DNA from: a virus
Strand: one strand, 5' to 3'
Virus record (IMG/VR): IMGVR_UViG_3300042451_001197
Location: 42,820-106,819 of that record
DNA: 64,000 bases
Shown: in pieces, positions 1 through 64,000 of the stretch
Position numbering within the stretch: position 1 is the first letter of the stretch
How the letters are laid out: each line of letters starts with the position of its first letter
The notes under the pieces: model-generated
Told to the model about the DNA's origin: nothing
What the model saw: only the letters and a program-made list of their open reading frames with translations
Databases searched by the model: none
Made by a program: the position numbers and the translations under genes

Positions 1-353
1 TTTTGAGTATGTTGGGAATATTCCCTAACATATATCTCAAGCTTATCTACTATTATCGGTATAAAGTAATCAAAATACTGATATAAACTATCCATATTTG
101 AGGTATCAAAACAAGTATTAAATTTACCGTAAGAATCGATATCACCGAAAAAAGCGGTCGAATTTCCTGATGGATAATGAAATATCATCGCGGGTTCTTT
201 AAAAAAAATCTCATAGTTATTGTTAACTACTAAAGTATAATTTAATGGATGGTAGTGGAGTTCTAAAATTTGTTTAACTGACTTTAATAATTTCTCATTA
301 TAAAAGTTATTATTTTGTGGTAAAACTTTTATATTGTTTGTCAGTTCAAACAT
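1..353 (-). CDS. hypothetical protein, partial (runs off window start)
   Basis: Open frame from ATG at 353 (MFELTNNIKVLPQ...) to window edge. Confidence 0.5.
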   Translation of the reverse strand, partial: MFELTNNIKVLPQNNNFYNEKLLKSVKQILELHYHPLNYTLVVNNNYEIFFKEPAMIFHYPSGNSTAFFGDIDSYGKFNTCFDTSNMDSLYQYFDYFIPIIVDKLEIYVREYSQHTQ

Positions 354-359
354 ATTTTT

Positions 360-695
360 TTAAATTTTAATTAAAGTAACTCCATAAACTTCTAATTCCC
401 ACTCCGACCCATATTCTGTAAGACCTAAACCAAACATACTATCAAGAGAATTAAATAAATTCCTTCTAATATCATAAGGAAATCTATTGTGTATATCTTC
501 TAAATTACCATTAGATCTATTAAATGGGTCGACTACCACACAAATAACATTTCTTGTAATTGACTTGTCGTCTGATGCTAAATATACACCTTGTTCTTTA
601 AACGACACACTAATAACATTTAAGTCTGAAAATTCATTTAATATAAAATTTTCAATAATTTTCTCTAATTTAGATTCTGTTAAAAGGTATTTCAT
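360..695 (-). CDS. hypothetical protein with MKYLLTESK leader
   Basis: ORF track; shared N-terminal motif. Confidence 0.75.
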   Translation of the reverse strand: MKYLLTESKLEKIIENFILNEFSDLNVISVSFKEQGVYLASDDKSITRNVICVVVDPFNRSNGNLEDIHNRFPYDIRRNLFNSLDSMFGLGLTEYGSEWELEVYGVTLIKI

Positions 696-1514
696 TTAAG
701 ATAAATATTGTGAAATTCTGTTTTGGGCAAATTCCACATAACTTTCCTGTATTTCAAAACCTATAAAATTTCTCTTTATCTCTTTACAAGCGACCCCTGT
801 TGTTCCAGCACCCATAAACGGGTCTAAAACCAAATCACCTTCCTTTGTAGATCCTTTAATGAAATATTTTACAAACTCTACAGGATATACCGCCACGTGA
901 TTATCCACAATTTTTTTTGATTCTGAAGATATGTTAACAAGTGTTGTTGGTAATGCCCCTAACGGATTTGGTGCCCAATCTTTATATTCTTTTAAATCAT
1001 CATCACCTTCATTTCTAGAATATCTTTTTTTGAGTGGTTTTTTCATTCTATTTATTGAAACTTCAGAATAAGGTGTTCTCATAGAATCAATATCAAAATA
1101 AAATCCTTTTTGTTTTGCAAACCAAAATATATACTCAACCCTATCACCAAATCTACTTCTATTTGGTAGACCTTTCATTTTATTCCAAAACAATCTCTCA
1201 AATAATTTAAGATTTGATTCTTTATGTAATCTTGAGATTAAATCGAATACATATGGATGTCTAAACCCATCTTCTACTTTATCGTTAATGTTAAGAATGA
1301 AAGAGCCCGTTGGTTTTAAAACTCTACATATCTCAACACAATAAGGAATAAACCAATCAACATAATCATCTGCTAATATACCTTTAAAATCGATATATGT
1401 TTTCATATCGGCATAAGGTGGTGATGTTATGACAAGATCAATAGAATTGTCAGGTAATTCTTTTAATAAATTTAATGAATCTCCTTGGTATATTTTATTT
1501 AAATCAAACTTCAT
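696..1514 (-). CDS. DNA methyltransferase, N4-C/N6-A beta class
   Basis: DLVITSPPY (motif IV) N-terminal and VLDPFMGAGTT (motif I) C-terminal; likely start MKFDLNK at 1514. Confidence 0.92.
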   Translation of the reverse strand: MKFDLNKIYQGDSLNLLKELPDNSIDLVITSPPYADMKTYIDFKGILADDYVDWFIPYCVEICRVLKPTGSFILNINDKVEDGFRHPYVFDLISRLHKESNLKLFERLFWNKMKGLPNRSRFGDRVEYIFWFAKQKGFYFDIDSMRTPYSEVSINRMKKPLKKRYSRNEGDDDLKEYKDWAPNPLGALPTTLVNISSESKKIVDNHVAVYPVEFVKYFIKGSTKEGDLVLDPFMGAGTTGVACKEIKRNFIGFEIQESYVEFAQNRISQYLS

Positions 1515-1556
1515 TAGATAAAATATAACTAAGATATATTTAAATGTCAAAAGTTA

Positions 1557-2051
1557 TTATTCTTCTATAGAACCAACACTAATTCTTATACCTATTTTGG
1601 TTCTAATCTCTTCATCAAAATACTCATTAATACAATCAACAACTTCACCTTCAACTTCCCAACCGTAATCCTCATTACTTAAAGCGTCATCTAGTGACAT
1701 TTGGTCATCTCCCTGAATATTCACCATACCATTTTTAGTATCAACTTTACAATCAACCAAGAAATCATTTTCGTTATGAACACTTTTTATTTTTGTTGTA
1801 AAAGTAAAATCATATGAACTATGATTACTTGGTTTTATATGATGTTCTTTACTAAGAAATTCACGAACCTCTTTTATTGCTTTATCCTTTCCAATATATT
1901 CAAATAACATATATTCTATATCAGATTCACTAATACCATTTTTCGCAGTATCAAAAAAATTTTTAAAACTTCTATCATAACCAGGTCCTGCGGTATCCCA
2001 ATACTTAAAGAAAAGTTTTTTATAAAAAGGTTTAACTTTGTTCTCTTCCAT
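1557..2051 (-). CDS. hypothetical acidic protein
   Basis: ORF track; TATTTAT upstream. Confidence 0.7.
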   Translation of the reverse strand: MEENKVKPFYKKLFFKYWDTAGPGYDRSFKNFFDTAKNGISESDIEYMLFEYIGKDKAIKEVREFLSKEHHIKPSNHSSYDFTFTTKIKSVHNENDFLVDCKVDTKNGMVNIQGDDQMSLDDALSNEDYGWEVEGEVVDCINEYFDEEIRTKIGIRISVGSIEE

Positions 2052-2117
2052 AATTTATAAATATAAATAAATTAACTATTTATTTATATTTATAAATAAA
2101 TTAACTATTTATTACAT

Positions 2118-2471
2118 ATGAAATACTTAATATCAGAAAATAAATTGGACAATCTAATATATGATTATGTTGTTGATATGTTTATGAACAATGAAGAGGG
2201 TGAGTTAAATTTTACTTACGATTATGATGAAGATGGTAATGAGACTGACGACGCAATTCAATTTTATTTTAGTGATTATGGTGAAGACTATGAAGCGTTT
2301 CGTTGGTATTCGGAAGAATATTTTGATGATGGTTGTGAAAGGTGTCCCATTGTAGAGTTAAGTCGTGAATTAAAGGATAATTTGGATTCAATGTTTTCCG
2401 ATAAATGGGAAAGTCAGTTTAAAAAATGGATGAATAATGAATTTAACATTTACGTTAAAACTATTCAGTAA
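2118..2471 (+). CDS. hypothetical acidic protein with MKYLISENK leader
   Basis: ORF track; TATTTAT just upstream of ATG. Confidence 0.75.
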   Translation: MKYLISENKLDNLIYDYVVDMFMNNEEGELNFTYDYDEDGNETDDAIQFYFSDYGEDYEAFRWYSEEYFDDGCERCPIVELSRELKDNLDSMFSDKWESQFKKWMNNEFNIYVKTIQ

Positions 2472-2473
2472 AA

Positions 2474-2791
2474 TTATCTTCTTTTAAAATACAATGAAGG
2501 TTCATAACCCGTAAGTTTATAATATTCTCTAGGGTCATATAATTTGGCGGAACAAAATTGTTGTTCAAGAGCGTTAAGATAATCGTCAATATAATAATTT
2601 ATTGCGTCCTGAACCGTCTCGTCTTCAGATTCACTTAAATAATCTTCAATATCTTCATCGGTAATTAAAAATTCTTCAACCTTTTCTACAGGATTTTTAC
2701 GATTAGGACATTTAATTACAGCAATAAATTTATGACCAGATAATTCTTCCATTATTAATTTATGTTGTGATTCAGTTATTATTATTTTCAT
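2474..2791 (-). CDS. hypothetical protein with MKIIITESQ leader
   Basis: ORF track; leader motif. Confidence 0.75.
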   Translation of the reverse strand: MKIIITESQHKLIMEELSGHKFIAVIKCPNRKNPVEKVEEFLITDEDIEDYLSESEDETVQDAINYYIDDYLNALEQQFCSAKLYDPREYYKLTGYEPSLYFKRR

Positions 2792-2792
2792 A

Positions 2793-3152
2793 CTATTTCA
2801 AATTCATAAGCTTAACACCAACCGTATTCCCAAAAGACCTTGTATCTACGCCAATATTGGATAACATATCTTTAATTTCATTTGATAATATGCTATGATG
2901 GAATCCATCAAGTTTCTTTTTTATTTTATATTCATCATTATAGTTAAATGTTCGAGGTAAAGGAATGTCAGTATAAACCTCAACAATCCAATTATAATAT
3001 TCATCGTCATTAGCGTGTCTTGATTTTATTTCAAACTCATAATCAAAATCTATGTCGGTTACTTTTTTAAGATAAGAATTAATTACGTTATTAATTGTTT
3101 TTCCAAATACAACGTCAAATGACTTATTTCCAAAATACGAATGTAATCCCAT
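2793..3152 (-). CDS. hypothetical protein
   Basis: ORF track; TATTTAT upstream. Confidence 0.65.
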   Translation of the reverse strand: MGLHSYFGNKSFDVVFGKTINNVINSYLKKVTDIDFDYEFEIKSRHANDDEYYNWIVEVYTDIPLPRTFNYNDEYKIKKKLDGFHHSILSNEIKDMLSNIGVDTRSFGNTVGVKLMNLK

Positions 3153-3164
3153 AACAATAAATAT

Positions 3165-3488
3165 TTACACGGCTTTAATAAAATCGATATCAATCTCGAA
3201 TTTATATTCTACAAATTTTTTAAAAATTGGAATCCAATGTTCGCTAAATAAACCATTCATAGTATCAATAAAATTGGTATCATAAATCTCAAGTACGTTA
3301 TCACCTGAATTATTATAATCTCTCGAATAATAAAAAACATCGGTATAATCACCACTTGTATCTATAACAAATAAATTATCTTCAAATTCCTCATCCTCCT
3401 CGGTATAAAGTTCATCCCAGTTATAATACTCCTCAATATATTTTAAAATAGAATCGTTTAATCTGTTTTCGGTTATAATGTACTTCAT
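3165..3488 (-). CDS. hypothetical acidic protein with MKYIITENR leader
   Basis: Internal ATG at 3488 follows TATTTAT; resembles 2118..2471. Confidence 0.7.
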   Translation of the reverse strand: MKYIITENRLNDSILKYIEEYYNWDELYTEEDEEFEDNLFVIDTSGDYTDVFYYSRDYNNSGDNVLEIYDTNFIDTMNGLFSEHWIPIFKKFVEYKFEIDIDFIKAV

Positions 3489-3501
3489 AATAATAAATAT
3501 T

Positions 3502-5007
3502 TTAGATTCCGGCAATTTTATCATAAACTACCGAGCCAATGTATTCCATTTGGTCTTTGAAATTGTCGGAACTACAACCTCCTTCAAAAATTTCATAATA
3601 TAACCTTTCATACAAAGTATTAATAACATTATATTTGTCTACTTTTTTTCCTGTGAAATGTCTAATTTCGTTATTTATTAAATCTTTATTAAAAAAATTA
3701 TTATTAACTTCATTAAAAAAACATTTTTTAAATCCTTCAATCATTTCTTTTTGTTTTTTTCCAAGTTCGTCTTCAAGTGTTTTTATATGTTCATTAAATT
3801 TTTCGTCATAATCATCTTCATCACCATCCAAAAGTTGTTGAATGCTATAAGTAATTTCACGCATCATATCAGATTCCGCCATATTATAAAAATCCTTAGA
3901 AATTTTATCAATATTTTCCACAAAAACTTTTTTAATTCCTTCGGTTACCTCATTAAGAAAGTCGTCATTAAAAATACCAATTCTTTCAGGACTATCGGCG
4001 TATAGTTTTTCATTTAAACAATAAAACCCTTCTTTACCAACACCATTAATTTCACTTAAAATATTATCAACCGTTTGTTTAAATTCAGGTCTTCCTTGAC
4101 CATACATTTGTTCATCAGATACCAAAATAAAATCATTTTTATTTTGTTCATTAATATATGGTTTAATGTTTAAAACTGAAATGGGGTTTTTAATGTCCTT
4201 ATCATTTTTATTAATTAAATATGAAACCAATGAACCTTCCTTAACATCTTCAATAATGTATTTAACGTTTTGACCTCTTTCTTTTCTACTTTCAATCTCT
4301 CTTTCTAATTTATCGATTTTTTTTGATACGGCCGCGGCATCGTCAAATTTTTTCTTCATTCCATCAAAATCAATATCTTCACCACGACTTAATTTTTCAT
4401 AATTTTGTTTTCTTAAAATATCTTCGGTATCTGGATTATTTTTAATTAAATCCTCATATTCTTTTTTTAACTTTTGAACTCTCTGTGATGATTCGTGACC
4501 CATTGTCATACAATTTGTCCAATTTCTATCTGTGTCCGAACCAGCAATATCATAAGGGTGTCTTGAAATAACAACCAATAAACCTCCAGAGTCAGATGTT
4601 AAAGCTTTCCTTGATTCATCCGAAACAAATTTTTTCATTAAGTTATCGGCTTTCATTCTTGTTAAAGCTTTACCAATTGTTGTCGTATTTTTTGATTCAC
4701 CAAATTTTACAATACCCTTAATATAATCCAATACCTGATATCCATTTTGTTTTAAAAAATCCTCAACCTCTTTTTGTATTGGTGATACAGGACCTTCTTT
4801 TTTTCCTTCAACCAAAGGAATATAAATTCTATAATAATTTTTATCGTGGTCGTATTTATCTCCCAAGGTTTTAAATATCTCAGAATATCTTTCTCTATTA
4901 AATTCTTTAACGTAAGGTCTATATTGTGATGGGGTTAATGCCTCATCAATATTATATAACGATAAAATATGTTTTTTTTCTTCTTCTGTAATTAGAAATT
5001 TTCCCAT
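3502..5007 (-). CDS. large hypothetical phage protein (SRHPYDIAG..W.NCM segment), MGKFLITEEE leader
   Basis: 501-aa ORF. Confidence 0.75.
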   Translation of the reverse strand: MGKFLITEEEKKHILSLYNIDEALTPSQYRPYVKEFNRERYSEIFKTLGDKYDHDKNYYRIYIPLVEGKKEGPVSPIQKEVEDFLKQNGYQVLDYIKGIVKFGESKNTTTIGKALTRMKADNLMKKFVSDESRKALTSDSGGLLVVISRHPYDIAGSDTDRNWTNCMTMGHESSQRVQKLKKEYEDLIKNNPDTEDILRKQNYEKLSRGEDIDFDGMKKKFDDAAAVSKKIDKLEREIESRKERGQNVKYIIEDVKEGSLVSYLINKNDKDIKNPISVLNIKPYINEQNKNDFILVSDEQMYGQGRPEFKQTVDNILSEINGVGKEGFYCLNEKLYADSPERIGIFNDDFLNEVTEGIKKVFVENIDKISKDFYNMAESDMMREITYSIQQLLDGDEDDYDEKFNEHIKTLEDELGKKQKEMIEGFKKCFFNEVNNNFFNKDLINNEIRHFTGKKVDKYNVINTLYERLYYEIFEGGCSSDNFKDQMEYIGSVVYDKIAGI

Positions 5008-5024
5008 AATAATAAATATAATAA

Positions 5025-5060
5025 AAAATAAAAAACCCCACCTGTATATGAAGGTGGGGA
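5025..5060 (-). terminator. repeated intrinsic terminator (copies near 5941-5974 and 6446-6481)
   Basis: CCCCACC-loop-GGTGGGG type hairpin followed by a T-run on the - strand, then the TATTTAT motif of the next gene. Confidence 0.75.
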
Positions 5061-5081
5061 CATATTAAATTATTTTTTTAT

Positions 5082-5543
5082 TTAAACATCATTAAAACTT
5101 GATAATATACTATTTGTAATTTTAAGAGCCTGAGATTCATTTCCTGATATATCTAATTGTCCTCTTTTACCATATTTGTCTTTATAAAAGAAAAATATCC
5201 CACTTTGTGTTTTAGTAAATCTAATGGAGGCAAATTCATCAGGAGTACCATTTACAAATACTGACCATTGTAATGGTTTATTATAATCCCAACATCTTGT
5301 ATCTCTAGTAACATCACCAACTTCCTTTACATTAACTTTTATTGACGACGCATAAAATTCGTTATTTGGATTTGGTTTCCAATGAGGAAATTTATTAGAT
5401 ATATTACCGCAATCAAAACCCTTTAAAAAATTGGATAATGATTTTACTGAAGATGGTAAAGTGGAAGATTGTTCTTCATTTATAACTCTTTTAATGAGTT
5501 TTACTAAATCAGATTCAGTTAATCTTATAACTCTTTTTTTCAT
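5082..5543 (-). CDS. hypothetical protein with MKKRVIRLTESDLVKLIKRVINE leader
   Basis: ORF track; leader shared with 5995..6417. Confidence 0.8.
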   Translation of the reverse strand: MKKRVIRLTESDLVKLIKRVINEEQSSTLPSSVKSLSNFLKGFDCGNISNKFPHWKPNPNNEFYASSIKVNVKEVGDVTRDTRCWDYNKPLQWSVFVNGTPDEFASIRFTKTQSGIFFFYKDKYGKRGQLDISGNESQALKITNSILSSFNDV

Positions 5544-5643
5544 AATATTATTTTTATATATAAATATATCGTAATCTCAAAAAAAAAGGGGGCGGGGGGA
5601 TTGAGATCGAACGAAGTGAGTTCGGTCGGTTCGGGGTTACGAA

Positions 5644-5922
5644 TTAACATCGTCTATCAAAATACAACTCAGTTATCTCAACATAAAACATATCTTGCAG
5701 TTCCTTCATTGTTCCCTTATAATCAAATCCTTCAATGTCATAAAAATGGGGATGAAGGTCATCCATCATATAATATAAAAATCTTCTTTCATAGTCATTA
5801 AAAGAATTAAATTTACAACGGTTAACATATTTGGCCGATTCCTTAAAAGCCTCCTCAACCAAATCATACCTTCTCAATAACCACATTCGATTACTTTGTG
5901 ATTCTGTTATAATGAATTTCAT
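5644..5922 (-). CDS. hypothetical protein with MKFIITESQ leader
   Basis: ORF track. Confidence 0.75.
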   Translation of the reverse strand: MKFIITESQSNRMWLLRRYDLVEEAFKESAKYVNRCKFNSFNDYERRFLYYMMDDLHPHFYDIEGFDYKGTMKELQDMFYVEITELYFDRRC

Positions 5923-5994
5923 ATAGATAAATATATTAACAAATAAAAAACCCCACCTATATAAGATGGGGGGATTTAATTAATATCTAATTTA

Positions 5995-6417
5995 TTATTT
6001 TTGGTATTCAGTTGCCGAAAATACGGAAAAAAATTCAGTTAAATCGTCTTTAACTTTTTGAGCGTTATCAAATGATATTGGTATACTTGTTAAACTATTA
6101 AAGTTATATCCTCTATTTTTCCACCATATTTTAATTTCAGGTGTTTTAATTTGAGCTTCTATTGAAATCTCAGGTTTAACATTATTAATTGATACCGAAT
6201 ATAAATAATTTGGTGATGTAAACCAATTTAACGCTTGAGCATTTTTCTGTTCTGGATAATTATATTTAAAGTCACGTAATGTTGGTTTTGGTTTTACGGT
6301 CATCATAACTTTAACAAAATTTTCCCATAAAAGATTGTTATCTGTAGATTGTTCTTTAATCACCCTTTTAACCAGTTTTATCAAATCGGACTCAGTTAAT
6401 CTTATAGTTTTTTTCAT
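5995..6417 (-). CDS. hypothetical protein with MKKTIRLTESDLIKLVKRVIKE leader
   Basis: ORF track. Confidence 0.8.
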   Translation of the reverse strand: MKKTIRLTESDLIKLVKRVIKEQSTDNNLLWENFVKVMMTVKPKPTLRDFKYNYPEQKNAQALNWFTSPNYLYSVSINNVKPEISIEAQIKTPEIKIWWKNRGYNFNSLTSIPISFDNAQKVKDDLTEFFSVFSATEYQK

Positions 6418-6498
6418 AATAATATTTTTATATATAAATATATTAAAAAATAAAAAACCCCACCTGTATAAGAGAGTGGGGATTTAATAATAAATACA

Positions 6499-6777
6499 TT
6501 ATTGATTATCCCTATATATGTTTCTAATATACTCTTGAAAATGGTCATCAATAAAAGACATTAAATCATCCCTATCAATCTCATTCCAATGTAATCCTTC
6601 CTTATCTCCCAAAAATACATTCTTATAAACCAAATCTTTAATATCATTATAGAATTCATCCTCATCGTAATACATATCAGGATTACTTGATAAATTATCA
6701 ATTAGTTTTTTAATCTGACCATATCTTCTTTTATATATAAGGTCATTAAATTGTCTTTCGTTAATAATAATTTTCAT
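6499..6777 (-). CDS. hypothetical protein with MKIIINERQ leader
   Basis: ORF track. Confidence 0.7.
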   Translation of the reverse strand: MKIIINERQFNDLIYKRRYGQIKKLIDNLSSNPDMYYDEDEFYNDIKDLVYKNVFLGDKEGLHWNEIDRDDLMSFIDDHFQEYIRNIYRDNQ

Positions 6778-6789
6778 ATTCTTATTTTA

Positions 6790-7200
6790 ATCATAAATAC
6801 AAATATAAGAATTTCCTTAAAATTTTTCCAGAATTTTTTTTTCAGTTTTACACGCCTTTAGAAATATGGGGGATTTTTCTTAAAAATTTTTTCCAGATTT
6901 TTTTTACATATACTTTGCAAAAGGGATTAAGGCGGGTTTTTACAAGTCAAAATGTCATATATAGGGGGGGATACGGGGGAGGGAGGGGGTATACCCCCAT
7001 ATACCCCCACTCAGAGGGGAGGTATGTCATACTATTTGGTCTTTTAACCCCCCTACCAATTAGGTCTTCTTATAAGTAAGATATGGGGGTGATGTAATTA
7101 CAATGACATAACCAAATAAACTTATCAACATATAATCCACCATGCCAAATATTGTTAATAAGTTATAATGTTAATAACTATTAATACATTTTTATTTGGT
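6790..7200. other. non-coding strand-switch region with G/C tracts (candidate origin, terminus or packaging region)
   Basis: Direct repeats AAATTTTTCCAGA near 6819 and 6884; G7-G5-G3-G5 at 6964-6989; palindrome GGGGGTATACCCCC at 6985-6998. Confidence 0.4.
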
Positions 7201-7230
7201 GGGGGAGAATAAAGTTTGTATCTTTGTTAT

Positions 7231-7635
7231 ATGAAAAGTTCTACTAAACTAAACACCTTAACTAATAAACAATTAACGAAGGTACTGAAAAGTTCCCTTC
7301 AGTATTGTATGGTTACATTTGGGGTTAATAAAAGAAAGAGAACTACTCTTGGTATTAAGATATATGGTAACATGCTTGGGGATAAGAGATGTGCTGGTTG
7401 TTATGACCCCATTGATAATAGTATATCATTATTTCTTAATGCTAATAAAACCGTTGGGGAGTTACTAAGAACATTTGTTCACGAGTATACACATTATCTT
7501 CAACCTTGTAGAACTAAGTATATGGAACTGCTTAATACTCACGGGTATGATAATCATCCATTTGAGATTGAGGCATATTCTGTTGAGAAGAAGTATGGGA
7601 GAAAGTTATTAAACGTTATTAAAAAAGAAGTGTAA
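7231..7635 (+). CDS. zincin-like metallopeptidase domain protein
   Basis: FVHEYTH..HPFEIEA; ATG at 7231 follows TATCTTTG. Confidence 0.7.
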   Translation: MKSSTKLNTLTNKQLTKVLKSSLQYCMVTFGVNKRKRTTLGIKIYGNMLGDKRCAGCYDPIDNSISLFLNANKTVGELLRTFVHEYTHYLQPCRTKYMELLNTHGYDNHPFEIEAYSVEKKYGRKLLNVIKKEV

Positions 7636-7687
7636 TATTATCTTTAATAAATTTGTTTATGTCAAAATAATTTAGTATCTTTGTATT

Positions 7688-7806
7688 GTCGGTGGTGATA
7701 ACCGAGACGGGTTCGATGGGGGTTCTTATCGCAGAGGGTATACTCCTTCACGCCCCAACTTTTATTTTACATATATAAGCAGGGTGGAGTATACTCGGTC
7801 CCCATC
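7688..7806 (+). ncRNA. candidate structured ncRNA
   Basis: No ORF; TATCTTTG at 7676; stems GATGGGG/CCCCATC and GGGTATACTCC/GGAGTATACTC; 5' hairpin TCGGT..ACCGA. Confidence 0.45.
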
Positions 7807-7894
7807 TTTAACAAATGATTACAATACAAAGGTATGAAAAAAAAATGACATAAACAAATTTTTTTATTTACAAATTATTTCGTATCTTTGTATT

Positions 7895-8224
7895 ATGGAA
7901 GATGTTGTAATCAGAATGGGAGTTAAATATCTTAAATCAAAAAGATTTAATGTTAATCAGCAATATGGATTTTACAAATTCTATGAATCTATAAACCATA
8001 ATGAAATTGAGTTAAGTAAGAGTTGTTCATTCATTGATATCTATTCTTCCATATATAATGAACTTAAATATATATTATCTACGGATGATGATACTATTAA
8101 GGTTATTGTAAAATCATTTCTTTCAGATAGTCTTTCAATACCGATGGATGAATTAACTGATACAATAGTTTGTTTTCCATTCAACATATCACTTTCAGGA
8201 ACATCCTTTACAATTAATGGATAA
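7895..8224 (+). CDS. hypothetical protein
   Basis: ORF track; TATCTTTG upstream. Confidence 0.65.
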   Translation: MEDVVIRMGVKYLKSKRFNVNQQYGFYKFYESINHNEIELSKSCSFIDIYSSIYNELKYILSTDDDTIKVIVKSFLSDSLSIPMDELTDTIVCFPFNISLSGTSFTING

Positions 8225-8630
8225 GAAAAAGAAAATAATATTTGATTGGCTTGATGATCAGTTTAGGGACTGCACCATTCATTCACATTGTGATTATCCC
8301 CAATCTTACTTTTATAAAAAAGGTATTACTATAATCGGGGAACAGGATGTTAAGAACAATTACTTTTGGGTTCATAATGATGAGGTGTGGGGATTTATTG
8401 AAAAGGTATTCACTATGGGGAAAGAAGAAGTAAGGGATGTATTAATGGAATGGTTTGAGCATATTGGAAACAAGAAACTTGGAGTTGGTCACATCCCCCT
8501 TTATGTTGTAGAGTTAGATAAATTATTAAACCCACCTATAACTGAATTAAAATATTATACTCCTCTCATTATTACAGATAACGATTTAAGACCAGTATTA
8601 AAAGACGGAAAACTAAAACAAATAAGATGA
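8217..8630 (+). CDS. hypothetical protein, distant relative of the 13735 family
   Basis: KKIIFDWL...F.M..EE...L.EW pattern. Confidence 0.65.
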   Translation: MDKKKKIIFDWLDDQFRDCTIHSHCDYPQSYFYKKGITIIGEQDVKNNYFWVHNDEVWGFIEKVFTMGKEEVRDVLMEWFEHIGNKKLGVGHIPLYVVELDKLLNPPITELKYYTPLIITDNDLRPVLKDGKLKQIR

Positions 8631-9049
8631 AACTAAAAAAGAAAATGAAATTAAAAGATATCCCCAAAGAAGATATGTGGTATATTGTGGACCTTCTCTC
8701 AGTTTTCTGTGGGAAAGAGATGGGGATTAATAAAAGAAGAAAAAAAGAATTGGTTTATGTCTTGGGGAAAAAAGAAGTTGATGGTGTTCACGGGTATTAC
8801 GACTCGGATGATAATGAGATTCACTTTATGAGAAAAAAAATTAAGACCTTGGATATGTTTATTAAAACTTTCATTCACGAATATACTCATTACTTACAAC
8901 CTTGTAAGACCCACTACTCAAGATTGTTAGATCTTCACGGATATGAGAATCACCCCTATGAAGTTGAAGCTTTTTCTAATGAGAATGTTTACTTTAAAAA
9001 AGCGTATAGAGAAATTAAGTATTGTTTTTCTTTAAGAGAAAATCCATAA
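8627..9049 (+). CDS. zincin-like metallopeptidase domain protein (paralog of 7231)
   Basis: FIHEYTHYLQPC..HPYEVEA. Confidence 0.7.
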   Translation: MKLKKKMKLKDIPKEDMWYIVDLLSVFCGKEMGINKRRKKELVYVLGKKEVDGVHGYYDSDDNEIHFMRKKIKTLDMFIKTFIHEYTHYLQPCKTHYSRLLDLHGYENHPYEVEAFSNENVYFKKAYREIKYCFSLRENP

Positions 9050-9326
9050 CCCTATCATATGAATGATTTCTGATATCCATTGATACATCGTGAAAATCTT
9101 CTGATGATAATTTTTGGTTGTTGTGAATATCCTCTATAATGTCCCCCATCTCACAATGTGTTAATAATAGACACCTCTGAGAGATGGGTTTTTTATTTCC
9201 ATTAAGATTCAGTTCCCTATACTCACAAGTCCCCTTATAATCATTTTTCTCATAATATACTTTGTATATGTTCTCGTTTTTTTCTATTGAGGTTTTGTAG
9301 TCCTCTAAAATACCTGTTTTGTACAT
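9015..9326 (-). CDS. hypothetical protein
   Basis: ORF track. Confidence 0.55.
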   Translation of the reverse strand: MYKTGILEDYKTSIEKNENIYKVYYEKNDYKGTCEYRELNLNGNKKPISQRCLLLTHCEMGDIIEDIHNNQKLSSEDFHDVSMDIRNHSYDRVMDFLLKKNNT

Positions 9327-10146
9327 ACTTTTTATATAAAAATAATTGAGATATTGGTATTAATAAAGGGGATTGTTAATAAAAATATATGTTAAATTTC
9401 TTGATTTTGTCAAAATGTCAGTTGAGTGTCAGATAGGGGATAATCCCCTTCACTAACATTTCTTACCACTTATTCCCACTCCACCATTATTATTTACCCC
9501 CATTATTGTCGTTCTCAGTATCAAAAACGTAAAAAATCCCTTCTCCTGATATCGTAGGAACCATTTTTTTTACTATATACGTTTCCCAGAGAAAAATTAG
9601 AGTTATTGTCCATAAACGCGGGAAACACTTTAGTGTGTTAGAAGAGTCATTCATATACCTTCAACGGGGAACTTTAGTGACAACTAAAGTGGTCAATTTA
9701 CACCACTTTAAAGTCCCCTTCATTATGGGGAATATACTATTCTGATACCATATAAGTTATTAGTATTATCTTCTTATGAGATGAAATCTCCCCATATAGA
9801 TATTAAATTAACTTACCATAAATTATCATACTAAACAATTCCCCATTTTGGTTATTTTAAAATTTAGCTTGGACACTTTGTCCAAGTATATGTCCAAGTT
9901 CGATGATTTTTTTACTCAAATAATATCTTAATAACCGAATTTATCTACAACACAATAATAGAATTACCATATCATACTTATAATTCCCTTCGTAAATGGG
10001 GACACCATAAATGGGGGAAAATAAAGGAACACAATTACGAATGAAAGTTTTTTAGTGACCCACATCGTAGATGGGGGGAACGATTACGAAGTAAAAAAAA
10101 CGTGAGTGAGTGATTGGGTTAATTTATTTTCGTATATTTATACTAT

Positions 10147-18972: not shown

Positions 18973-19731
18973 TTAATGTTCGGCATCCTGATTTACTTCT
19001 ATGTTATCAATATTTTGTTCCAAGTTGTTTAATATCTTAAATTCATTTGTTTCTTCAGTATAAACAATATAACTATTATTTTCAATCCAATCACCACAAT
19101 TTAGATAATGTATTCCGTTAATAGTTTTATTTTCAGGTTTATGAATATGTCCACAAATTACCCCAATACAATTTCTTTTTTTAGCCTCATCAGCTAATTG
19201 ATTTTCATAATTAGTAATAAACTTAACCGCGTTCTTTACTTTGTCTTTTGCCCACTTACTTAATGATTTTCTATATCCAATAGATTTCAAAAACATATCA
19301 ATTGTAATTGCTAATTCATAACCAAATGAACCTAACTTACCTAACCACTTTAATTTAACAATACCATCGTATAAATCTCCGTGTGTTATGTAATAGTTGT
19401 TCCATACATACTCATCACAAATTTTAATGTTATTTCCAAATTTTATTGGGGTGTATTCTCTTAAAAAGTCATCGTGATTTCCTGTAATGTAAACTACCTC
19501 ACAACCTTTCTTAGACATTGATAATATTCTCTTAATAACTGAAGTGTAGTTATCAGTCCAAAAATGTCTTTTCTTTAATAACCAACCATCAATAAAGTCA
19601 CCGACAATGAATAGTTTTTTAGGTTTATATTTCTTCAGTATTGTTAGTAGTTCTTTTGATTTAGAACCTTTACTACCTAAATGTACATCTGAAATGAAAA
19701 GTGCATCTATTTTAATCTTTTTTGGTTTCAT
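18973..19731 (-). CDS. calcineurin-like metallophosphoesterase (UDP-2,3-diacylglucosamine hydrolase-like)
   Basis: ISDVHLG, GDFIDGW, GNHD, HGD, CGHIH, NCGDWIE. Confidence 0.88.
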   Translation of the reverse strand: MKPKKIKIDALFISDVHLGSKGSKSKELLTILKKYKPKKLFIVGDFIDGWLLKKRHFWTDNYTSVIKRILSMSKKGCEVVYITGNHDDFLREYTPIKFGNNIKICDEYVWNNYYITHGDLYDGIVKLKWLGKLGSFGYELAITIDMFLKSIGYRKSLSKWAKDKVKNAVKFITNYENQLADEAKKRNCIGVICGHIHKPENKTINGIHYLNCGDWIENNSYIVYTEETNEFKILNNLEQNIDNIEVNQDAEH

Positions 19732-20035
19732 TATCTTGAACTTTAAAATTATTGATTGGATAATCTAATTCTATTTCCCACCCCTTATGTTTTTTATGTA
19801 CAAAGTATAGTAAGTTTTGAACCTTGTCTGCATGATTCATATTCGTTAGCTTAAAGGTCATTTCCTTGACATACTTTCCATTGTCGATTGAGTATTCAAT
19901 TGCACTTAATGTTGCCACTGTATCCTTTTCATATAGGATTGTATTGTCTATGGAATGAAATCCTGTCGTGTCAATCTTTTTGATTGATGTACACCCAATT
20001 AAGAGTGTTGATAGTAGTATTGTTAGTTTTTTCAT
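19712..20035 (-). CDS. putative lipoprotein
   Basis: Signal peptide with LLIGC lipobox. Confidence 0.6.
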   Translation of the reverse strand: MKKLTILLSTLLIGCTSIKKIDTTGFHSIDNTILYEKDTVATLSAIEYSIDNGKYVKEMTFKLTNMNHADKVQNLLYFVHKKHKGWEIELDYPINNFKVQDNETKKD

Positions 20036-20190
20036 ATTGTGTTGTTTAATAAATGTATTCTCCTACTAATTGAGTAAGACCTTGTGAGTTAGTTGTTGTT
20101 TTAGGTATTGATTGACCAAAGAAATTGACCATATGCGCAAAATTCTGTTTCCATAACACAAAGATACAATTATTTTAATTGAAAAACAAA

Positions 20191-20766
20191 TTAATATTTG
20201 TCATAATATTCCCAAACTTCATCCAATTGAGATGGGTCAACAATAAAAGATTCCCAATCATCTTTTGCTACTTCAACATCCCTAACATCAATATAAAATG
20301 TTTTGGGTGTGAATGGGAATGATTTAACATATCCTCGTTTGTCAATCATTAAATTTCTATCTCCGTTCAACCAATCTTCTTCATTTAACCAACATCTTCC
20401 ACTCCAAGTAATTCCTCTTTGGTCACGTTTGATGATAGCATCAATGTAGTAAGGTTTTCCATCTTTACCATCTTTGAATAAACCCGAACAACGTTTGTTT
20501 TGATACCAGGGTTTGCCATCACCTAAATCTCTAACATCACTCCATTCTTCGTCTTTACCTGTAATAGGTTGTAGTGATTCGTACTTAGCCAATTTATGAA
20601 ATAAACTAGCAACCATCGGTGCTGACATTCCCGAATGTCCTTGTTTGGAAAATAATTCAATTAATTCCATTACGGATTTACCAGTGGCTCCTTCATAGAA
20701 GTCTCCTTTTTTATCAAATAGTCCCGCTATTTCGAGTTCCATTTTCGCGTGTTCAATTAGTCCCAT
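20191..20766 (-). CDS. conserved phage hypothetical protein (QGHSGMSA..QNKRCS)
   Basis: ORF track. Confidence 0.75.
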   Translation of the reverse strand: MGLIEHAKMELEIAGLFDKKGDFYEGATGKSVMELIELFSKQGHSGMSAPMVASLFHKLAKYESLQPITGKDEEWSDVRDLGDGKPWYQNKRCSGLFKDGKDGKPYYIDAIIKRDQRGITWSGRCWLNEEDWLNGDRNLMIDKRGYVKSFPFTPKTFYIDVRDVEVAKDDWESFIVDPSQLDEVWEYYDKY

Positions 20767-20839
20767 ATTTTTATTTTACTTGTTTTTTCATATTTTTTAT
20801 TTAAGTTAAAAATACTAAATTTTAATCACATAAACAAGT

Positions 20840-21510
20840 CTATTTTTCTCTATATAATATCGCATCCTTCCAGAAATATCCTGAGTGTACTTTACCTATA
20901 TCAAGTCGTGATACCCAATAATACACTTGAGTATCTCTATTGATAGAAGTTATGGTTACATATTCAATTCCATATTGTTCTTTATCAAAGTCGGATGCTT
21001 TTAGTTTGTCTCCTACGTTATATAGGTACTTGTTACTGATTGGTGTGTCTTTGGGTTTTGGTCTTCCTCTATCTCCTCCTATTCTATTGTCTGTAAATTG
21101 TCCCATTATCTTATTTGAAATTTAGTTACAACCCAATCAAAATCATTGTAATCTGTTACCTTGAAGTAATAATGTCCACCTGTTCGTTCGCATCTAAATT
21201 TTAATAACCACAAATCTGTATGTTTCAATTCTTCAATTATTTCTTCATTACCTGACCAACCATAAGTGTGGATTTCCAATAGTCCATTTTCATATTCAAT
21301 CGCGTCCTTATAAGTCCAAATGGTTTTAATGTATTCAATTAGTTCATCAAACTTTCCTTTTCCAAAAAACTTTCCTGTTTTCACTTCTATAATAGAACTA
21401 TTAGCTGACCAATTTTTAATATAGTCTAACGCTTCTGGAGTCGGATATCCTTCCTTATCTATTAATGTTTTTGGGTATTCCCAATGTACTATTGAACTCA
21501 TATTATTCAT
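20840..21510 (-). CDS. two hypothetical genes (20840-21106; 21106-21510 with GWSGNEEII..GGHY)
   Basis: ORF track. Confidence 0.65.
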
Positions 21511-21903
21511 CTTTATCTGTTAATCTATATTCCAAATGACAATAACCATTGTAAAGAATTAATGTTATAAAAAACCACCAATTACCAACTGATGGGTCAA
21601 CCTTTTTAATCATAATATCAAGTGCCACGATAACCATAAACCCAAACATTATTTTGAAAAAGTATTTGAAGTAATGTCCCATATTAGTTTTGTTTTTTTA
21701 TTCTATCTTTTTTACATCCCAATTTATAACATTCATCAGTCATATGAAAAGCCATACAAGTACAGGTAGTATCAAGTTTTTTAATCAAATTATTCAATAC
21801 ACTATATGAGAAATGTTCAAATGTAGTTTCATCGTGATTTAAAAAATAATCTCTAATTGACTTAATGTCTTTATATTCTTGTTCTGATAAATGTAATTGC
21901 ATA

Positions 21904-23467
21904 TTAATCTTGTTTGTTTAATGAGTCGATAATGTATTTAAAAAATTCACTCATATCCATTTTATACTCAACATCTCCTTCTTTAAAAGTATCCCATTTT
22001 GTAGCCATAAACATAAGATTGATAACATCCTCCTCTGTGTATTTATACTTGGACATTTCCATAGCTTGTTGATGCCAATGGTCAGATTCAGATTGCCAAT
22101 ACTCCACATCTTTAACCATCTCTTCCTGACATTTAGTATAACCTTTGATATAACCCATAGGTGCTGCCGTAAAAAATGGATTATGTAGATTATCTTTATA
22201 TTCCTCGTTGGCTAGTTTTTCTATTTCTCCCCTAGTTTTCATATTAGGATTTTGTTTCACACTAATATCTATTAAATTAAAATGTTTACATACTGCAGAT
22301 GTTCTTTGATATTGACCACATTCGCTACAAGTATAACCACCACCTAGTATTGGATTTTCCATATTAATCTTGTTTGTTTAGTAATTGGATTATTTGATAA
22401 TCATTATATTCAAATTCTTTTTCGGTTTCCCATTCAGATATTCTCGTTACCCTTATTCCTTCCCTTGCCATTTCTATTGCCTTTATAATATCTTCCTCTG
22501 TATATTTCTTATCTTTACCATCTTCCTGACATTTTTGATAACCAATAATAAATCCATCACAAAATATATGTTCTTCTTCTTTTGTGGAAGTTATTAGGAC
22601 AAACTTTTCAAGAGAACCCAAAGTATTCTTGGCAAGTATTTCAATTTCTTCTTGTGTTTTCATATTAGTCTTGTTTGTTTAATTCATTAAACCATTCATC
22701 AAATTTAACTCTTGGTAATCTTTCATTACCACTATGGGTTCTGCCTTCTGAGTGAAAAGTATCTAACACCAATTTACCAAACTCATATAGTTCTTTAGTC
22801 ATATCTTTCTGACATTGGATATACCCATCTTGAAAACAAGCATTAACCAGATACTTACCTAATTTATCAGAGACATCCTCATGCGTAGTTGCAAAATTTT
22901 CTCCCATCTGTTTTATTTCTTGTTTAGTCTTCATTGTCTTTTTTGTTTAGTGAGTTAATATATGCTTGAAATATCTCTTGTTTTGTCTTATTGTTACAGA
23001 GCATTTCCACCACTTCCATACCTAATGACCAATCTAAAAAGCCAACCATATCTTCCTCTGTGTATTTCCTATTGATATTATCCTGTTTACATCTTTTATA
23101 ACCAATAATGAATCCATCATAAAATAAAGTTTCTTCTTCATTTGTTGATGTTATACAAACTTCTTTCTCAATAGTTTTTAATGTTTCTTTAGCCAAAATT
23201 TCAATTTTATTTTCATCCATTTTGTTACTTGTTTAGTTTAATAAAATCCCTCACAACATTTTTATCGGTATGTGAGTACCACTCCCTTCTTAATTTTAAA
23301 ATAGTATGTAAATCTTCCTCAGTATATTTCTTATCAGCCATATCTTCTTGGCATTGAGTGTAACCTAAAACACAACCTTCATAAACAGATTGTTTATGTT
23401 GGTCATTAATAGATTCTGTGTCAACAATGTTACTACAAATATTTTCTATTTCTTTTTTAGTTTTCAT
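21904..23467 (-). repeat. tandem family of five small paralogous genes (GY.xCQED..KKYTEED..LNKQD)
   Basis: 21904-22362, 22364-22663, 22665-22934, 22924-23220 and 23225-23467 share motifs. Confidence 0.8.
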
Positions 23468-23804
23468 TCTCCAATAATTTTTTAATTTCAGGCTTAAAAT
23501 CCAAATAATCCAAATCTGGGTCACAAACATTATCTACCAAAACTTCATAACCCATCAAAATTCTCATATGAATATGTGAGATATTTGAACGATAATAATC
23601 AAAATAATATTCATAAACAAACCCTCTTTCATCATCCTCACAATGTTTGATTATAGGTCCGAAATCTTCATCTTCCAACCAATCTTCTTTGAGTCTTTCC
23701 CATTCGTGGGAATTTTCGGGGTCAATCCGTGATAATTCATCAGTAAATTGTAACCAAGTTCTTAGTTTATTCCTATGTTCTATCGGTGCCTTCGCCATTC
23801 TCAT
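23457..23804 (-). CDS. hypothetical acidic protein
   Basis: ATG at 23804 four nt after TATCTTTG. Confidence 0.7.
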   Translation of the reverse strand: MRMAKAPIEHRNKLRTWLQFTDELSRIDPENSHEWERLKEDWLEDEDFGPIIKHCEDDERGFVYEYYFDYYRSNISHIHMRILMGYEVLVDNVCDPDLDYLDFKPEIKKLLENEN

Positions 23805-23846
23805 AATACAAAGATACAAAATTGTTTTGAATTAAACAAATTTTTT

Positions 23847-24560
23847 TTAAAATTCCCTTTCCTTTTCCATTCGTTTTAAACAATCTAATGGAGTTTCGTT
23901 TGGTAATAATTCATAACCACATCCAAGTGTGCCGCCCTTCCAACTACTTTTTCTCTTACCACATTCTTTTGAAAAATGTACATCAATTGTTCTTCTTGTT
24001 TTGGCGAATAAACTTGTCCATTTTAACCATTTTGGTCGCCACTCTCTTTCATCAACATAAATGGTTGTAGGTATAATTTCTCCATCATAAGAATCTGTAT
24101 AGTCATATGCCCAAGATTTCTGTTTTTGTTTCCATTCATCATTATAGAAATCTTTCTTATTTCCTTTGGTTTCATGTTCCCAAGTATCATCATTTAATAA
24201 AATTGATGTTCTAACCCAATCCATAGTAAGGAATGGTATATTCCAAGTCCACCATTTATTCCCACCTTTCATATTTCCTTCCCCTCCTCGATGAACCCAA
24301 AGTGTATTGTCAAATATGGTAATTCCATATTTGGGTGGAACACATTCATCAGTCCATTCGTTTCTAAATGGTAGAACTAAACTTAAACTAAAGAATATAA
24401 GGTCTAAATTAATCCTGGGTCGATTATCGAAATAACCACATTTTTCATAACTGATGTCAAAATTCCATCCCCAGTAAAAAATTACCCAATCATTATAATC
24501 ATAATCATTTTTACTTGTTGTTGAGATGTAATAACATTTGTCTCTTTTTCTAAATTTCAT
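23847..24560 (-). CDS. Trp-rich hypothetical protein
   Basis: 237-aa ORF. Confidence 0.7.
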   Translation of the reverse strand: MKFRKRDKCYYISTTSKNDYDYNDWVIFYWGWNFDISYEKCGYFDNRPRINLDLIFFSLSLVLPFRNEWTDECVPPKYGITIFDNTLWVHRGGEGNMKGGNKWWTWNIPFLTMDWVRTSILLNDDTWEHETKGNKKDFYNDEWKQKQKSWAYDYTDSYDGEIIPTTIYVDEREWRPKWLKWTSLFAKTRRTIDVHFSKECGKRKSSWKGGTLGCGYELLPNETPLDCLKRMEKEREF

Positions 24561-25035
24561 AATTCATTTAATTTTATTTGTTTTTAAACCTTCCATTCCC
24601 GCTTTTATTATTGCCGCAATTGCCCACCATCCAAGTAAAATTACTATAAAGTCAAATCTAAGTTCTTTCCCCCACAAACCAGGGTTCAATTGCCATTTGA
24701 AAAAACTGATGATTAGATAAAATAGTATCGTACCTACTCCGGCTATGATTGTATATGTTTTCATATTTTTTATTTTAATTTTTTCAGTTCATCACTTAGT
24801 TTTAATAGTTCCTCCGCCAATTTAGTTTTACCGTAAAAACAATTATCACAAGAACAATTAGGTTTCCTTTTTTTTCTGTCTATTATTTCATCATCATCCA
24901 AAGTACAATCTGGATTTCTTTTATCGTAATAACAGAGTGATTCTAAGATTTCTGAATATTCCATATTTTTAGTTTATATAATACAAAGATATGAAATTAA
25001 TTTTAAATTACAAAATTTAATTTTCAGAATTCATT

Positions 25036-25446
25036 CTAATTTTGTAACTCTAGATTTTCATAGATATTATCTATAACAATAAGATCGTAACCATCTATCG
25101 TAATATTTTTATGTGTTTGGTGTATCCCAACCATATCACCATATTCTTCTTTGGAATAAATGAATCTAAGATTGAATTTTGATTCTCTTCCACTCCATTC
25201 TACCACATATGTTCTTGACCAATCTTTAACGACATCGCCTTCATATATTTCTTTACCATTTTTGTCTTTTAGTCCAATATATTCTCTTCGAATTAAATTA
25301 TCCACACTCATAACACCTTTATTCCACTTAGTCATGGCATTGGAGTTAAATTCTGTTACAGACCATTCCCATTCCCCATAATGATTAATTCGTTCATAAC
25401 CAAAATGTTTATTGTCGCGTAAAACTTCAAATTTAATTTCTTTCAT
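25036..25446 (-). CDS. YopX family protein
   Basis: MKEIKF..YIGLKDKNGKEIYEGDVV..VIDNIYEN. Confidence 0.85.
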   Translation of the reverse strand: MKEIKFEVLRDNKHFGYERINHYGEWEWSVTEFNSNAMTKWNKGVMSVDNLIRREYIGLKDKNGKEIYEGDVVKDWSRTYVVEWSGRESKFNLRFIYSKEEYGDMVGIHQTHKNITIDGYDLIVIDNIYENLELQN

Positions 25447-25447
25447 T

Positions 25448-25756
25448 CTAGTCATTTTTTAATATTTTTGACAATTCTTCTGGTGTGGGATTTCTTCTTT
25501 CATTACACATAAGACACTCCATCTTAGTAAATTCCTTAGGGTATGTATGAGTTCTTTCCCACCTATGTTCACCCCCATTTAAACAATCCGCTTTATATGA
25601 TTCATAGTAATAGACTATTGATGTGGTATAAGTGAAATTTTTGCCACAATCATCACATTCTTGTTGATAGGTTTCACCCTCTTCATAACCATAACCATCA
25701 TCGTGGTTGATTTCTTGTCCTTTTTCACAATATGGGCATTCTACATCATAACTCAT
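25448..25756 (-). CDS. zinc-finger protein
   Basis: Multiple CxxC pairs. Confidence 0.7.
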   Translation of the reverse strand: MSYDVECPYCEKGQEINHDDGYGYEEGETYQQECDDCGKNFTYTTSIVYYYESYKADCLNGGEHRWERTHTYPKEFTKMECLMCNERRNPTPEELSKILKND

Positions 25757-25805
25757 AATATTTATTTTTTTACGAAAATACGAAATTAATTTTAAATTAC
25801 AAAAT

Positions 25806-26042
25806 TTAAATCACTTCTTCAAGAAATTGTTTATATAATTTCAAGGCTAATTGACTATTTTGTAACTGACTTCTATAATGAGTTATAGTGACACTAAAAT
25901 CTGTTTCGGGACAAATTAATTTAACCCCCTGATGTAGTGGTACTCCAACAGATTGTCCTCCACTTGAAAGTCTATCTGGTGGATATCTTTCAACCTTAAT
26001 TTGATTGAGTAATCTTTCGATTATTTCTTCTTTAGTTACCAT
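25806..26042 (-). CDS. minimal release-factor (RF-1/ArfB-like) GGQ domain protein
   Basis: SGGQSV..GVKL...RSQLQN..LA matches the peptidyl-tRNA hydrolase domain pattern; likely start MVTKEE. Confidence 0.65.
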   Translation of the reverse strand: MVTKEEIIERLLNQIKVERYPPDRLSSGGQSVGVPLHQGVKLICPETDFSVTITHYRSQLQNSQLALKLYKQFLEEVI

Positions 26043-26044
26043 AA

Positions 26045-26710
26045 TTAATATCCGTAATAAAACATTACATTTTTCTCCCAATCAAATGATTTATAAATTC
26101 TAACGAGTTCGAAGATACCATATTCGTATTTCCAACTAGTTGTTATTTGATCTCCTTTTTCTAAATTAAATGGGGTTAAATAATTCCATTCTGATCTCAT
26201 ACTTCTAATATGTTCTATAATTTCAAAAAGAGCCGTTTGTTGGTCATCTGTTATTTTAGTAAAATCAAACTTATACTTGTTTTTAATACCATAATCAACT
26301 TTAATACTATTTAGAAAATCATTATCTCTTTTATCAAATTTACCATCCCCAAAAAAAGGGGTTATCATTTCGTTATAATAATCAGTAATATTTGATTTAT
26401 AAGTCCCTATAAGGTATTTTAAAAATTCGGGCGTAACCACCCAAAAGTCATATTCTTCATATCTGTCTTTCATTTCTTTTTTCTTAAAGAATGGTTTCAT
26501 ACATCCTTTAGGTGGGTTGAAGTCGGTATATTTTCCGAAATTATATAACTCTTTACCGTATTCATAAACTCCTTTGTACCAATAGTCTGTACCATCATAT
26601 TCTTTTTCAAGTTCAATCCCGTAAAACTCTCTAACTTGTTCAGAGGTCATTGATTTAATCTTGTTATATTCTTTTTTAGGTATTTCCGCTATGTATGTTC
26701 TATATCCCAT
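26045..26710 (-). CDS. hypothetical protein
   Basis: 221-aa ORF. Confidence 0.7.
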   Translation of the reverse strand: MGYRTYIAEIPKKEYNKIKSMTSEQVREFYGIELEKEYDGTDYWYKGVYEYGKELYNFGKYTDFNPPKGCMKPFFKKKEMKDRYEEYDFWVVTPEFLKYLIGTYKSNITDYYNEMITPFFGDGKFDKRDNDFLNSIKVDYGIKNKYKFDFTKITDDQQTALFEIIEHIRSMRSEWNYLTPFNLEKGDQITTSWKYEYGIFELVRIYKSFDWEKNVMFYYGY

Positions 26711-26711
26711 C

Positions 26712-28482
26712 TTATTTGTTAATTCTGTAAATGAATAATGTATCTACCTTTTTACCATCGGTTGTGAGTTTAATCTCTGGTGTAATTCTTTTTGGTGATT
26801 CAATAGATTTTTCTTTGAAGTAGTCATAACTTATATACCCACCAAAACCTATTGTACCTATAATTCCGATGATTGTTAATGTAACTAAACAACCTATCGC
26901 TTTTCCTAATCCTTCCATTTTAGTTATGTTTTATTATTTCAAATTGTTTCCCACTCATTACTTTGAGAGAGTTTACCCAATCACAAGCCTCTTCGTAGGT
27001 CACAAAGGATTGGTAAGCGTGTTGTTTGTGTTCAAGATTAATCGTAACTTTTGGTCTATTCCAAACATTTGTATCGTTATCGATTAAGTAACCTGACTTA
27101 ATCAAATCTTCTCTTGTACTTGGAGTTTGGTCCCATTCATAATCAAAACTACCATTTTTATAGGACCCATACATATAAAACCCTTCTTCGTGGTACCTAT
27201 CCAATTTAATTAAACCAAAGAAAGTTGTTTTTTGTTTTCTTGGTAACCATTTGTAGTAGGAAGGGGATTTATCAAATATCTCAATTCCAACTATTCTACT
27301 TACATCAAAGTGTATTTCTCTTTTCATATTATTTTCTTTTAGGTGTTTCGTAATTTTCTTTTAACCAATTCCAAATATCATTTAGGTTTGTTAAATCTTG
27401 GTCACAAATGTTTTTAAATATATCGTCCCAAGTTTCTTCATCCGGTATGATGAATATATCTTCAGTAATATCCATTCTAGGTAAAAAATTCTTAATAAAA
27501 TTAACCTCTCTACCCTCAACCCAATATGTTGATAAATCTGGATTGATTAAACTTATTTTAGATACTTCAGTTTCAAAAACAATTTGTTTTACATCCCCAG
27601 GACTACCTTTATAATGGGGGTCATTATCCCAATACTTAACAACCCATCCCTTTTCTGTTTTATGTAATGTTCCTGTCATATTAAAAACTTACGAGATTTA
27701 ATTGTTTTTTTCCACTTTCCACATTTTCAATATCTTTCTTTAACCATTCAATTTTGTTGGTATTATATCTAATGTCATTCTCAAGTTCAACTATTTTATT
27801 TTTTAAACCTTGGATAACAACATCTTTCGACATTTCAGTTCCTTTCTTAATTAGATATTTTGCACGATATCCTTTATGAATTCCCAAAAACACCACATCT
27901 TCTTTGTTATAGTATTTTGATTTCCACTCATTAATTTCCTCCATTTCACCCAGATTACATAAAAACTTTATATCACCTTTAGTTTTAATTTCATCCATAG
28001 AATTAAAAGTTTTATTATCAGAGGACCAATATGTGTCCTCATAATAGGTAACACCATTTCTTTCCTTTTCAATTAATATACCGTCAAAACAATGGTATAA
28101 ATCTCTATTTGGATTTTGTTTTATAAATTCCTCCGAATAACGGAATCGGTAAACATCGTTTTTCATATCACTTTCTACAGATTATTAAACTATCATTTTC
28201 CATTACAACATCACTTACCTCAATTGTCTTATTGGTTTGTTTGTTGACTAATATTACTGACTCCATACGCTTACCTACTTGATATGTAACTGAGTTTAAA
28301 TTACTATTAAGTACCGCAACATTAATTGAATGTCCTCGACCAGTTGAAACATTATATATTTTTAAACCTTTCAATTCTGTTGGAAGATTTTTATGGTCAT
28401 CCAAAAGGATTTCTGACGTTCCTGGGTCTGAACAACTTGATATTAATAATAAAGTTGTTATTGTTAAAATTATTTTTTTCAT
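26712..28482 (-). CDS. run of small hypothetical genes (26712-26918 membrane; 26920-27327; 27329-27679; 27681-28166; 28168-28482 lipoprotein)
   Basis: ORF track; tightly packed on one strand. Confidence 0.6.
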
Positions 28483-29767
28483 TTTTTCTTCTTAGATTTT
28501 GATTTGGTTTCAAATTCTTCGGTATGTTCGTATGCTCCGTCAGGACCTATTTGAAAGTCGTCAGATACAAAAGGCGGCTCATCTTCTAATCCATCCATTA
28601 ATGTTACATCCCATATAGTTAAATCTTCACGTAATGATATTCTAGCGTATTTAATCGCTTCAAACGATAATGTCTCTCCACGAGTAGGTTCTAAGTCTTT
28701 TGGTATATAAGGAATTATTTCAAAGTCTACTTCATCACCATCTTTATAAAATCCTTGTTTACCTGATTGTTCACCTAACCACCAGTTTTGATTTGGTTCT
28801 ATTGGTGTTGGTTTTCCATCGTGTTTAACAAACCAACTATCTTCTGTTTTATGTAGAGTGCCTTTCATATGTTATTTTGTTTTAGGTGATTCTAAATTTT
28901 CCTTCAGCCAATTCCAAACCATTTTTCTATATTCCTCGTCCCAAGTTTCAAACTCTTCGGTGTGTTCACATACTCCGTCAGCTCCGTCAAATTCTTCGGT
29001 ATGTTCGTATGCTCCGTCAGGACCTATTTGAAAGTCATCAGATATATATGGTGGTTCATCTTCCAATCCATCCATTAATGTTACATCCCAATCAGATAGG
29101 TCATCAGAATAAGTTTCGTTGTAGTATTCTTCACCCTTTTTAAGTACTTCTTTTAGGTGATGTGTTTTTAATCCACTTCCGTGAACAACAGAATATATTA
29201 CCTGTTCTTTCTCCATTTCTTTAGCTTGTTCAAAAGCCTTTGAACCTTCCTGAATTGTTGCTTCTTGGTTATCATTGAACCATCTAAATAACCACTCAAC
29301 CGCGGTTTGTTTTTTATTTTCCATAAATTTCATTATAATAATTTTCAGCGTCTTTAGCTCCACCCCAATCTGAACATCCGTATTTTACCGCACTACATAT
29401 TTGTTCCTTTTCCTCTTCTAATAACTCAACCGCCTTGTCGATTGCTTCTCCAAAGCTAAGTGTTTTTTGTGGGTGTTTGAGTAACATTTCATCACCCCAA
29501 GATATTAGTTCTTGTAATGCTGTTCGTTTTTTATTTTCCATAAATTTTGTTATAATCTTCTTCAAAATCATTATCTGTTGGTGAATCATAACAACCGCAT
29601 GAGTAGTCATCACCTCTATAAAAAAAATCTTTCATTTGTTTTTTTTCCATTTCTTTGGCTTTGATGGCGATATCTTCAGGTATTCCAAAATCCAAATCAT
29701 AGTTTTCGTCATTTAAACGACTAACTTCTCCGAGTAACCACTCAACTGCAGTTTGTTTCTTTTCCAT
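28479..29767 (-). repeat. mosaic family of small genes sharing swapped modules
   Basis: WDVTLMDGLEDEPP..DDFQIGPDGAYEHTEEF duplicated near 28510-28614 and 28987-29090; KQTAVEWL..AKEMEK.Q shared. Confidence 0.75.
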
Positions 29768-30267
29768 TACTTTAAAAACTTTAAAATCTTTTCTTTAATT
29801 CCACATTGTTTGATACCTTCTTTACTCCGAGGTGTTTGAACGAAGTTACTTAAATAACTTAAATCCATATCATCAACCGCAACCCAATGTGTAACTTCGG
29901 GATGTTCTTTTAACCAATCCTGTATCTCAAAACAACGAGTCATTTCCAACTCATTACCAGGATGAACATCTTTGAATAATTTCCAATCCAAGTCATTACG
30001 AGTATAATCAATTGGTGACTTTTTAATTCCACGAATCTTATATAGTTCCTTCATCTGTTCCAAGGTACAATGAAATCTCCAATCAGAACTAACCACGATT
30101 TCACAATCTGTTTCTTCTATAATTTGGTTTAATGTTTTGATTGCTTTGTCATTGAATCGGTCGAATAAAGAATCAAACCCTTCTTTGTTTTTAAAACGTG
30201 AACCCCATTCTGTGGACAAACAAATTACCGAATCGTGGTCCAAGAAAATTATCTTATTTGTTTTCAT
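29767..30267 (-). CDS. HAD-superfamily protein (Swiss-Army-Knife RNA repair-like)
   Basis: IIFLDHDSV, IVVSSDWR, WVAVDD. Confidence 0.8.
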   Translation of the reverse strand: MKTNKIIFLDHDSVICLSTEWGSRFKNKEGFDSLFDRFNDKAIKTLNQIIEETDCEIVVSSDWRFHCTLEQMKELYKIRGIKKSPIDYTRNDLDWKLFKDVHPGNELEMTRCFEIQDWLKEHPEVTHWVAVDDMDLSYLSNFVQTPRSKEGIKQCGIKEKILKFLK

Positions 30268-30734
30268 ATCACAAAGATACGAAATTAATTTGAAATAAAC
30301 AAATAATTTAAAAAAAATTAATCAAAATTATTACCTTTGAACCTGTCATTATCCAAATCATCGACATATGATTTTAGGTTGGAGAGTTCAATTGATATTC
30401 TTCTATTCTCATCTTCAAGGATTCTATTATCTTCCAATTTTTCTGAGAATATTGTGTAACCATATTCGATAATGGACATCTCATTATCCGTTAAATCTTC
30501 GACGCTAACGGATATTCTGTTTGACATCATCTCAACATATCTTTCCTTTAAGGTTTTAATTTTAAATGGTTTTTCCATAATCAGAATTCTTTTTCCAACA
30601 TTCAAACATTTTTTCAAGCCATTCAGGTCCGTCATCATAGGTTAGACCATCAATCTCTGCGTGAGTATTCCTGATAACCCAAGATGTCCAATTTAATAAC
30701 CAATTTTCCATATTACAAAGATACGAAATTATTT

Positions 30735-31592
30735 TTATTTGGTTTTATATTTCCCCAAAAAATTTTCAATTTCTTCTCTTGTTACGTTTACCGACTTATC
30801 ACCTAATTCTTCCATAAATTTTTCTTTAAGTTCAATTGGGATATTAATCTTTGAAAGTTTCAAATTAATTTTACCTTCTTTTGAATTGTCTAAATCCTTT
30901 TCAAAGAAAAAAATCGAAGCGTGTGTAATCTTTTCTGTATTTAACCCAAAAAGTTCATTTTTTTCAAAACCCGATTCACTTTCAACAATTTCAAACATAC
31001 CTCTAACCATAACACCTTTTTCGCCTTTAATTTGATAAGTTTCAGGATTATCTAAAATTTTATCTAAAGTTTCGTGAAGTTGTTTTCTTAATTGTTGCTC
31101 GTGAGTATCTTCTATGTCATTAATCATACTCGGACTTCCATAGGCATAAATTGTTTTGTCTTGTGATATTTCGGGTGAGAATTCCAAAACAATTTTCTTT
31201 TTTGGTCCAAACGTTTCAGGGTTATAAATTGTTGGAGTAATGCAAGCACCATCTAAAACGGGTTCGTGAATTTTTTTTGGGTCATACATTTCGGGAGTTA
31301 ATGCCAATGATAATAAATAACATTTTCCCTTAAATTTTTGATTTGGTCCGACTTTATAAGTTAGACTTTGTATTGTTTTTTTATTTTCATCAAGTGTAAC
31401 AGGATGTTTCATAATGACAATTTCATCACACTCCGAAAACTCTTCACATTGTTTAATCCTATCAATATATGGTTCAAGTTCTTCCCCATAAATCGTAATA
31501 TCAGTAAGACCCTGAATATTCAATAAATAACCTTTTTTATTTTCCAGTTCTCCCGAACTTAAAATTTCTTCCACTAATTCTTTTAATTTCAT
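30735..31592 (-). CDS. hypothetical protein
   Basis: 285-aa ORF. Confidence 0.7.
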   Translation of the reverse strand: MKLKELVEEILSSGELENKKGYLLNIQGLTDITIYGEELEPYIDRIKQCEEFSECDEIVIMKHPVTLDENKKTIQSLTYKVGPNQKFKGKCYLLSLALTPEMYDPKKIHEPVLDGACITPTIYNPETFGPKKKIVLEFSPEISQDKTIYAYGSPSMINDIEDTHEQQLRKQLHETLDKILDNPETYQIKGEKGVMVRGMFEIVESESGFEKNELFGLNTEKITHASIFFFEKDLDNSKEGKINLKLSKINIPIELKEKFMEELGDKSVNVTREEIENFLGKYKTK

Positions 31593-31923
31593 AATTTAAT
31601 TTGTATTATATAGTTTATTGTTAATCCAATTTTCCCTAAACTGATTTGTTTTCTCAGTTAGTTCTTGACTTTCTTCGGGTGTAAGAATTTTAATAACTCT
31701 TCTTGGTGTTCCATCTGGTCGTTCCAATAATTGTGGTGCAATAATTCCTTGGTTATACAACCAACTTGCTAACTTAAATTGTAATTTTACTAGTAGTGTT
31801 TCCATAATTTTTCATTTTGTTAATCTATATCCGACAAACCATAGGTCAACTCTGAAAAACCATAAACCATTATGTTTTCCTAGTCCAACCCTTAACATTC
31901 GGTTATCCTTGTCTAATTGGATT

Positions 31924-32274
31924 TTAGTTATTTTCATTTTTGAATAATTCAGTCCAATTTGTATTCTCATCCATTATTTCAATCTCAGAATCATATTCTT
32001 TTGATTTATCCATTAATGAATCGAGGACTCCTTTTGTGTAATATGTTCGAACACCATAATAGTCTTTTCTACATTTATAACAACTTCCCGAATTACCATA
32101 AAAGTAATAATAATCACCTTCTTCTTCAAGTTTTGTTATTCCACTATTAATTTTCCAAGCATCACCATTAAGATAACCACCAACCCAGGTTGCAAATACT
32201 TTGTGGTGAATTTGTTCTTTGTTTGTTATTTTTAATATAACCCAACCATCAGGTATTTCAGATACATTTCTCAT
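31924..32274 (-). CDS. conserved T4-like hypothetical protein (PDGWV..GGYL.GD.WKINSG..SGSCY.C)
   Basis: Motif recognition. Confidence 0.7.
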   Translation of the reverse strand: MRNVSEIPDGWVILKITNKEQIHHKVFATWVGGYLNGDAWKINSGITKLEEEGDYYYFYGNSGSCYKCRKDYYGVRTYYTKGVLDSLMDKSKEYDSEIEIMDENTNWTELFKNENN

Positions 32275-32323
32275 ATTATTTTATAATACAAAGATACAAA
32301 ATTTATTTGAATTAAACAAATTT

Positions 32324-33124
32324 TTAGATGGGTAAATTTACCTTTGATAGTAGTTGGTTTGAAACGTGAGTGTAAATTTCGGTAGTTTTTACATTTGAGT
32401 GACCTAATATTTTCTGAATTACTCTTATATCAGTACCATTCTCTAAAAGATTTGTTGCAAAACTATGTCTTAATTGATGTATGTGATATTTTTCACCCAA
32501 ATATTTTTTAACAATTTGATTACAACTACCAGAACTATATTGTAAACTATTTTGACCATTGAAAAGGTATTCTTTTGGTTGACACTCTTTGAAGTATATT
32601 CTTAATAAGAATAAGATGTTCTGGGAAAGTGGAACTACTCTATCTTTTCTACCTTTAGCGTTTTTAATATGAATAATCATTCTTTTGGAATCGATATCTT
32701 CAATTTTAAGGTTAATTACTTCCGATACTCTTAATCCGACCGAATAAGTTAAAGATAATATCGTTTTATGTTTAAGATTGGTAATTTTAGATAATTGTTC
32801 TTTAATATACTCTCCATCAATAACCTGTGGTAACTTCTTCTCAGATTTAGGTCGTTTGAATGAAACTTTATCATACTTCTTATTTAACCCAAATTTGTAA
32901 AGAAAACGGATTGCGTTTATTACTTGGTTTTGTTGAGATACTGAGGTGAATTTATAATTATCCAGATACGTTTGAAAATCTTTGGAATTGCAGTGTGTTA
33001 TTTGTTTAGCGCCTAACGTATTTAAGAAATTTCGTATATGCGAAAGATAATTATCGCGAGTTCTTGGTGAATAGTTTAAATATATAAACTTTTCTTCACA
33101 AATCTTTATAATTTTAGTGTTCAA
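32324..33124 (-). CDS. tyrosine recombinase, integron-integrase-like
   Basis: N-terminal YSPRT..Y SAM-like domain; GLRVSE, KGRKDR, HQLRHSFAT, LGH..TTEIY; adjacent to attC array. Confidence 0.9.
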   Translation of the reverse strand: MNTKIIKICEEKFIYLNYSPRTRDNYLSHIRNFLNTLGAKQITHCNSKDFQTYLDNYKFTSVSQQNQVINAIRFLYKFGLNKKYDKVSFKRPKSEKKLPQVIDGEYIKEQLSKITNLKHKTILSLTYSVGLRVSEVINLKIEDIDSKRMIIHIKNAKGRKDRVVPLSQNILFLLRIYFKECQPKEYLFNGQNSLQYSSGSCNQIVKKYLGEKYHIHQLRHSFATNLLENGTDIRVIQKILGHSNVKTTEIYTHVSNQLLSKVNLPI

Positions 33125-33149
33125 GTTATTTATTTTTAATCAGTTAGAC

Positions 33150-33177
33150 TATACTTGTTTATATATAATAGTTATAA
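33150..33177 (+). other. candidate attI site
   Basis: G^TTATAA core at 33171 just upstream of the divergent integrase; GTTATAAGTA complements TACTTATAAC of attC1. Confidence 0.6.
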
Positions 33178-33268
33178 GTAATTTTTGAAACCGAAGACCC
33201 GAACTTCTTTAGTACTCCCTAATCACACCCGAAAAGAGTAGTGATTCCCATAAGTTTCAAAAACATAC

Positions 33269-33322
33269 TTATAACAAATGATAAACAACATTAAAACGAT
33301 TGTTTATCATCAGTCGTTAGGT
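33269..33322 (+). other. attC site 1
   Basis: TTATAAC..ATGATAAACAA/TTGTTTATCAT..GTTAGGT. Confidence 0.8.
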
Positions 33323-33331
33323 TCAATTAAA

Positions 33332-33553
33332 TTATTGTTTTGAGTTTAATATATTTTTCTCAACCCATTCAGAAGAAAAATATGGTAGTCCTTCTTCATT
33401 GATAACTCTATTCAAATCTTCAACAAGTTCCTTTCTTTGTGTCATTTGTTTCAATTTTTCTTCTTCATTAAATTTCATACACTCTCTATCAAACTTAATA
33501 CGTTCTTTCATATCAAGATTTTTATACATTTCAAATAATTCTTTCATTTTCAT
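33332..33553 (-). CDS. cassette ORF, hypothetical (MKMKELFEMY...)
   Basis: Lies between attC1 and attC2. Confidence 0.65.
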   Translation of the reverse strand: MKMKELFEMYKNLDMKERIKFDRECMKFNEEEKLKQMTQRKELVEDLNRVINEEGLPYFSSEWVEKNILNSKQ

Positions 33554-33592
33554 ATTTATATTTTTTAATTTGTAAAACAATAATTTAACTAA

Positions 33593-33646
33593 ACCTAACA
33601 AATGATAAACAACATTAAAACGATTGTTTATCATCGGACGTTAGTG
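33593..33646 (+). other. attC site 2
   Basis: Nearly identical to attC1; AACCTAAC complements the cassette start GTTAGGTT. Confidence 0.8.
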
Positions 33647-33853
33647 GCAATTTGAGCCAAATAAATAATTATATTCGTTCATATACCATTTTTCATCTAT
33701 TGAATGTTGTATAAATCTAAGAGGATGTGTGCTTTTTAAGCATTTATTGCGTATTTTAGCTAATGCCTCTGAATGAGATAAACTGCCACTAACAACAGAT
33801 ATAATCAATGGTGAGAATATCTTTTCATCTAACCTTTGTTCTTTATTCATCAT
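33641..33853 (-). CDS. cassette ORF starting inside attC3
   Basis: LIISVVSGS encoded by the L''/R'' arm. Confidence 0.6.
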   Translation of the reverse strand: MMNKEQRLDEKIFSPLIISVVSGSLSHSEALAKIRNKCLKSTHPLRFIQHSIDEKWYMNEYNYLFGSNCH

Positions 33854-33911
33854 TTTTTGTTTTTAAATTTGTTCCTTTTACACCACTGATTATATCTGCA
33901 AACCGTTAGTG
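33787..33911 (+). other. attC site 3
   Basis: TGCCACTAAC..CAGATATAATCAATGGTG / CACCACTGATTATATCTG..GTTAGTG. Confidence 0.78.
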
Positions 33912-33916
33912 ATAAT

Positions 33917-34159
33917 TTATTTCTTAACAATCTTATATCCAAATTTGTCCAAAAGTTCTCTTATTTCCTTAGGTATTTCTCTTTCCATACCACCACAACT
34001 CATTCTGGTTCCAAGTGGTATTCTTTCCCAAATTTTCATAAGTAGTGTTAAAGTTTCCTTCGGAGATAAACTATCACTAACATCAGATATATTCAAGTTT
34101 TCTGATTCAGTTAGTTTCTGTTTGAAAGTGTCTATGTATTTTCTCATTTCGTGTTTCAT
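33917..34159 (-). CDS. cassette ORF starting inside attC4, MKHEMRKYIDTFKQKLTESE leader
   Basis: LNISDVSDS encoded by the attC arm. Confidence 0.65.
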   Translation of the reverse strand: MKHEMRKYIDTFKQKLTESENLNISDVSDSLSPKETLTLLMKIWERIPLGTRMSCGGMEREIPKEIRELLDKFGYKIVKK

Positions 34160-34216
34160 AATTTTGTTTTATATATAAATATCAGAAAACCTAAATATAT
34201 CTGAGTACCGTTATAT
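34075..34216 (+). other. attC site 4
   Basis: TATCACTAAC..TCAGATATATTCAAGTTTTCTGAT / ATCAGAAAACCTAAATATATCTGA..GTTATAT. Confidence 0.75.
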
Positions 34217-34888
34217 ATCAAAAACATTTCCATTACTACATAATTTACCAAACTTACCATCTGTTACCACACTACCATTACTGAATATGGTATCGATATT
34301 CGGTATCTTTCTAACACCAGAGTTTATAATGTCCTCACAATTGTGTATGTGTCCGAATAAAGATAACTTTGGTTTAATCTCAAAGATACGTTTTCTTAAA
34401 GATGTGTCACCACAAAACTCCAATTCGTTTTCTCTATTATAAGATAAATCTAAGATTGTGCTTGGTGGTCCGTGAGTGATAACAATATCGGTATCAGTTG
34501 GAATCTGTTTCCAAACTTCGTGGGTTTTCATTCTGTTTTTATTGAATGCCCATCCTATACCAAATGTTGGTGTTATCGGAGAACCCCATATCTTAATTCC
34601 TTCAATCTCAACGGACTCGTTCTCCAAGTAAATTATTCCACCATCATTGAAATTATCTTTTGTGATATATTTTCTTTCTATTGATGTGTCGTGATTTCCC
34701 GAAACAAAAATCTTATACTTTATAGGTAAAGATTTATACCACTCAATAAAGTTTTCCATCTCAATCTTGTTTGGTAAAGGTTCTCTTGGGTTGGTTGCGT
34801 CTCCACTATGGATGACCATATCAATATTCTCGGGTATTGTTAATAACCCGTGAAAGGTGTGAGTGTCAGATATGTGCCAGATTTTCAT
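34211..34888 (-). CDS. metallophosphoesterase
   Basis: HISDTH, IHSGD, SGNHD, THGPP, FGHIH; likely start MKIWH. Confidence 0.9.
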   Translation of the reverse strand: MKIWHISDTHTFHGLLTIPENIDMVIHSGDATNPREPLPNKIEMENFIEWYKSLPIKYKIFVSGNHDTSIERKYITKDNFNDGGIIYLENESVEIEGIKIWGSPITPTFGIGWAFNKNRMKTHEVWKQIPTDTDIVITHGPPSTILDLSYNRENELEFCGDTSLRKRIFEIKPKLSLFGHIHNCEDIINSGVRKIPNIDTIFSNGSVVTDGKFGKLCSNGNVFDI

Positions 34889-34944
34889 AATACAAAGATA
34901 CGAAATTATTCTCAAATAACCAAAAAAAATGTATATTTATTAAT

Positions 34945-35601
34945 ATGAGGAAATTAATAAGAAAATTATTAAGGGAGGAAATGTTGTCAAAAATTAAAAA
35001 TTATAAAGAAAATACGTCCATATTAAAAGAAGATGATACGATATCCGTAGTAACATTAATAAGTACTGACGAATCTAGTAATGATAAATTGTGGTTATTC
35101 GTATCGTTTAAAAATTTCGGTAATTATAGCGAATATTCATATTCATTCATAGTTACCGACAAAAATAACTCCCCCCTCACAAATTATATTACTAAAAGAG
35201 AAGATGTTAGTTATTTCATACCGATAGAATTAAAACATAAAAAACAAATATTTCCGATAATTATGGATTCAACTAGAAAATTAATGGACGAAGAATTACC
35301 TCAAAATATATACAGGAAAACCGTAGAACCAATAGAAGGTAATTCATTAAAAAGATATGAAGAAATAACCAATATTATGGTTAATGAATATGGTTATAAA
35401 TTAATTGAATATTCGAAAGATAAATGGGGTTATACATATTGGAAATTAAGTAGGGAAAATGTGACAGATGATAATAAAAATATGAATGAATCTTACGAGA
35501 TAACTCATTCATATACATTAGAAGAGACTTTAAGACAAACAAATGATTGTTTATTACCTAAATTATCATTCTTAAATCTCGAACCTATTTTCAAGAATTA
35601 A
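34945..35601 (+). CDS. hypothetical protein, MRKLIRKLLREE leader
   Basis: ORF track; TATTTAT upstream. Confidence 0.7.
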   Translation: MRKLIRKLLREEMLSKIKNYKENTSILKEDDTISVVTLISTDESSNDKLWLFVSFKNFGNYSEYSYSFIVTDKNNSPLTNYITKREDVSYFIPIELKHKKQIFPIIMDSTRKLMDEELPQNIYRKTVEPIEGNSLKRYEEITNIMVNEYGYKLIEYSKDKWGYTYWKLSRENVTDDNKNMNESYEITHSYTLEETLRQTNDCLLPKLSFLNLEPIFKN

Positions 35602-35665
35602 CGTCTAAACCGATAACTTTTGATTGGATTTTACCAAAATTACCAAAAATTAAATAATTATTAAT

Positions 35666-36259
35666 ATGAGATTTATCGTTACTGAAACACAATATAGGAA
35701 ATTTGCAAAAAGTTCTGTAAACTTACAAAATGTAATATACAAATACCTAAATAACTACATATCAAGTGGTGAAAGAAAAATAGGCAAAAAATCTCGTAAT
35801 TACGGTAATCTTCGTGAGGATTGGTGTATTAATGGTAAAGAAGAAATCACATCCGTTTATTACTTTGAGAATGGTGAAATATATGAAGGTATGTTATTTG
35901 TTAATGAAGAATTAGTTAAAACAATATCATCAGTTTTTAGTGTTAGAAAATCATTTGTCCTTACTTGTATTGAAGAGTGGTATGATGATATTATGGTTCC
36001 GAAATTTGAACAACTTATTGGTGAATCGGGTTTATTCATTAGTGAAATTGGTACTCTTGATAAAATACATCAATGTATTCCAGAACCTGTAAAACCCGAA
36101 GGAATTACTGATGATGAAATGATTGATTTTATTGCTAACAATACATTATATAGGAAAAATGAAGTTATTAAAATGATTGAGTCGGGTGAAAGGGAACTTG
36201 AAGATTTCTATTTGGATATTGTCGATACGGTAAATAGAAAAAAACAACTAGGGTATTAA
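35666..36259 (+). CDS. hypothetical protein, MRFIVTETQ leader
   Basis: ORF track. Confidence 0.7.
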   Translation: MRFIVTETQYRKFAKSSVNLQNVIYKYLNNYISSGERKIGKKSRNYGNLREDWCINGKEEITSVYYFENGEIYEGMLFVNEELVKTISSVFSVRKSFVLTCIEEWYDDIMVPKFEQLIGESGLFISEIGTLDKIHQCIPEPVKPEGITDDEMIDFIANNTLYRKNEVIKMIESGERELEDFYLDIVDTVNRKKQLGY

Positions 36260-36262
36260 ACT

Positions 36263-37067
36263 CTACTTTAATATCTTAGTCAATTTTTTAATCAACTTAA
36301 CACTTTCATCTATTTGTTCTTCTTCTACTAATCGAACATTCATACCTGAAAAAGTTAAATACATTGTGTTAACAAAACCATATATACTTTTGAAAGTATC
36401 AATAAATATTTCTCTTAATTCTTCAGCCAGTGAACCTCCAATAATATCACCAAAATCTTCTCCATTTTCAAAGTCAGGTGGATCGCCATAATGATATTCT
36501 TTCCATTGTTTATAACCCCAGTCTTCATAAACAAATATTTCACCTTCCATAGTTATATAATGACCATTAAACCCTGCGGAACTAACATCAATTCTAACAA
36601 ACCAATCGTATTGTTGTTTAAGTACTTTGTTTAATATTAAATTAAACATTCTTAATTCGTGTCCGTCTAATTTCATATTACCATTGTCTTTTTTCTTCAG
36701 GGAATGTATTTATACTATCTTCCGATTCTATTTTTATCACAGGTACAAATTTTTTAACCTCATTTCTAAGCTCAATAAGTAAAAAATCCGTATCGATAAA
36801 ACTATAATTATTATATTTAATTACAACAACAATTATAAAACTTTCATTATGTTTTTTAACGTCAGTAACTTCAACATTTAAACCTGAATCTATTAACTCA
36901 CAAGTACTATAACTAACATATTCATCATCTTCAGTATTAAGATTTTCACACATATATTTTAAAGTATCGATAGCTTCATCAACTACGTGTTGAATCATTT
37001 CTATTTTACGACCCCTATTAGTTATTTCTTCTTTTATTATTTTCTTTATAGTTTGTCTTAAATTCAT
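36263..37067 (-). CDS. two hypothetical genes (36263-36676; 36678-37067 with MNLRQTIKKIIKEE leader)
   Basis: ORF track. Confidence 0.7.
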
Positions 37068-37117
37068 TAATGATAAATATTTATTGATTATGAAATATTC
37101 TAAAACAAAAACAATTT

Positions 37118-37504
37118 ATGGATATTAATGTAGTTTCATTATTAATTCTCGATAGAAAAAATAAGTTTTTATTACTTAAAAAAACTGATGACGGTAAATG
37201 GGGTTTGCCAGGTGGTCACTTAACCACGGGTGAAACTCCAAAACAAGGTTTGGTTAGAGAAATAAAAGAAGAATTGGGTATTAACATAAAATCCAAAAAT
37301 TATCATTTTTTAAAAAAATATATGAAAGGTAAAAAAGAACTTAATGTTTTTTATTTGAAGGACGATATTGATTCTAACGATATTAAATTATCTGAAGAAC
37401 ATTCTGAATTTGATTTTTTCTCATATAAACAAATTATGGATTTAAGAGGCAAGTCAATTTCTTCAAATTTGGATTTCATTTTGGATTATTTAAATAATAA
37501 TTAA
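37118..37504 (+). CDS. NUDIX hydrolase
   Basis: WGLPGGHLTTGETPKQGLVREIKEELG Nudix box; LSEEH. Confidence 0.9.
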   Translation: MDINVVSLLILDRKNKFLLLKKTDDGKWGLPGGHLTTGETPKQGLVREIKEELGINIKSKNYHFLKKYMKGKKELNVFYLKDDIDSNDIKLSEEHSEFDFFSYKQIMDLRGKSISSNLDFILDYLNNN

Positions 37505-37517
37505 TATATTTATAGGT

Positions 37518-38350
37518 ATGGAAGACAGATCAGAATTAGAAAATTACTCAGATAAAGTAATTCACATTTTACTTAAAAAAACTATGGACGAATTTGGTTC
37601 AGAGTTTGATTTTAACCATAATAATCCTCCAATGGAAGATAGTGATTTTATTTCAGCATTAGATTCATCATTAAAATTATTAGGTAATCACAATGGAAAT
37701 ATTGAAGATATTAATTACATTTCATCGTTAATTTTATTAAATGATGGTTATGATTTTTCATCGGATAAACCAACCTCAAAATTAAAAAGACCTCAAGGTT
37801 TTTTATATACTTTTGATGTTGATGAACACAGAACCGAATATGTTAGAAGAACTCATAAAGTGGATGTATTTTCGTATGATGAAAAATTGGTTTTTGATAC
37901 TTTCCGTTACGCAGAAGGTGAAGGTGTGGTATCATATTATGATTATCCTGAAACTGATACCGACTATTACGATGGTGAAACTACTGATGTAAATTATGAT
38001 AGAGCCTCTTTAAGAAAAATTAAATAATGCTTGAGAAAGTTTTAGAAATTATCTACAATAGAATTAATCAACTTGAAAATGAAATTAATTCTTTTTTGGT
38101 ACTTTCAAACGAAATTGATTTAAAAAATATTAATAGTCGTATTGAAGAATTAGAGGATTTAGTTAATTTTTTAATTGAGATGAATGGTAACGAATCTTTA
38201 GATATTAGATTGTTAAAATTAAGAATTGTTCTTCTAATTAAATTAGAGGAATATGAAATCGCTAATAGAATTAAAAATTGGATTATCGAATTAGGTGGTG
38301 ATCCTGATATATCGGAATACATAAATTCCGATAAAACAAAAAAAATTTAA
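37518..38350 (+). CDS. two hypothetical genes (37518-38027; 38027-38350 with UVR-like EEYEIA)
   Basis: ORF track. Confidence 0.65.
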
Positions 38351-38352
38351 AT

Positions 38353-38766
38353 ATGGAATTAAATGTAAAAAAAATTGATGGTAAAAATGTATCCCCAGTT
38401 TTACCTGAAAATGTTAAAAACTATCTTATCGATATTGATGGGACTATATGTGAGGATATCCCCAACGAGGAACCTCATAGGATGGTCGATGCTGAGTTAT
38501 TTCCTGACGCATTAATTATTTTAAATAAATGGTACGATGAGGGTCATATTATCACTTTCTTTACGTCAAGAACGGAATTACATCGAGAAGTTACTGAAAC
38601 TTGGTTAAAAAAACACGGGTTTAAATATCACGGATTATTGATGGGTAAACCTAGAGGAGGTAATTACCATTGGATAGATAATCATATTGTTAGAGCAACT
38701 AGATATGAAGGTAAATTTACTGATTTAGTTGAGAGAACATCAAAAATACAGGTATTTGAAAAATGA
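38353..38766 (+). CDS. small HAD-family phosphatase
   Basis: LIDIDGTI, FTSR, LLMGKP, WIDN. Confidence 0.85.
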   Translation: MELNVKKIDGKNVSPVLPENVKNYLIDIDGTICEDIPNEEPHRMVDAELFPDALIILNKWYDEGHIITFFTSRTELHREVTETWLKKHGFKYHGLLMGKPRGGNYHWIDNHIVRATRYEGKFTDLVERTSKIQVFEK

Positions 38767-38973
38767 AAAAAGAATTAGAGTTTAACAAGGTTATTAAGGA
38801 GTTAGGTGAAAATTTAACTAAAATCGAATATAATAATGGTGATGTTTCTGATATTGGAAATGAGGTAGGTTATATTTTAGGTAATTTACTTAAAAATATG
38901 TCAGAAAAAGAAATAAATGAGTTCATTTTCGGTTTTAGACACGGAGTAAGTTTAACTAATGGAACTCATTCTT

Positions 38974-40260
38974 TTAGTTGAGTAATTTCTTACTTTGTTT
39001 TTGTCTGTGAAAATTAATCACAAATCTGTGAACTTCTTCTTGAACTTTACCCAATATAGTAAATGTAGTATTACTTAATATTGAATGAGTTTTACCATCA
39101 ATAGTATGGACTATAGATGATTTATGATTACTATCTTTAGATACGGATATCAAGTCAACTTTGTTTAGAATACCTAATCGTTCAAATACTTTTATTGCAA
39201 CATTCAATTGTCCTTTACCTCCATCAATCAAAACAAGATTAGGTAGTTGTTGTTTTTCTTTTATTAGTTTACCAAATCTTCTGTTAAGAATCTCATCAAA
39301 AGACGCATAGTCATCAATACCCTGAAAAGATTTTATATTATATTTTCTATAATCATTCTTGTTCGGTATTTCATTTATAAACCTAACTGATGCGGCAACA
39401 TTAGAATCTCCCTGATTATGTGAATTATCAAAACCTTCAATGATTAATGGTACGTTGTTAAGGTTAAGTAACTTTTTAAGTTCAAAAGCATTTTTATTTG
39501 ATTTTCTGATTCTAATTGTTTCAACTTTACTTTCAAGTTCTTTAATCATTTCTACCTTTGAGTGTAGGTTTCCCGCAATTTCAAACTCCAATTTGTCTGA
39601 ATGATACTTAACAAGTTTTTTTAATTTGTTCTCAACATATTTCAAATCCAATTCAAATATTTTTTTAACCAATTGGATTTTTGATTGATATATTATCTCG
39701 GTAATTTTGTTTACGCAAGGACCTGAACATCTCATCATTTGATACTCTAAACAAATTTTGAATTTACCTTTATCAATGTTTTCTTGGGTAAGGTCATACG
39801 AACAACTTCTCAGGTCTATAATGTCGTGTATTAGGTTATAAACCTCTCTACAAAGAAGTCCACTTGTGAAATCTAAACTATCTCTATTATCTGTATTGTT
39901 TCTAACAATTTCAAGTTTTGGAAATCTTTCATCTGTTATACAGATTGACCACTTTCTTGTTTTATCATCTTTACCTTTTATGTTAAACTTTGGTTTGTAA
40001 ACTTTAATAAGTTCTTCTTCCATTAGAATCGCTTCCTGTTCTGAAGAAGTTATAACAAAATCAACATCTTTAATTTGTTCAACAAGGTATTTTGTTTTTT
40101 GATTATCGTGATTTTTTTGGAAATAGGATGTAACTCTTTTTGGTAAGAATTTTGACATACCAACATAGATTATTTGGTCTTTGTCATCTTTGAATAAATA
40201 ACACCCAGGAAATTGTGGTATATTTTTTAGTTTCTCTGTTATCACATTACAAAGATACAA
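38974..40260 (-). CDS. uvrC: UvrC-like excinuclease (GIY-YIG + UVR + RNase H-like; no C-terminal HhH)
   Basis: PGCYLF..IIYVG, PKFNI, IEGFDNSH, DDYAS, PNLVLIDGGKGQL, EEVHRF. Confidence 0.88.
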   Translation of the reverse strand: MYLCNVITEKLKNIPQFPGCYLFKDDKDQIIYVGMSKFLPKRVTSYFQKNHDNQKTKYLVEQIKDVDFVITSSEQEAILMEEELIKVYKPKFNIKGKDDKTRKWSICITDERFPKLEIVRNNTDNRDSLDFTSGLLCREVYNLIHDIIDLRSCSYDLTQENIDKGKFKICLEYQMMRCSGPCVNKITEIIYQSKIQLVKKIFELDLKYVENKLKKLVKYHSDKLEFEIAGNLHSKVEMIKELESKVETIRIRKSNKNAFELKKLLNLNNVPLIIEGFDNSHNQGDSNVAASVRFINEIPNKNDYRKYNIKSFQGIDDYASFDEILNRRFGKLIKEKQQLPNLVLIDGGKGQLNVAIKVFERLGILNKVDLISVSKDSNHKSSIVHTIDGKTHSILSNTTFTILGKVQEEVHRFVINFHRQKQSKKLLN

Positions 40261-40267
40261 AAAAAAA

Positions 40268-42138
40268 TTAAATAACCTTATTTAAAAGATTAAAAGCTTC
40301 AGAATCTTTAATTACGTCAAAATTTTCGGCGTAATGTCTTTGTTGTTGTGTTGGTTTGATACCATTAAAACTATCAATGTATATCATTTTAGGCATTTTG
40401 ACCATTTCATAGTCGGCTCTGTTAAGATAGATATCACCCGTTAAATCTAAAGCAAGAGCCATTAACCAAGTCTCTAACTGGAGTTTATCTCCTTTTGAGA
40501 TTCTATCTAAATTTAATTTAATATCAACAATTAACGTTAGATTACCATCATCCACAATGGCATGTATTATTTTAAAAGGAATATGGAAAGTACCTCTTCT
40601 ACCGGTAGCAATTGTCCATTCACCTGTAATACCCTCATTAAAAATTTTCTTTAATTCGGGATGTTTGTTTAAATTACTATCAATAAACTTTTCAAGTTCT
40701 TCTATACCTCCAAACAACTTCGCGGTGTCAATTACTCCGTTTTCTTCGAAATTATCTAATAGTCTATTCGCTAATTTGATGCTCATAAGTGTAAATATTT
40801 TCTTCAGGTAATTTATCTTTTTCGGTTACAAAAAACCAAATGTGTTCAAATTCATCATTATTAATTGTGATGGTGTTGTCTTCTTTCATCTTAAAATTTT
40901 ATTATAAAATAAACTAAATGTTATGTTCCAAATAGTACCATATAATCCAACATATATGATATAATAATATGGTTTCAAAATTAACTCACTATTAAATGTA
41001 ACAACAGAAATGGTTAAAAATATAATCATTAATGTTTTAAACAAATGCCAACAATCTGTTAATTGTACCGGATAGTTAATATTTTTCCATATTTTTCTAA
41101 ACCCTAATGAAGGATCACCATTAACATATTTGTTCTTCCAAGATATTTCGGCGTTCCACCACATTGGATTTAGTTTTTTAAATATTGACGTACTAAAATG
41201 GTGTGCGGAAGTATCCATAATAGAATTACAAACGGACGCTAAAATAAAAAAACTAAGGCTTACGATTAAGTCCATCTTTCCATTCTTTATAAGGTTGATA
41301 ATTTCCTAAAATAAATGTTAAAATTGTTAATATTGTTAAAACAAAAAACACAAATTCTGAACTTTCATCAACCACATATTCGTAATTTGAAAAAAGAAAA
41401 ATTAAAAGTGGTAATGTGAATAAATTAACAAATAACACAAACAATAACCTAGTTTTATTTTTTAAAAGATACTTTATATATTCCATAATTCTTGTGATAG
41501 ATATAAATTTATTAATAATAGTTTCGCCCATTTAAAATCATCAACTCTGTTTAATTTTAAATCATATTGTTTTGCGATTAATTTTAATTGGGGAATTACT
41601 TCGCTCATTCTTAATTCTCCTAAATTAGTTGTCATATTTAATTGTAAATAAATTTTTCGTTAGTTTCTAATCCTTTAACTTCGTGGGTATAAAAATTTCC
41701 AGTTCCTTTTGGGGTTTTAACCATAAATTGTTCGTAAAACACTCCATCCATAGTTGTTGATTTAATTTTCTGTATTACTTCACCTTCAATTAAATTACCT
41801 TTATCGTCCCATCTATTCGGTACCAAAACTTTACCAATTAATACGAAAACATTCTCATACAAATGTTCATTTTCTTTAACGTAAAGATACGCCGTTTCTA
41901 AATCCATTCCAACCCACTTTGGGTTACGATATTCTTTGTTTGTATCAATCCAATTATCCTCTCCTGAAAATGTTGTCCAACCTTTTGATTTTAAATAATT
42001 CTCTTTTTTAATTTTCTCCTCCAACTTCATAATATTAAATTTAATTCTTTTTCCAAACCAATTCTTCCAATCCTTAGCACTTATTTTAGTGTTAGGATTT
42101 TGTTTTAAGTAATCTTTATAGTGTTTTTTTAACTTCAT
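40268..42138 (-). CDS. hypothetical genes incl. two membrane proteins (40268-40786; 40886-41275; 41253-41531; 41638-42138)
   Basis: ORF track; hydrophobic segments. Confidence 0.6.
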
Positions 42139-42181
42139 TTCGAATTACAAAGGTAGGAAAAAAATTTAATTTTACCAAATT

Positions 42182-43201
42182 TTATAGATAGTCTCCGAAA
42201 TATTCGTTTACCATTTTATCGACTTCCCTTGAGTCTGGATAGTCAGGAACTCTAAAAGTTAAAAGTCCGTCACCTTCTTTAAGGTAAGTTTTAAATAAAC
42301 TTTCAAAATTTCCGTGATAACCTAAATTCTCACTATAACCAATATTGTTATATAAATAATCTATAATCACATTTTCAAGTGTTTTAGGTCTTACTTCAAT
42401 TTTAAACCTATATTTATCTCCGTATTTATATTCATCTTGATTTTCCCAAACAAAATAACCTTTTAGTTCATTAATAACGTTTTTATATATTTCATCGGAA
42501 TATGCCGTTTCATAAGCATTACGATGAAGACTATATAATTCAATTCCCATATCTTCCAAATTATTTTTAAATAACCAAATCATCGTGTCTTCATCTTTTA
42601 ATACATTATCAATATTTGAATTGTCTATTATAATATATTCTTCGTGTCCTTGTCTTTGAGCTTCCTCTTCCATCCAATCAGAACTTCTACCATCCAATTC
42701 TACTTGTGTTCCATTCAATTCTTTTAAAATCAATCCTTTTAAATAATTTAAATTTTCAGGATTTAATTCGTCAACAACATCTCTATATACATTATCGGTT
42801 GTGTCCCAAAAATCATAATCACCATAATCACCATCAATTCGTTTTTTAACTATTGCCTCATAGTCATAATCTCTACTTCTACCAGAATCAAAAAATTCAG
42901 ATAAATCGGACATACTTCTAAAATCACACATTATCTTACCATTCTCAATTGAGATATCGGATAAATATTTTTCAATAATCTTATTTAATATTTCCTGTTT
43001 TTTTGGTGTTTGTAATAAATTATATAAAATCTCGTTTTGAACATCCTCTAAGTCATATGAAAATGGGTCAATCATTTCCGTTAACCCGGCTTTATCAATA
43101 ATATTAAGAAAATTTTCAATTGTTTCAAAATGAGGTTGTAAAGTTTCATCCCACTCACCATCATTAAACATTTGAACTACTTTTTTAAATTTTTCACTCA
43201 T
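42182..43201 (-). CDS. large acidic hypothetical protein
   Basis: Likely start MSEKFK after TATTTAT. Confidence 0.7.
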   Translation of the reverse strand: MSEKFKKVVQMFNDGEWDETLQPHFETIENFLNIIDKAGLTEMIDPFSYDLEDVQNEILYNLLQTPKKQEILNKIIEKYLSDISIENGKIMCDFRSMSDLSEFFDSGRSRDYDYEAIVKKRIDGDYGDYDFWDTTDNVYRDVVDELNPENLNYLKGLILKELNGTQVELDGRSSDWMEEEAQRQGHEEYIIIDNSNIDNVLKDEDTMIWLFKNNLEDMGIELYSLHRNAYETAYSDEIYKNVINELKGYFVWENQDEYKYGDKYRFKIEVRPKTLENVIIDYLYNNIGYSENLGYHGNFESLFKTYLKEGDGLLTFRVPDYPDSREVDKMVNEYFGDYL

Positions 43202-43709
43202 AACAAATAAATATCTTACAAGGGTATTATTTAGCAAAAATTTGTGTTATTAGGTTATTTGGAGGTAATGGACTATAATAACTAATAAGAAAACTATGTT
43301 CGGTTTCTGAAACTATTATTCCATAAGTTCTAATTTCTCTCGGACCTATTAAGGTGTCATTATCTAAGTTAATTTTAACTACCACGTAGTTATTACCAAT
43401 ATATTCTATCATAATTTTTAATTAACAATTCTCATTATTGTATTAGCGATTGGTAGTCTCAATACGGGGACTCTGACCGTACTTTCACCATTAGAATGGG
43501 GAACATCTTGTAATACCAAGTAATAACCTTCGGGACTTGATTGTACTGTCGGTACGTTTTCATAAAAAACCAATTTTACCGTTGTTGTTAAATCCGGATA
43601 AATTGCCAGATTTTTTAGTTTTGTGTTAAATGTTACAACTATCATACTTACTTTATTTATAATACAAAGATACTAAATTTATTTTGATTTACAAAATATT
43701 TATAATGAT

Positions 43710-44777
43710 ATGAGTTTTAGAAGTGGTGTACTGAATAACAAAATGCTTAAAATATATATTGACAAATATATAGATGGTGAGTTGGATTTTTATGGTATAA
43801 AACTAATCCCAACTATTACCGATAATCAAGGTATGGTGTGGAATGTTGAAAATCCTAAAAATTTATCTTTCACTAATTATGCTGCAACAATGTTCATATA
43901 TGATTCTTTATTAGAATACCACGCTTTATTAGGTGACGCAAACCTTAATTACACCGAATCAATTAGAAAAATTTCAAGTTATTGTTATTTTAATTTTGGA
44001 GATGAAATTACAGGTGAGTTTTTTGAAAAATTGTATAGAGAGGCTTCTAAAATAAAAAATATTGAGTTTCCCGCCATTAATAAATCACCAGGGTTTTATT
44101 CTGATTGTAAGGTTAAAGTAATTGATTTATTTTCGGATGATAATGAATTAGAATTATCATTAGATGTTTTTTTAAAAAATGCTACCGATAATTTAACAGG
44201 TGAAATTATAGATGATGAAGAAAAAATCTCTGACATAATCAGTAAACTGATAGATGATGGTTATATTTTTGATTTAGAAAATGATTTTTCTGAAAATATT
44301 TTAAGTTTAATTAGAAGTGACAAACGTGTATTTGATATGGATACATCATACACTAGAATTAGTCCGATATACTTTTTTAAAGGTAGTAGATTGACTTATT
44401 AAAGTTTAAAAACTAGCCCTTATATTAACACAAACATCAGGTATATGTTTGAAAAGTTCATTTTCAATATACTCGTAAAGTTCATCCCAACCGGTTTCGG
44501 TTAAGTCATCTTTATAATAGAAATCTTCCCATTCATCATTAAAATTCATAGATAATTTATTTATTTTTAAATGAATAGTCCCTTCATATATACAAGGGAT
44601 TAGGTCAATTCTTGATTCTAAACTAGTTTCTTTTAACGATACTTTAACAGGTGAGAAATTTATTTTAACATAAATACTATCATCATCGTAAGTATTATAA
44701 ACCCAACCCTCATACGGTTCTTTGGATATTAACTCAATGAATTTAAATACAACTTTTTCAACATTCTCAACATTCAT
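43710..44777. CDS. convergent hypothetical genes 43710-44402 (+) and 44406-44777 (-)
   Basis: ORF track; both have TATTTAT upstream. Confidence 0.65.
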
Positions 44778-44835
44778 ACAATGATAAATATAATTGATAA
44801 TGTCTTTTTTTATAATTAAATTTGTAAAAAAAATT

Positions 44836-45183
44836 ATGCACCCGATTATACACGCAAAATCATCAGCAAAAAAATTCGGTGGAAAATGGGAAGATTATAT
44901 CCATATCCACGAATGGTTTGACCAAACAAAGGCATGGATACCTAATACTGACCATAGAGTATTTTTACATCATTCTGAAGGTATATTCTTATGTGAAAAG
45001 TTTTTCGGCCCTAGTTTTGAAAATAGTGATGGTAAAATAGTATACACTAGATATATTGGAGAACAACACGTAAGAGAAGATCTCTATAACCATATTCCAA
45101 CATCAAAAGAATTTTTTGATACGTTACGGGCAAATCAAAGACCTATGTGGATTATAAGAACAATGGATATTGGAATTGATTAA
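44836..45183 (+). CDS. DUF6915-like protein
   Basis: MHP..HAKSSAKKFGG..EDY..IH.WFD..HR..HHSEG..GEQHV.ED. Confidence 0.7.
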   Translation: MHPIIHAKSSAKKFGGKWEDYIHIHEWFDQTKAWIPNTDHRVFLHHSEGIFLCEKFFGPSFENSDGKIVYTRYIGEQHVREDLYNHIPTSKEFFDTLRANQRPMWIIRTMDIGID

Positions 45184-45212
45184 TTTTTTTATGTTTGTAA
45201 TATTTATTAGTT

Positions 45213-45875
45213 ATGGAACTAAGTAAAGAAGATTTAAAAACGTTAAAATTATTCGCATATATGTGTAAATCATATGGTATTGATGAGGCTGTGGTTGAAG
45301 TTCAATTTTACGGTGGAGGTGATTCAGATATTGATGTTTACGCTTATGAAGTAGACGGACCTAGTAAGGTTGAATTGTATGACGCAATTTCTAATTTAAT
45401 TCAAAGAATTATTGATGAAAATGATTTATCAGATTATGCTTATGACGATTCAACAGAAAGAGGATATTTAAGTTTTAATTTTGATTGTAACGAAAAAAAC
45501 TTAAAAGTTGTTGGATATAGTTATGTTATGTCGTCTAAACCTATGGGTGATAGATTTGAAGAAGAACAATTATCTGAAAATTATCCTTCAGTTATTGAAT
45601 TTTTAAACGGACTTAAAGATTCAGGTGAGATTAAAAAAGAAGTTTATTTTAATGGTGGTGGAGATAGTGGTGAAGTCGAATCTTATGGAATACCTAAAGA
45701 TGTTGAGGATTTCCTTTACTATTGGTTAAGTGTATTTTACGGGGGTTGGGAAATTAATGAGGGTTCTTATGGTGAATTTGTTTTTGATACCAATGATATG
45801 TCCGTAACATTAAATTTTAATGAGAATGTAGAAATGGCCGAAAGTAATGGTCAAGTATTTTACGTTGAATTTTAA
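45213..45875 (+). CDS. DUF6878-like duplicated-domain protein
   Basis: F.GGGDS twice; GWEINEGSYG. Confidence 0.65.
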   Translation: MELSKEDLKTLKLFAYMCKSYGIDEAVVEVQFYGGGDSDIDVYAYEVDGPSKVELYDAISNLIQRIIDENDLSDYAYDDSTERGYLSFNFDCNEKNLKVVGYSYVMSSKPMGDRFEEEQLSENYPSVIEFLNGLKDSGEIKKEVYFNGGGDSGEVESYGIPKDVEDFLYYWLSVFYGGWEINEGSYGEFVFDTNDMSVTLNFNENVEMAESNGQVFYVEF

Positions 45876-46312
45876 TTCAAAAATCTTAATTTATATAATG
45901 TCGAATTAATTAACTGACACACATTATCAATTTGATTTTGTATGTAGGAATCATCACAACATTTTCTTAAAGATTCTACTTTTGAACATAAATCCTGTAA
46001 GTATTTAATGGTCATCTCAGGTGTCTTATAGTTCATAATATCATATGACTTATAACCTTTTAACAATTCATATTTACCCTGATATGATTCAACAAGACCA
46101 TCAACAAGGTCTCCAATCTCATCGTAATATTCGTTAAGTGCCTTATGCTCCGCAAATGATTTTGTTTGTAGGTGTAATATATGTATTTGAGTTCTTGAAT
46201 GTAATATCAAAGATATCATCTCTGTAAAATCAGAGGTTCCGCTTTTTTGTTCGACAACTAATCCTCTTTTTTTAACTTCTTCAAATAGTTTCTTTTTAAT
46301 ATTCTCGTTCAT
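45872..46312 (-). CDS. ferritin-like DUF5856 family protein
   Basis: H..HLQT.SFAEHKALNEYYD..LVESYQG..TLYKLRFL. Confidence 0.75.
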   Translation of the reverse strand: MNENIKKKLFEEVKKRGLVVEQKSGTSDFTEMISLILHSRTQIHILHLQTKSFAEHKALNEYYDEIGDLVDGLVESYQGKYELLKGYKSYDIMNYKTPEMTIKYLQDLCSKVESLRKCCDDSYIQNQIDNVCQLINSTLYKLRFLN

Positions 46313-47008
46313 ATGACGTATTTTAATCTATAAATATCACTCATACTGAAAACGGACAAAAATTTTACCTTCAATATAGAAACTTCTTATATAGTATTTA
46401 AAATAATCATATACCTCATCCTCCATCATTTTTTTAGATGTCTTATTGTTATAACCTTTAATTATTAAAGCGAAGTAATATTCGTTATTATAATCATCCA
46501 AAACGTTTTTATCAGTAAGATATACTGAAACACTCTTATTATCGGAAAGAGTTATTACCATCGGTATTTCTTTGTGTTTTTTAATTATTTCTTCTATCAT
46601 AATAATAAATATAACAAAATAAGGAGGTTTTCACCTCCTTATTGGACCCATCAGGGTTTAGTCCACCACCTTATTTAACGAACAAGGAAACGTTTACTTT
46701 AAAAGGTGATTACTTTGTTACTAACGCCTCGATTTTACTTTTCATATGATCTGACAATTCATAGTTTTCGGTATTTGTAAGAACTACTGAATCCGCCAAA
46801 TATTTGTATGGAAGATGAACCAAAAAATCCAAACCATTAAAGAACGTTAAATCGTTTTTAAGTTCCAAACATCCGTGAATCATTTTTAAAAATAATTTGA
46901 ATTGTTTTTGGTCTACGAATGTTTCATTAAGAACTTTACCAAATTTTTCATTCTCAATCGTTACGTTGTATTTCATTGTTATCATAATACAAAGATACGA
47001 AAATTATT

Positions 47009-48414
47009 TCAATTTGCCAAATTTATTTTTGAATGTTTTAAATAAAAGTCGGGGAAACTTTCATCAGTATACCACTCATATTTTATTCTTCTGTCATTTT
47101 CATCGTAGAATTCATAGTCATCATTGTCGTACGCTTTATTAATAACCAACATATCTTTAAGATGATACTTTTCTTCACCTATTTGACACCACATATCATC
47201 CCTATTGTATGAACTCCAAATATCACACTTAATTAGATTTTTTTCAGATTTAACAATTTTATCCAATAACAACATAAAAGCACCATCTTTAATTGATTCT
47301 AATCTTTTTCTCCACCCTCCCCTTCTTTGGTCATCTAACATTTCTTCAAATAGTGATTGAATTTTGTTATGAAGAATTAATTCATCAAAAGTACATATTA
47401 AACCATATCCCCAATAACTATTCTCAACTAAAAAGTTAAGTGTGACATCCTTTTCCTCAAATTCATCGGTTTCTGAACAATAACCACTTCTTTTAATAGT
47501 TATTGTTCCTATTGAAAACTCCACTTTTTTATGTCCATACTCAATTATAAGGTCTTCATAATTGTCTTTAACATTATGGTCGGGGATTTTTAATATTTCT
47601 TCATCCCTTTCTTTTACTTTCAACCATTTCTCAGAACCAGGTTTATATTCATTAAGTTTTGATGAATAGGTTTTTTTTTGATAAAATTCTGAAATCTTAT
47701 CCCTAACATAACCACAATTAATGAAGTCTTTTAATGAATATATATTTTTTAAATCAACTACCTTGTCCATCTTCTTGTTTATTAATTCGTTCTTTGATTG
47801 TTACAAATCTTCTAACTTCTCTACCTAAATCTTGGTCATTTGTATAATTTTTAACCAACATTTCTATCATTTCCATTCTAAGAGATTCGTGTTTTAACGA
47901 CAACTCATCTTTCTTTTTTTCTTCAGAATTCATATGCAAATTTTAAGTATTTTTCTTTTAAAATTAATTCGTAATAATTAATCGTTTTTGTTTCACTTTT
48001 GGATGACACCGTATATACCATAGGAAATTCCTTAATACATTTTTTAATTCTATCTTCCTTTGATAAGAGTTTACTTGTACTCTTTTCATAGTATAACCAA
48101 GCCTCCCAATAATGATGATACTCTGGTGGTTCAAAAGTTACAGCGATTTGATAACCAAAGAACACGAATGAAAAAACTGGAGACCACTCAAATCTGTAAT
48201 CAGTTTCAGTCCATTTTGTTTTCCACCCCAACCCAACAAAATCGAACCCAATTCTTTTTGGTACAGGTTTCTGATATCTAGGATTTTGAGGGTCTTTAAC
48301 CCATCTTCTTGGATAGAAGAATGGTGTTCCTACCGCAGTTTTTCCAAAATACCAATTAAGTTTTGGTCTTTTAAATGGTGAATTAAATGCTTTCAAAAAA
48401 TCTAACGTTCTCAT
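47009..48414 (-). CDS. hypothetical genes (47009-47770; 47754-47939; 47923-48414)
   Basis: ORF track. Confidence 0.6.
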
Positions 48415-48797
48415 TTACTTATATACTTTTCAGCGTTTTTTAAATATTCTCTAATGTTACGATTTCCTACCGGGTTAGCGGAATGTACAAACCATTTAGG
48501 GATTTTTTTATCATTATTAATACAATATTCCACTAACCATTTAGCCGCGTCATATCCGGTCTTTTCTTTAAAATCTCCATCGATAGGATCTGGTGGATTT
48601 TCGTGTCCTCCATTATTAAAGAAGAACCTTGTATGTTCAAAACCCAAATCGTGGTCAAAACTAACAAATTCGGGAATTCCGTATTTGTTAATATAATTAA
48701 CAAACTGATGAAAGTCACGAACAATTACCCACTCATTTGAATCAAATTCGGGATAAACCATATCAATTGTTCTTACATCGTCAAGAAATACTTTCAT
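48411..48797 (-). CDS. cyclic-phosphate processing receiver-like domain protein
   Basis: VFLDDVR, VSFDHDLG, KTGYD, HSANPVG. Confidence 0.8.
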   Translation of the reverse strand: MKVFLDDVRTIDMVYPEFDSNEWVIVRDFHQFVNYINKYGIPEFVSFDHDLGFEHTRFFFNNGGHENPPDPIDGDFKEKTGYDAAKWLVEYCINNDKKIPKWFVHSANPVGNRNIREYLKNAEKYISK

Positions 48798-49804
48798 TTT
48801 TAAACCATTTTAGATATCATAACTATTTTACTTTGAATTTCTCCTGTAAGGTCATTATAGTCCATATCAGAATACTTCTCAGAATGTCCCATCTCATTTA
48901 AAAGTTTCTTACGAGAATTTGAAGTACTATGTTCCCAAATTGTTTTTAAATACTTGTTAGTTTTCTCATCGGTAATATCCGCAACAAATTTTATTTTCAT
49001 AATACAAAGATAATAAATTTTTTTTAATCTACAAAAAAAATACTTTCTAATTGAATAAACGAATTTGGTATCCATTTTGTCTCGATTCTATATCTTAATT
49101 CTGACATAAAATCATCGTATTCTATCTCATCTTCTTCTTTTGAGTTAGAATATATGTCAACATATATCGTTACTCTTGTTTGAGATGTGACTCTATCAAC
49201 CACAATTTTATCTATTGAGTTAATAATTCTTAACTCTTCCATTTCACCCAAACCCCATTCTTCGGATTCTTTAACGATTGAATCCAATTCTGAATCAATC
49301 ACATTTTGGCAAACTATTTTTATTTTTTCATCTTTCATATTCTATTGATCTAATAAACTGGCGATAGCCGAAATTATATAGATAAATACAAAATATAATA
49401 GGATAGTAATAAAAAGATTTATTGTGAATGTAAATAACCACAATAATAATCTAATCAAAGGAAACCATTCAGATGCTGAAACCGGAAATAAACTCATTAT
49501 TGAGTTAACAACCGTACTACCAACAAGGTAGAAGAAGAAAATAAATGTTCCAAAGAATAATATTTTACCTATTGTTTTCATAATACAAAGATACAAAATT
49601 TAGTTTAATCCGCCAAATTTATTTTAAATTTTTACCTTTAAATAATTTGAAAAACCCGTGAAAAATTAATATTATAAAGAATACTCCTAAAATTATTAAA
49701 ATAGTTATAGGGTATTTCAAACACAATTGAAAATACCCATAAAGTAGAAATAATGTTCCTATTGTAGCTAATGTCGATTTTAAAATTAGTTTTGTCATAT
49801 TTTT

Positions 49805-50332
49805 TTATTTAACTAGATATCTGTAATGAGGTTTTTGAATTTCTCCTTCCGCTATTATGGTGAACGCTCTAACACTTTTTTCACCATCACTTAAAGTCAT
49901 CTCGATATTAACACCAACGTGTCCTGTTACAACGGACATATTATCAATATTCAATTTTTTAACTTCGATTCTGTGAGCAAGTTTAATTAAAGAACTTTCA
50001 TAATGGTCTTCAGCCTTTTTAATTTCTTTTTGAATGAACTTATCTTTACCCATATTTAAAGTTTTCCTAATTTCGTCTTGTATTCTTCTATAAGTTACAG
50101 AATTTTTTGTATTATAAAAACCTGATGGAAAAGAATAAAAACTACTTGTCGGTAAATGTTTGTTTTTTAATTCAGGTTCTAAACCAAAATACTTACACCA
50201 ATCGATATCACTCCACTTACTTTTTTTAACCAGGTCTTCATATTTTTTTTCAGACCATTTTTGAGTCATTTCGATAAATTGTTCTTTTAATGTTGTTGTT
50301 TCGGTTCGTAGTATGTTTATTAATTTTTCCAT
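49805..50332 (-). CDS. conserved phage hypothetical protein (I.A.GEIQKPHYRYLVK)
   Basis: ORF track; TATCTTTG promoter. Confidence 0.7.
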   Translation of the reverse strand: MEKLINILRTETTTLKEQFIEMTQKWSEKKYEDLVKKSKWSDIDWCKYFGLEPELKNKHLPTSSFYSFPSGFYNTKNSVTYRRIQDEIRKTLNMGKDKFIQKEIKKAEDHYESSLIKLAHRIEVKKLNIDNMSVVTGHVGVNIEMTLSDGEKSVRAFTIIAEGEIQKPHYRYLVK

Positions 50333-50379
50333 AATACAAAGATACGAACTTTATTTCAATCTGCCAAATTTATTTTTTG

Positions 50380-50487
50380 TAGTCAGGTCAGGGATCGAAC
50401 CTGCATTTATACCACTACATAACTCTCTTTATGGGTGAGCCGCACGAACTCTTGTTATGTATGTGTTACCAATTCCGCCACCTGACT
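50380..50487 (-). ncRNA. tRNA-like RNA with expanded, non-canonical anticodon region
   Basis: AGTCAGG/CCTGACT acceptor, TGGCGGAATTGGT D region, CAGGTTCGATCCCTG T arm. Confidence 0.65.
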
Positions 50488-51140
50488 ATTAAGTGGCAAT
50501 AACCACTAATAACTACTACTAGATCTTAATTGATTTTCTTCAAATGTCGCACTTTCCCACTCATCGTCTTCGTGATTTGTTACGTTATGAAAATACCTTG
50601 ACAAACTATCCGCAATTTCAATTAGTTTTGGGTCGTTTCTCCAACCTCTAATCGTACAATCATTGTTGATTCTACCTAACATTCCTCCACCTAAATAATT
50701 TTGGTAGGCAGTCATTTTTTCACCAGGATAACCCCATTGAGTTAGGTCGATTTCAACTCCACCACCTCTATATGATGCTTCGATACGTAATGTTGTTTCT
50801 TTAATTTTGTCGATTGTTTCTTGTGTTAGTTTACTCATATTGTTATTGTTTTTATTTATAATACAAAGATACAAAATTTACTTTAATCTGCCAAATTTAT
50901 TTTGACTTTTCTAAAAAATACTCAATATTATCTTTTTTAAACGTCCATTTTATGAATTTTTCAGACATTCCGTTGAAGTAGTGGGAGTCTAATGCGTCAT
51001 TAATAAACTCAATTATCATCTCTTCTTGGATATTTTCGTCAGTAATTTCGAGTTCTTTCATTCTATTTAAAACTCCATCGGGTATATTAATCATTATTTT
51101 CATAACACAAAGATACTAATTATTTTCTAATCCACCAAAT

Positions 51141-51590
51141 TTATTTTGTTCTGTCAATTACAACGTAAATAGTGTCAATAACTCTACCTGTCACTTTCGG
51201 TTCTTGGTTATTAAAAACATTACCAAAGTTTTTTTCCAATACCTCAACTTTTGTTATAAAGTGATTTGTAAGACCTCTGTTTGAAAACCAATTCCATCCT
51301 TTTGTTTGATGATATACTAATTTAACTTTCCATCCGTGTTGTGCCGCGGAATCCAATTTGTTGATAACCTCTTGATTTGGGTTATCGTTGTCTATTGAGA
51401 AGTCAAAAGGTATTGAACTATTCATACCTGTTTGAGTTACGTTTAAGTGTCCCTCCCAACTTTTCCAAATTAAACCTGTCTCTGAGAATTGTGTTATCAC
51501 TCCGATTCGTTCTCCATTTGAATAGTTTTCTGAACAACTTGATAGGGTTAATAAACCCAACAATGATAGTGATAAGATTATTTTTTTCAT
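51141..51590 (-). CDS. lipoprotein (NYSNGERIG..G..WKSWEG family)
   Basis: Lipobox LSSC. Confidence 0.7.
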   Translation of the reverse strand: MKKIILSLSLLGLLTLSSCSENYSNGERIGVITQFSETGLIWKSWEGHLNVTQTGMNSSIPFDFSIDNDNPNQEVINKLDSAAQHGWKVKLVYHQTKGWNWFSNRGLTNHFITKVEVLEKNFGNVFNNQEPKVTGRVIDTIYVVIDRTK

Positions 51591-51637
51591 AATACAAAGA
51601 TATAAATTTTATTTGAGGTAACCAAATTTATTTTTAA

Positions 51638-51707
51638 GTTCGGATAGAATTACGATATCTCATACCACGTTTTGAGACCGCAATTCTAGTCTTTAGAGTA
51701 TCCGAAC
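51638..51707 (-). ncRNA. degenerate tRNA-like element (Trp-like anticodon arm remnant)
   Basis: GTTCGGA/TCCGAAC ends, 70 nt, GCGGTCTCAAAACG; T loop non-canonical. Confidence 0.35.
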
Positions 51708-52206
51708 TTTTATTCTTCTATTGAAATATCATACGTTTCTTCATCCTCAATGGAATCCCATTCCAAATCTTGATTAGAACGATAATCAACTTCATCCAGA
51801 AATTTTTGTTCATCCTGATAAAATAATTCCGCATCTTCATCACTTATTTCTGCTGAGTATTTACATATTGTTGTAAATTTTTCAAACCAAACTAATTTTT
51901 TTACCATAATATTTTTTTTAATAAAGATACGAAATTTATTCTAATAATCCAAACTTAAACCATTTTCATATACAATGTCTCTTAACATCTGTCTATATTT
52001 CTCAGCAATTTGATACTCCATTTCTGACGCTTCTTCTCCTTCAGTTATTACACTATTTCCATACTTTGTGGTGGCTCTAAGTTTATTATCTAATTCATCC
52101 ACAACGTGTCTCCACTTCCAACCATTTAACGCCGCTGACGCTGATTCAAATTCTGTTTCACTATCAAATTCTAAAATTATTTTACTCATAAGTTTTATTT
52201 TTTAAA

Positions 52207-52309
52207 TGGAACTAAGATGGGACTCGAACCCACAATGTGAACCTGTCTCAGGTACCATAACCGTTTCGGCTTTGATGTCTAGAACATCGGACTATTCACT
52301 ACTTAATTC
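52207..52309 (-). ncRNA. tRNA-like RNA with T arm, encoded CCA and three small internal hairpins
   Basis: GAATTAAG/CTTAGTTC, GTGGGTTCGAGTCCCAT, own TATCTTTG promoter. Confidence 0.55.
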
Positions 52310-53836
52310 TCTAACACAAAGATACTAATTATTTCTTAATCCTGATAAATTTTAGAAACAACCTCATCAACTAATTTAACCGCATTTAGAATATCCCTTT
52401 CCTTATCTTTCTCATACCCCACATAACTTACGGTATGTGTGTGACCAATATCTAACTTATTTAGAATATACTTAAATTCACCATTAGAATCCATAACATA
52501 GACATCAACATTACTAACTCCGTTTCTCAAGTCATAAACTAACTTGAATTTTTTACCGTTAAGTTCAAAAAATCTTGACAATCTTCCTACCTCACGATTA
52601 ACTATTTTAGATTCGTGTATGACTTTAATTTTACTTGTTGTGGTTGTTTTTTTAGTTCTCATAATACAAAGATACAAAATTTAATTTAATCTGCCAAATT
52701 TATTTTAATTAACTCCAAGCCAATTGAAATGTTAAACTCATTCCCCAAGGTAATTTGTAAGCCATAAACCCACCTGTACCAACATTAATAACTTCATTAC
52801 TATACGCCGCTCGTGTCAGTAAACTCCTTGCGGTATTTCTTAGGTCTTGAATATCAGGAACTTTCATACCCGATGAACTACCCATATACCATTGGTGGTT
52901 GGTTTCTACCATATGTTGATGAACCTTCTCAAAATTAAAGGTTGACATTATTTTTGAGTTTTGTTCTTCTAATTCCGATTCTGTAAATTTTTTCTGTGTC
53001 ATTGTTGTTGTTTTAATTGTTTTACAAATATACAAAATTTGTTTTAATCTACCAAATTTATTTTGTTTAAAATTACCCCCAAAACTATACTATTAGTATT
53101 GAAAATCGAATAAAAATAAACAAACCTTAATCAATCATATTAACCCAATCGTTTTTAAAGTCAGGATAGTATAATTTAAACTTATTAAATCTGGTCGTCA
53201 TTGAGTCGATCTCGATTGATACGACAAAAGCGTATAACAAACAAATGTACTCACCATTGTTAAATGATTTAATTAAAAGGAGGGTTAAGAAATAACATAC
53301 AATTATGTTAAATATTTCCCTGATTGAATAGTCTAGTAGTTTCATAATTTATTTTAAGCGTCTAAAGTTTGAATTAAGTACATCATCGATTTATTTCTAT
53401 CCCCTTCACATTCTCTAACCCATAATGATATTGTATCAACAAGGTCTTCCAAATATTCTTCTGAGGAGATTGCTTCCAAGTATTCTTCACTATGTGAATT
53501 ACTTTGTGTTTCACAAAATACAAAGTGTTCTATTATATCTTTATTTGTCATATTAATCTTTATAAGGGTCTAACACAACTTTAGTAATTGAAACCATCAT
53601 CATCACAAAGGAGACATACGTGATACCATATTGTTCTGTAATCAAACCATACATCCCCATAATTAATAACCCAACAATTCCAAGTAGGATTATCGTGTCA
53701 AACATTTTTATAAGTTTATTTTCCATATCATTTTTAGTTTATTAATACAAAGATAGTATTTTTTATTTAGAAAACAAAATAAATCGAACTTATGATGATA
53801 TTTATTATATATAAACTAAGTTCGAAAAAAAATATT

Positions 53837-54334
53837 ATGGAATGTATATTATGTGGTAAAGAAACTAACAACCCTAAATTTTGTAGTAGGAGTTGTGCGG
53901 CTAAACATACTAATAAAATTTACCCTAAAAGAAAAACAAAAAAAACTTGTACAATATGTGGGGACCCTGTTAAAAGTTATAAACATAGCCATTGTGAGAA
54001 ACATCATAATGAATATGTTGAAAATAAAATTGAGACATTAAAAAATTTACCATTAAAAAGTTTTTGGAATAAAAAGTCATTAGAGTATTTACCTAAATCA
54101 TCTAAAAACGTTTATATTAGGAACTTTGCGAGAAGTCATTTTAAATATTTAACTGAAAAACCTTGTTATAATTGTGGGTATAATAAACACGTGGAATTGT
54201 GTCACATTAAACCTATTTCAAAATTTGATGAAGATTCAAAACTATGTGAGATTAATTGTGAAGATAATTTAATACAATTGTGTAGAAATTGTCATTGGGA
54301 ATTTGACAATGGTTTATTAAAAATTAATAAGTAG
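53837..54334 (+). CDS. HNH endonuclease with Zn ribbons
   Basis: C..C, FCSRSC, ELCHIKPI..N...NL..LC.NCH.EFD; likely start MECILCG. Confidence 0.85.
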   Translation: MECILCGKETNNPKFCSRSCAAKHTNKIYPKRKTKKTCTICGDPVKSYKHSHCEKHHNEYVENKIETLKNLPLKSFWNKKSLEYLPKSSKNVYIRNFARSHFKYLTEKPCYNCGYNKHVELCHIKPISKFDEDSKLCEINCEDNLIQLCRNCHWEFDNGLLKINK

Positions 54335-54408
54335 TGGTCCCGACAGGATTCCAACCTGTAACCCTCGTCTTAGAAGGACGATGCTCTATGCAGTTGAGCT
54401 ACGAAACC
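54335..54408 (-). tRNA. tRNA-Arg(TCT) with C19/G56 swap
   Basis: Cloverleaf; anticodon loop CT-TCT-AA; D loop CTGCAT; T loop TTGGAAT. Confidence 0.9.
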
Positions 54409-54414
54409 AATTTT

Positions 54415-54595
54415 AAGTCAGGACAGGATTCGAACCTGTATAATATAACAGCACACAATGAAGCAATTGGGTAGATGCCAACGATTTGTTATATCTATAT
54501 TCTACCTCGCCTTAAGCTTACCTTTCCGCTTTAGCGTCTAACCAAGCATCCAATAACCTATCAGAAGTTATTGTGACACATTCCGCCACCTGACT
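54415..54595 (-). ncRNA. tRNA-like RNA, same shell as 50380, larger inserts
   Basis: AGTCAGGTGGCGGAAT...TAGACGCT...ACAGGTTCGAATCCTGTCCTGACT. Confidence 0.65.
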
Positions 54596-54599
54596 ATTT

Positions 54600-54679
54600 G
54601 AGGATGAGAAGTCCTCTGTGTTGGTAGTCCAGTCATTCATACTACTGCTCGAATCTTCCTTTCTCAAGGGAACAACACT
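54600..54679 (-). ncRNA. structured RNA with kissing loops
   Basis: Stems GTGTTG/CAACAC, TTCC/GGAA, GTAGT/ACTAC, GAGGA/TCCTC; loops TGAGAA and TTCTCA are complementary. Confidence 0.6.
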
Positions 54680-54756
54680 TTTGCAACCTTTACAACATAC
54701 TACAATTTAGTATGAATGGGACATTCTGTTACAACGCTTTACCCACCAACGTTTTG

Positions 54757-54828
54757 TACTCCCAACGAGAATCGAACTCGTCTCTCATCCGTGAAAGGGA
54801 TGCGTCCTAACCGATAGACTATGGGAGC
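54757..54828 (-). tRNA. tRNA-Glu(TTC)
   Basis: Cloverleaf; CATCC-CTTTCAC-GGATG. Confidence 0.92.
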
Positions 54829-54835
54829 ATATCCG

Positions 54836-54922
54836 CGGAGGCTTAGGGATTCGAACCCCAGTTACAATTTCTTGTAAGTCAGTTTTCAAGACTGATGCGT
54901 TAAACCACTCTGCCAAACCTCC
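54836..54922 (-). tRNA. tRNA-Ser(TGA)
   Basis: Cloverleaf with long variable arm; TCAGT-CTTGAAA-ACTGA. Confidence 0.92.
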
Positions 54923-55447
54923 ATTAATATTTCATCTTTCAAAGAACAATACAAAGATAAGAATTTTATTTTACATTACCAAATCTTTATCAGGAACCGG
55001 AACATAACTCACAACCTTTCTTGAGACGGTAATGAAATATCCCTCACTCTGAGGGAAAGCCTTATCCAATCTTAATATGATATCGGTGGCTTCCCTCAAT
55101 GTATTAATAGACTTTTCGTGTGTTGCAAATACGTGTCTACCATTCTTACTAACATTTATCTCGTAACTCATATGTTTTATTTTTATAATACAAAGATACA
55201 AAATTTACTTTAATCTACCAAATTTATTTTTCTTCGTATTCGGGTAATTTTGTTGTAAATAATTTTTGTATACTATAACGGCTCATCCATTGAATATCGT
55301 CCCAATCACCATTGGTGGTTTTGATGTGTAAGTGCCACTTATTCATCCCACCAAAATCACTTGTATCTTTTACTGCTCTAAGGTTTCCCTCAATTACTTC
55401 GAAAGGTTTTATCTTGTTTTTCATAATACGAAGATACAAAATTTATT

Positions 55448-55876
55448 TTAACCCACCAAATTTTTCATAAGATATTTTGAACAATCGGTAATTTCTTTGT
55501 TTCTATAAGCGTCACAGACAACCCATTTACCCTCTTTTGTAAATAAATACCCATACTCTTGAATATCCCCTGAAAAATAAGATTCTTTACTACTATCAAT
55601 ATCAGGTTTATCATAAGAATCTCCCCTGTCTCTATGATAGGCTATGACAACATCTTCTTCAGGGCTGTTAAAAGAATGAGTTTCTTTTGTTGGTTCAACC
55701 AATGGCCTCAAAGAAGATAATGAACCCAATTCAATTAATTTTTTAACTTTATCCCTGTTTTTATAGTGTCTTTCCAATATAACCCCATTATTGTTGGGAT
55801 AACCATCCCAATGACAATAAACAGAACTTACACTTCCATCTTCATTTTCAATTCCAATTCTAGACCTTGTTGCCAT
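55448..55876 (-). CDS. conserved phage protein (MATRSRIG..YCHWDGY)
   Basis: Motif recognition. Confidence 0.75.
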   Translation of the reverse strand: MATRSRIGIENEDGSVSSVYCHWDGYPNNNGVILERHYKNRDKVKKLIELGSLSSLRPLVEPTKETHSFNSPEEDVVIAYHRDRGDSYDKPDIDSSKESYFSGDIQEYGYLFTKEGKWVVCDAYRNKEITDCSKYLMKNLVG

Positions 55877-55966
55877 ATCTCTTAATTTTAGAATACAAAG
55901 ATATAAAACTTTCTTTAATCCACAAAATAAAAAACCCCAAATTTTTTTACGAATTCGGGGGTTAAA

Positions 55967-56548
55967 TTATTTTTTAATCTGTTTAAGACATTTTTCACAT
56001 ATCCAAATTTTTTCTCTATCGACTTGTTTTATAGTTCCGCCGGCATCGTTCATTAAACATTGTTTATCATTAAAACAATGGTCTAATCCTAAATTATGAC
56101 CAACTTCGTGAACTACAACTTTTTTTAATCTTTCTTTTAGTAAAGAATCGTTAGCATTTCTTTTTAATCTAAAAGTTGAAACCACGCAAGTAGTTCCTGG
56201 AAAATCCCCCAACCCAAATATTCCCCATTCAGGGTATTTACCATCCTTACAAGCAATATCTTTTTCAGTAATAATAATTGTGTTGTTTTTAGAATTAAAT
56301 TTTTCTAAAATTTTAGACGCCTCGTATCTTGTTTTACTACCCGCCAAAATATCGTCAGTAAGGTTAACTTTAGGTTTTATATCGCATTTGTATTTATAAA
56401 AATTTTCTAAACAATTTTTAATTGTTTGTAGATATTCTTGATTAACATTACCTAGTGGCACAATAAAAATTATTTTTTTATCTAAATTTTTTTGACTAAA
56501 TAAATTGAATGAGGTGAGTAATGTGATTATTAATATTATATTTTTCAT
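55967..56548 (-). CDS. archaemetzincin-like Zn metalloprotease with signal peptide
   Basis: HEVGHNLGLDHC..CLM..C..C. Confidence 0.85.
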   Translation of the reverse strand: MKNIILIITLLTSFNLFSQKNLDKKIIFIVPLGNVNQEYLQTIKNCLENFYKYKCDIKPKVNLTDDILAGSKTRYEASKILEKFNSKNNTIIITEKDIACKDGKYPEWGIFGLGDFPGTTCVVSTFRLKRNANDSLLKERLKKVVVHEVGHNLGLDHCFNDKQCLMNDAGGTIKQVDREKIWICEKCLKQIKK

Positions 56549-56641
56549 ACTACAAAGGTAGTATTTTTTTACATAAATAAAAAAAAATATAACTATTTAA
56601 TTGTCAAATTATTACTTATTTACGATAAATTAAATGGTTTT

Positions 56642-57883
56642 TTATGCAACTCTAGTCGGTTCTACCGCACCTAAAGATTGAGGTGATGGGCAATTTTCAT
56701 AATTTAACATTTTATCAAAATAATTTTCAGCATTATTGACTAAATAATTATCACCTGTTTCACCAATATTAAAAACATAAGAATTAACCATATATTTTCT
56801 TAAAACAGGTAAAAACTCTGAAGGAACATTAATACATCCGTAAGACCTCGATAAATTTATTTTACCCACACCTATTGAATCTAGAAACTCTTTACTTACG
56901 TTGGGGTCATTTGGATTTGATAATAACTTTTTCGCATTTGCTAACGCAATTTCTCTAGGTTTCTCAAGATAGTACCCGTGAATTGCCTGTCCAATTTCTT
57001 TATTATCTTTAAATAAAGAAAGCATATTATCTTTATTACCCGCATATTCTTCGTCACTATCTAAACTTTTACCTGTAGTATATATCCCTTTAGGTAAAAA
57101 TTTAGTTCCACTCTTTTCAGTATCACTATATACTAATTCTGGGCTATATTTTCTATTTTTACCCGTTGTATCAACATATTGTTTTTTATTGGTATCCCAT
57201 TTAAATCCTAAATTTTTTACTTGGTCATCCCACCCAAGAAGAGCCTTGGCAATTGTTTTGGGGTCTTGAGATTGTTTATTCTCACCTGAAATTATTACAG
57301 ATTTTTGAACGAACTTACCATTTTTTTCGAAAACAAATATTAATTTTTGTAATGTGTCAACAATTATTAAATTTTTATCTTTATATCCAGGTCTTATCTT
57401 ATTTAAAGATAGTTCACAAGAGATTCTTTGTGGAAACCCTTGATTAGAAAAAATTTTAGCACCAATATTTAAAAATGTATTTATTTTTTCATAACTTTTA
57501 TAAGTTTGAAGTAATGTGTTTAAATCCTTAATATCTTTACTTTTATCACTTATAGTTGGGCAAAATTCACTATTTACATTAGTATTTTTACTTTTTATAT
57601 TTTCAGTTTGTAAAAATAAATTTCTATTTTTTATATTATCCCATTGTTTGATTGTTCTAGGTCCACAGGTACCAAACCCTTTATTAGCATCTTGTGGAAC
57701 ACCTTCAGGGTATTTTTCATGCCATCCCGGCACATTCTTATTTAACCACAATTGAAATTTTTTAACGGTTTCAGAATTACCTATAGGACAATTATTACTT
57801 TGTTCTTGCAAATTTATATTTTTTAACTTATACAAGTCAACAATTCTATTTTTTTCCTCTTCAGTAATAATTAATCTTTTCAT
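56642..57883 (-). CDS. L,D-transpeptidase-like cell-wall enzyme with peptidoglycan-binding-like N-domain and MKRLIITEEE leader
   Basis: VKKFQLWLN..GPRT; AIHG...SYGCINV. Confidence 0.65.
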   Translation of the reverse strand: MKRLIITEEEKNRIVDLYKLKNINLQEQSNNCPIGNSETVKKFQLWLNKNVPGWHEKYPEGVPQDANKGFGTCGPRTIKQWDNIKNRNLFLQTENIKSKNTNVNSEFCPTISDKSKDIKDLNTLLQTYKSYEKINTFLNIGAKIFSNQGFPQRISCELSLNKIRPGYKDKNLIIVDTLQKLIFVFEKNGKFVQKSVIISGENKQSQDPKTIAKALLGWDDQVKNLGFKWDTNKKQYVDTTGKNRKYSPELVYSDTEKSGTKFLPKGIYTTGKSLDSDEEYAGNKDNMLSLFKDNKEIGQAIHGYYLEKPREIALANAKKLLSNPNDPNVSKEFLDSIGVGKINLSRSYGCINVPSEFLPVLRKYMVNSYVFNIGETGDNYLVNNAENYFDKMLNYENCPSPQSLGAVEPTRVA

Positions 57884-58074
57884 ATTTATTTTCTTTATTA
57901 ACTATAAATATAATTAAAAATAAAAAACCCCAAATTTTTTTACAAATTCGGGGTCAATATTAACCAATAAATAAGAAAGGGTTGTTTGTTTTGGTATTAA
58001 ATAAATATATCGAAAAAATTAAAAGTTCAAAAAATATTTATTTTTTTTATTAAAATCAAAATATTTATTATAGT

Positions 58075-58413
58075 ATGTTAGTAACTATCAATGATGTTCA
58101 GTTTAAAGTTAAACTATTAAACACCCAAGAAGAGACTAGAAAAGGAATGATGGGTAAAGATTTTGATAAATCTTTTAGTGGAATGTTATTCGATATGGGT
58201 AAAGGTGAACATTGTTTTTGGATGAAAAATTGTATTATACCTCTCGATATCATCTTTATTAAAGATGATAAGATTTCAAAAATTCACCACAAATGTCCTC
58301 CTTGTAAAACAGAAGATTGTAAAAACTATTGTGGTAATGGTGAATATGTTCTTGAAGTAAAGGGCGGAACTTGTAAAAAATTAGGTATTAAGGTTGGTGA
58401 CTTAGTTGAATAG
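58075..58413 (+). CDS. DUF192 family protein
   Basis: GMM..GMLF..FWMKN..PLDIIFI..VLEV.GG..GIKVGD. Confidence 0.85.
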   Translation: MLVTINDVQFKVKLLNTQEETRKGMMGKDFDKSFSGMLFDMGKGEHCFWMKNCIIPLDIIFIKDDKISKIHHKCPPCKTEDCKNYCGNGEYVLEVKGGTCKKLGIKVGDLVE

Positions 58414-59863
58414 GTCTATAGTAGTACTTATCATTTCCACAATTAAAAATTCTATTATACCCCATTTCGGTCATTATTTGATGTTCGGTTTTATTTTTAT
58501 CGGCACCATTCTTAACTAATTTATGTTTCTGATAGTTAACACGATTTTCTCTAACCCCATTAACAACATAATGGTAATTAGGTTTTGTTCTGCCAACATA
58601 ATTAAAACCCAATTTTTTATATAATTCACCACTAGCCCAAGAAATATCGCAATATGATATCACCCCTAAAGGTTTATATTCATTAAGAAATGAATTAAAT
58701 AATTTTGACGCCCCTCCAATAACTGAGGTATTTAATTTATTACAAAATCTAACTAACTCATATTCACCATCTTTCACATTTTTATTCAAAACTTTTCTCA
58801 TTTTCATAAAAGTCATAAGTGAAACTAATTCGTTATTATAATATAACCCATAATTAATATTAGTATTAACAAACCCTTGTAAGTGATTTAGAGTTAAAAA
58901 GTGTTTAACAATTTCTTTATCCGTTATTTTTCTAATTTCAGTTTTACGAGCATAAATTTTTTCAGACTTATTTAAAAGATTTTTTATTATAGATTCAACG
59001 ATTTCTCTTTTCTTATCGAAATCATCTTCAAATATATGAATTAATCTTATATTATTTTTTTCACATAATAATGTTTTATTAATGTGGTAATCTTTATCAA
59101 CGAACAAATCGGAATGCCATCTTACTCCGTTGAATTCAAATCCCAACTTTAATTCAGGTATGTAAATATCAATTTCTTTTCTTTCTACTTTGAAGGAGGT
59201 TATAACCTCATTTTCATACACTTCACTTATTATTTTCCCCAATAAAATTTCTTTACCCGATACATTACTATCGATTGGTTTACAAATCGGACAAACTTCG
59301 GTACCTACAATTTTTCTATTTGAGAATATTCCTTTAGGTAATTTATTATCACCATGCAATTGACATCTAATTATGAAATTTTTATCGTCTTGATCAACAA
59401 CATCCGGATTTTTTTTCTTAAAATTTTCAAATGCAGTTTTTTTTATTTTCTCTCGTTCGATCGAACCTCTACTTTCTTTCCATAGTTCACTTTGTCTAAA
59501 ATGTTCAGTTCCCCATTTTTTTAAACTTGTTTGTTTTGATTTTTCTTTGAAAATTTTTGTCTTATACGGATTATTACCTCCGAATACCTCAATTAATTTT
59601 TTCTCTCTTTTTTCTTTACTACATTTAGTGGAACAACTATAATATCCACCATTATTAATGGATTTATTATATCTCCTTAATTGTATCTTGACATCTTTAC
59701 CACAAACATCACATTTGGCATCGACAATTAAATGACTTTGGGGGTTAACTAATTCTATGGGTAATTTATTAACTTGATTGAAAACAACGGGTATGTTATT
59801 TTTTCTATAATAATCACATACATTCCCAGTAATTCTTATTTCGAGTTCTTTAGTTAAAAGCAT
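58388..59863 (-). CDS. free-standing homing endonuclease, Hef-like PD-(D/E)xK
   Basis: IDIYIPELKLGFEFNG..WHS..HIFED, then YARK..NHLQG..ELVRF..GGASKL; likely start MLLTKE. Confidence 0.75.
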   Translation of the reverse strand: MLLTKELEIRITGNVCDYYRKNNIPVVFNQVNKLPIELVNPQSHLIVDAKCDVCGKDVKIQLRRYNKSINNGGYYSCSTKCSKEKREKKLIEVFGGNNPYKTKIFKEKSKQTSLKKWGTEHFRQSELWKESRGSIEREKIKKTAFENFKKKNPDVVDQDDKNFIIRCQLHGDNKLPKGIFSNRKIVGTEVCPICKPIDSNVSGKEILLGKIISEVYENEVITSFKVERKEIDIYIPELKLGFEFNGVRWHSDLFVDKDYHINKTLLCEKNNIRLIHIFEDDFDKKREIVESIIKNLLNKSEKIYARKTEIRKITDKEIVKHFLTLNHLQGFVNTNINYGLYYNNELVSLMTFMKMRKVLNKNVKDGEYELVRFCNKLNTSVIGGASKLFNSFLNEYKPLGVISYCDISWASGELYKKLGFNYVGRTKPNYHYVVNGVRENRVNYQKHKLVKNGADKNKTEHQIMTEMGYNRIFNCGNDKYYYRPIQLSHQP

Positions 59864-59867
59864 AGTA

Positions 59868-59897
59868 AATGGTTTACTATAAATATAGTAAACCATT
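59868..59897. promoter_or_regulatory. perfect 14-bp-arm palindrome enclosing the TATTTAT promoter of the endonuclease
   Basis: AATGGTTTACTATA-AA-TATAGTAAACCATT. Confidence 0.75.
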
Positions 59898-59916
59898 CAT
59901 TTGTGTCCACCGATTT

Positions 59917-61386
59917 TTAAAAATATTTTCTTAAATGTTTTCTTATCGATTCTCTTAAATTCCGACTATTTTCTTCAATTTTTTGCTTCAATACATTCAC
60001 AAATTCGGATTGAACCATCTTCGTGAACTTAACATAGGGAGCATCTTCAGCATTAGGATCATATTTATATTTCCCTTCAGGTGGTCTTTTTGACCTTCCG
60101 AGATAATTTAAACTTGAAATGTTCGTAATACATTTGTGTCCCCCACTATTAGCCTGAATCAAATCCCAAGCATTTATGGTGACCCCATCAAGTAAAGTTT
60201 TTTCTTCTTCAGTCAAATCTTTAAATGGTTTATCCATAATTTCTTCAAGTCTTGATATTGATTCTTCATTTTTTGAATTAAACTTATCTCCGTATAACGC
60301 TTTAAAATCTTTGAATGTAAATCCTACCGACTCTTCACCGAATTCTTTTGAGCTTTCAGATATCCACTTAATAGTTGATAATGGAATTTCTTTTTCTTTT
60401 AATTTACCTTCCCATTTACTTAAAACCTCTTGCGCAATTTCGCCAAGATTTACTCCTTTAAGTTCTCTTTCTTTTTTAAATGGATTACAAGACGCTTGTA
60501 CTAAACCTAACGGCCAAGCAATAACTAAAAAGTCAGCTTCAGGATTGTTTTTAAATGGTGTATATCTATCATAAGAACCAGGAGAAGTCATCTTACCCCC
60601 ACCATACTGAACAATTATATTCCCATCAACTTTAACATTTGGGTGGGATTTCATCTGTTCAATATATGATTCTTTATTTTTTTGTAGTTGTGGAATTGTT
60701 GCGTAACCTTTTTCAGTCATTAAACGTTTTATGTTCAATAATATGCTAAGTAAAGATGGTTTTGAGGTCATTACAAGTTCCTCTAAAAAACCTGGTTTGT
60801 TTTTAAATGCTAATAATAATTTGTTTGTCACCAAACCCATTTTCATTTTATTAACCCCTGCCGATGAATCTTTATCTAATTTGAATAAATAATTTATAAC
60901 CTCGTCCACACTAATATCTTTTGACGCATAGTTCGCCGAATCTACCGTTGATATTAAAGTTAAGTCTTCGTTCGGGAATATTTCTTTTGGTGAAACAATT
61001 TGTGATATAGTTTCAACGTTTGATCTTGACGGCCTAAAACTTGTTGACGTTCCTTTTTCAACACCGGCTTGTCTATCGTGATGGTCTGTATGTATAATAA
61101 ACATTGGTTTCCCGTGAGCAAAATCAACTAAAACAGGCATAACATCACCACTCGCGTCATTCTTTTTTACGGCAAATTCTTTATCCCCGTATTGAATGAC
61201 GTGAGCATCGATAACTTTAATTCCGTTATTTTCGAGATACTCTCTAATAGCTATTGCGGTAGTTACTCCGTCAAGCTAAAGATCCTGGTGGAAGTAGATT
61301 TCCGCTTTTTTGTAGCGTTCTGCGAGAGATTTAATCCCTCTTAATCCACTTTCCGCCAGGACCGATTTGTTTTTTCTGGTAGTCAT
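59917..61386 (-). CDS. DHH-family phosphoesterase with in-frame TAG at codon 37 (CTT TAG CTT)
   Basis: ATG at 61386 in frame: ...IYFHQDL*LDGVTTA..LVDF..TDHH..SGGHK. Confidence 0.8.
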
Positions 61387-61399
61387 AGTTTATATTGTT

Positions 61400-62296
61400 T
61401 TATAATAAATATTTAGTTAATGAAAATAATTCGTCCAATGTTATAGAACATTTGTCTTGTTTTCTACAATTTTCGCTCTCCGTTAAAACTTCTAAATTTT
61501 CTTTAGCCGAAATTATTTTAGGTGGTACATTATTTTTAAATCCTTCAAAAATACTAAACTTATGGTCAATATGATAAAATCCTCTACCAATTTTTAACTG
61601 ATTAGGATTTATCGATTCTTTATGTAATTTATAATTTTTTGTTGTTAAAGACCTAACCTGTTTTTTATAATTTTCTATTTTTTTAATTTCTTCATCAGTC
61701 AATGAAAGTTTTAAAGAATCATAGTAACACTTTTCACATATGTATTTATTATTTTTTCTACTAAAGTTAAGATATTTCTTTATCAATAAGTGATTGTTAT
61801 TACATTTAACTTTCATTAAACTATTTTTACCATTTATTTTGACAATTTCAACTAAATTAAAATTTTTATCTTCTACAATTTTTTTTAAAAAAAATTCGTC
61901 TATTATGGGTTGATTTTTCTTTATTTTAACTTCGTTTTTTTTGGACGGGTTATTATCCCCAATCCACTTTTTAGAAAAAAAATCTTTCAATTTATTTAAT
62001 TTTTCAGTTTCTAAAAAATCCTCCCATTTTCTATGGTCTCCAAATCTACCATTACCTTCACCGGTACATTGGCATGGTCTACAAATTTGAGTCTGAAAAC
62101 TCATTTTTTCTTTTTTCAAATGACAAGCAGATATTGAATGTATTTTGTTAGGATATTTACAATTTTGGTTATCGCAAACCCAAATAACTTTAAAATTAGA
62201 TATTCCAGGTTTTTTACAGGTGATATTTTCATCAACTAATTCATAGTGAATTAATTTTTTTTTATTAAATCTAGGTTTCCAAATACTTTTTATCAT
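61400..62296 (-). CDS. free-standing HNH endonuclease
   Basis: Zn ribbons, GEGNGRFG, C-terminal HIDH..NL..EN..K. Confidence 0.8.
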   Translation of the reverse strand: MIKSIWKPRFNKKKLIHYELVDENITCKKPGISNFKVIWVCDNQNCKYPNKIHSISACHLKKEKMSFQTQICRPCQCTGEGNGRFGDHRKWEDFLETEKLNKLKDFFSKKWIGDNNPSKKNEVKIKKNQPIIDEFFLKKIVEDKNFNLVEIVKINGKNSLMKVKCNNNHLLIKKYLNFSRKNNKYICEKCYYDSLKLSLTDEEIKKIENYKKQVRSLTTKNYKLHKESINPNQLKIGRGFYHIDHKFSIFEGFKNNVPPKIISAKENLEVLTESENCRKQDKCSITLDELFSLTKYLL

Positions 62297-62369
62297 AAAG
62301 GAGGTTTTAATTATAAATATTTGTTTTTTATAAAAAACCCATCTAAATCGTTATGGAAGTAGTTATTTT

Positions 62370-63416
62370 TTAAATTAATTTACCTATTGCAGATGGTCCA
62401 CCGATTAAATTAATTAAATCACCAATAACGTCTACGTTAGATTTATTTGTTGTTTGTTGAGTTTGGGTTGGTGTTTCGGGGGTAGTCTCTTGTTTAAATA
62501 AATTACTCAAATCAGTATTTCTAAAGTCTTGTAATGCCAATGCCTGACCTTCAGGTGTTTTATTGTATTCAGCGATTTTAGCATCTAAATCAGGAACTTT
62601 TTGAGCCAATTCTTCAGGAGAACCTGTAAAATTAGTCAAACCTATTTTATCTAAAAGTCTTAAATACCATTTACTGCGTCTAAGTAAAGATCTTGTTGCC
62701 GGATTACCTCCAAATAATCTTGGTGCTCCAGCCGCAAATTTTTCTAAAAATGTTCTATCCGCTGAGGTCATATATTTAAGATAAGACCATTTACCGGTTC
62801 CGTGACCTCTAAACATTTTAGGTCTAACACCTGATTTATATTCTTTAGTTGCCTTTACTATCATATCAACCCATTCTTCAATAGTTTTAACAAACCCTTT
62901 ACCTCCAGGAACTCTTTTAATTAATTCAACTAATTTAGGCCCTAAAGTACCGATTTCTTTGAACAATTTAACCAAAATAGGATATTTTGAAGCCGCCATA
63001 GCCCATTCAGTTGGAGTTTTTAATCCTTTTAAAAATTTAGCCCCCTTTCCTCCGGCCTTTAAAGCACCAATTATTGGTTTACCTACTAGGTCACCAACAT
63101 ATGGGACTGCAGATATTAAAGACATCAATCCAAATAATTTATCTCCTTGTCTAAAATAATCAAGAGCGTTAATAATATCAACAACTCCTGTCGGGTCAAA
63201 AACCCCAACAATATCTCCAAGAGTATTCCACCATCTCGCTTCATTTATTTTTTTTGAATTTTTTGGTGAAAATTCTTTAATAAATTCAACCACAAATTTT
63301 TTATCACTTGAAGATAATTTATCCCATTTTTCTTCAAGTATTTTGAATTGCTCTTCCTTATAGATTTCAACTAATCTAAATTTTAGTTGTGTCTCAGTTA
63401 ATATTGTTTGTTTCAT
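62370..63416 (-). CDS. probable virion-associated protein with pre-toxin TG-like segment, MKQTILTETQ leader
   Basis: DIVGVFDPTGVVDIINA..GD..SLISAVPYVGD. Confidence 0.55.
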   Translation of the reverse strand: MKQTILTETQLKFRLVEIYKEEQFKILEEKWDKLSSSDKKFVVEFIKEFSPKNSKKINEARWWNTLGDIVGVFDPTGVVDIINALDYFRQGDKLFGLMSLISAVPYVGDLVGKPIIGALKAGGKGAKFLKGLKTPTEWAMAASKYPILVKLFKEIGTLGPKLVELIKRVPGGKGFVKTIEEWVDMIVKATKEYKSGVRPKMFRGHGTGKWSYLKYMTSADRTFLEKFAAGAPRLFGGNPATRSLLRRSKWYLRLLDKIGLTNFTGSPEELAQKVPDLDAKIAEYNKTPEGQALALQDFRNTDLSNLFKQETTPETPTQTQQTTNKSNVDVIGDLINLIGGPSAIGKLI

Positions 63417-63432
63417 ACTATAATAAATATAC

Positions 63433-63813
63433 TTATCTATCTCTTCTTATAGGTTTATTTGTACTTATTTCAGTAAATTTACTTATATTGTTTAGTTGTT
63501 CTATTTTATCAACCCTTTTTTCTAATAATTCTACTCTAAATTTAGTTTCTGACGGAGGATTTTTCATAAAATTTTCTGTCGCCAAATTAACTCCTGATAT
63601 CTGACCTTCTAACTTTGCGACTTGTATTTCTAAAGTTCCGTTTTTAGACTCAAGAACTTCTATTCTCGCCTTTTGTTTATTCTTATCTTGAACCCAAAAA
63701 ACAATTGTTATTACCCATCCTATAACAACTACTAATGTTGAAATAACCCATTTAATATCCTTTACCGAAAAAGAAAATTTTTTATCCATTATGTTGTTTT
63801 CCAAATCACTCAT
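63433..63813 (-). CDS. single-TM plus coiled-coil protein
   Basis: WVISTLVVVIGWVITIVFW followed by heptads. Confidence 0.65.
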   Translation of the reverse strand: MSDLENNIMDKKFSFSVKDIKWVISTLVVVIGWVITIVFWVQDKNKQKARIEVLESKNGTLEIQVAKLEGQISGVNLATENFMKNPPSETKFRVELLEKRVDKIEQLNNISKFTEISTNKPIRRDR

Positions 63814-64000
63814 AAAGCCGACATATTATTCCACTTAATAACTAACATAGGATTAAATGAACGAGATTTTATTGTTAAGTTTTTGGCGCAAAATTGTCCA
63901 AAAAAAGTTATACCTAATGGAGTGTAATCATAATTAATTAATTTTAAACCATATCCCTCATTAATGAATATTGATATGTTTCTAACATTAGTTGATGTGT

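What the first reader, a model, noticed from the sequence alone, without database searches (positions are those of the whole stretch)
32324..34216. Phage-borne integron with four attC sites and an integrase lacking the usual IntI insert
Seen: a tyrosine recombinase is divergent from a GTTATAA core (33171) and four attC-like palindromes (33269-33322, 33593-33646, 33787-33911, 34075-34216). Each cassette's first 8-10 nt exactly complement its own R'' box: GTTATAAGTA/TACTTATAAC, GTTAGGTT/AACCTAAC, GTTAGTGGCA/TGCCACTAAC, GTTAGTGATA/TATCACTAAC. Knowledge: this complementarity is the signature of cassettes mobilised as circles, and canonical IntI has an extra I2 segment before box II. That segment appears absent here (YLFNGQNSLQYSSGS...HQLRH; 266 aa). 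Inference: a non-canonical integron class operating in a jumbo phage.
Basis: partly seen in the sequence, partly recalled or inferred. Interest (0 to 1): 0.82.

Follow-up and report, generated by a model that had tools for sequence, protein, structure and literature searches.

The report
Integron-like gene-cassette platform in jumbo phage
This large phage carries its own gene-capture platform, built like a bacterial integron (recombinase, docking site, hairpin-bounded swappable gene cassettes) but run by a different, shorter Xer-type enzyme; related phages with identical enzymes carry different cassettes, joined exactly at these sites.

Summary
A 266-aa tyrosine recombinase (32324-33124, minus strand) lies 47 nt from a conserved attI-like motif that ends in G|TTA (G at 33171). 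Four cassettes follow, each closed by an attC-like site: xTAAC, stem-loop, GTTAx.

In about 160 related phage and metagenome loci (jumbo phages, 256-362 kb) the same recombinase sits next to arrays of up to 11 or more cassettes.
- The 6 variable nt after each GTTA complement the next site's R'' in 75% of adjacent pairs, against 4-6% in controls.
- Contigs with 100% identical recombinase and backbone diverge exactly after the attI GTTA.
- One 1,067-nt cassette is 99.9% identical in two phages whose recombinase genes are 71% identical, and its borders fall at the GTTA cores.

The enzyme is not an IntI. It lacks the IntI insert, scores below the family cut-off and forms its own clade. Cassette genes face the recombinase, the reverse of the classical layout. 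Wobble asymmetry shows that the bottom strand is the one that folds.

I read this as an integron-like system, a new variant of a known kind. Recombination itself is inferred, not shown. I found no paper describing it. This scan has reported the same kind of system on other phage DNA.

The parts
32324..33124 (-). Xer-like tyrosine recombinase, 266 aa, TTG start; the presumed cassette integrase
   Evidence: Pfam Phage_integrase 1.3e-38 plus SAM_4. NCBIfam best hit XerA_Arch, 199 bits (cut-off 220); IntI model TIGR02249 169 bits in 2 stretches (cut-off 265). Catalytic R132, K157, H216-x-x-R219, H242 and Y251 are invariant or nearly invariant (H216) in alignment A3. AF2 model pLDDT 87; top folds are IntI4 2a3v and XerA 5hxy/4a8e.
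33155..33182 (+). attI-like site: conserved TTATATATAATA followed by G|TTA (G at 33171); the variable sequence of cassette 1 starts after GTTA
   Evidence: The motif is present in 102 of 107 non-redundant related loci, 45-56 nt from the recombinase start. The cassette chain starts exactly at this GTTA in 80 of them. Contigs with identical backbones diverge exactly after this GTTA.
33172..33316 (+). Cassette 1 (145 nt), no ORF; its body is one long hairpin
   Evidence: Chain rule 6/6. No ORF of 30 aa or more lies within it. The minus-strand RNA fold is -32.9 kcal/mol, z -5.1.
33266..33325 (+). attC-like site 1 (48-nt class): R'' TACTTATAAC, 11-bp stem, loop CATTAAAACGA, R' GTTAGGTT
   Evidence: DNA fold of the bottom strand -8.1 against -7.7 kcal/mol for the top strand.
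33317..33640 (+). Cassette 2 (324 nt) with one ORF, 33332-33553 on the minus strand (73 aa from the ATG at 33553)
   Evidence: Chain rule 5/6. ORF. No Pfam or PHROG hit. No relative in IMG/VR.
33592..33649 (+). attC-like site 2 (48-nt class), with the same 33-nt hairpin as site 1
   Evidence: Bottom strand -10.1 against top strand -8.1 kcal/mol.
33641..33905 (+). Cassette 3 (265 nt) with ORF 33641-33853 on the minus strand (70 aa). The stop codon is the TTA of the preceding R' core; the start codon lies in the loop of its own attC.
33784..33914 (+). attC-like site 3 (about 120-nt class): R'' TGCCACTAAC, 18-bp stem, R' GTTAGTGATA
   Evidence: Bottom strand -18.0 against top strand -13.8 kcal/mol.
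33906..34210 (+). Cassette 4 (305 nt) with ORF 33917-34159 on the minus strand (80 aa); the start codon lies in the loop of its own attC
   Evidence: Only the attC-encoded N-terminal part has relatives. No usable protein-atlas hit by features.
34072..34219 (+). attC-like site 4: R'' TATCACTAAC, 24-bp stem, R' GTTATATATC. The distal end of the array is joined at G|TTA to the stop codon of the flanking gene.
   Evidence: Bottom strand -17.8 against top strand -14.5 kcal/mol. The sequence TTATATATC... is homologous to the native 3' end of the same gene in L165, where no hairpin precedes it.
34211..34915 (-). Flanking calcineurin-like metallophosphoesterase gene; not a cassette, it marks the array's distal border
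   Evidence: Pfam Metallophos 7.5e-16. No matching R'' lies beyond it. In the closest relative, L165, it lies on the other side of the recombinase.

Best explanation
This is a phage-native, integron-like gene-capture platform.

Proposed mechanism:
- A short Xer-family tyrosine recombinase recombines folded single-stranded attC-like hairpins with a double-stranded attI-like site 47 nt upstream of its own gene. The folding strand is the bottom strand, which is the strand that carries the genes.
- Strands are exchanged at G|TTA.
- Each cassette is the unit TTA...body...R''-hairpin-G. In a circular form its first bases pair with its own R''. It usually carries one small gene that faces the recombinase.
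- New cassettes enter at attI, and cassettes move between phages.

Shown here:
- the anatomy of the locus;
- the chain rule;
- the conserved attI;
- covariation in the stems and the bias towards bottom-strand folding;
- cassettes that differ between otherwise identical backbones;
- one cassette shared by distinct phages with exact borders.

Inferred:
- that the adjacent recombinase is the enzyme;
- that the substrate is single-stranded DNA;
- that a circular cassette intermediate exists;
- that many cassettes serve counter-defence. A few are DNA methyltransferases; most have no known function.
For: 1. Architecture. In 80 viral and 80 metagenome loci the same recombinase is flanked, on its upstream side only, by same-orientation xTAAC-stem-loop-GTTAx sites. 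As many as 13 sites fall within the 6-kb flank, and arrays span 4.7-10 kb in complete 256-362-kb phage genomes. Eighty bacterial control loci give about 6 hits and no arrays.

2. Chain rule. The 6 variable nt after GTTA of site n-1 complement the 6 nt before TAAC of site n at 5/6 or better in 120 of 160 adjacent pairs. The figure is 11 of 253 for a site's own R' and 5.8% for random pairs.

3. attI. The motif T-ATATA-..TA|GTTA is present in 102 of 107 non-redundant loci, 45-56 nt from the start codon. Chains of up to 11 cassettes start there.

4. Mobility.
- L026 and L029 are 100% identical over 2,651 nt, ending exactly at ...GTTA|.
- L024 and L228 are 99.85% identical over 5,853 nt, ending at the same point.
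- The cassette L207:818-1885 sits at attI. It matches L005:7498-8565, the second cassette there, at 99.9% over 1,079 nt, while the recombinase genes are 71% identical. Flanks are unrelated and identity breaks at the GTTA cores.
- A second case, L005 c4 and L009 c2, shows that the hairpin travels with the body on its left.

5. Folded strand. Of 24 consensus pairs, 18 show compensatory changes, and one G.T pair is kept in 58 of 60 sites without ever becoming a Watson-Crick pair. Stem mismatches are A.C on the plus strand 549 times against G.T 82 times, which means wobble pairs on the minus strand. All four window sites fold better as the bottom strand.

6. Cassettes. 482 cassettes fall into 398 clusters. 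They have a median length of about 350 nt and one ORF each. Most encoded proteins have no known family; a few are DNA methyltransferases.
Against: - No recombination product, circle or activity was observed.
- The enzyme lacks the IntI-specific insert, which in VchIntIA contacts the extrahelical bases (established knowledge; absence shown). Recognition of a folded strand would therefore need another mode.
- The bottom strand is also the mRNA-sense strand here. The wobble bias and the covariation could reflect RNA hairpins in addition to, or instead of, DNA hairpins.
- Metagenome assemblies can break at strain variation. The 'identical backbone, different array' contigs therefore show population heterogeneity, not a time series.
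- The window's own cassettes have no copies elsewhere. Mobility is shown for the family, not for these four units.
- In one relative (G004) the recombinase gene is split in two, yet an array persists.
Confidence: 0.85

Rival explanations
1. The hairpins are shuffling points for general homologous recombination, like the promoter-early stem-loop (PeSL) mobile regulatory cassettes of T4-type phages. On this view the neighbouring recombinase does something else, such as dimer resolution or lysogenic integration.
For: Sites 1 and 2 share an identical 33-nt hairpin, and attC classes recur across cassettes, so homology for recombination exists. One relative is flagged as a provirus, and one keeps an array with a split recombinase gene.
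Against: Adjacent sites often belong to unrelated classes (48, about 88 and about 126 nt), yet the joint is always at G|TTA. attI has no hairpin and is still the joint. The chain rule requires a fixed crossover position. The recombinase-attI spacing is fixed at 45-56 nt in 102 of 107 loci.
Confidence: 0.07
2. The sites are purely regulatory RNA hairpins (terminators or start-codon-sequestering operators) between small phage genes, and the resemblance to attC is coincidental.
For: The folding strand is the mRNA-sense strand. In 51 of 121 cassette ORFs the start codon lies inside the hairpin, which would allow translational control.
Against: An RNA hairpin does not explain three findings: R'' complements the far R' rather than its own; whole units are exchanged with borders at GTTA; and the first joint is a hairpin-less conserved site next to a recombinase. 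A regulatory role may coexist with recombination.
Confidence: 0.03
3. The locus is a fragment of a bacterial integron, or a CALIN (a cluster of attC sites lacking an integrase), picked up by the phage, as reported for 21 phages by Qi et al. 2023.
For: Phages are known to carry integron pieces and CALINs whose attC sites IntI1 can use (PMC9892861).
Against: The recombinase clade is almost entirely phage-borne (15 phage rows plus one bacterial contig-edge row) and separate from IntI. The system is conserved with its attI in more than 100 phage loci. Composition matches the 29% GC phage. The closest bacterial homologues (40-54% identity, Bacteroidota) show no such arrays.
Confidence: 0.03
4. The locus is an inversion system (inverton or shufflon): the recombinase flips segments bounded by the 8-10-bp inverted repeats.
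For: Each cassette body is flanked by inverted repeats next to a tyrosine recombinase.
Against: The longest ORF is on one strand in 121 cassettes and on the other in 6. Homologous cassettes were never found in the opposite orientation (0 minus-strand links). The repeats differ from cassette to cassette.
Confidence: 0.02

Closest known systems
Integrons (IntI integrase, attI, attC-bounded cassette arrays), especially sedentary chromosomal integrons with families of similar attC sites
   Same: The recombinase gene reads away from an adjacent attI ending in G|TT. The array consists of single-gene cassettes. Each ends in an imperfect palindrome with AAC...GTT cores, and its R'' pairs with the first bases of its own cassette. 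The bottom strand folds better. Cassettes are mostly of unknown function and extremely diverse. Insertion is seen at attI.
   Different: The enzyme lacks the IntI insert and lies outside the IntI clade. There are no extrahelical bases; instead there are conserved G.T wobbles and an asymmetric internal loop (1-2 nt against 4-6 nt). Cassette genes are inverted and read towards the recombinase, so a Pc-type promoter at attI cannot drive them. Many genes start inside their own attC. The platform sits in jumbo phage genomes.
Phage-borne integron fragments and CALINs (Qi et al. 2023, PMC9892861)
   Same: attC-type sites and cassettes, including DNA methyltransferase cassettes, occur in phage genomes, among them a phage of a Bacteroidota host.
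   Different: Those were found with IntegronFinder as canonical attC or IntI components, mostly without an integrase, and were interpreted as acquired from bacteria. Here there is a conserved phage lineage-specific recombinase with its own attI and its own site type.
XerA / XerCD recombinases, including Xer-mediated integration of folded single-stranded CTX-phi DNA (IMEX)
   Same: These are the closest sequence and fold relatives apart from IntI (XerA 4a8e and 5hxy). CTX-phi shows that an ordinary Xer enzyme can exchange one strand pair between a folded single strand and a duplex site (abstract of PMC3442271, listed).
   Different: Xer systems act at a single dif-like site and do not build cassette arrays. 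NCBIfam Xer models are all below cut-off for this protein.
PeSL mobile regulatory cassettes of T4-type phages (from my own knowledge: Arbiol, Comeau and Krisch 2010; not retrieved here)
   Same: Small phage ORFs in hyperplastic regions are bracketed by stem-loops and shuffled between phages.
   Different: PeSL shuffling is attributed to homologous recombination between promoter stem-loops. It has no dedicated recombinase, no attI and no fixed AAC/GTT crossover.

Membership tests
Integron integrase (IntI) | Scores above the curated cut-off of the IntI model (TIGR02249, 265 bits) | tested here: not met
   169 bits in two stretches; model positions 181-259 are unmatched. True IntI proteins from bacterial loci score 398-449 bits.
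Integron integrase (IntI) | IntI-specific additional segment (I2 helix region) ahead of box II | tested here: not met
   The query has 42 residues where VchIntIA has 90. The 31-aa plus 10-aa IntI-only insertions are absent from all phage-clade rows of A3. The AF2 model shows only a loop there.
Integron integrase (IntI) | Branches inside the IntI clade | tested here: not met
   The phage clade (SH-aLRT 99) groups with short Bacteroidota recombinases. IntI forms a separate clade (99). The order of the phage clade, IntI and Xer is unresolved (quick tree, 52 rows).
Integron (system) | attI site next to the integrase gene, where cassettes are inserted at G|TT | tested here: met
   A conserved motif ending in G|TTA lies 45-56 nt from the start codon in 102 of 107 loci. 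Sequence diverges right after it, and an identical cassette is found at attI in one phage and at position 2 in another. The evidence is comparative, not biochemical.
Integron (system) | attC sites: R''-L''...L'-R' imperfect palindromes with RYYYAAC / GTTRRRY cores, where R'' is complementary to the start of the same cassette | tested here: met
   The AAC/GTT cores are invariant and the chain rule holds in 75% of adjacent pairs. The core is usually GTTA[T/G], so it only partly fits RRRY.
Integron (system) | Extrahelical bases and a roughly symmetric unpaired central spacer on the folded bottom strand | tested here: not met
   The sites instead show conserved G.T wobbles and an asymmetric internal loop of 1-2 nt against 4-6 nt. 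Preferential folding of the bottom strand is met.
Integron (system) | Promoterless cassette ORFs oriented away from attI and expressed from Pc | tested here: not met
   In 121 of 133 cassettes the ORF reads towards attI and the recombinase, and 51 ORFs start inside their own attC.
Integron (system) | Detection by IntegronFinder or HattCI attC models; recombination in attC x attI assays | not testable with these tools
   These programs are not available here. Rfam has no match in the region.
Xer recombinases (XerC/D, XerA) | Scores above the curated cut-offs of the Xer models | tested here: not met
   XerA_Arch 199 bits against a cut-off of 220; XerC 163 against 335; XerD 163 against 330.
Shufflon / inverton | Segments found in both orientations between inverted repeats | tested here: not met
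   No inverted homologous cassettes were found, and ORF strand is 121 to 6.

The most novel reading that the evidence does not exclude
Jumbo phages of Bacteroidota-type hosts own a gene-capture system of independent or sister origin to integrons. An insert-less Xer-like recombinase reads folded bottom-strand hairpins through fixed G.T wobbles and an asymmetric loop instead of extrahelical bases. It inserts self-expressing cassettes, whose start codon and leader are encoded in the attC, at its own attI. The phages trade these cassettes, many of them probably counter-defence genes, between lineages. If so, integron-type recombination does not require the IntI-specific domain.
Probability: 0.6. 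Interest if true: 0.92.

Novelty: new variant of a known kind. Interest (0 to 1): 0.85.

Why it matters
- Integrons are regarded as bacterial (and lately archaeal) devices defined by the IntI insert. A widespread phage platform with the same logic but a plain Xer-like enzyme would show that cassette capture through folded single strands arose more than once, or predates IntI.
- It would explain how hypervariable accessory regions of jumbo phages are built and exchanged.
- It would provide a catalogue of hundreds of small phage genes, including methyltransferases, that are likely enriched for host-takeover and anti-defence functions.
- It would offer a compact new recombinase and site pair for genome engineering.
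- It makes testable which features of attC recognition are essential.

Tried and rejected
- Rfam scan of 32000-35500: no attC or other meaningful family.
I used the metagenome scan instead.
- Copies of the window's own cassettes: c2 has none, and c4 matches only over the attC-encoded N-terminus in one contig. The protein atlas gave no usable hit for c4.
- Synteny of flanking genes with relatives: not conserved, so the array borders could not be defined by synteny.
- Arrays next to the nearest bacterial homologues: none found. The best one (Sunxiuqinia, 54% identity) sits at a contig edge.
- A solo attC-like hairpin at 7809-7925 looks like a different, forward-oriented element and was set aside.
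- The metallophosphoesterase gene as a fifth cassette: rejected, because no matching R'' lies beyond it.
- Inversion and homologous-recombination models: considered and rejected, as set out under the rival explanations.
- No AF2 complex job was run.
Full report
**What is in the window.**

The window is part of a 106,819-base IMG/VR virus record. It has 29% GC and CheckV estimates it at 36% complete.

A 266-aa tyrosine recombinase occupies 32324-33124 on the minus strand. Its start codon lies 47 nt from GTTATAAGTA (G at 33171).

To the right lie four sites of the form xTAAC, 1-2 nt, stem, loop, stem, 4-6 nt, GTTAx. They span 33272-33319, 33596-33643, 33790-33908 and 34078-34213. The first two share an identical 33-nt hairpin, which is never seen in shuffles.

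Nothing comparable occurs elsewhere in the 107 kb, apart from one isolated chance hit.

Every unit between two GTTA cores holds one complete small ORF on the minus strand, except the first, which has none. Two ORFs start inside the loop of their own site. One uses the TTA of the preceding core as its stop codon.

**The pattern in relatives.**

I fetched 80 viral contigs, 80 metagenome contigs and 80 bacterial contigs that encode relatives of the recombinase.

In the phage loci, same-orientation sites of this type stand only on the upstream side of the recombinase. As many as 13 sites fall within the 6-kb flank.

Four near-complete genomes of 256-362 kb, one with terminal repeats, carry arrays of 9-13 detected sites over 4.7-10 kb. 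The jumbo-phage setting is therefore real.

The bacterial control loci give about 6 hits in total and no arrays.

The 256 unique sites from the first 80 viral loci (400 once the metagenome loci were added) fall into size classes of 48, about 88 and about 126 nt. They share these features:
- AC-n6-TAAC-A on the left and C-GTTA-[T/G]-n5-AT on the right;
- a TATA element at fixed distance from the core;
- an asymmetric internal loop.

**The cassette signature.**

Across adjacent sites less than 700 nt apart, I compared the six variable bases after GTTA of site n-1 with the six before TAAC of site n. They are complementary at 5/6 or better in 120 of 160 pairs. The same measure gives 11 of 253 for a site's own R' and 5.8% for random pairs.

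This is what integron biology predicts if each unit was once a circle whose site was cut at G|TT. I know of no regulatory or transposon model that predicts it.

**A docking site.**

In 102 of 107 non-redundant loci, a conserved motif (T-ATATA-..TA followed by GTTA) lies 45-56 nt from the recombinase start. Sequence becomes locus-specific immediately after GTTA. In 80 loci the chain of cassettes begins exactly there. Chains of 8-11 consecutive cassettes can be walked from it: 11 in L012, 9 in L006 and L040, and 8 in L013 and L030. The window has 4.

**Evidence that cassettes move.**

The 482 cassettes form 398 sequence clusters.

Contigs whose recombinase genes are 100% identical carry unrelated arrays.
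- L026 and L029 are identical over 2,651 nt of backbone, recombinase and attI. They part exactly after ...GATAGTTA.
- L024 and L228 are 99.85% identical over 5,853 nt and part at the same point.

A 1,067-nt cassette is 99.9% identical between L207 and L005. In L207 it sits directly at attI; in L005 it is the second cassette. The recombinase genes of these two contigs are only 71% identical. Both flanks are unrelated, and identity breaks at the two GTTA cores.

In a second shared cassette (L005 and L009), homology runs from the preceding GTTA to the cassette's own GTTA. The hairpin therefore belongs to the body on its left. It also shows that the genes are inverted relative to classical cassettes.

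**Which strand folds.**

An RNAalifold consensus of 60 bottom-strand sites has 24 pairs, 18 of them with compensatory changes. One G.T pair is present in 58 of 60 sites and is never replaced by a Watson-Crick pair.

Over 400 sites, stem mismatches are A.C on the plus strand 549 times and G.T 82 times. They are therefore wobble pairs on the minus strand. All four window sites fold more stably as the bottom strand.

This matches the bottom-strand preference of attC sites. However, the bottom strand here is also the mRNA sense, so an added RNA-level role cannot be excluded.

**The enzyme.**

It has the full catalytic set (R, K, HxxR, H, Y).

Its best family scores are all below the curated cut-offs: XerA 199 bits against 220, and IntI 169 bits against 265, the latter in two pieces.

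Against VchIntIA it has 42 residues where the integron enzyme has 90. In an alignment with six environmental proteins, five of them confirmed as IntI by TIGR02249 scores of 398-449 bits, the IntI-only insertions are missing from every phage-clade protein.

The AF2 model (pLDDT 87) matches IntI4 and XerA about equally well.

In a quick likelihood tree, the phage proteins form their own clade (support 99) next to short Bacteroidota recombinases. IntI is a separate clade (99), and the deeper order is unresolved.

It works like an IntI by context but is not a member of that family. Xer enzymes are known to recombine the folded single strand of CTX-phi, so the chemistry does not strictly need the IntI insert (abstract of PMC3442271; otherwise my own knowledge).

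**Cargo.**

Of 121 cassette proteins, only 7 have a Pfam family. These include two DNA methyltransferases, a PARP-like domain and several DUFs. PHROGs adds mostly methyltransferases.

Similarity among cassette proteins is confined to the first 20-45 residues, which are encoded by the shared attC sequence.

The window's three cassette proteins have no known family.

**Literature and earlier notes.**

Seven full-text searches found no description of this system. The nearest work is Qi et al. 2023. It reports canonical integron fragments and integrase-less attC clusters in 21 phages.

Earlier reports of this scan describe the same kind of system on other phage DNA. I saw them only after most of my analyses were done, and they agree with mine.

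**Verdict.**

The mechanism rests on strong comparative evidence but no direct assay. I rate it a new variant of a known kind, of high interest.

Noticed in passing
window 33171-33275; L040, L012 and L030 first cassettes: The first cassette has no ORF and folds into one long hairpin (RNA -32.9 kcal/mol, z -5.1). L040 has another ORF-less first cassette with the same R box. In L012 and L030 the first cassette body is only the 11-nt CATTAAAACGA between R' and R'', the same 11 nt that form the loop of the 48-nt attC class.
   Followed up: partly
window 33780-33853 and 34068-34159: The ORFs of cassettes 3 and 4 start in the attC loop and read through L'' and R'' in the same frame (..IS.VS.SLS..). 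Across relatives, cassette proteins share only this attC-encoded N-terminal leader of 20-45 residues.
   Followed up: partly
window 34210-34219 against L165 (rc) 1467-2180: The distal end of the array is joined at G|TTA to the stop codon of the metallophosphoesterase gene. In the closest relative (recombinase 91% identical) the same gene lies directly on the other side of the recombinase, with no hairpin at its 3' end. This suggests a rearrangement through a secondary TTA site.
   Followed up: partly
G004 (L067/L068) C1:61298-62096: In this 318-kb relative the recombinase gene is split into two overlapping reading frames (residues 1-134 and 133-266), yet a four-cassette array and attI are still present.
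   Followed up: no
L246 (G003), 13.8-16.7 kb from the recombinase: A second cluster of six same-orientation sites lies about 10 kb beyond the main array of this complete 310-kb phage. It is either a long interruption or a separate cluster without its own integrase.
   Followed up: no
window 7809-7925: A solo TAAC-stem-loop-GTTA hairpin on the plus strand, whose left arm resembles the 48-nt class. It encloses the start of a plus-strand ORF (7895). There is no chain partner, so it is probably unrelated or regulatory.
   Followed up: partly
L075 (IMGVR_UViG_2515075002_000001): This viral contig encodes a recombinase that branches inside the canonical IntI clade, unlike the phage clade studied here.
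   Followed up: no

What the first reader, a model, noticed from the sequence alone, without database searches (positions are those of the whole stretch)
61270..61386. Candidate programmed 6-nt ribosomal stop-hop (CTT-TAG-CTT) in a DHH catalytic motif
Seen: the ATG at 61386 is in frame with the 407-aa ORF and reads MTTRKNKSVLAESGLRGIKSLAERYKKAEIYFHQD-L-*-L-DGVTTA. Codons 36-38 are CTT TAG CTT (61281-61273). Removing 6 nt restores H-x-D-x-D-G, DHH motif I, which the downstream-only ORF lacks. Just 5' of the take-off codon the mRNA is unusually GC-rich and can form a ~20-bp stem: GGUCCUGGCGGAAAGUGGAUU (61363-61343) with AAUCUACUUCCACCAGGAUC (61300-61281). Knowledge: matched take-off and landing codons around UAG, helped by a 5' stem-loop, is the T4 gene 60 bypass logic, where the bypassed insert travels with the adjacent endonuclease MobA. 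Inference: this is a minimal bypass element that destroys the target of the adjacent HNH (61400-62296) while keeping the enzyme functional.
Basis: partly seen in the sequence, partly recalled or inferred. Interest (0 to 1): 0.9.

Follow-up and report, generated by a model that had tools for sequence, protein, structure and literature searches.

The report
Natural ribosome stop-hop in phage gene
A lake phage enzyme gene carries six extra bases, including a stop codon, inside its catalytic motif, and about 58 wild versions indicate that ribosomes jump from one leucine codon to the next over the stop, a decoding trick so far reported only from engineered genes.

Summary
In detail: the minus-strand gene reads ATG 61386 ... 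CTT TAG CTT (61281-61273) and then stays open to 59917.

- **Insert.** 78 homologous loci read HQDLDG without the 6 bases.
- **Not an error or a dead gene.** About 58 contigs from many lake metagenomes carry an insert at this exact codon. It is always Leu(CTN)-stop-...-Leu(CTN), with all three stop codons and never a sense codon.
- **Gap lengths.** Gaps are 6, 8, 9 or 11 nt. The 8- and 11-nt gaps shift the frame, so stop-codon readthrough cannot rescue them.
- **Selection.** Downstream ORFs are intact, with dN/dS of 0.04-0.25.
- **Stem.** A 19-bp stem ends right at the take-off codon. It occurs only in insert alleles, is 98% paired, and has two compensatory pairs.
- **Endonuclease link.** A specific HNH-like endonuclease gene sits upstream in 25 of 58 insert contigs and in 0 of 75 insert-free loci. 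Comparison with a near-isogenic contig shows a co-conversion tract.

Best reading (about 0.78): a programmed stop-hop carried by a homing-endonuclease cassette, analogous but not homologous to T4 mobA/gene 60. No protein has been measured. I found no published natural stop-hop. This scan noted the same gene family before on other DNA (e1-5837998).

The parts
61279..61386 (-). First coding segment of the DHH phosphoesterase gene: ATG 61386-61384 to the take-off Leu codon CTT 61281-61279 (36 codons, ...RYKKAEIYFHQDL)
   Evidence: Homologous to the N-termini of insert-free relatives.
61281..61363 (-). 5' stem-loop. The long helix has arms 61363-61343 and 61300-61281, and its 3' arm ends at the take-off codon. 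It closes two small, less conserved hairpins.
   Evidence: Fold z = -5.5. MFE is -36 to -45 kcal/mol in insert alleles against -3 to -23 in 46 distinct insert-free alleles. 19 pairs are 97.9% paired in 30 distinct alleles, with two GC<->AU compensatory pairs; slid controls give 37-51%. Synonymous variation is suppressed in the 3' arm only.
61283..61286 (-). Invariant AGGA (Shine-Dalgarno-like), 1 nt 5' of the take-off codon and 7 nt 5' of the landing codon; also part of the stem's 3' arm
   Evidence: Invariant columns A96 G97 G98 A99 in A1/A4. The Gln codon is CAG in 28 of 28 insert alleles against CAA in 43 of 49 insert-free alleles. Any role is inferred.
61273..61278 (-). The 6-nt coding gap: stop codon TAG 61278-61276 plus landing Leu codon CTT 61275-61273. 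Decoding is inferred to resume at GAC 61272-61270.
   Evidence: Absent from 78 homologous loci. Relatives have CTT TGA CTT, CTT TGA CTG, CTG TGA CTT, CTT TAA CTT and 8-, 9- and 11-nt versions.
59917..61272 (-). Second coding segment of the DHH gene (DGVTTA... to the stop at 59919-59917), carrying DHH motifs II-IV
   Evidence: Open for 451 codons. dN/dS against L084 is 0.056. DHH fold.
61400..62296 (-). 298-aa HNH-like free-standing homing endonuclease gene, directly upstream of the DHH gene
   Evidence: Invariant H242, D244, H245, N267 and N276. The best structural match is the Gme HNH nicking endonuclease, Z 4.8, which is weak. The C-terminal 85 aa are 42% identical to an annotated homing endonuclease of T4-like phages. 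Homologues of >50% identity lie only beside insert alleles.
62338..62361 (-). Non-coding, insert-free copy of the motif DNA (reads YFHNDLDG, followed by a T run), about 45 nt upstream of the HNH start codon. Either the left junction of the cassette or an operator.
   Evidence: The same degenerate element is upstream of the HNH gene in L049, L083, L090, L096, L098, L100, L105 and L121, whose flanking genes differ.
60780..61386 (-). Co-conversion tract: the part of the DHH gene imported together with the HNH gene
   Evidence: Window against L036 (no HNH, no insert). Identity is 97-100% upstream of the HNH gene. Inside the DHH gene it rises from 38/60 to 60/60 between 61313 and about 60770.

Best explanation
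**What it is.** The DHH phosphoesterase gene is decoded by a programmed 'stop-hop', a short translational bypass.

**Proposed mechanism (inferred).**
1. The ribosome translates 36 codons and places peptidyl-tRNA-Leu on CUU (61281-61279). UAG then sits in the A site, followed by C, which is a poor termination context.
2. Instead of terminating, the peptidyl-tRNA lets go of CUU. The mRNA moves 6 nt and the same tRNA re-pairs with the next CUU (61275-61273).
3. Decoding resumes at GAC, so nine bases give one leucine. The catalytic motif H-Q-D-L-D-G is made intact.
4. The forward movement is probably driven by the 19-bp stem. Its 3' arm ends at the take-off codon, so re-zipping behind the ribosome pulls mRNA out of the exit channel.
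5. The invariant AGGA, 7 nt before the landing codon, may help to set the landing site.

**Origin.** The insert, the stem and the recoded 5' part of the gene arrived as one cassette with the upstream HNH-like homing endonuclease. The insert most likely makes the carrier's own copy of the conserved target uncuttable without adding residues to the enzyme.

**Shown versus inferred.**
- Shown: the anatomy, its conservation, its mobility, and selection on the downstream frame.
- Inferred: the hop itself, the roles of the stem and AGGA, and the endonuclease's target.
For: 1. **Constant design.** An unbiased N9 scan at this site found only Leu-stop-Leu: CTTTGACTT 17, CTTTAGCTT 12, CTTTGACTG 9, CTGTGACTT 7, CTTTAACTT 1. 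No sense codon was seen.
2. **Frame-shifting gaps.** A variable-gap scan found 8-nt (CTT TGACG CTA or CTG), 9-nt (CTC TGAGGG CTT) and 11-nt (CTT TGAGGGAA CTT; CTT TGACGGGT CTT) gaps in true homologues. Each has a CTN codon immediately 5' of the resume GAY codon. The ORFs in the resume frame are intact at 436-764 aa.
3. **Purifying selection downstream of the stop.** Window against L084: dS 0.176, dN 0.010. Across 16 pairs dN/dS is 0.04-0.25. The out-of-frame pairs give 0.14 and 0.08.
4. **Codon choice.** The flanking Leu codons are always CTN. Insert-free alleles mostly use TTA (35 of 52 distinct alleles).
5. **The stem.** It is present only in insert alleles. Across 30 distinct alleles 97.9% of the pair positions form a standard pair, with two compensatory pairs. 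Synonymous entropy is about 0-0.4 bits for five of the six 3'-arm codons; the sixth, the His codon (0.91 bits), is the one that co-varies with the 5' arm. Entropy just downstream of the landing codon is 0.9-1.7 bits.
6. **A lineage that lost the stem.** The L102 group also has TAA at an invariant Ser.
7. **No recoding of the genetic code.** There is no suppressor tRNA. TAG ends 12 of 136 long ORFs in the 107-kb record.
8. **Cassette.** HNH association, co-conversion gradient, scattered phylogeny, target-like remnant upstream of the HNH gene.
9. **Literature.** Stop-hops with matched codons flanking a stop were made in synthetic constructs (PMC5009743). Pairing of mRNA leaving the ribosome is proposed as the forward driver in gene 60 (bioRxiv 10.1101/2024.12.09.627546).
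Against: - No protein or ribosome data exist, so the hop is inferred from comparative genomics alone.
- In synthetic E. coli constructs stop-hops were described as low-level. High efficiency here would have to come from the stem and context, which is untested.
- The host, its tRNA-Leu set and its release factors are unknown.
- For the 8- and 11-nt gaps, a -1 shift at the take-off codon would also reach the resume frame without meeting a stop. It would add 3-4 residues.
- Stem covariation rests on only two pairs, because the arms are nearly invariant. Relatedness of the alleles inflates the shuffle statistics.
- Because the cassette moves horizontally, part of the divergence used for dN/dS may predate acquisition of the insert.
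- An earlier check of 'the same claim on other DNA' in this scan is marked 'part of it fell'. Which part fell is not stated.
Confidence: 0.78

Rival explanations
1. The stop codon is read through by a near-cognate or suppressor tRNA. The result is an active enzyme with two extra residues (D-L-x-L-D) in motif I.
For: The 6- and 9-nt gaps are in frame. 'Stop followed by C' is a leaky context (own knowledge). The 2016 review notes that stop-hops and readthrough differ only by two residues in the product.
Against: - All three stop codons occur at the site, so no single suppressor or reassignment fits.
- There is no suppressor tRNA, and TAG is a normal stop in this genome.
- The 8- and 11-nt gaps are out of frame.
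- The two 'inserted' positions never vary in amino acid, and the Leu codons are always CTN.
- No insert-free or sense-codon 2-residue insertion exists among 78 + 58 loci.
- The insertion would separate the two metal-binding Asp residues of DHH motif I (family knowledge).
Confidence: 0.07
2. The gene is split. Translation ends at the stop and restarts at the next codon, guided by AGGA 7 nt upstream. A 36-residue peptide and a 452-residue protein then assemble, as the split topoisomerase halves do in MobA elements.
For: - AGGA lies at a typical Shine-Dalgarno distance from the landing codon.
- MobA- and MobE-type insertions do split genes into interacting halves.
Against: - The 'start' would be CTT, CTG or CTA, never ATG, GTG or TTG. 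The first such in-frame codon in the window is 44 codons downstream, at 61140.
- The landing codon always belongs to the same CTN Leu family as the take-off codon, which reinitiation does not require.
- The split would cut the DxD motif between two chains, one of only 36 residues.
Confidence: 0.06
3. The gene is inactivated: a pseudogene tolerated after endonuclease invasion. The stem has another role, for example at the DNA level or in regulating the HNH gene.
For: The L102 lineage does look dead, with a second stop at an invariant Ser. Homing endonuclease invasions can damage genes.
Against: - The downstream ORF is intact in all other complete alleles; only L093 breaks off, after about 200 aa. 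dN/dS is 0.04-0.25.
- The insert design is conserved rather than decaying.
- The first 36 codons stay in frame and homologous in all 32 alleles.
Confidence: 0.04
4. The 6 nt are removed or altered at the RNA level (editing or splicing), or they are an assembly error.
For: None found.
Against: - The same insert is in dozens of independent assemblies.
- Contigs from two metatranscriptome libraries span the site with no gap and no change at 61273-61281. DNA carry-over in those libraries cannot be excluded.
- No Rfam family matches the region above chance.
Confidence: 0.02

Closest known systems
Phage T4 gene 60 translational bypass carried by the mobA homing-endonuclease element (Huang 1988 and Bonocora 2011 from my own knowledge; Manning & Atkins, bioRxiv 10.1101/2022.08.31.505936)
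   Same: - An HNH-type endonuclease gene lies directly upstream of a gene whose first roughly 40 codons end in a take-off codon followed by a stop, with a matched landing codon.
- There is a 5' stem-loop and a small SD-like element before the landing site.
- The insert sits in a conserved metal-binding motif.
- The insert persists in lineages that have lost the endonuclease, and the endonuclease can be replaced by another type (LAGLIDADG in L091).
   Different: - The gap is 6-11 nt rather than 50 nt, so there is no room for a take-off stem-loop in the gap.
- The codons are Leu CUN rather than Gly GGA.
- The target gene is a DHH phosphoesterase, not a topoisomerase.
- The gene is not split into two ORFs with added tails.
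- There is no detectable sequence similarity to T4 MobA or gene 60, so the origin is independent.
- A nascent-peptide signal has not been established.
Synthetic 'stop-hops' in E. coli (review PMC5009743, its reference 54; from memory Weiss, Dunn, Atkins & Gesteland 1987, CUU UAG CUA)
   Same: The same logic and almost the same letters: a Leu CUU codon, a stop, and a matching Leu codon, so that nine nucleotides specify one amino acid.
   Different: - Those were engineered, low-level events without stimulators.
- Here the site is natural, conserved in about 58 contigs, lies in an enzyme's catalytic motif, and has a dedicated conserved stem.
- The review states that no natural occurrence was known.
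prfB (RF2) programmed +1 frameshift site CUU UGA C (own knowledge; mentioned in PMC6815119)
   Same: The commonest variant here (CTT TGA C...) has the identical 'shifty stop' heptamer and an SD-like element just upstream.
   Different: The +1 frame closes after four codons (HQDL-DLTE-stop; read), so a +1 shift gives no product.
Translational bypass elements ('byps') of Magnusiomyces capitatus mitochondria (as summarised in PMC5009743)
   Same: Short inserts inside conserved genes are bypassed between similar take-off and landing codons.
   Different: - Those are mitochondrial and number 81 per genome.
- They are described as independent of mRNA context, and they use an unused codon in the A site.
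- Here there is a single site with a specific stem and an endonuclease cassette.

Membership tests
Programmed translational bypassing (gene 60 kind) | [quoted passage not shown] | tested here: met
   CTT/CTT in the window. CTT, CTG or CTC at take-off and CTT, CTG or CTA at landing in all 32 distinct alleles, including the out-of-frame gaps.
Programmed translational bypassing (gene 60 kind) | Stop or slow-to-decode codon immediately 3' of the take-off codon | tested here: met
   TAG, TGA or TAA in every allele, never a sense codon.
Programmed translational bypassing (gene 60 kind) | The gap is not represented in the protein: one chain from two segments | not testable with these tools
   Only indirect evidence. 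78 homologues lack the residues. The 8- and 11-nt gaps need a jump to keep the frame without added residues. The downstream frame is under selection.
Programmed translational bypassing (gene 60 kind) | [quoted passage not shown] | tested here: met
   A 19-bp helix ends at the take-off codon. It is specific to insert alleles and shows covariation. Its function is inferred.
Programmed translational bypassing (gene 60 kind) | Nascent-peptide signal | tested here: inconclusive
   Insert alleles have N-termini 2-4 residues longer, with basic residues about 30 residues from the P site. Insert-free alleles are basic there too. RYKKA(K/E)IYFHQDL is native to the family.
MobA / gene 60 element (homology) | Sequence relationship to T4 MobA and its bypass cassette; insertion in the topoisomerase large-subunit gene | tested here: not met
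   tblastn of 14 HNH homologues against T4 bases 1-8000 gave nothing better than E = 0.5. The host gene is a DHH phosphoesterase.
DHH/DHHA1 phosphoesterases | Motifs I (DxD), II (D), III (DHH) and IV (GGH), and the two-domain fold | tested here: met
   Invariant H29, D31, D33, D82, D95-H96-H97 and G409-G410-H411. Foldseek hits are PggH, GdpP, RecJ and NrnA with probability about 1. Sequence models are weak.
HNH (His-Me finger) homing endonucleases | beta-beta-alpha-metal fold with H...N...N/H residues; free-standing gene beside its target | tested here: inconclusive
   - Invariant HxDH...N...N.
- The best VIA match is the Gme HNH nicking endonuclease at Z 4.8, with further HNH nucleases below it. 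All are weak.
- Foldseek gave nothing significant and Pfam gave no hit.
- 42% identity over 85 aa to an annotated homing endonuclease.
Stop-codon reassignment or suppressor-tRNA decoding | One stop codon read as sense genome-wide, usually with a matching tRNA | tested here: not met
   All three stops occur at the site. TAG ends 12 of 136 long ORFs, and there are only three tRNAs (Arg, Glu, Ser).
prfB-type +1 frameshifting | A shift at CUU UGA C opens a long +1 frame | tested here: not met
   The +1 frame stops after four codons (sequence).

The most novel reading that the evidence does not exclude
This locus belongs to a natural family of very short (6-11 nt) translational bypass sites. It includes the first natural 'stop-hop', in which nine bases give one residue. 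The jump is driven by a conserved stem that re-forms behind the ribosome. The family evolved independently of T4 gene 60 as the self-immunity device of a homing-endonuclease cassette. If so, bypassing is a recurrent solution in phages rather than a single curiosity.
Probability: 0.72. Interest if true: 0.9.

Novelty: new variant of a known kind. Interest (0 to 1): 0.85.

Why it matters
- **A known gap in the field.** For decades translational bypassing had essentially one well-studied natural example, T4 gene 60, plus the mitochondrial byps. A 2016 review states that in-frame stop-hopping was shown only in synthetic constructs and that no natural occurrence was known.
- **A minimal natural system.** The gap is only 6 nt, there is one stem, and there is no room for a take-off hairpin. 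Dozens of natural variants exist, with different gap lengths, all three stops, and different codon pairs. Together they form a ready-made mutational series.
- **A direct test of a current model.** These variants allow a test of the proposal that pairing of mRNA leaving the ribosome drives forward movement.
- **Gene annotation.** Such genes are called as truncated ORFs or pseudogenes.
- **Mobile-element biology.** A second, independent endonuclease cassette appears to have solved self-immunity in a catalytic motif through recoding rather than through an intron or intein.

Tried and rejected
- **Rfam.** The scan of 59800-62500 gave only chance-level hits.
- **Suppressor tRNA or code change.** None found.
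- **Sequence-based family assignment of the HNH protein.** Pfam gave no hit. NCBIfam gave only noise. A PDB profile search gave nothing, a single-sequence PDB search gave only DciF at E 0.1, and Foldseek gave nothing under E 0.1.
- **PDB profile search with the DHH alignment.** Nothing relevant; the fold search was needed.
- **Homology to T4 MobA.** None.
- **Longer gaps.** The scan for gaps of 35-65 nt at the site returned only unrelated sequences. In the 4-34 nt scan, 11 of the 20 new loci were also chance matches.
- **+1 frameshift at CUU UGA C.** Rejected because the +1 frame closes after four codons.
- **T4-like capsid search.** The Gp23 search in the record found nothing, and the controls did not ring either, so it is uninformative.
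- **Tree.** The careful tree search did not finish, so the quick tree was used.
- **Earlier check that partly fell.** I could not find out which part fell.
- **Transcript ends and levels.** The RNA-library contigs cannot show a transcript end or an expression level. The contig end at 61393 is not interpreted.
Full report
**1. The observation**

On the minus strand, an ATG at 61386 opens a frame reading 36 codons (...RYKKAEIYFHQDL). Then come CTT (61281-61279), TAG (61278-61276) and CTT (61275-61273). The same frame then runs on for 452 codons (LDGVTTA...) to the stop at 59919-59917.

The first ATG, GTG or TTG after the TAG in that frame is 44 codons downstream, at 61140.

The RNA 61400-61250 folds at -42.4 kcal/mol against -24.2 for shuffles (z = -5.5). 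A long helix, 61363-61343 with 61300-61281, closes two small hairpins and ends at the take-off codon.

**2. The gene**

- Sequence models give only weak DHH signals: Pfam DHH E = 0.015 and RecJ TIGR00644 E = 0.0017.
- An alignment of 19 insert-free homologues has these invariant columns: H29, D31, D33, D82, H93, D95-H96-H97-D98 and G409-G410-H411. These are DHH motifs I-IV.
- An AlphaFold model (mean pLDDT 74) was searched with Foldseek. Its best matches were almost all DHH-family enzymes: PggH, GdpP, RecJ, RecJ-Cdc45, NrnA and DhhP, at probability about 1.
- The stop therefore lies between the two Asp residues of motif I.

**3. Relatives without the insert**

Of 80 homologous loci fetched from viral contigs, 78 read FHQDLDG (a few have HMD, HKD or DTD) with no extra codon. 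Only L001 (98% identical) and L049 (65% identical) have GAY CTT TAG CTT GAY GG.

**4. The insert is a conserved family**

- Exact-pattern scans found the TAG form in 5 viral and 9 metagenome contigs.
- A scan that left all nine bases between the two Asp codons free found 38 viral contigs. Pooled with the contigs from the exact-pattern scans, the nine bases were always Leu-stop-Leu: CTTTGACTT 17, CTTTAGCTT 12, CTTTGACTG 9, CTGTGACTT 7, CTTTAACTT 1.
- No sense codon occurs in the middle, all three stop codons do, and the flanking Leu codons are always CTN. Insert-free alleles mostly use TTA at this position (35 of 52 distinct alleles).
- A variable-gap scan then found true homologues with other gap lengths:
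  - 8 nt: CTT TGACG CTA or CTG (L136, L145);
  - 9 nt: CTC TGAGGG CTT (L138, L139, L143);
  - 11 nt: CTT TGAGGGAA CTT (L132, L134, L135) and CTT TGACGGGT CTT (L133).
- In each, a CTN codon stands immediately 5' of the resume GAY codon, and the ORF in the resume frame is intact at 436-764 aa.
- The 8- and 11-nt gaps shift the frame, so stop-codon readthrough cannot rescue them. A Leu-to-Leu jump explains all four gap lengths with one rule.
- A -1 shift at the take-off codon would formally also reach the resume frame in the 8- and 11-nt cases, adding 3-4 residues. It does nothing for the 6- and 9-nt cases, and CUU-to-CCU re-pairing is poor.
- No genuine homologue has a gap of 35-65 nt.

**5. The gene is alive**

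- dN/dS over the segment downstream of the stop is 0.04-0.25 in 16 pairs of insert alleles. For example, window against L084 gives dS 0.176, dN 0.010 and ratio 0.056.
- For the out-of-frame pairs the ratio is 0.14 (L132/L133) and 0.08 (L136/L145).
- Caveat: the cassette moves horizontally, so part of the divergence may be older than the insert.
- One lineage (L102 and four more contigs) has lost the 5' arm of the stem. It also carries TAA at the invariant Ser of RSNVET and a change at the invariant Glu. It is probably a recent pseudogene.

**6. The stem**

- The minimum free energy of the about 105 nt up to the landing codon is -37.5 (window) and -40.8 (L049). In 46 distinct insert-free alleles it is -3.4 to -23.0.
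- The longer-gap alleles fold at -36 to -45.
- On 30 distinct insert alleles, the 19-pair helix is 97.9% paired, against 37-51% when the partner is slid by 1-3 columns.
- Two pairs change on both sides: GC to AU in 10 sequences and in 2 sequences. 0 of 500 shuffles reach the observed pairing or covariation score.
- Relatedness inflates such shuffle counts, and most columns are invariant, so covariation support is modest. Conservation is striking, however.
- The six codons before the take-off codon are ATC, TAC, TTT, CAY, CAG and GAC. Their synonymous entropy is about 0-0.4 bits. The exception is the His codon, which co-varies with the 5' arm.
- The codons just after the landing site show 0.9-1.7 bits. 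Insert-free alleles use ATA/ATT, TAT, TTT, CAY, CAA and GAT.
- AGGA (61286-61283) is invariant. It lies 1 nt before the take-off codon and 7 nt before the landing codon. In the 9- and 11-nt gaps a GAGG-like run also lies in the gap.

**7. No alternative code**

The 106,819-bp record (29% GC; CheckV completeness 36%, so probably a jumbo phage) has three tRNA genes: Arg-TCT, Glu-TTC and Ser-TGA. Long ORFs end in TAA 105 times, TGA 19 times and TAG 12 times.

**8. RNA and reads**

- The stretch occurs in runs of 17 studies of lake or freshwater metagenomes.
- Contigs from two RNA-seq metatranscriptome libraries (X19, 61172-61393; X20, 61075-61321) span the site without a gap and with no change at 61273-61281.
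- This argues against removal at the RNA level. DNA carry-over cannot be excluded.

**9. The cassette**

- **The endonuclease gene.**
  - The ORF 62296-61400 (298 aa) has invariant HxDH...N...N residues.
  - Its best structural match is the Gme HNH nicking endonuclease (Z 4.8). Phage GVE2 HNH and Cas9 HNH domains lie below it. All are weak.
  - Its last 85 residues are 42% identical to an annotated free-standing homing endonuclease of T4-like Klebsiella phages.
  - It shows no similarity to T4 MobA.
- **Association with the insert.**
  - Homologues of more than 50% identity lie directly upstream of the DHH gene in 20 of 49 contigs with a 6-nt gap and in 5 of the 9 with longer gaps.
  - They lie upstream in none of 75 insert-free loci.
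  - Three insert-free loci have a distant relative (26-32% identity) together with a diverged motif region, VVIVTH(M/Q)DLDGVVSA.
- **Loss and replacement.**
  - L089 is the L049 arrangement without the HNH gene but with the insert and stem.
  - In L091 a LAGLIDADG gene (PF14528, E = 8e-12) takes the HNH gene's place.
- **Import from a diverged donor.** Against L036, which has neither HNH nor insert:
  - identity is 97-100% up to the HNH gene;
  - the HNH gene itself is absent from L036;
  - identity inside the DHH gene rises from 38/60 to 60/60 over about 600 bp. This is the signature of co-conversion.
- **Mobility.** On a quick maximum-likelihood tree of the C-terminal part, insert alleles are scattered among insert-free ones. 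Well-supported branches force at least 7 changes, and parsimony gives 12.
- **Target-like remnant.**
  - About 45 nt upstream of the HNH start lies an insert-free, non-coding copy of the motif DNA (62361-62338, reading YFHNDLDG, then a T run).
  - This marks the motif as the junction of the element, or as an operator. It supports the inference that the endonuclease's target is this motif, but does not prove it.

**10. Mechanism proposed**

Shown: the anatomy, its conservation, its mobility, and selection on the downstream frame.

Inferred:
1. Peptidyl-tRNA-Leu on CUU faces a stop followed by C.
2. The stem's 3' arm is partly inside the ribosome at that moment.
3. Re-zipping of the stem pulls the mRNA forward, and the tRNA re-pairs with the next CUN.
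4. Decoding resumes at GAY.

This matches the 'driver' model for gene 60. It also matches the 'shifty stop' behaviour of CUU-stop in E. coli (own knowledge; PMC5009743). The +1 frame closes after four codons, so a prfB-like shift gives nothing.

**11. What is known**

- Four further full-text searches found no later report.
- The mobA/gene 60 element shares three evolutionary habits with this one: the insert is kept after endonuclease loss, the endonuclease can be replaced, and insertion is into a metal-binding motif.
- This scan has noted the same DHH family before on another genome (e1-5837998) and similar short gaps in other phage genes. I reached the 6-, 8-, 9- and 11-nt series before reading those notes.
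- One related claim is marked as partly fallen on checking, without detail.

**12. Verdict**

This is a real, conserved recoding site. It is most likely a natural stop-hop carried by a homing-endonuclease cassette (confidence about 0.78). It is untested at the bench.

Noticed in passing
window 58388-59896 (-) and 59898-59911: A second homing endonuclease gene lies directly downstream of the DHH gene: 502 aa, PHROG 3339 'homing endonuclease' at E = 4e-99, with a weak, sub-threshold Pfam match to DUF7487 (E = 4e-4). Between it and the DHH stop, GGTGGACACAAA(TG) copies the gene's own GGGGGACACAAATG at 60144-60131 (the GGH motif). So both ends of this gene seem to have been invaded at catalytic motifs, each leaving a target-like remnant (lead from note e1-6039238).
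   Followed up: partly
L102, L110, L119, L127, L128: This insert-bearing lineage (CTT TGA CTT) has lost the 5' arm of the stem. It has TAA in place of the invariant Ser of RSNVET. It is probably a recently dead copy.
   Followed up: partly
L093 (about 600 nt after the hop site): The DHH frame breaks off after about 200 residues and unrelated sequence follows. This could be another inserted element or a chimeric contig.
   Followed up: no
L025, L038, L081, L103, L145: Some homologues are 585-805 aa instead of about 470. In the two insert-free ones (L025, L038) the DHH part aligns over the first roughly 435 residues, so the extra length appears to be a C-terminal extension of unknown nature. The gap-bearing ones are 585 aa (L081) and 714-764 aa (L103, L145).
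   Followed up: no
L055 (insert-free): This allele has the longer N-terminus typical of insert alleles (MKIKKNTQVIIESGLR...) but no insert and no stem (MFE -6.5). It may be a precursor or a revertant.
   Followed up: no
L091 867-1541; L132 5837-7519: Other endonuclease types lie next to insert-bearing alleles: a LAGLIDADG gene in L091, and a 561-aa DUF7487 + Mom-like protein on the opposite strand in L132.
   Followed up: partly
window 61393: A 223-nt contig from the two RNA-labelled libraries X18 and X19 ends 7 nt upstream of the DHH start codon. X18 is flagged as probably DNA. Contigs cannot show a transcript end, so this is only a hint of a possible 5' end.
   Followed up: no
window 54334-54922 (-): A cluster of three tRNA genes (Arg-TCT, Glu-TTC, Ser-TGA). 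None reads Leu or a stop codon.
   Followed up: no

What the first reader, a model, noticed from the sequence alone, without database searches (positions are those of the whole stretch)
62310..62365. Uninterrupted copy of the DHH motif DNA sits beside the HNH promoter
Seen: on the - strand, 62361-62338 reads TAC TTC CAT AAC GAT TTA GAT GGG (Y F H N D L D G) in intergenic DNA about 18 nt before the TATTTAT motif of the HNH gene. It mirrors the DHH gene's TAC TTC CAC CAG GAT CTT [TAG CTT] GAC GGA but has AT-rich codons and no insert. Knowledge: I-TevI autorepresses by binding an operator resembling its homing site at its late promoter. Inference: this is a homing-site-mimic operator that reveals the endonuclease's target; a guide or repair-template role is a less likely alternative.
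Basis: partly seen in the sequence, partly recalled or inferred. Interest (0 to 1): 0.75.

Follow-up and report, generated by a model that had tools for sequence, protein, structure and literature searches.

The report
Target-site copy beside homing nuclease promoter
A selfish DNA-cutting gene in this large phage keeps, next to its own promoter, a conserved 24-base copy of the unbroken gene sequence it most likely attacks in rival phages, probably as a docking site through which the enzyme controls its own expression.

Summary
The 24 nt at 62361-62338 (- strand) copy the uninterrupted DHH motif-I DNA. They match the resident, interrupted gene at 17/24 and natural insert-free alleles at up to 21/24. 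The consensus of all copies matches the target consensus at 20/24.

The copy is conserved upstream of HNH orthologues in at least six deep lineages (52-62% protein identity). A T-run always follows, and the phage's promoter-like ATATTTATA lies about 18 nt further on. Pairwise identity is 0.72 in the copy and 0.36-0.46 in its flanks and spacer. Its conservation has a 3-nt period like the coding target, although the copy is non-coding. It is missing only where the HNH has no promoter of its own. It is not a terminator.

The HNH behaves as a homing endonuclease: there is an empty-site relative and a co-conversion tract. Every orthologue with readable downstream DNA precedes a DHH gene whose motif I is split by a 6-, 8- or 9-nt stop-containing insert. 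This resembles T4 MobA with gene 60.

Best reading: an I-TevI-like operator through which the HNH regulates, probably represses, its own promoter. Binding is untested. The scan has noted similar mimics on other phage DNA. I rate it a new variant of a known kind.

The parts
62338..62361 (-). 24-nt copy ('mimic') of the uninterrupted DHH motif-I DNA; candidate HNH operator
   Evidence: It matches the target consensus at 17-24/24 across lineages. Mean pairwise identity is 0.72 against 0.36 in the left flank. Information content has a 3-nt period.
62332..62337 (-). Conserved T-run directly 3' of the copy. It replaces the GTNACN of the real target and may be the upstream (-33/-35-like) promoter element.
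   Evidence: pairwise identity 0.91. The promoter role is inferred.
62312..62320 (-). ATATTTATA, the promoter-like motif of the HNH gene
   Evidence: 44 of 94 TATTTAT copies in the window lie 10-45 nt upstream of ORF starts, against 4.2 expected. Pairwise identity among cassettes is 0.92.
61400..62296 (-). Free-standing HNH homing endonuclease gene (298 aa): N-terminal Cys/His-rich domains and a C-terminal H-x-D-H...N...N motif
   Evidence: invariant H242, D244, H245, N267, N276; best fold matches are HNH nickases 4h9d, Z 5.1, and 5h0o, Z 4.5; phrog_5104.
59917..61386 (-). DHH-family phosphoesterase gene, the homing target. It is intact except for the in-frame stop insert in motif I.
   Evidence: PF01368 below threshold in 17/17 homologues; invariant H29, D31, D33, D82, D95-H96-H97, G409-G410-H411.
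61267..61296 (-). Interrupted target: motif-I DNA split by CTT TAG CTT (TAG at 61278-61276). Candidate 6-nt stop-hop and immunity insert.
61327..62369 (-). DNA absent from the empty-site relative L011: copy, promoter, HNH, and a new DHH start with its first ~20 codons. The cassette proper.
   Evidence: L011 is 97.5% identical up to the stop codon at 62370, and then runs straight into its DHH ATG.
60830..61326 (-). Co-conversion tract inside DHH. Identity to L011 is 35-85% here and rises to 92-100% beyond about 60830.
62370..63416 (-). Upstream 348-aa ORF of unknown function. Its stop codon marks the left junction of the cassette.
59898..59911 (-). Second mimic: a copy of the DHH GGHK-site DNA just upstream of the promoter of the second homing endonuclease gene (502-aa ORF 59896-58388; likely true ATG at 59863)

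Best explanation
The segment is a selectively maintained copy of the uninterrupted DHH motif-I DNA, carried by the mobile cassette. That DNA is the site the adjacent free-standing HNH homing endonuclease recognises in phages that lack the cassette. The copy sits at the left edge of the cassette, directly upstream of a conserved T-run and 18 nt upstream of the promoter-like ATATTTATA of the HNH gene. The proposed mechanism is as follows. The HNH protein binds the copy through the same contacts it uses on its homing site. It does not cut productively, because the sequence 3' of ...GATGG is a T-run rather than the target's continuation. From this position it controls RNA polymerase access to its own promoter, most likely by autorepression, as shown for I-TevI. 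The resident DHH gene is protected separately, by the 6-nt stop-containing insert that splits the site. Shown here: the copy, its conservation, its fixed position, its joint presence or absence with the promoter, the homing footprint, and the strict link between the HNH and an interrupted motif I. Inferred: binding by the HNH, lack of cleavage, and repression rather than activation.
For: (1) The copy matches natural insert-free alleles better than the resident gene: 21/24 best for the window, 24/24 for L118/L127, and 20/24 consensus to consensus. (2) It is conserved in 17 distinct upstream regions. Mean pairwise identity is 0.72 in the copy, 0.36 in the left flank, 0.46 in the spacer and 0.38 in the leader; the T-run scores 0.91 and ATATTTATA 0.92. 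(3) Information content by 'codon' position is 1.55/1.62/0.91 and correlates with that of 46 target alleles (r = 0.64). Several copies contain stop codons, and many third-position changes would alter the amino acid. The constraint therefore acts on the DNA and mirrors a reader that tolerates wobble positions. (4) The spacing to TATTTAT is 18 nt in most lineages (range 15-19). TATTTAT is enriched ten-fold upstream of ORF starts. (5) On the HNH tree the module occurs in at least six deep branches and was lost twice, each time together with the promoter. A degenerate copy also lies upstream of the 30%-identical paralogue in L042. (6) The HNH is a homing element aimed at this site. The empty-site relative L011 and the co-conversion tract show this. 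All orthologues of at least 52% identity with readable downstream DNA have motif I split by a stop insert, and 75 HNH-free alleles are intact. (7) An unrelated second endonuclease downstream of DHH shows the same design. (8) Precedent: the I-TevI operator shares 15/20 with its homing site, overlaps the late promoter, is bound as well as the homing site and is cut about 100-fold less. Operators are also proposed for I-TevII and the HNH enzyme I-TevIII (PMC2988022).
Against: There are no binding, cleavage or transcription data. The promoter is inferred from motif enrichment only, and the transcription start is unknown. The copy lies upstream of the -35-equivalent, centred near -43 if TATTTAT is a -10-like element. 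That position fits activation as well as repression. Two sub-lineages do without the copy. In L118/L127 the copy equals the target over all 24 nt, so protection from self-cleavage would have to rest on the 3' flank, which is unverified. The HNH target is inferred from association, not mapped. In L108/L109 the right half of the copy has decayed although the HNH is intact.
Confidence: 0.6

Rival explanations
1. A non-functional relic: a leftover of the ancestral event in which the HNH module was joined to a DHH fragment, carried along passively at the left end of the cassette.
For: The copy lies at the extreme left edge of the imported DNA. It is dispensable in two sub-lineages. Its right half has decayed in L108/L109.
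Against: It is retained across HNH divergence of about 0.8 substitutions per site, while the adjacent flank, spacer and leader sit at random-level identity. Mimic-specific states are shared across lineages, such as AAY where every target has CAA or CAG. No orphan DHH 5' fragment lies upstream of any copy.
Confidence: 0.1
2. An upstream promoter element, or the site of another transcription factor (phage or host), whose likeness to DHH DNA has nothing to do with the HNH.
For: It has fixed spacing to the promoter-like motif and is present or absent together with it.
Against: The other 43 TATTTAT sites upstream of ORFs in the window show no such element. The contig holds no second copy. A 20/24 consensus match and a 24/24 match to the target, with the same 3-nt periodicity, are not expected for an unrelated site.
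Confidence: 0.1
3. A recombination aid: after the HNH cuts a naive DHH gene, the broken left end, which ends in the motif-I sequence, anneals to the copy. The whole cassette could then be pasted into genomes with unrelated upstream genes.
For: The copy forms the left boundary of homology between cassettes that sit behind at least seven different upstream genes.
Against: The predicted product, an orphan DHH 5' fragment immediately upstream of the copy, is found in none of about 30 loci. The window's own junction lies at the stop codon of the upstream gene, as expected for ordinary homologous repair. Homology of 17-24 imperfect nt is very short. Promoter-less cassettes spread without the copy.
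Confidence: 0.08
4. An intrinsic terminator of the upstream gene (weak CCAT...ATGG hairpin plus T-run), with the DHH likeness arising by chance.
For: In the window, a 4-5-bp stem can be drawn before six T. Many intergenic regions of this phage have a terminator followed by TATTTAT.
Against: The fold is no better than shuffles in five lineages (z -0.5 to +0.8), and the scan calls no terminator there. In six other loci a strong hairpin plus T-run (-12 to -16 kcal/mol) lies 10-20 nt upstream of the copy. The stem is not kept by covariation.
Confidence: 0.02
5. An RNA guide or a repair template for the interrupted DHH gene.
For: It carries the uninterrupted sequence.
Against: It lies upstream of the promoter and often downstream of a terminator, so it is probably not transcribed. 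Several copies differ from any functional coding sequence and contain stop codons. The insert is stably kept in all cassettes.
Confidence: 0.02

Closest known systems
I-TevI autorepression operator (phage T4 td intron; Edgell et al. 2004, as reviewed in PMC2988022)
   Same: A homing endonuclease gene is preceded by a sequence resembling its homing site, placed at its own promoter. The likeness stops where the cleavage determinants would be.
   Different: Here the enzyme is a free-standing HNH, not an intron-encoded GIY-YIG. The copy lies just upstream of the promoter rather than overlapping it. The likeness is higher (17-24/24 against 15/20) and is documented by conservation across many lineages. 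Binding and repression are untested here.
Putative operators of I-TevII and I-TevIII (PMC2988022)
   Same: Sequence-only inference of homing-site-like sites at middle or late promoters. I-TevIII is an HNH enzyme.
   Different: Those enzymes are intron-encoded and the inference rests on single genomes. Here the enzyme is free-standing and the evidence is comparative.
T4 MobA plus the gene 60 bypass cassette (Bonocora et al. 2011, as discussed in bioRxiv 10.1101/2022.08.31.505936)
   Same: A free-standing HNH gene lies immediately upstream of the target gene segment. A non-coding insert starting with a stop codon and flanked by matched codons splits the recognition site and travels with the endonuclease.
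   Different: There is no detectable sequence similarity to the T4 MobA remnants. The gap is 6-9 nt rather than 50 nt. The target gene is not split into two ORFs. MobA is promoter-less and no operator mimic is described for it.
Synthetic 'stop-hops' in E. coli (Weiss et al. 1987, as summarised in PMC5009743)
   Same: Matched codons flank a stop codon, and nine nucleotides specify one amino acid.
   Different: Those are artificial constructs. The review states that no natural in-frame stop-hop was known. Here the pattern is natural and conserved, with all three stop codons.

Membership tests
I-TevI-type autorepression operator | Sequence resembling the enzyme's homing site upstream of its own ORF | tested here: met
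   17-24/24 to the consensus of 46 insert-free DHH alleles; conserved in 17 distinct upstream regions.
I-TevI-type autorepression operator | The site overlaps or occludes the promoter that drives the endonuclease | tested here: inconclusive
   The copy ends 18 nt upstream of the promoter-like TATTTAT and abuts a conserved T-run. The promoter and transcription start are inferred, not mapped.
I-TevI-type autorepression operator | The endonuclease binds the operator about as well as the homing site | not testable with these tools
   Needs EMSA or footprinting.
I-TevI-type autorepression operator | The operator is cut poorly because cleavage determinants are missing | not testable with these tools
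   The only hint is that likeness to the target ends at ...GATGG and a T-run follows.
I-TevI-type autorepression operator | Binding lowers transcription of the endonuclease gene | not testable with these tools
   Needs a reporter assay or in-vitro transcription.
HNH (beta-beta-alpha-Me) homing endonuclease | H-N-H-type catalytic motif | tested here: met
   Invariant H242, D244, H245, N267, N276 in 24 homologues.
HNH (beta-beta-alpha-Me) homing endonuclease | Match to a curated HNH profile or to a solved HNH fold | tested here: inconclusive
   No Pfam or PDB sequence hit. Foldseek found nothing significant. The best VIA matches of residues 199-280 are the HNH nickases 4h9d (Z 5.1, rmsd 3.0, 67 aligned) and 5h0o (Z 4.5), which is weak.
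HNH (beta-beta-alpha-Me) homing endonuclease | Presence/absence polymorphism with a co-conversion tract around the target | tested here: met
   Empty-site relative L011. The cassette at 62369-61327 is absent there, and a divergent tract runs to about 60830.
HNH (beta-beta-alpha-Me) homing endonuclease | Site-specific nicking or cleavage of the cassette-free allele | not testable with these tools
   Needs an enzyme assay.
MobA / gene 60-type endonuclease-plus-bypass cassette | The insert in the target is present exactly where the endonuclease is present | tested here: met
   All orthologues of at least 52% identity with readable downstream DNA have the insert. About 75 HNH-free alleles lack it.
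MobA / gene 60-type endonuclease-plus-bypass cassette | A stop codon after the take-off codon, with a matched landing codon | tested here: met
   A Leu codon, then TAG, TGA or TAA, then a Leu codon. The 8-nt variants shift the reading frame, which excludes simple readthrough.
MobA / gene 60-type endonuclease-plus-bypass cassette | Homology of the endonuclease to MobA | tested here: not met
   BLASTP against the T4 mobA and 60.1 remnants gave E above 0.2. The system is analogous, not a family member.
DHH phosphoesterase | Motifs DxD, D, DHH and GGGH, and a Pfam DHH match | tested here: inconclusive
   All motifs are invariant. PF01368 hits 17/17 homologues, but at 22 bits against a 28.1-bit cut-off.

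The most novel reading that the evidence does not exclude
The copy is more than a simple off-switch: it acts as a target sensor. HNH bound at its own promoter keeps expression low in single infections. When a co-infecting, cassette-free phage brings real target sites, these titrate the enzyme off the operator and expression rises exactly when homing is possible. The unrelated second endonuclease on the other side of the DHH gene shows the same design, so this would be a general circuit of free-standing homing endonucleases. The wobble-periodic conservation of the copy would then be a direct read-out of each enzyme's recognition code.
Probability: 0.15. Interest if true: 0.8.

Novelty: new variant of a known kind. 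Interest (0 to 1): 0.62.

Why it matters
Autoregulation of a homing endonuclease through a look-alike of its homing site has been shown for one enzyme, I-TevI, and suggested for two more, all intron-encoded in T4. Here the same logic appears in a free-standing HNH of an uncultured large phage, and the evidence comes from deep comparative conservation rather than a single sequence. The conservation profile of the copy, with its 3-nt period in non-coding DNA, gives a testable prediction of which bases the enzyme reads. One 2.5-kb locus holds the intact look-alike, the natural target alleles, and a target disabled by a natural 6-9-nt stop-hop. That makes binding, cleavage, immunity and bypass testable together. 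A second, unrelated endonuclease at the same gene uses the same design, which suggests a general rule that could help predict the targets of the many uncharacterised free-standing homing endonucleases.

Tried and rejected
Chance. At the DNA level alone, 17/24 is not significant (0.2 expected per window). Chance was rejected by the peptide-level shuffles (0 of 300) and by the conservation in orthologous loci.

Terminator. The fold is no better than shuffles, the scan calls no terminator there, and real terminators lie upstream of the copy in other loci.

Coding remnant that is still translated. There is no start codon, and several lineages have stop codons in the copy.

General TAG recoding. 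ORF statistics give no sign of it, and all three stop codons occur at the insert.

Orphan DHH 5' fragment upstream of the copy, predicted by the annealing model. None was found in about 30 loci.

Further copies in the genome. None were found.

Exact-pattern scan of viral contigs with a degenerate mimic pattern. It found only two loci that were already known; the pattern was too strict.

Family assignment of the HNH. Pfam, the PDB sequence search and Foldseek gave nothing significant. Only weak VIA matches to HNH nickases came back.

Homology to the T4 MobA remnants. None was detected.

Phage GenBank records. Only two distant huge-phage hits appeared, and none covers the cassette.

Full report
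1. What is in the window. On the - strand the order is as follows. A 348-aa ORF of unknown function runs 63416-62370. A 73-nt gap follows. A 298-aa ORF with a C-terminal HNH motif runs 62296-61400. After 13 nt comes a DHH-family gene (ATG 61386, stop at 59917). A 502-aa ORF follows that matches PHROG 'homing endonuclease' families. The DHH gene is open over 489 codons except for one in-frame TAG at 61278-61276. That TAG lies inside CTT TAG CTT, between the two aspartates of motif I. The coordinates, the 18-nt distance and both sequences are as reported. The window is the end of a 106.8-kb IMG/VR virus contig estimated to be 36% complete. Its GC content is about 28% and it shows no general stop-codon recoding.

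2. Is it more than chance? Within the window alone the case is mixed. A 17/24 DNA match to the insert-removed DHH site is expected about 0.2 times per window. The 7/8 match in translation occurred in 0 of 300 Markov shuffles, and 5 of the 7 base differences are synonymous. Relatives decide the question.

3. The target and its alleles. A scan of viral contigs with the DHH protein gave 80 loci. About 75 carry an uninterrupted I-Y-F-H-Q-D-L-D-G-V-T-T, most often encoded as TAT TTT CAC CAA GAT TTA GAT GGT. Only two have the stop insert. One is a near-identical relative and the other is a 64%-identical one (L052), and both have an orthologue of the HNH immediately upstream. Scans with an HNH alignment (A1) gave about 40 more loci from viral and metagenome contigs. 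Every orthologue of at least 52% identity whose downstream DNA could be read precedes a DHH gene interrupted at exactly this spot. The forms are a Leu codon, TAG or TGA or TAA, then a Leu codon (6 nt); CTC, a stop, GGG, CTT (9 nt); and, in L108/L109, an 8-nt form that puts the long downstream ORF into another frame. All three stop codons occur and no sense codon ever does. The flanking Leu codons are kept, and one variant is out of frame. This argues for a ribosomal hop and against readthrough or recoding. The Atkins review says such 'stop-hops' were known only from synthetic constructs (PMC5009743). Here it matters because it marks uninterrupted motif-I DNA as what the HNH cannot tolerate in its own genome.

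4. The HNH is a homing element. Contig L011 is 97.5% identical to the window from 64000 to the stop codon at 62370, and then continues after one base with its own DHH start. It has no HNH, no copy and no insert. Inside DHH, identity to L011 is only 35-85% from 61386 to about 60830 and 92-100% beyond that. This is the classical footprint of homing: an inserted cassette (62369-61327) plus a co-conversion tract spanning the presumed cut site. Cassette-linked DHH genes also share a distinctive N-terminus (K-N-x-x-V-L-x-E-S-G), which travels with the HNH. The protein has no Pfam or PDB sequence match. Twenty-four homologues keep H242, D244, H245, N267 and N276 invariant. An AlphaFold model (pLDDT 84.8) finds its best, though weak, matches for residues 199-280 in HNH nicking endonucleases: 4h9d at Z 5.1 and 5h0o at Z 4.5. 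It shows no similarity to the T4 MobA remnants. The DHH assignment rests on invariant motifs and a sub-threshold PF01368 hit in 17 of 17 homologues.

5. The copy in relatives. The element recurs upstream of the HNH orthologues in 17 distinct versions. Each is followed by four to seven T and then, 18 nt after the copy in most lineages (15 in L108/L109, 17 in L126, 19 in L110 and L118/L127), by ATATTTATA. The consensus of the copies matches the consensus of 46 insert-free DHH alleles at 20 of 24 positions. Individual copies score 17-24, and L118/L127 are identical to the commonest natural allele. The window's copy matches the best natural allele at 21/24 against 17/24 for its own interrupted gene. 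Among 11 lineage representatives, mean pairwise identity is 0.72 in the copy, 0.91 in the T-run and 0.92 in ATATTTATA. It is 0.36 in the 15 nt to the left, 0.46 in the spacer and 0.38 in the leader. On a maximum-likelihood tree of the HNH proteins, the module occurs in at least six deep branches of the 298-aa clade, separated by about 0.8 substitutions per site. It was lost twice, each time together with the promoter motif, in forms where the HNH start abuts or nearly abuts the upstream gene. A degenerate version with the same T-run and spacing precedes the 30%-identical 252-aa paralogue in L042. Members of that paralogue clade sit in front of DHH alleles whose motif-I flanks are substituted (I-V-T-H-[QM]-D-L-D-G-V-V-S) rather than interrupted.

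6. What kind of constraint acts on it. The copy is not coding: it has no start codon, and stop codons occur in several versions. Yet its information content has a three-base period (1.55, 1.62 and 0.91 bits for 'codon' positions 1, 2 and 3) and follows that of the real target (r = 0.64). Third-position changes occur even where they would change the amino acid (GAT to GAA, AAC to AAA). Whatever reads this DNA therefore cares about the same bases that are constant in a coding target and ignores the wobble bases. That is expected of a homing endonuclease adapted to a protein-coding site (established knowledge of homing-endonuclease target tolerance, marked as such). Mimic-specific states are shared between lineages: A where every target has the C of the Gln codon, and the T-run in place of the target's continuation. 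This argues against repeated copying from DHH genes.

7. What it is not. It is not a terminator. Folds of five versions are no better than shuffles (z -0.5 to +0.8), and the pattern scan finds none there. In L093, L097, L098, L117, L118 and L128 a strong hairpin plus T-run (-12 to -16 kcal/mol) lies 10-20 nt upstream of the copy. That placement, after a terminator and before the promoter, also makes an RNA role unlikely. It did not come from the recipient genome, because the empty site in L011 has nothing like it. It is not the end of an orphan DHH fragment: no DHH 5' sequence lies upstream of it in any of about 30 loci, although the cassette sits behind at least seven different upstream genes. 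It is unique in the contig.

8. The promoter. TATTTAT occurs 94 times in the window, and 44 copies lie 10-45 nt upstream of an ORF start against 4.2 expected. It often comes right after a terminator. I therefore treat it as the phage's promoter motif, but the transcription start is not mapped. None of the other 43 such sites has the copy upstream.

9. Mechanism. The copy is an operator that mimics the homing site, and through it the HNH controls its own promoter. T4 I-TevI provides the precedent. Its operator shares 15/20 with the homing site, overlaps the late promoter, is bound as well as the homing site, and is cut about 100-fold less because the cleavage motif is missing. Similar sites are proposed for I-TevII and the HNH enzyme I-TevIII (PMC2988022). 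By analogy, likeness to the target here ends at ...GATGG, and the 6-9-nt inserts that confer immunity sit inside the likeness. This suggests recognition across the whole 24 bp, with cutting that depends on what follows. Binding, lack of cleavage and the sign of the regulation are all inferred. With the copy centred near -43, activation cannot be excluded. I put 0.6 on this reading. The rivals are a relic (0.10), an unrelated promoter element (0.10), a recombination aid (0.08), a terminator (0.02) and an RNA guide or repair template (0.02).

10. An independent replicate in the same locus. The second endonuclease gene, downstream of DHH, has a 14-nt copy of the DHH GGHK-site DNA at 59911-59898, just before its own TATATTTAT. 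The copy is conserved upstream of orthologues of 61-67% identity in L036 and L053 and equals the commonest natural allele. All four endonuclease-linked DHH alleles read GGG GGA at that site. That state is not exclusive to them, because some unlinked alleles share it.

11. Comparison and novelty. The element works like the I-TevI operator, but the enzyme belongs to another family and is free-standing. It also sits within a cassette that works like T4 MobA plus the gene 60 bypass (bioRxiv 10.1101/2022.08.31.505936) without being homologous to it. Literature searches found no description of this cassette or of operators for free-standing homing endonucleases. Earlier AI notes of this scan report comparable mimics beside endonuclease promoters in other phages. 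I did not test those, and they are not counted as evidence. It is a new variant of a known kind.

Noticed in passing
window 61281-61273 (- strand); loci L093-L126: This is a family of natural short 'stop-hop' inserts in DHH motif I. The 6-nt form is Leu codon, TAG/TGA/TAA, Leu codon. The 9-nt form is CTC, stop, GGG, CTT. The 8-nt form (L108/L109/L123/L124) moves the 438+-codon downstream ORF into another frame. The stop is never replaced by a sense codon. The review PMC5009743 says no natural in-frame stop-hop was known.
   Followed up: partly
window 59911-59898 and 60144-60131 (- strand); L036, L053, L083: The second homing endonuclease (502 aa, PHROG 3339/559) also has a conserved copy of DHH coding DNA (the GGHK site) just upstream of its promoter motif. 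All four linked DHH alleles read GGG GGA where the copy and the commonest allele read GGT GGA.
   Followed up: partly
L005, L006, L042, L129, L130, L131: A 252-aa paralogue of the HNH (about 30% identity) occupies the same position upstream of DHH. There the DHH motif-I flanks are substituted (IVTH[QM]DLDGVVSA) rather than interrupted. This looks like immunity by substitution. L042 keeps a degenerate copy plus T-run plus promoter motif.
   Followed up: partly
window 62369-60830 versus L011: This is a textbook homing footprint. The near-identical relative L011 lacks the cassette, and a divergent co-conversion tract of about 450 nt lies to the right of the insert.
   Followed up: yes
window, whole: TATTTAT (often ATATTTATA) lies 10-45 nt upstream of 44 ORF starts, ten-fold over expectation, and frequently follows a GC hairpin plus T-run. 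It is probably the phage's main promoter motif, with very short leaders.
   Followed up: partly
window 61386-61282; L052, L083, L087 and others: Cassette-linked DHH genes share an N-terminal peptide (x-K-N-x-x-V-L-x-E-S-G-L) that differs from HNH-free alleles (M-K-K-x-L-I-x-E-S-G). It is co-transferred with the cassette and might act as a nascent-peptide signal for the hop, as in gene 60.
   Followed up: no
L030, L033, L041: In L030 and L033, DHH homologues carry an extra segment of about 70 residues between motifs I and II. In L041 the ORF is 805 aa and may be a fusion.
   Followed up: no
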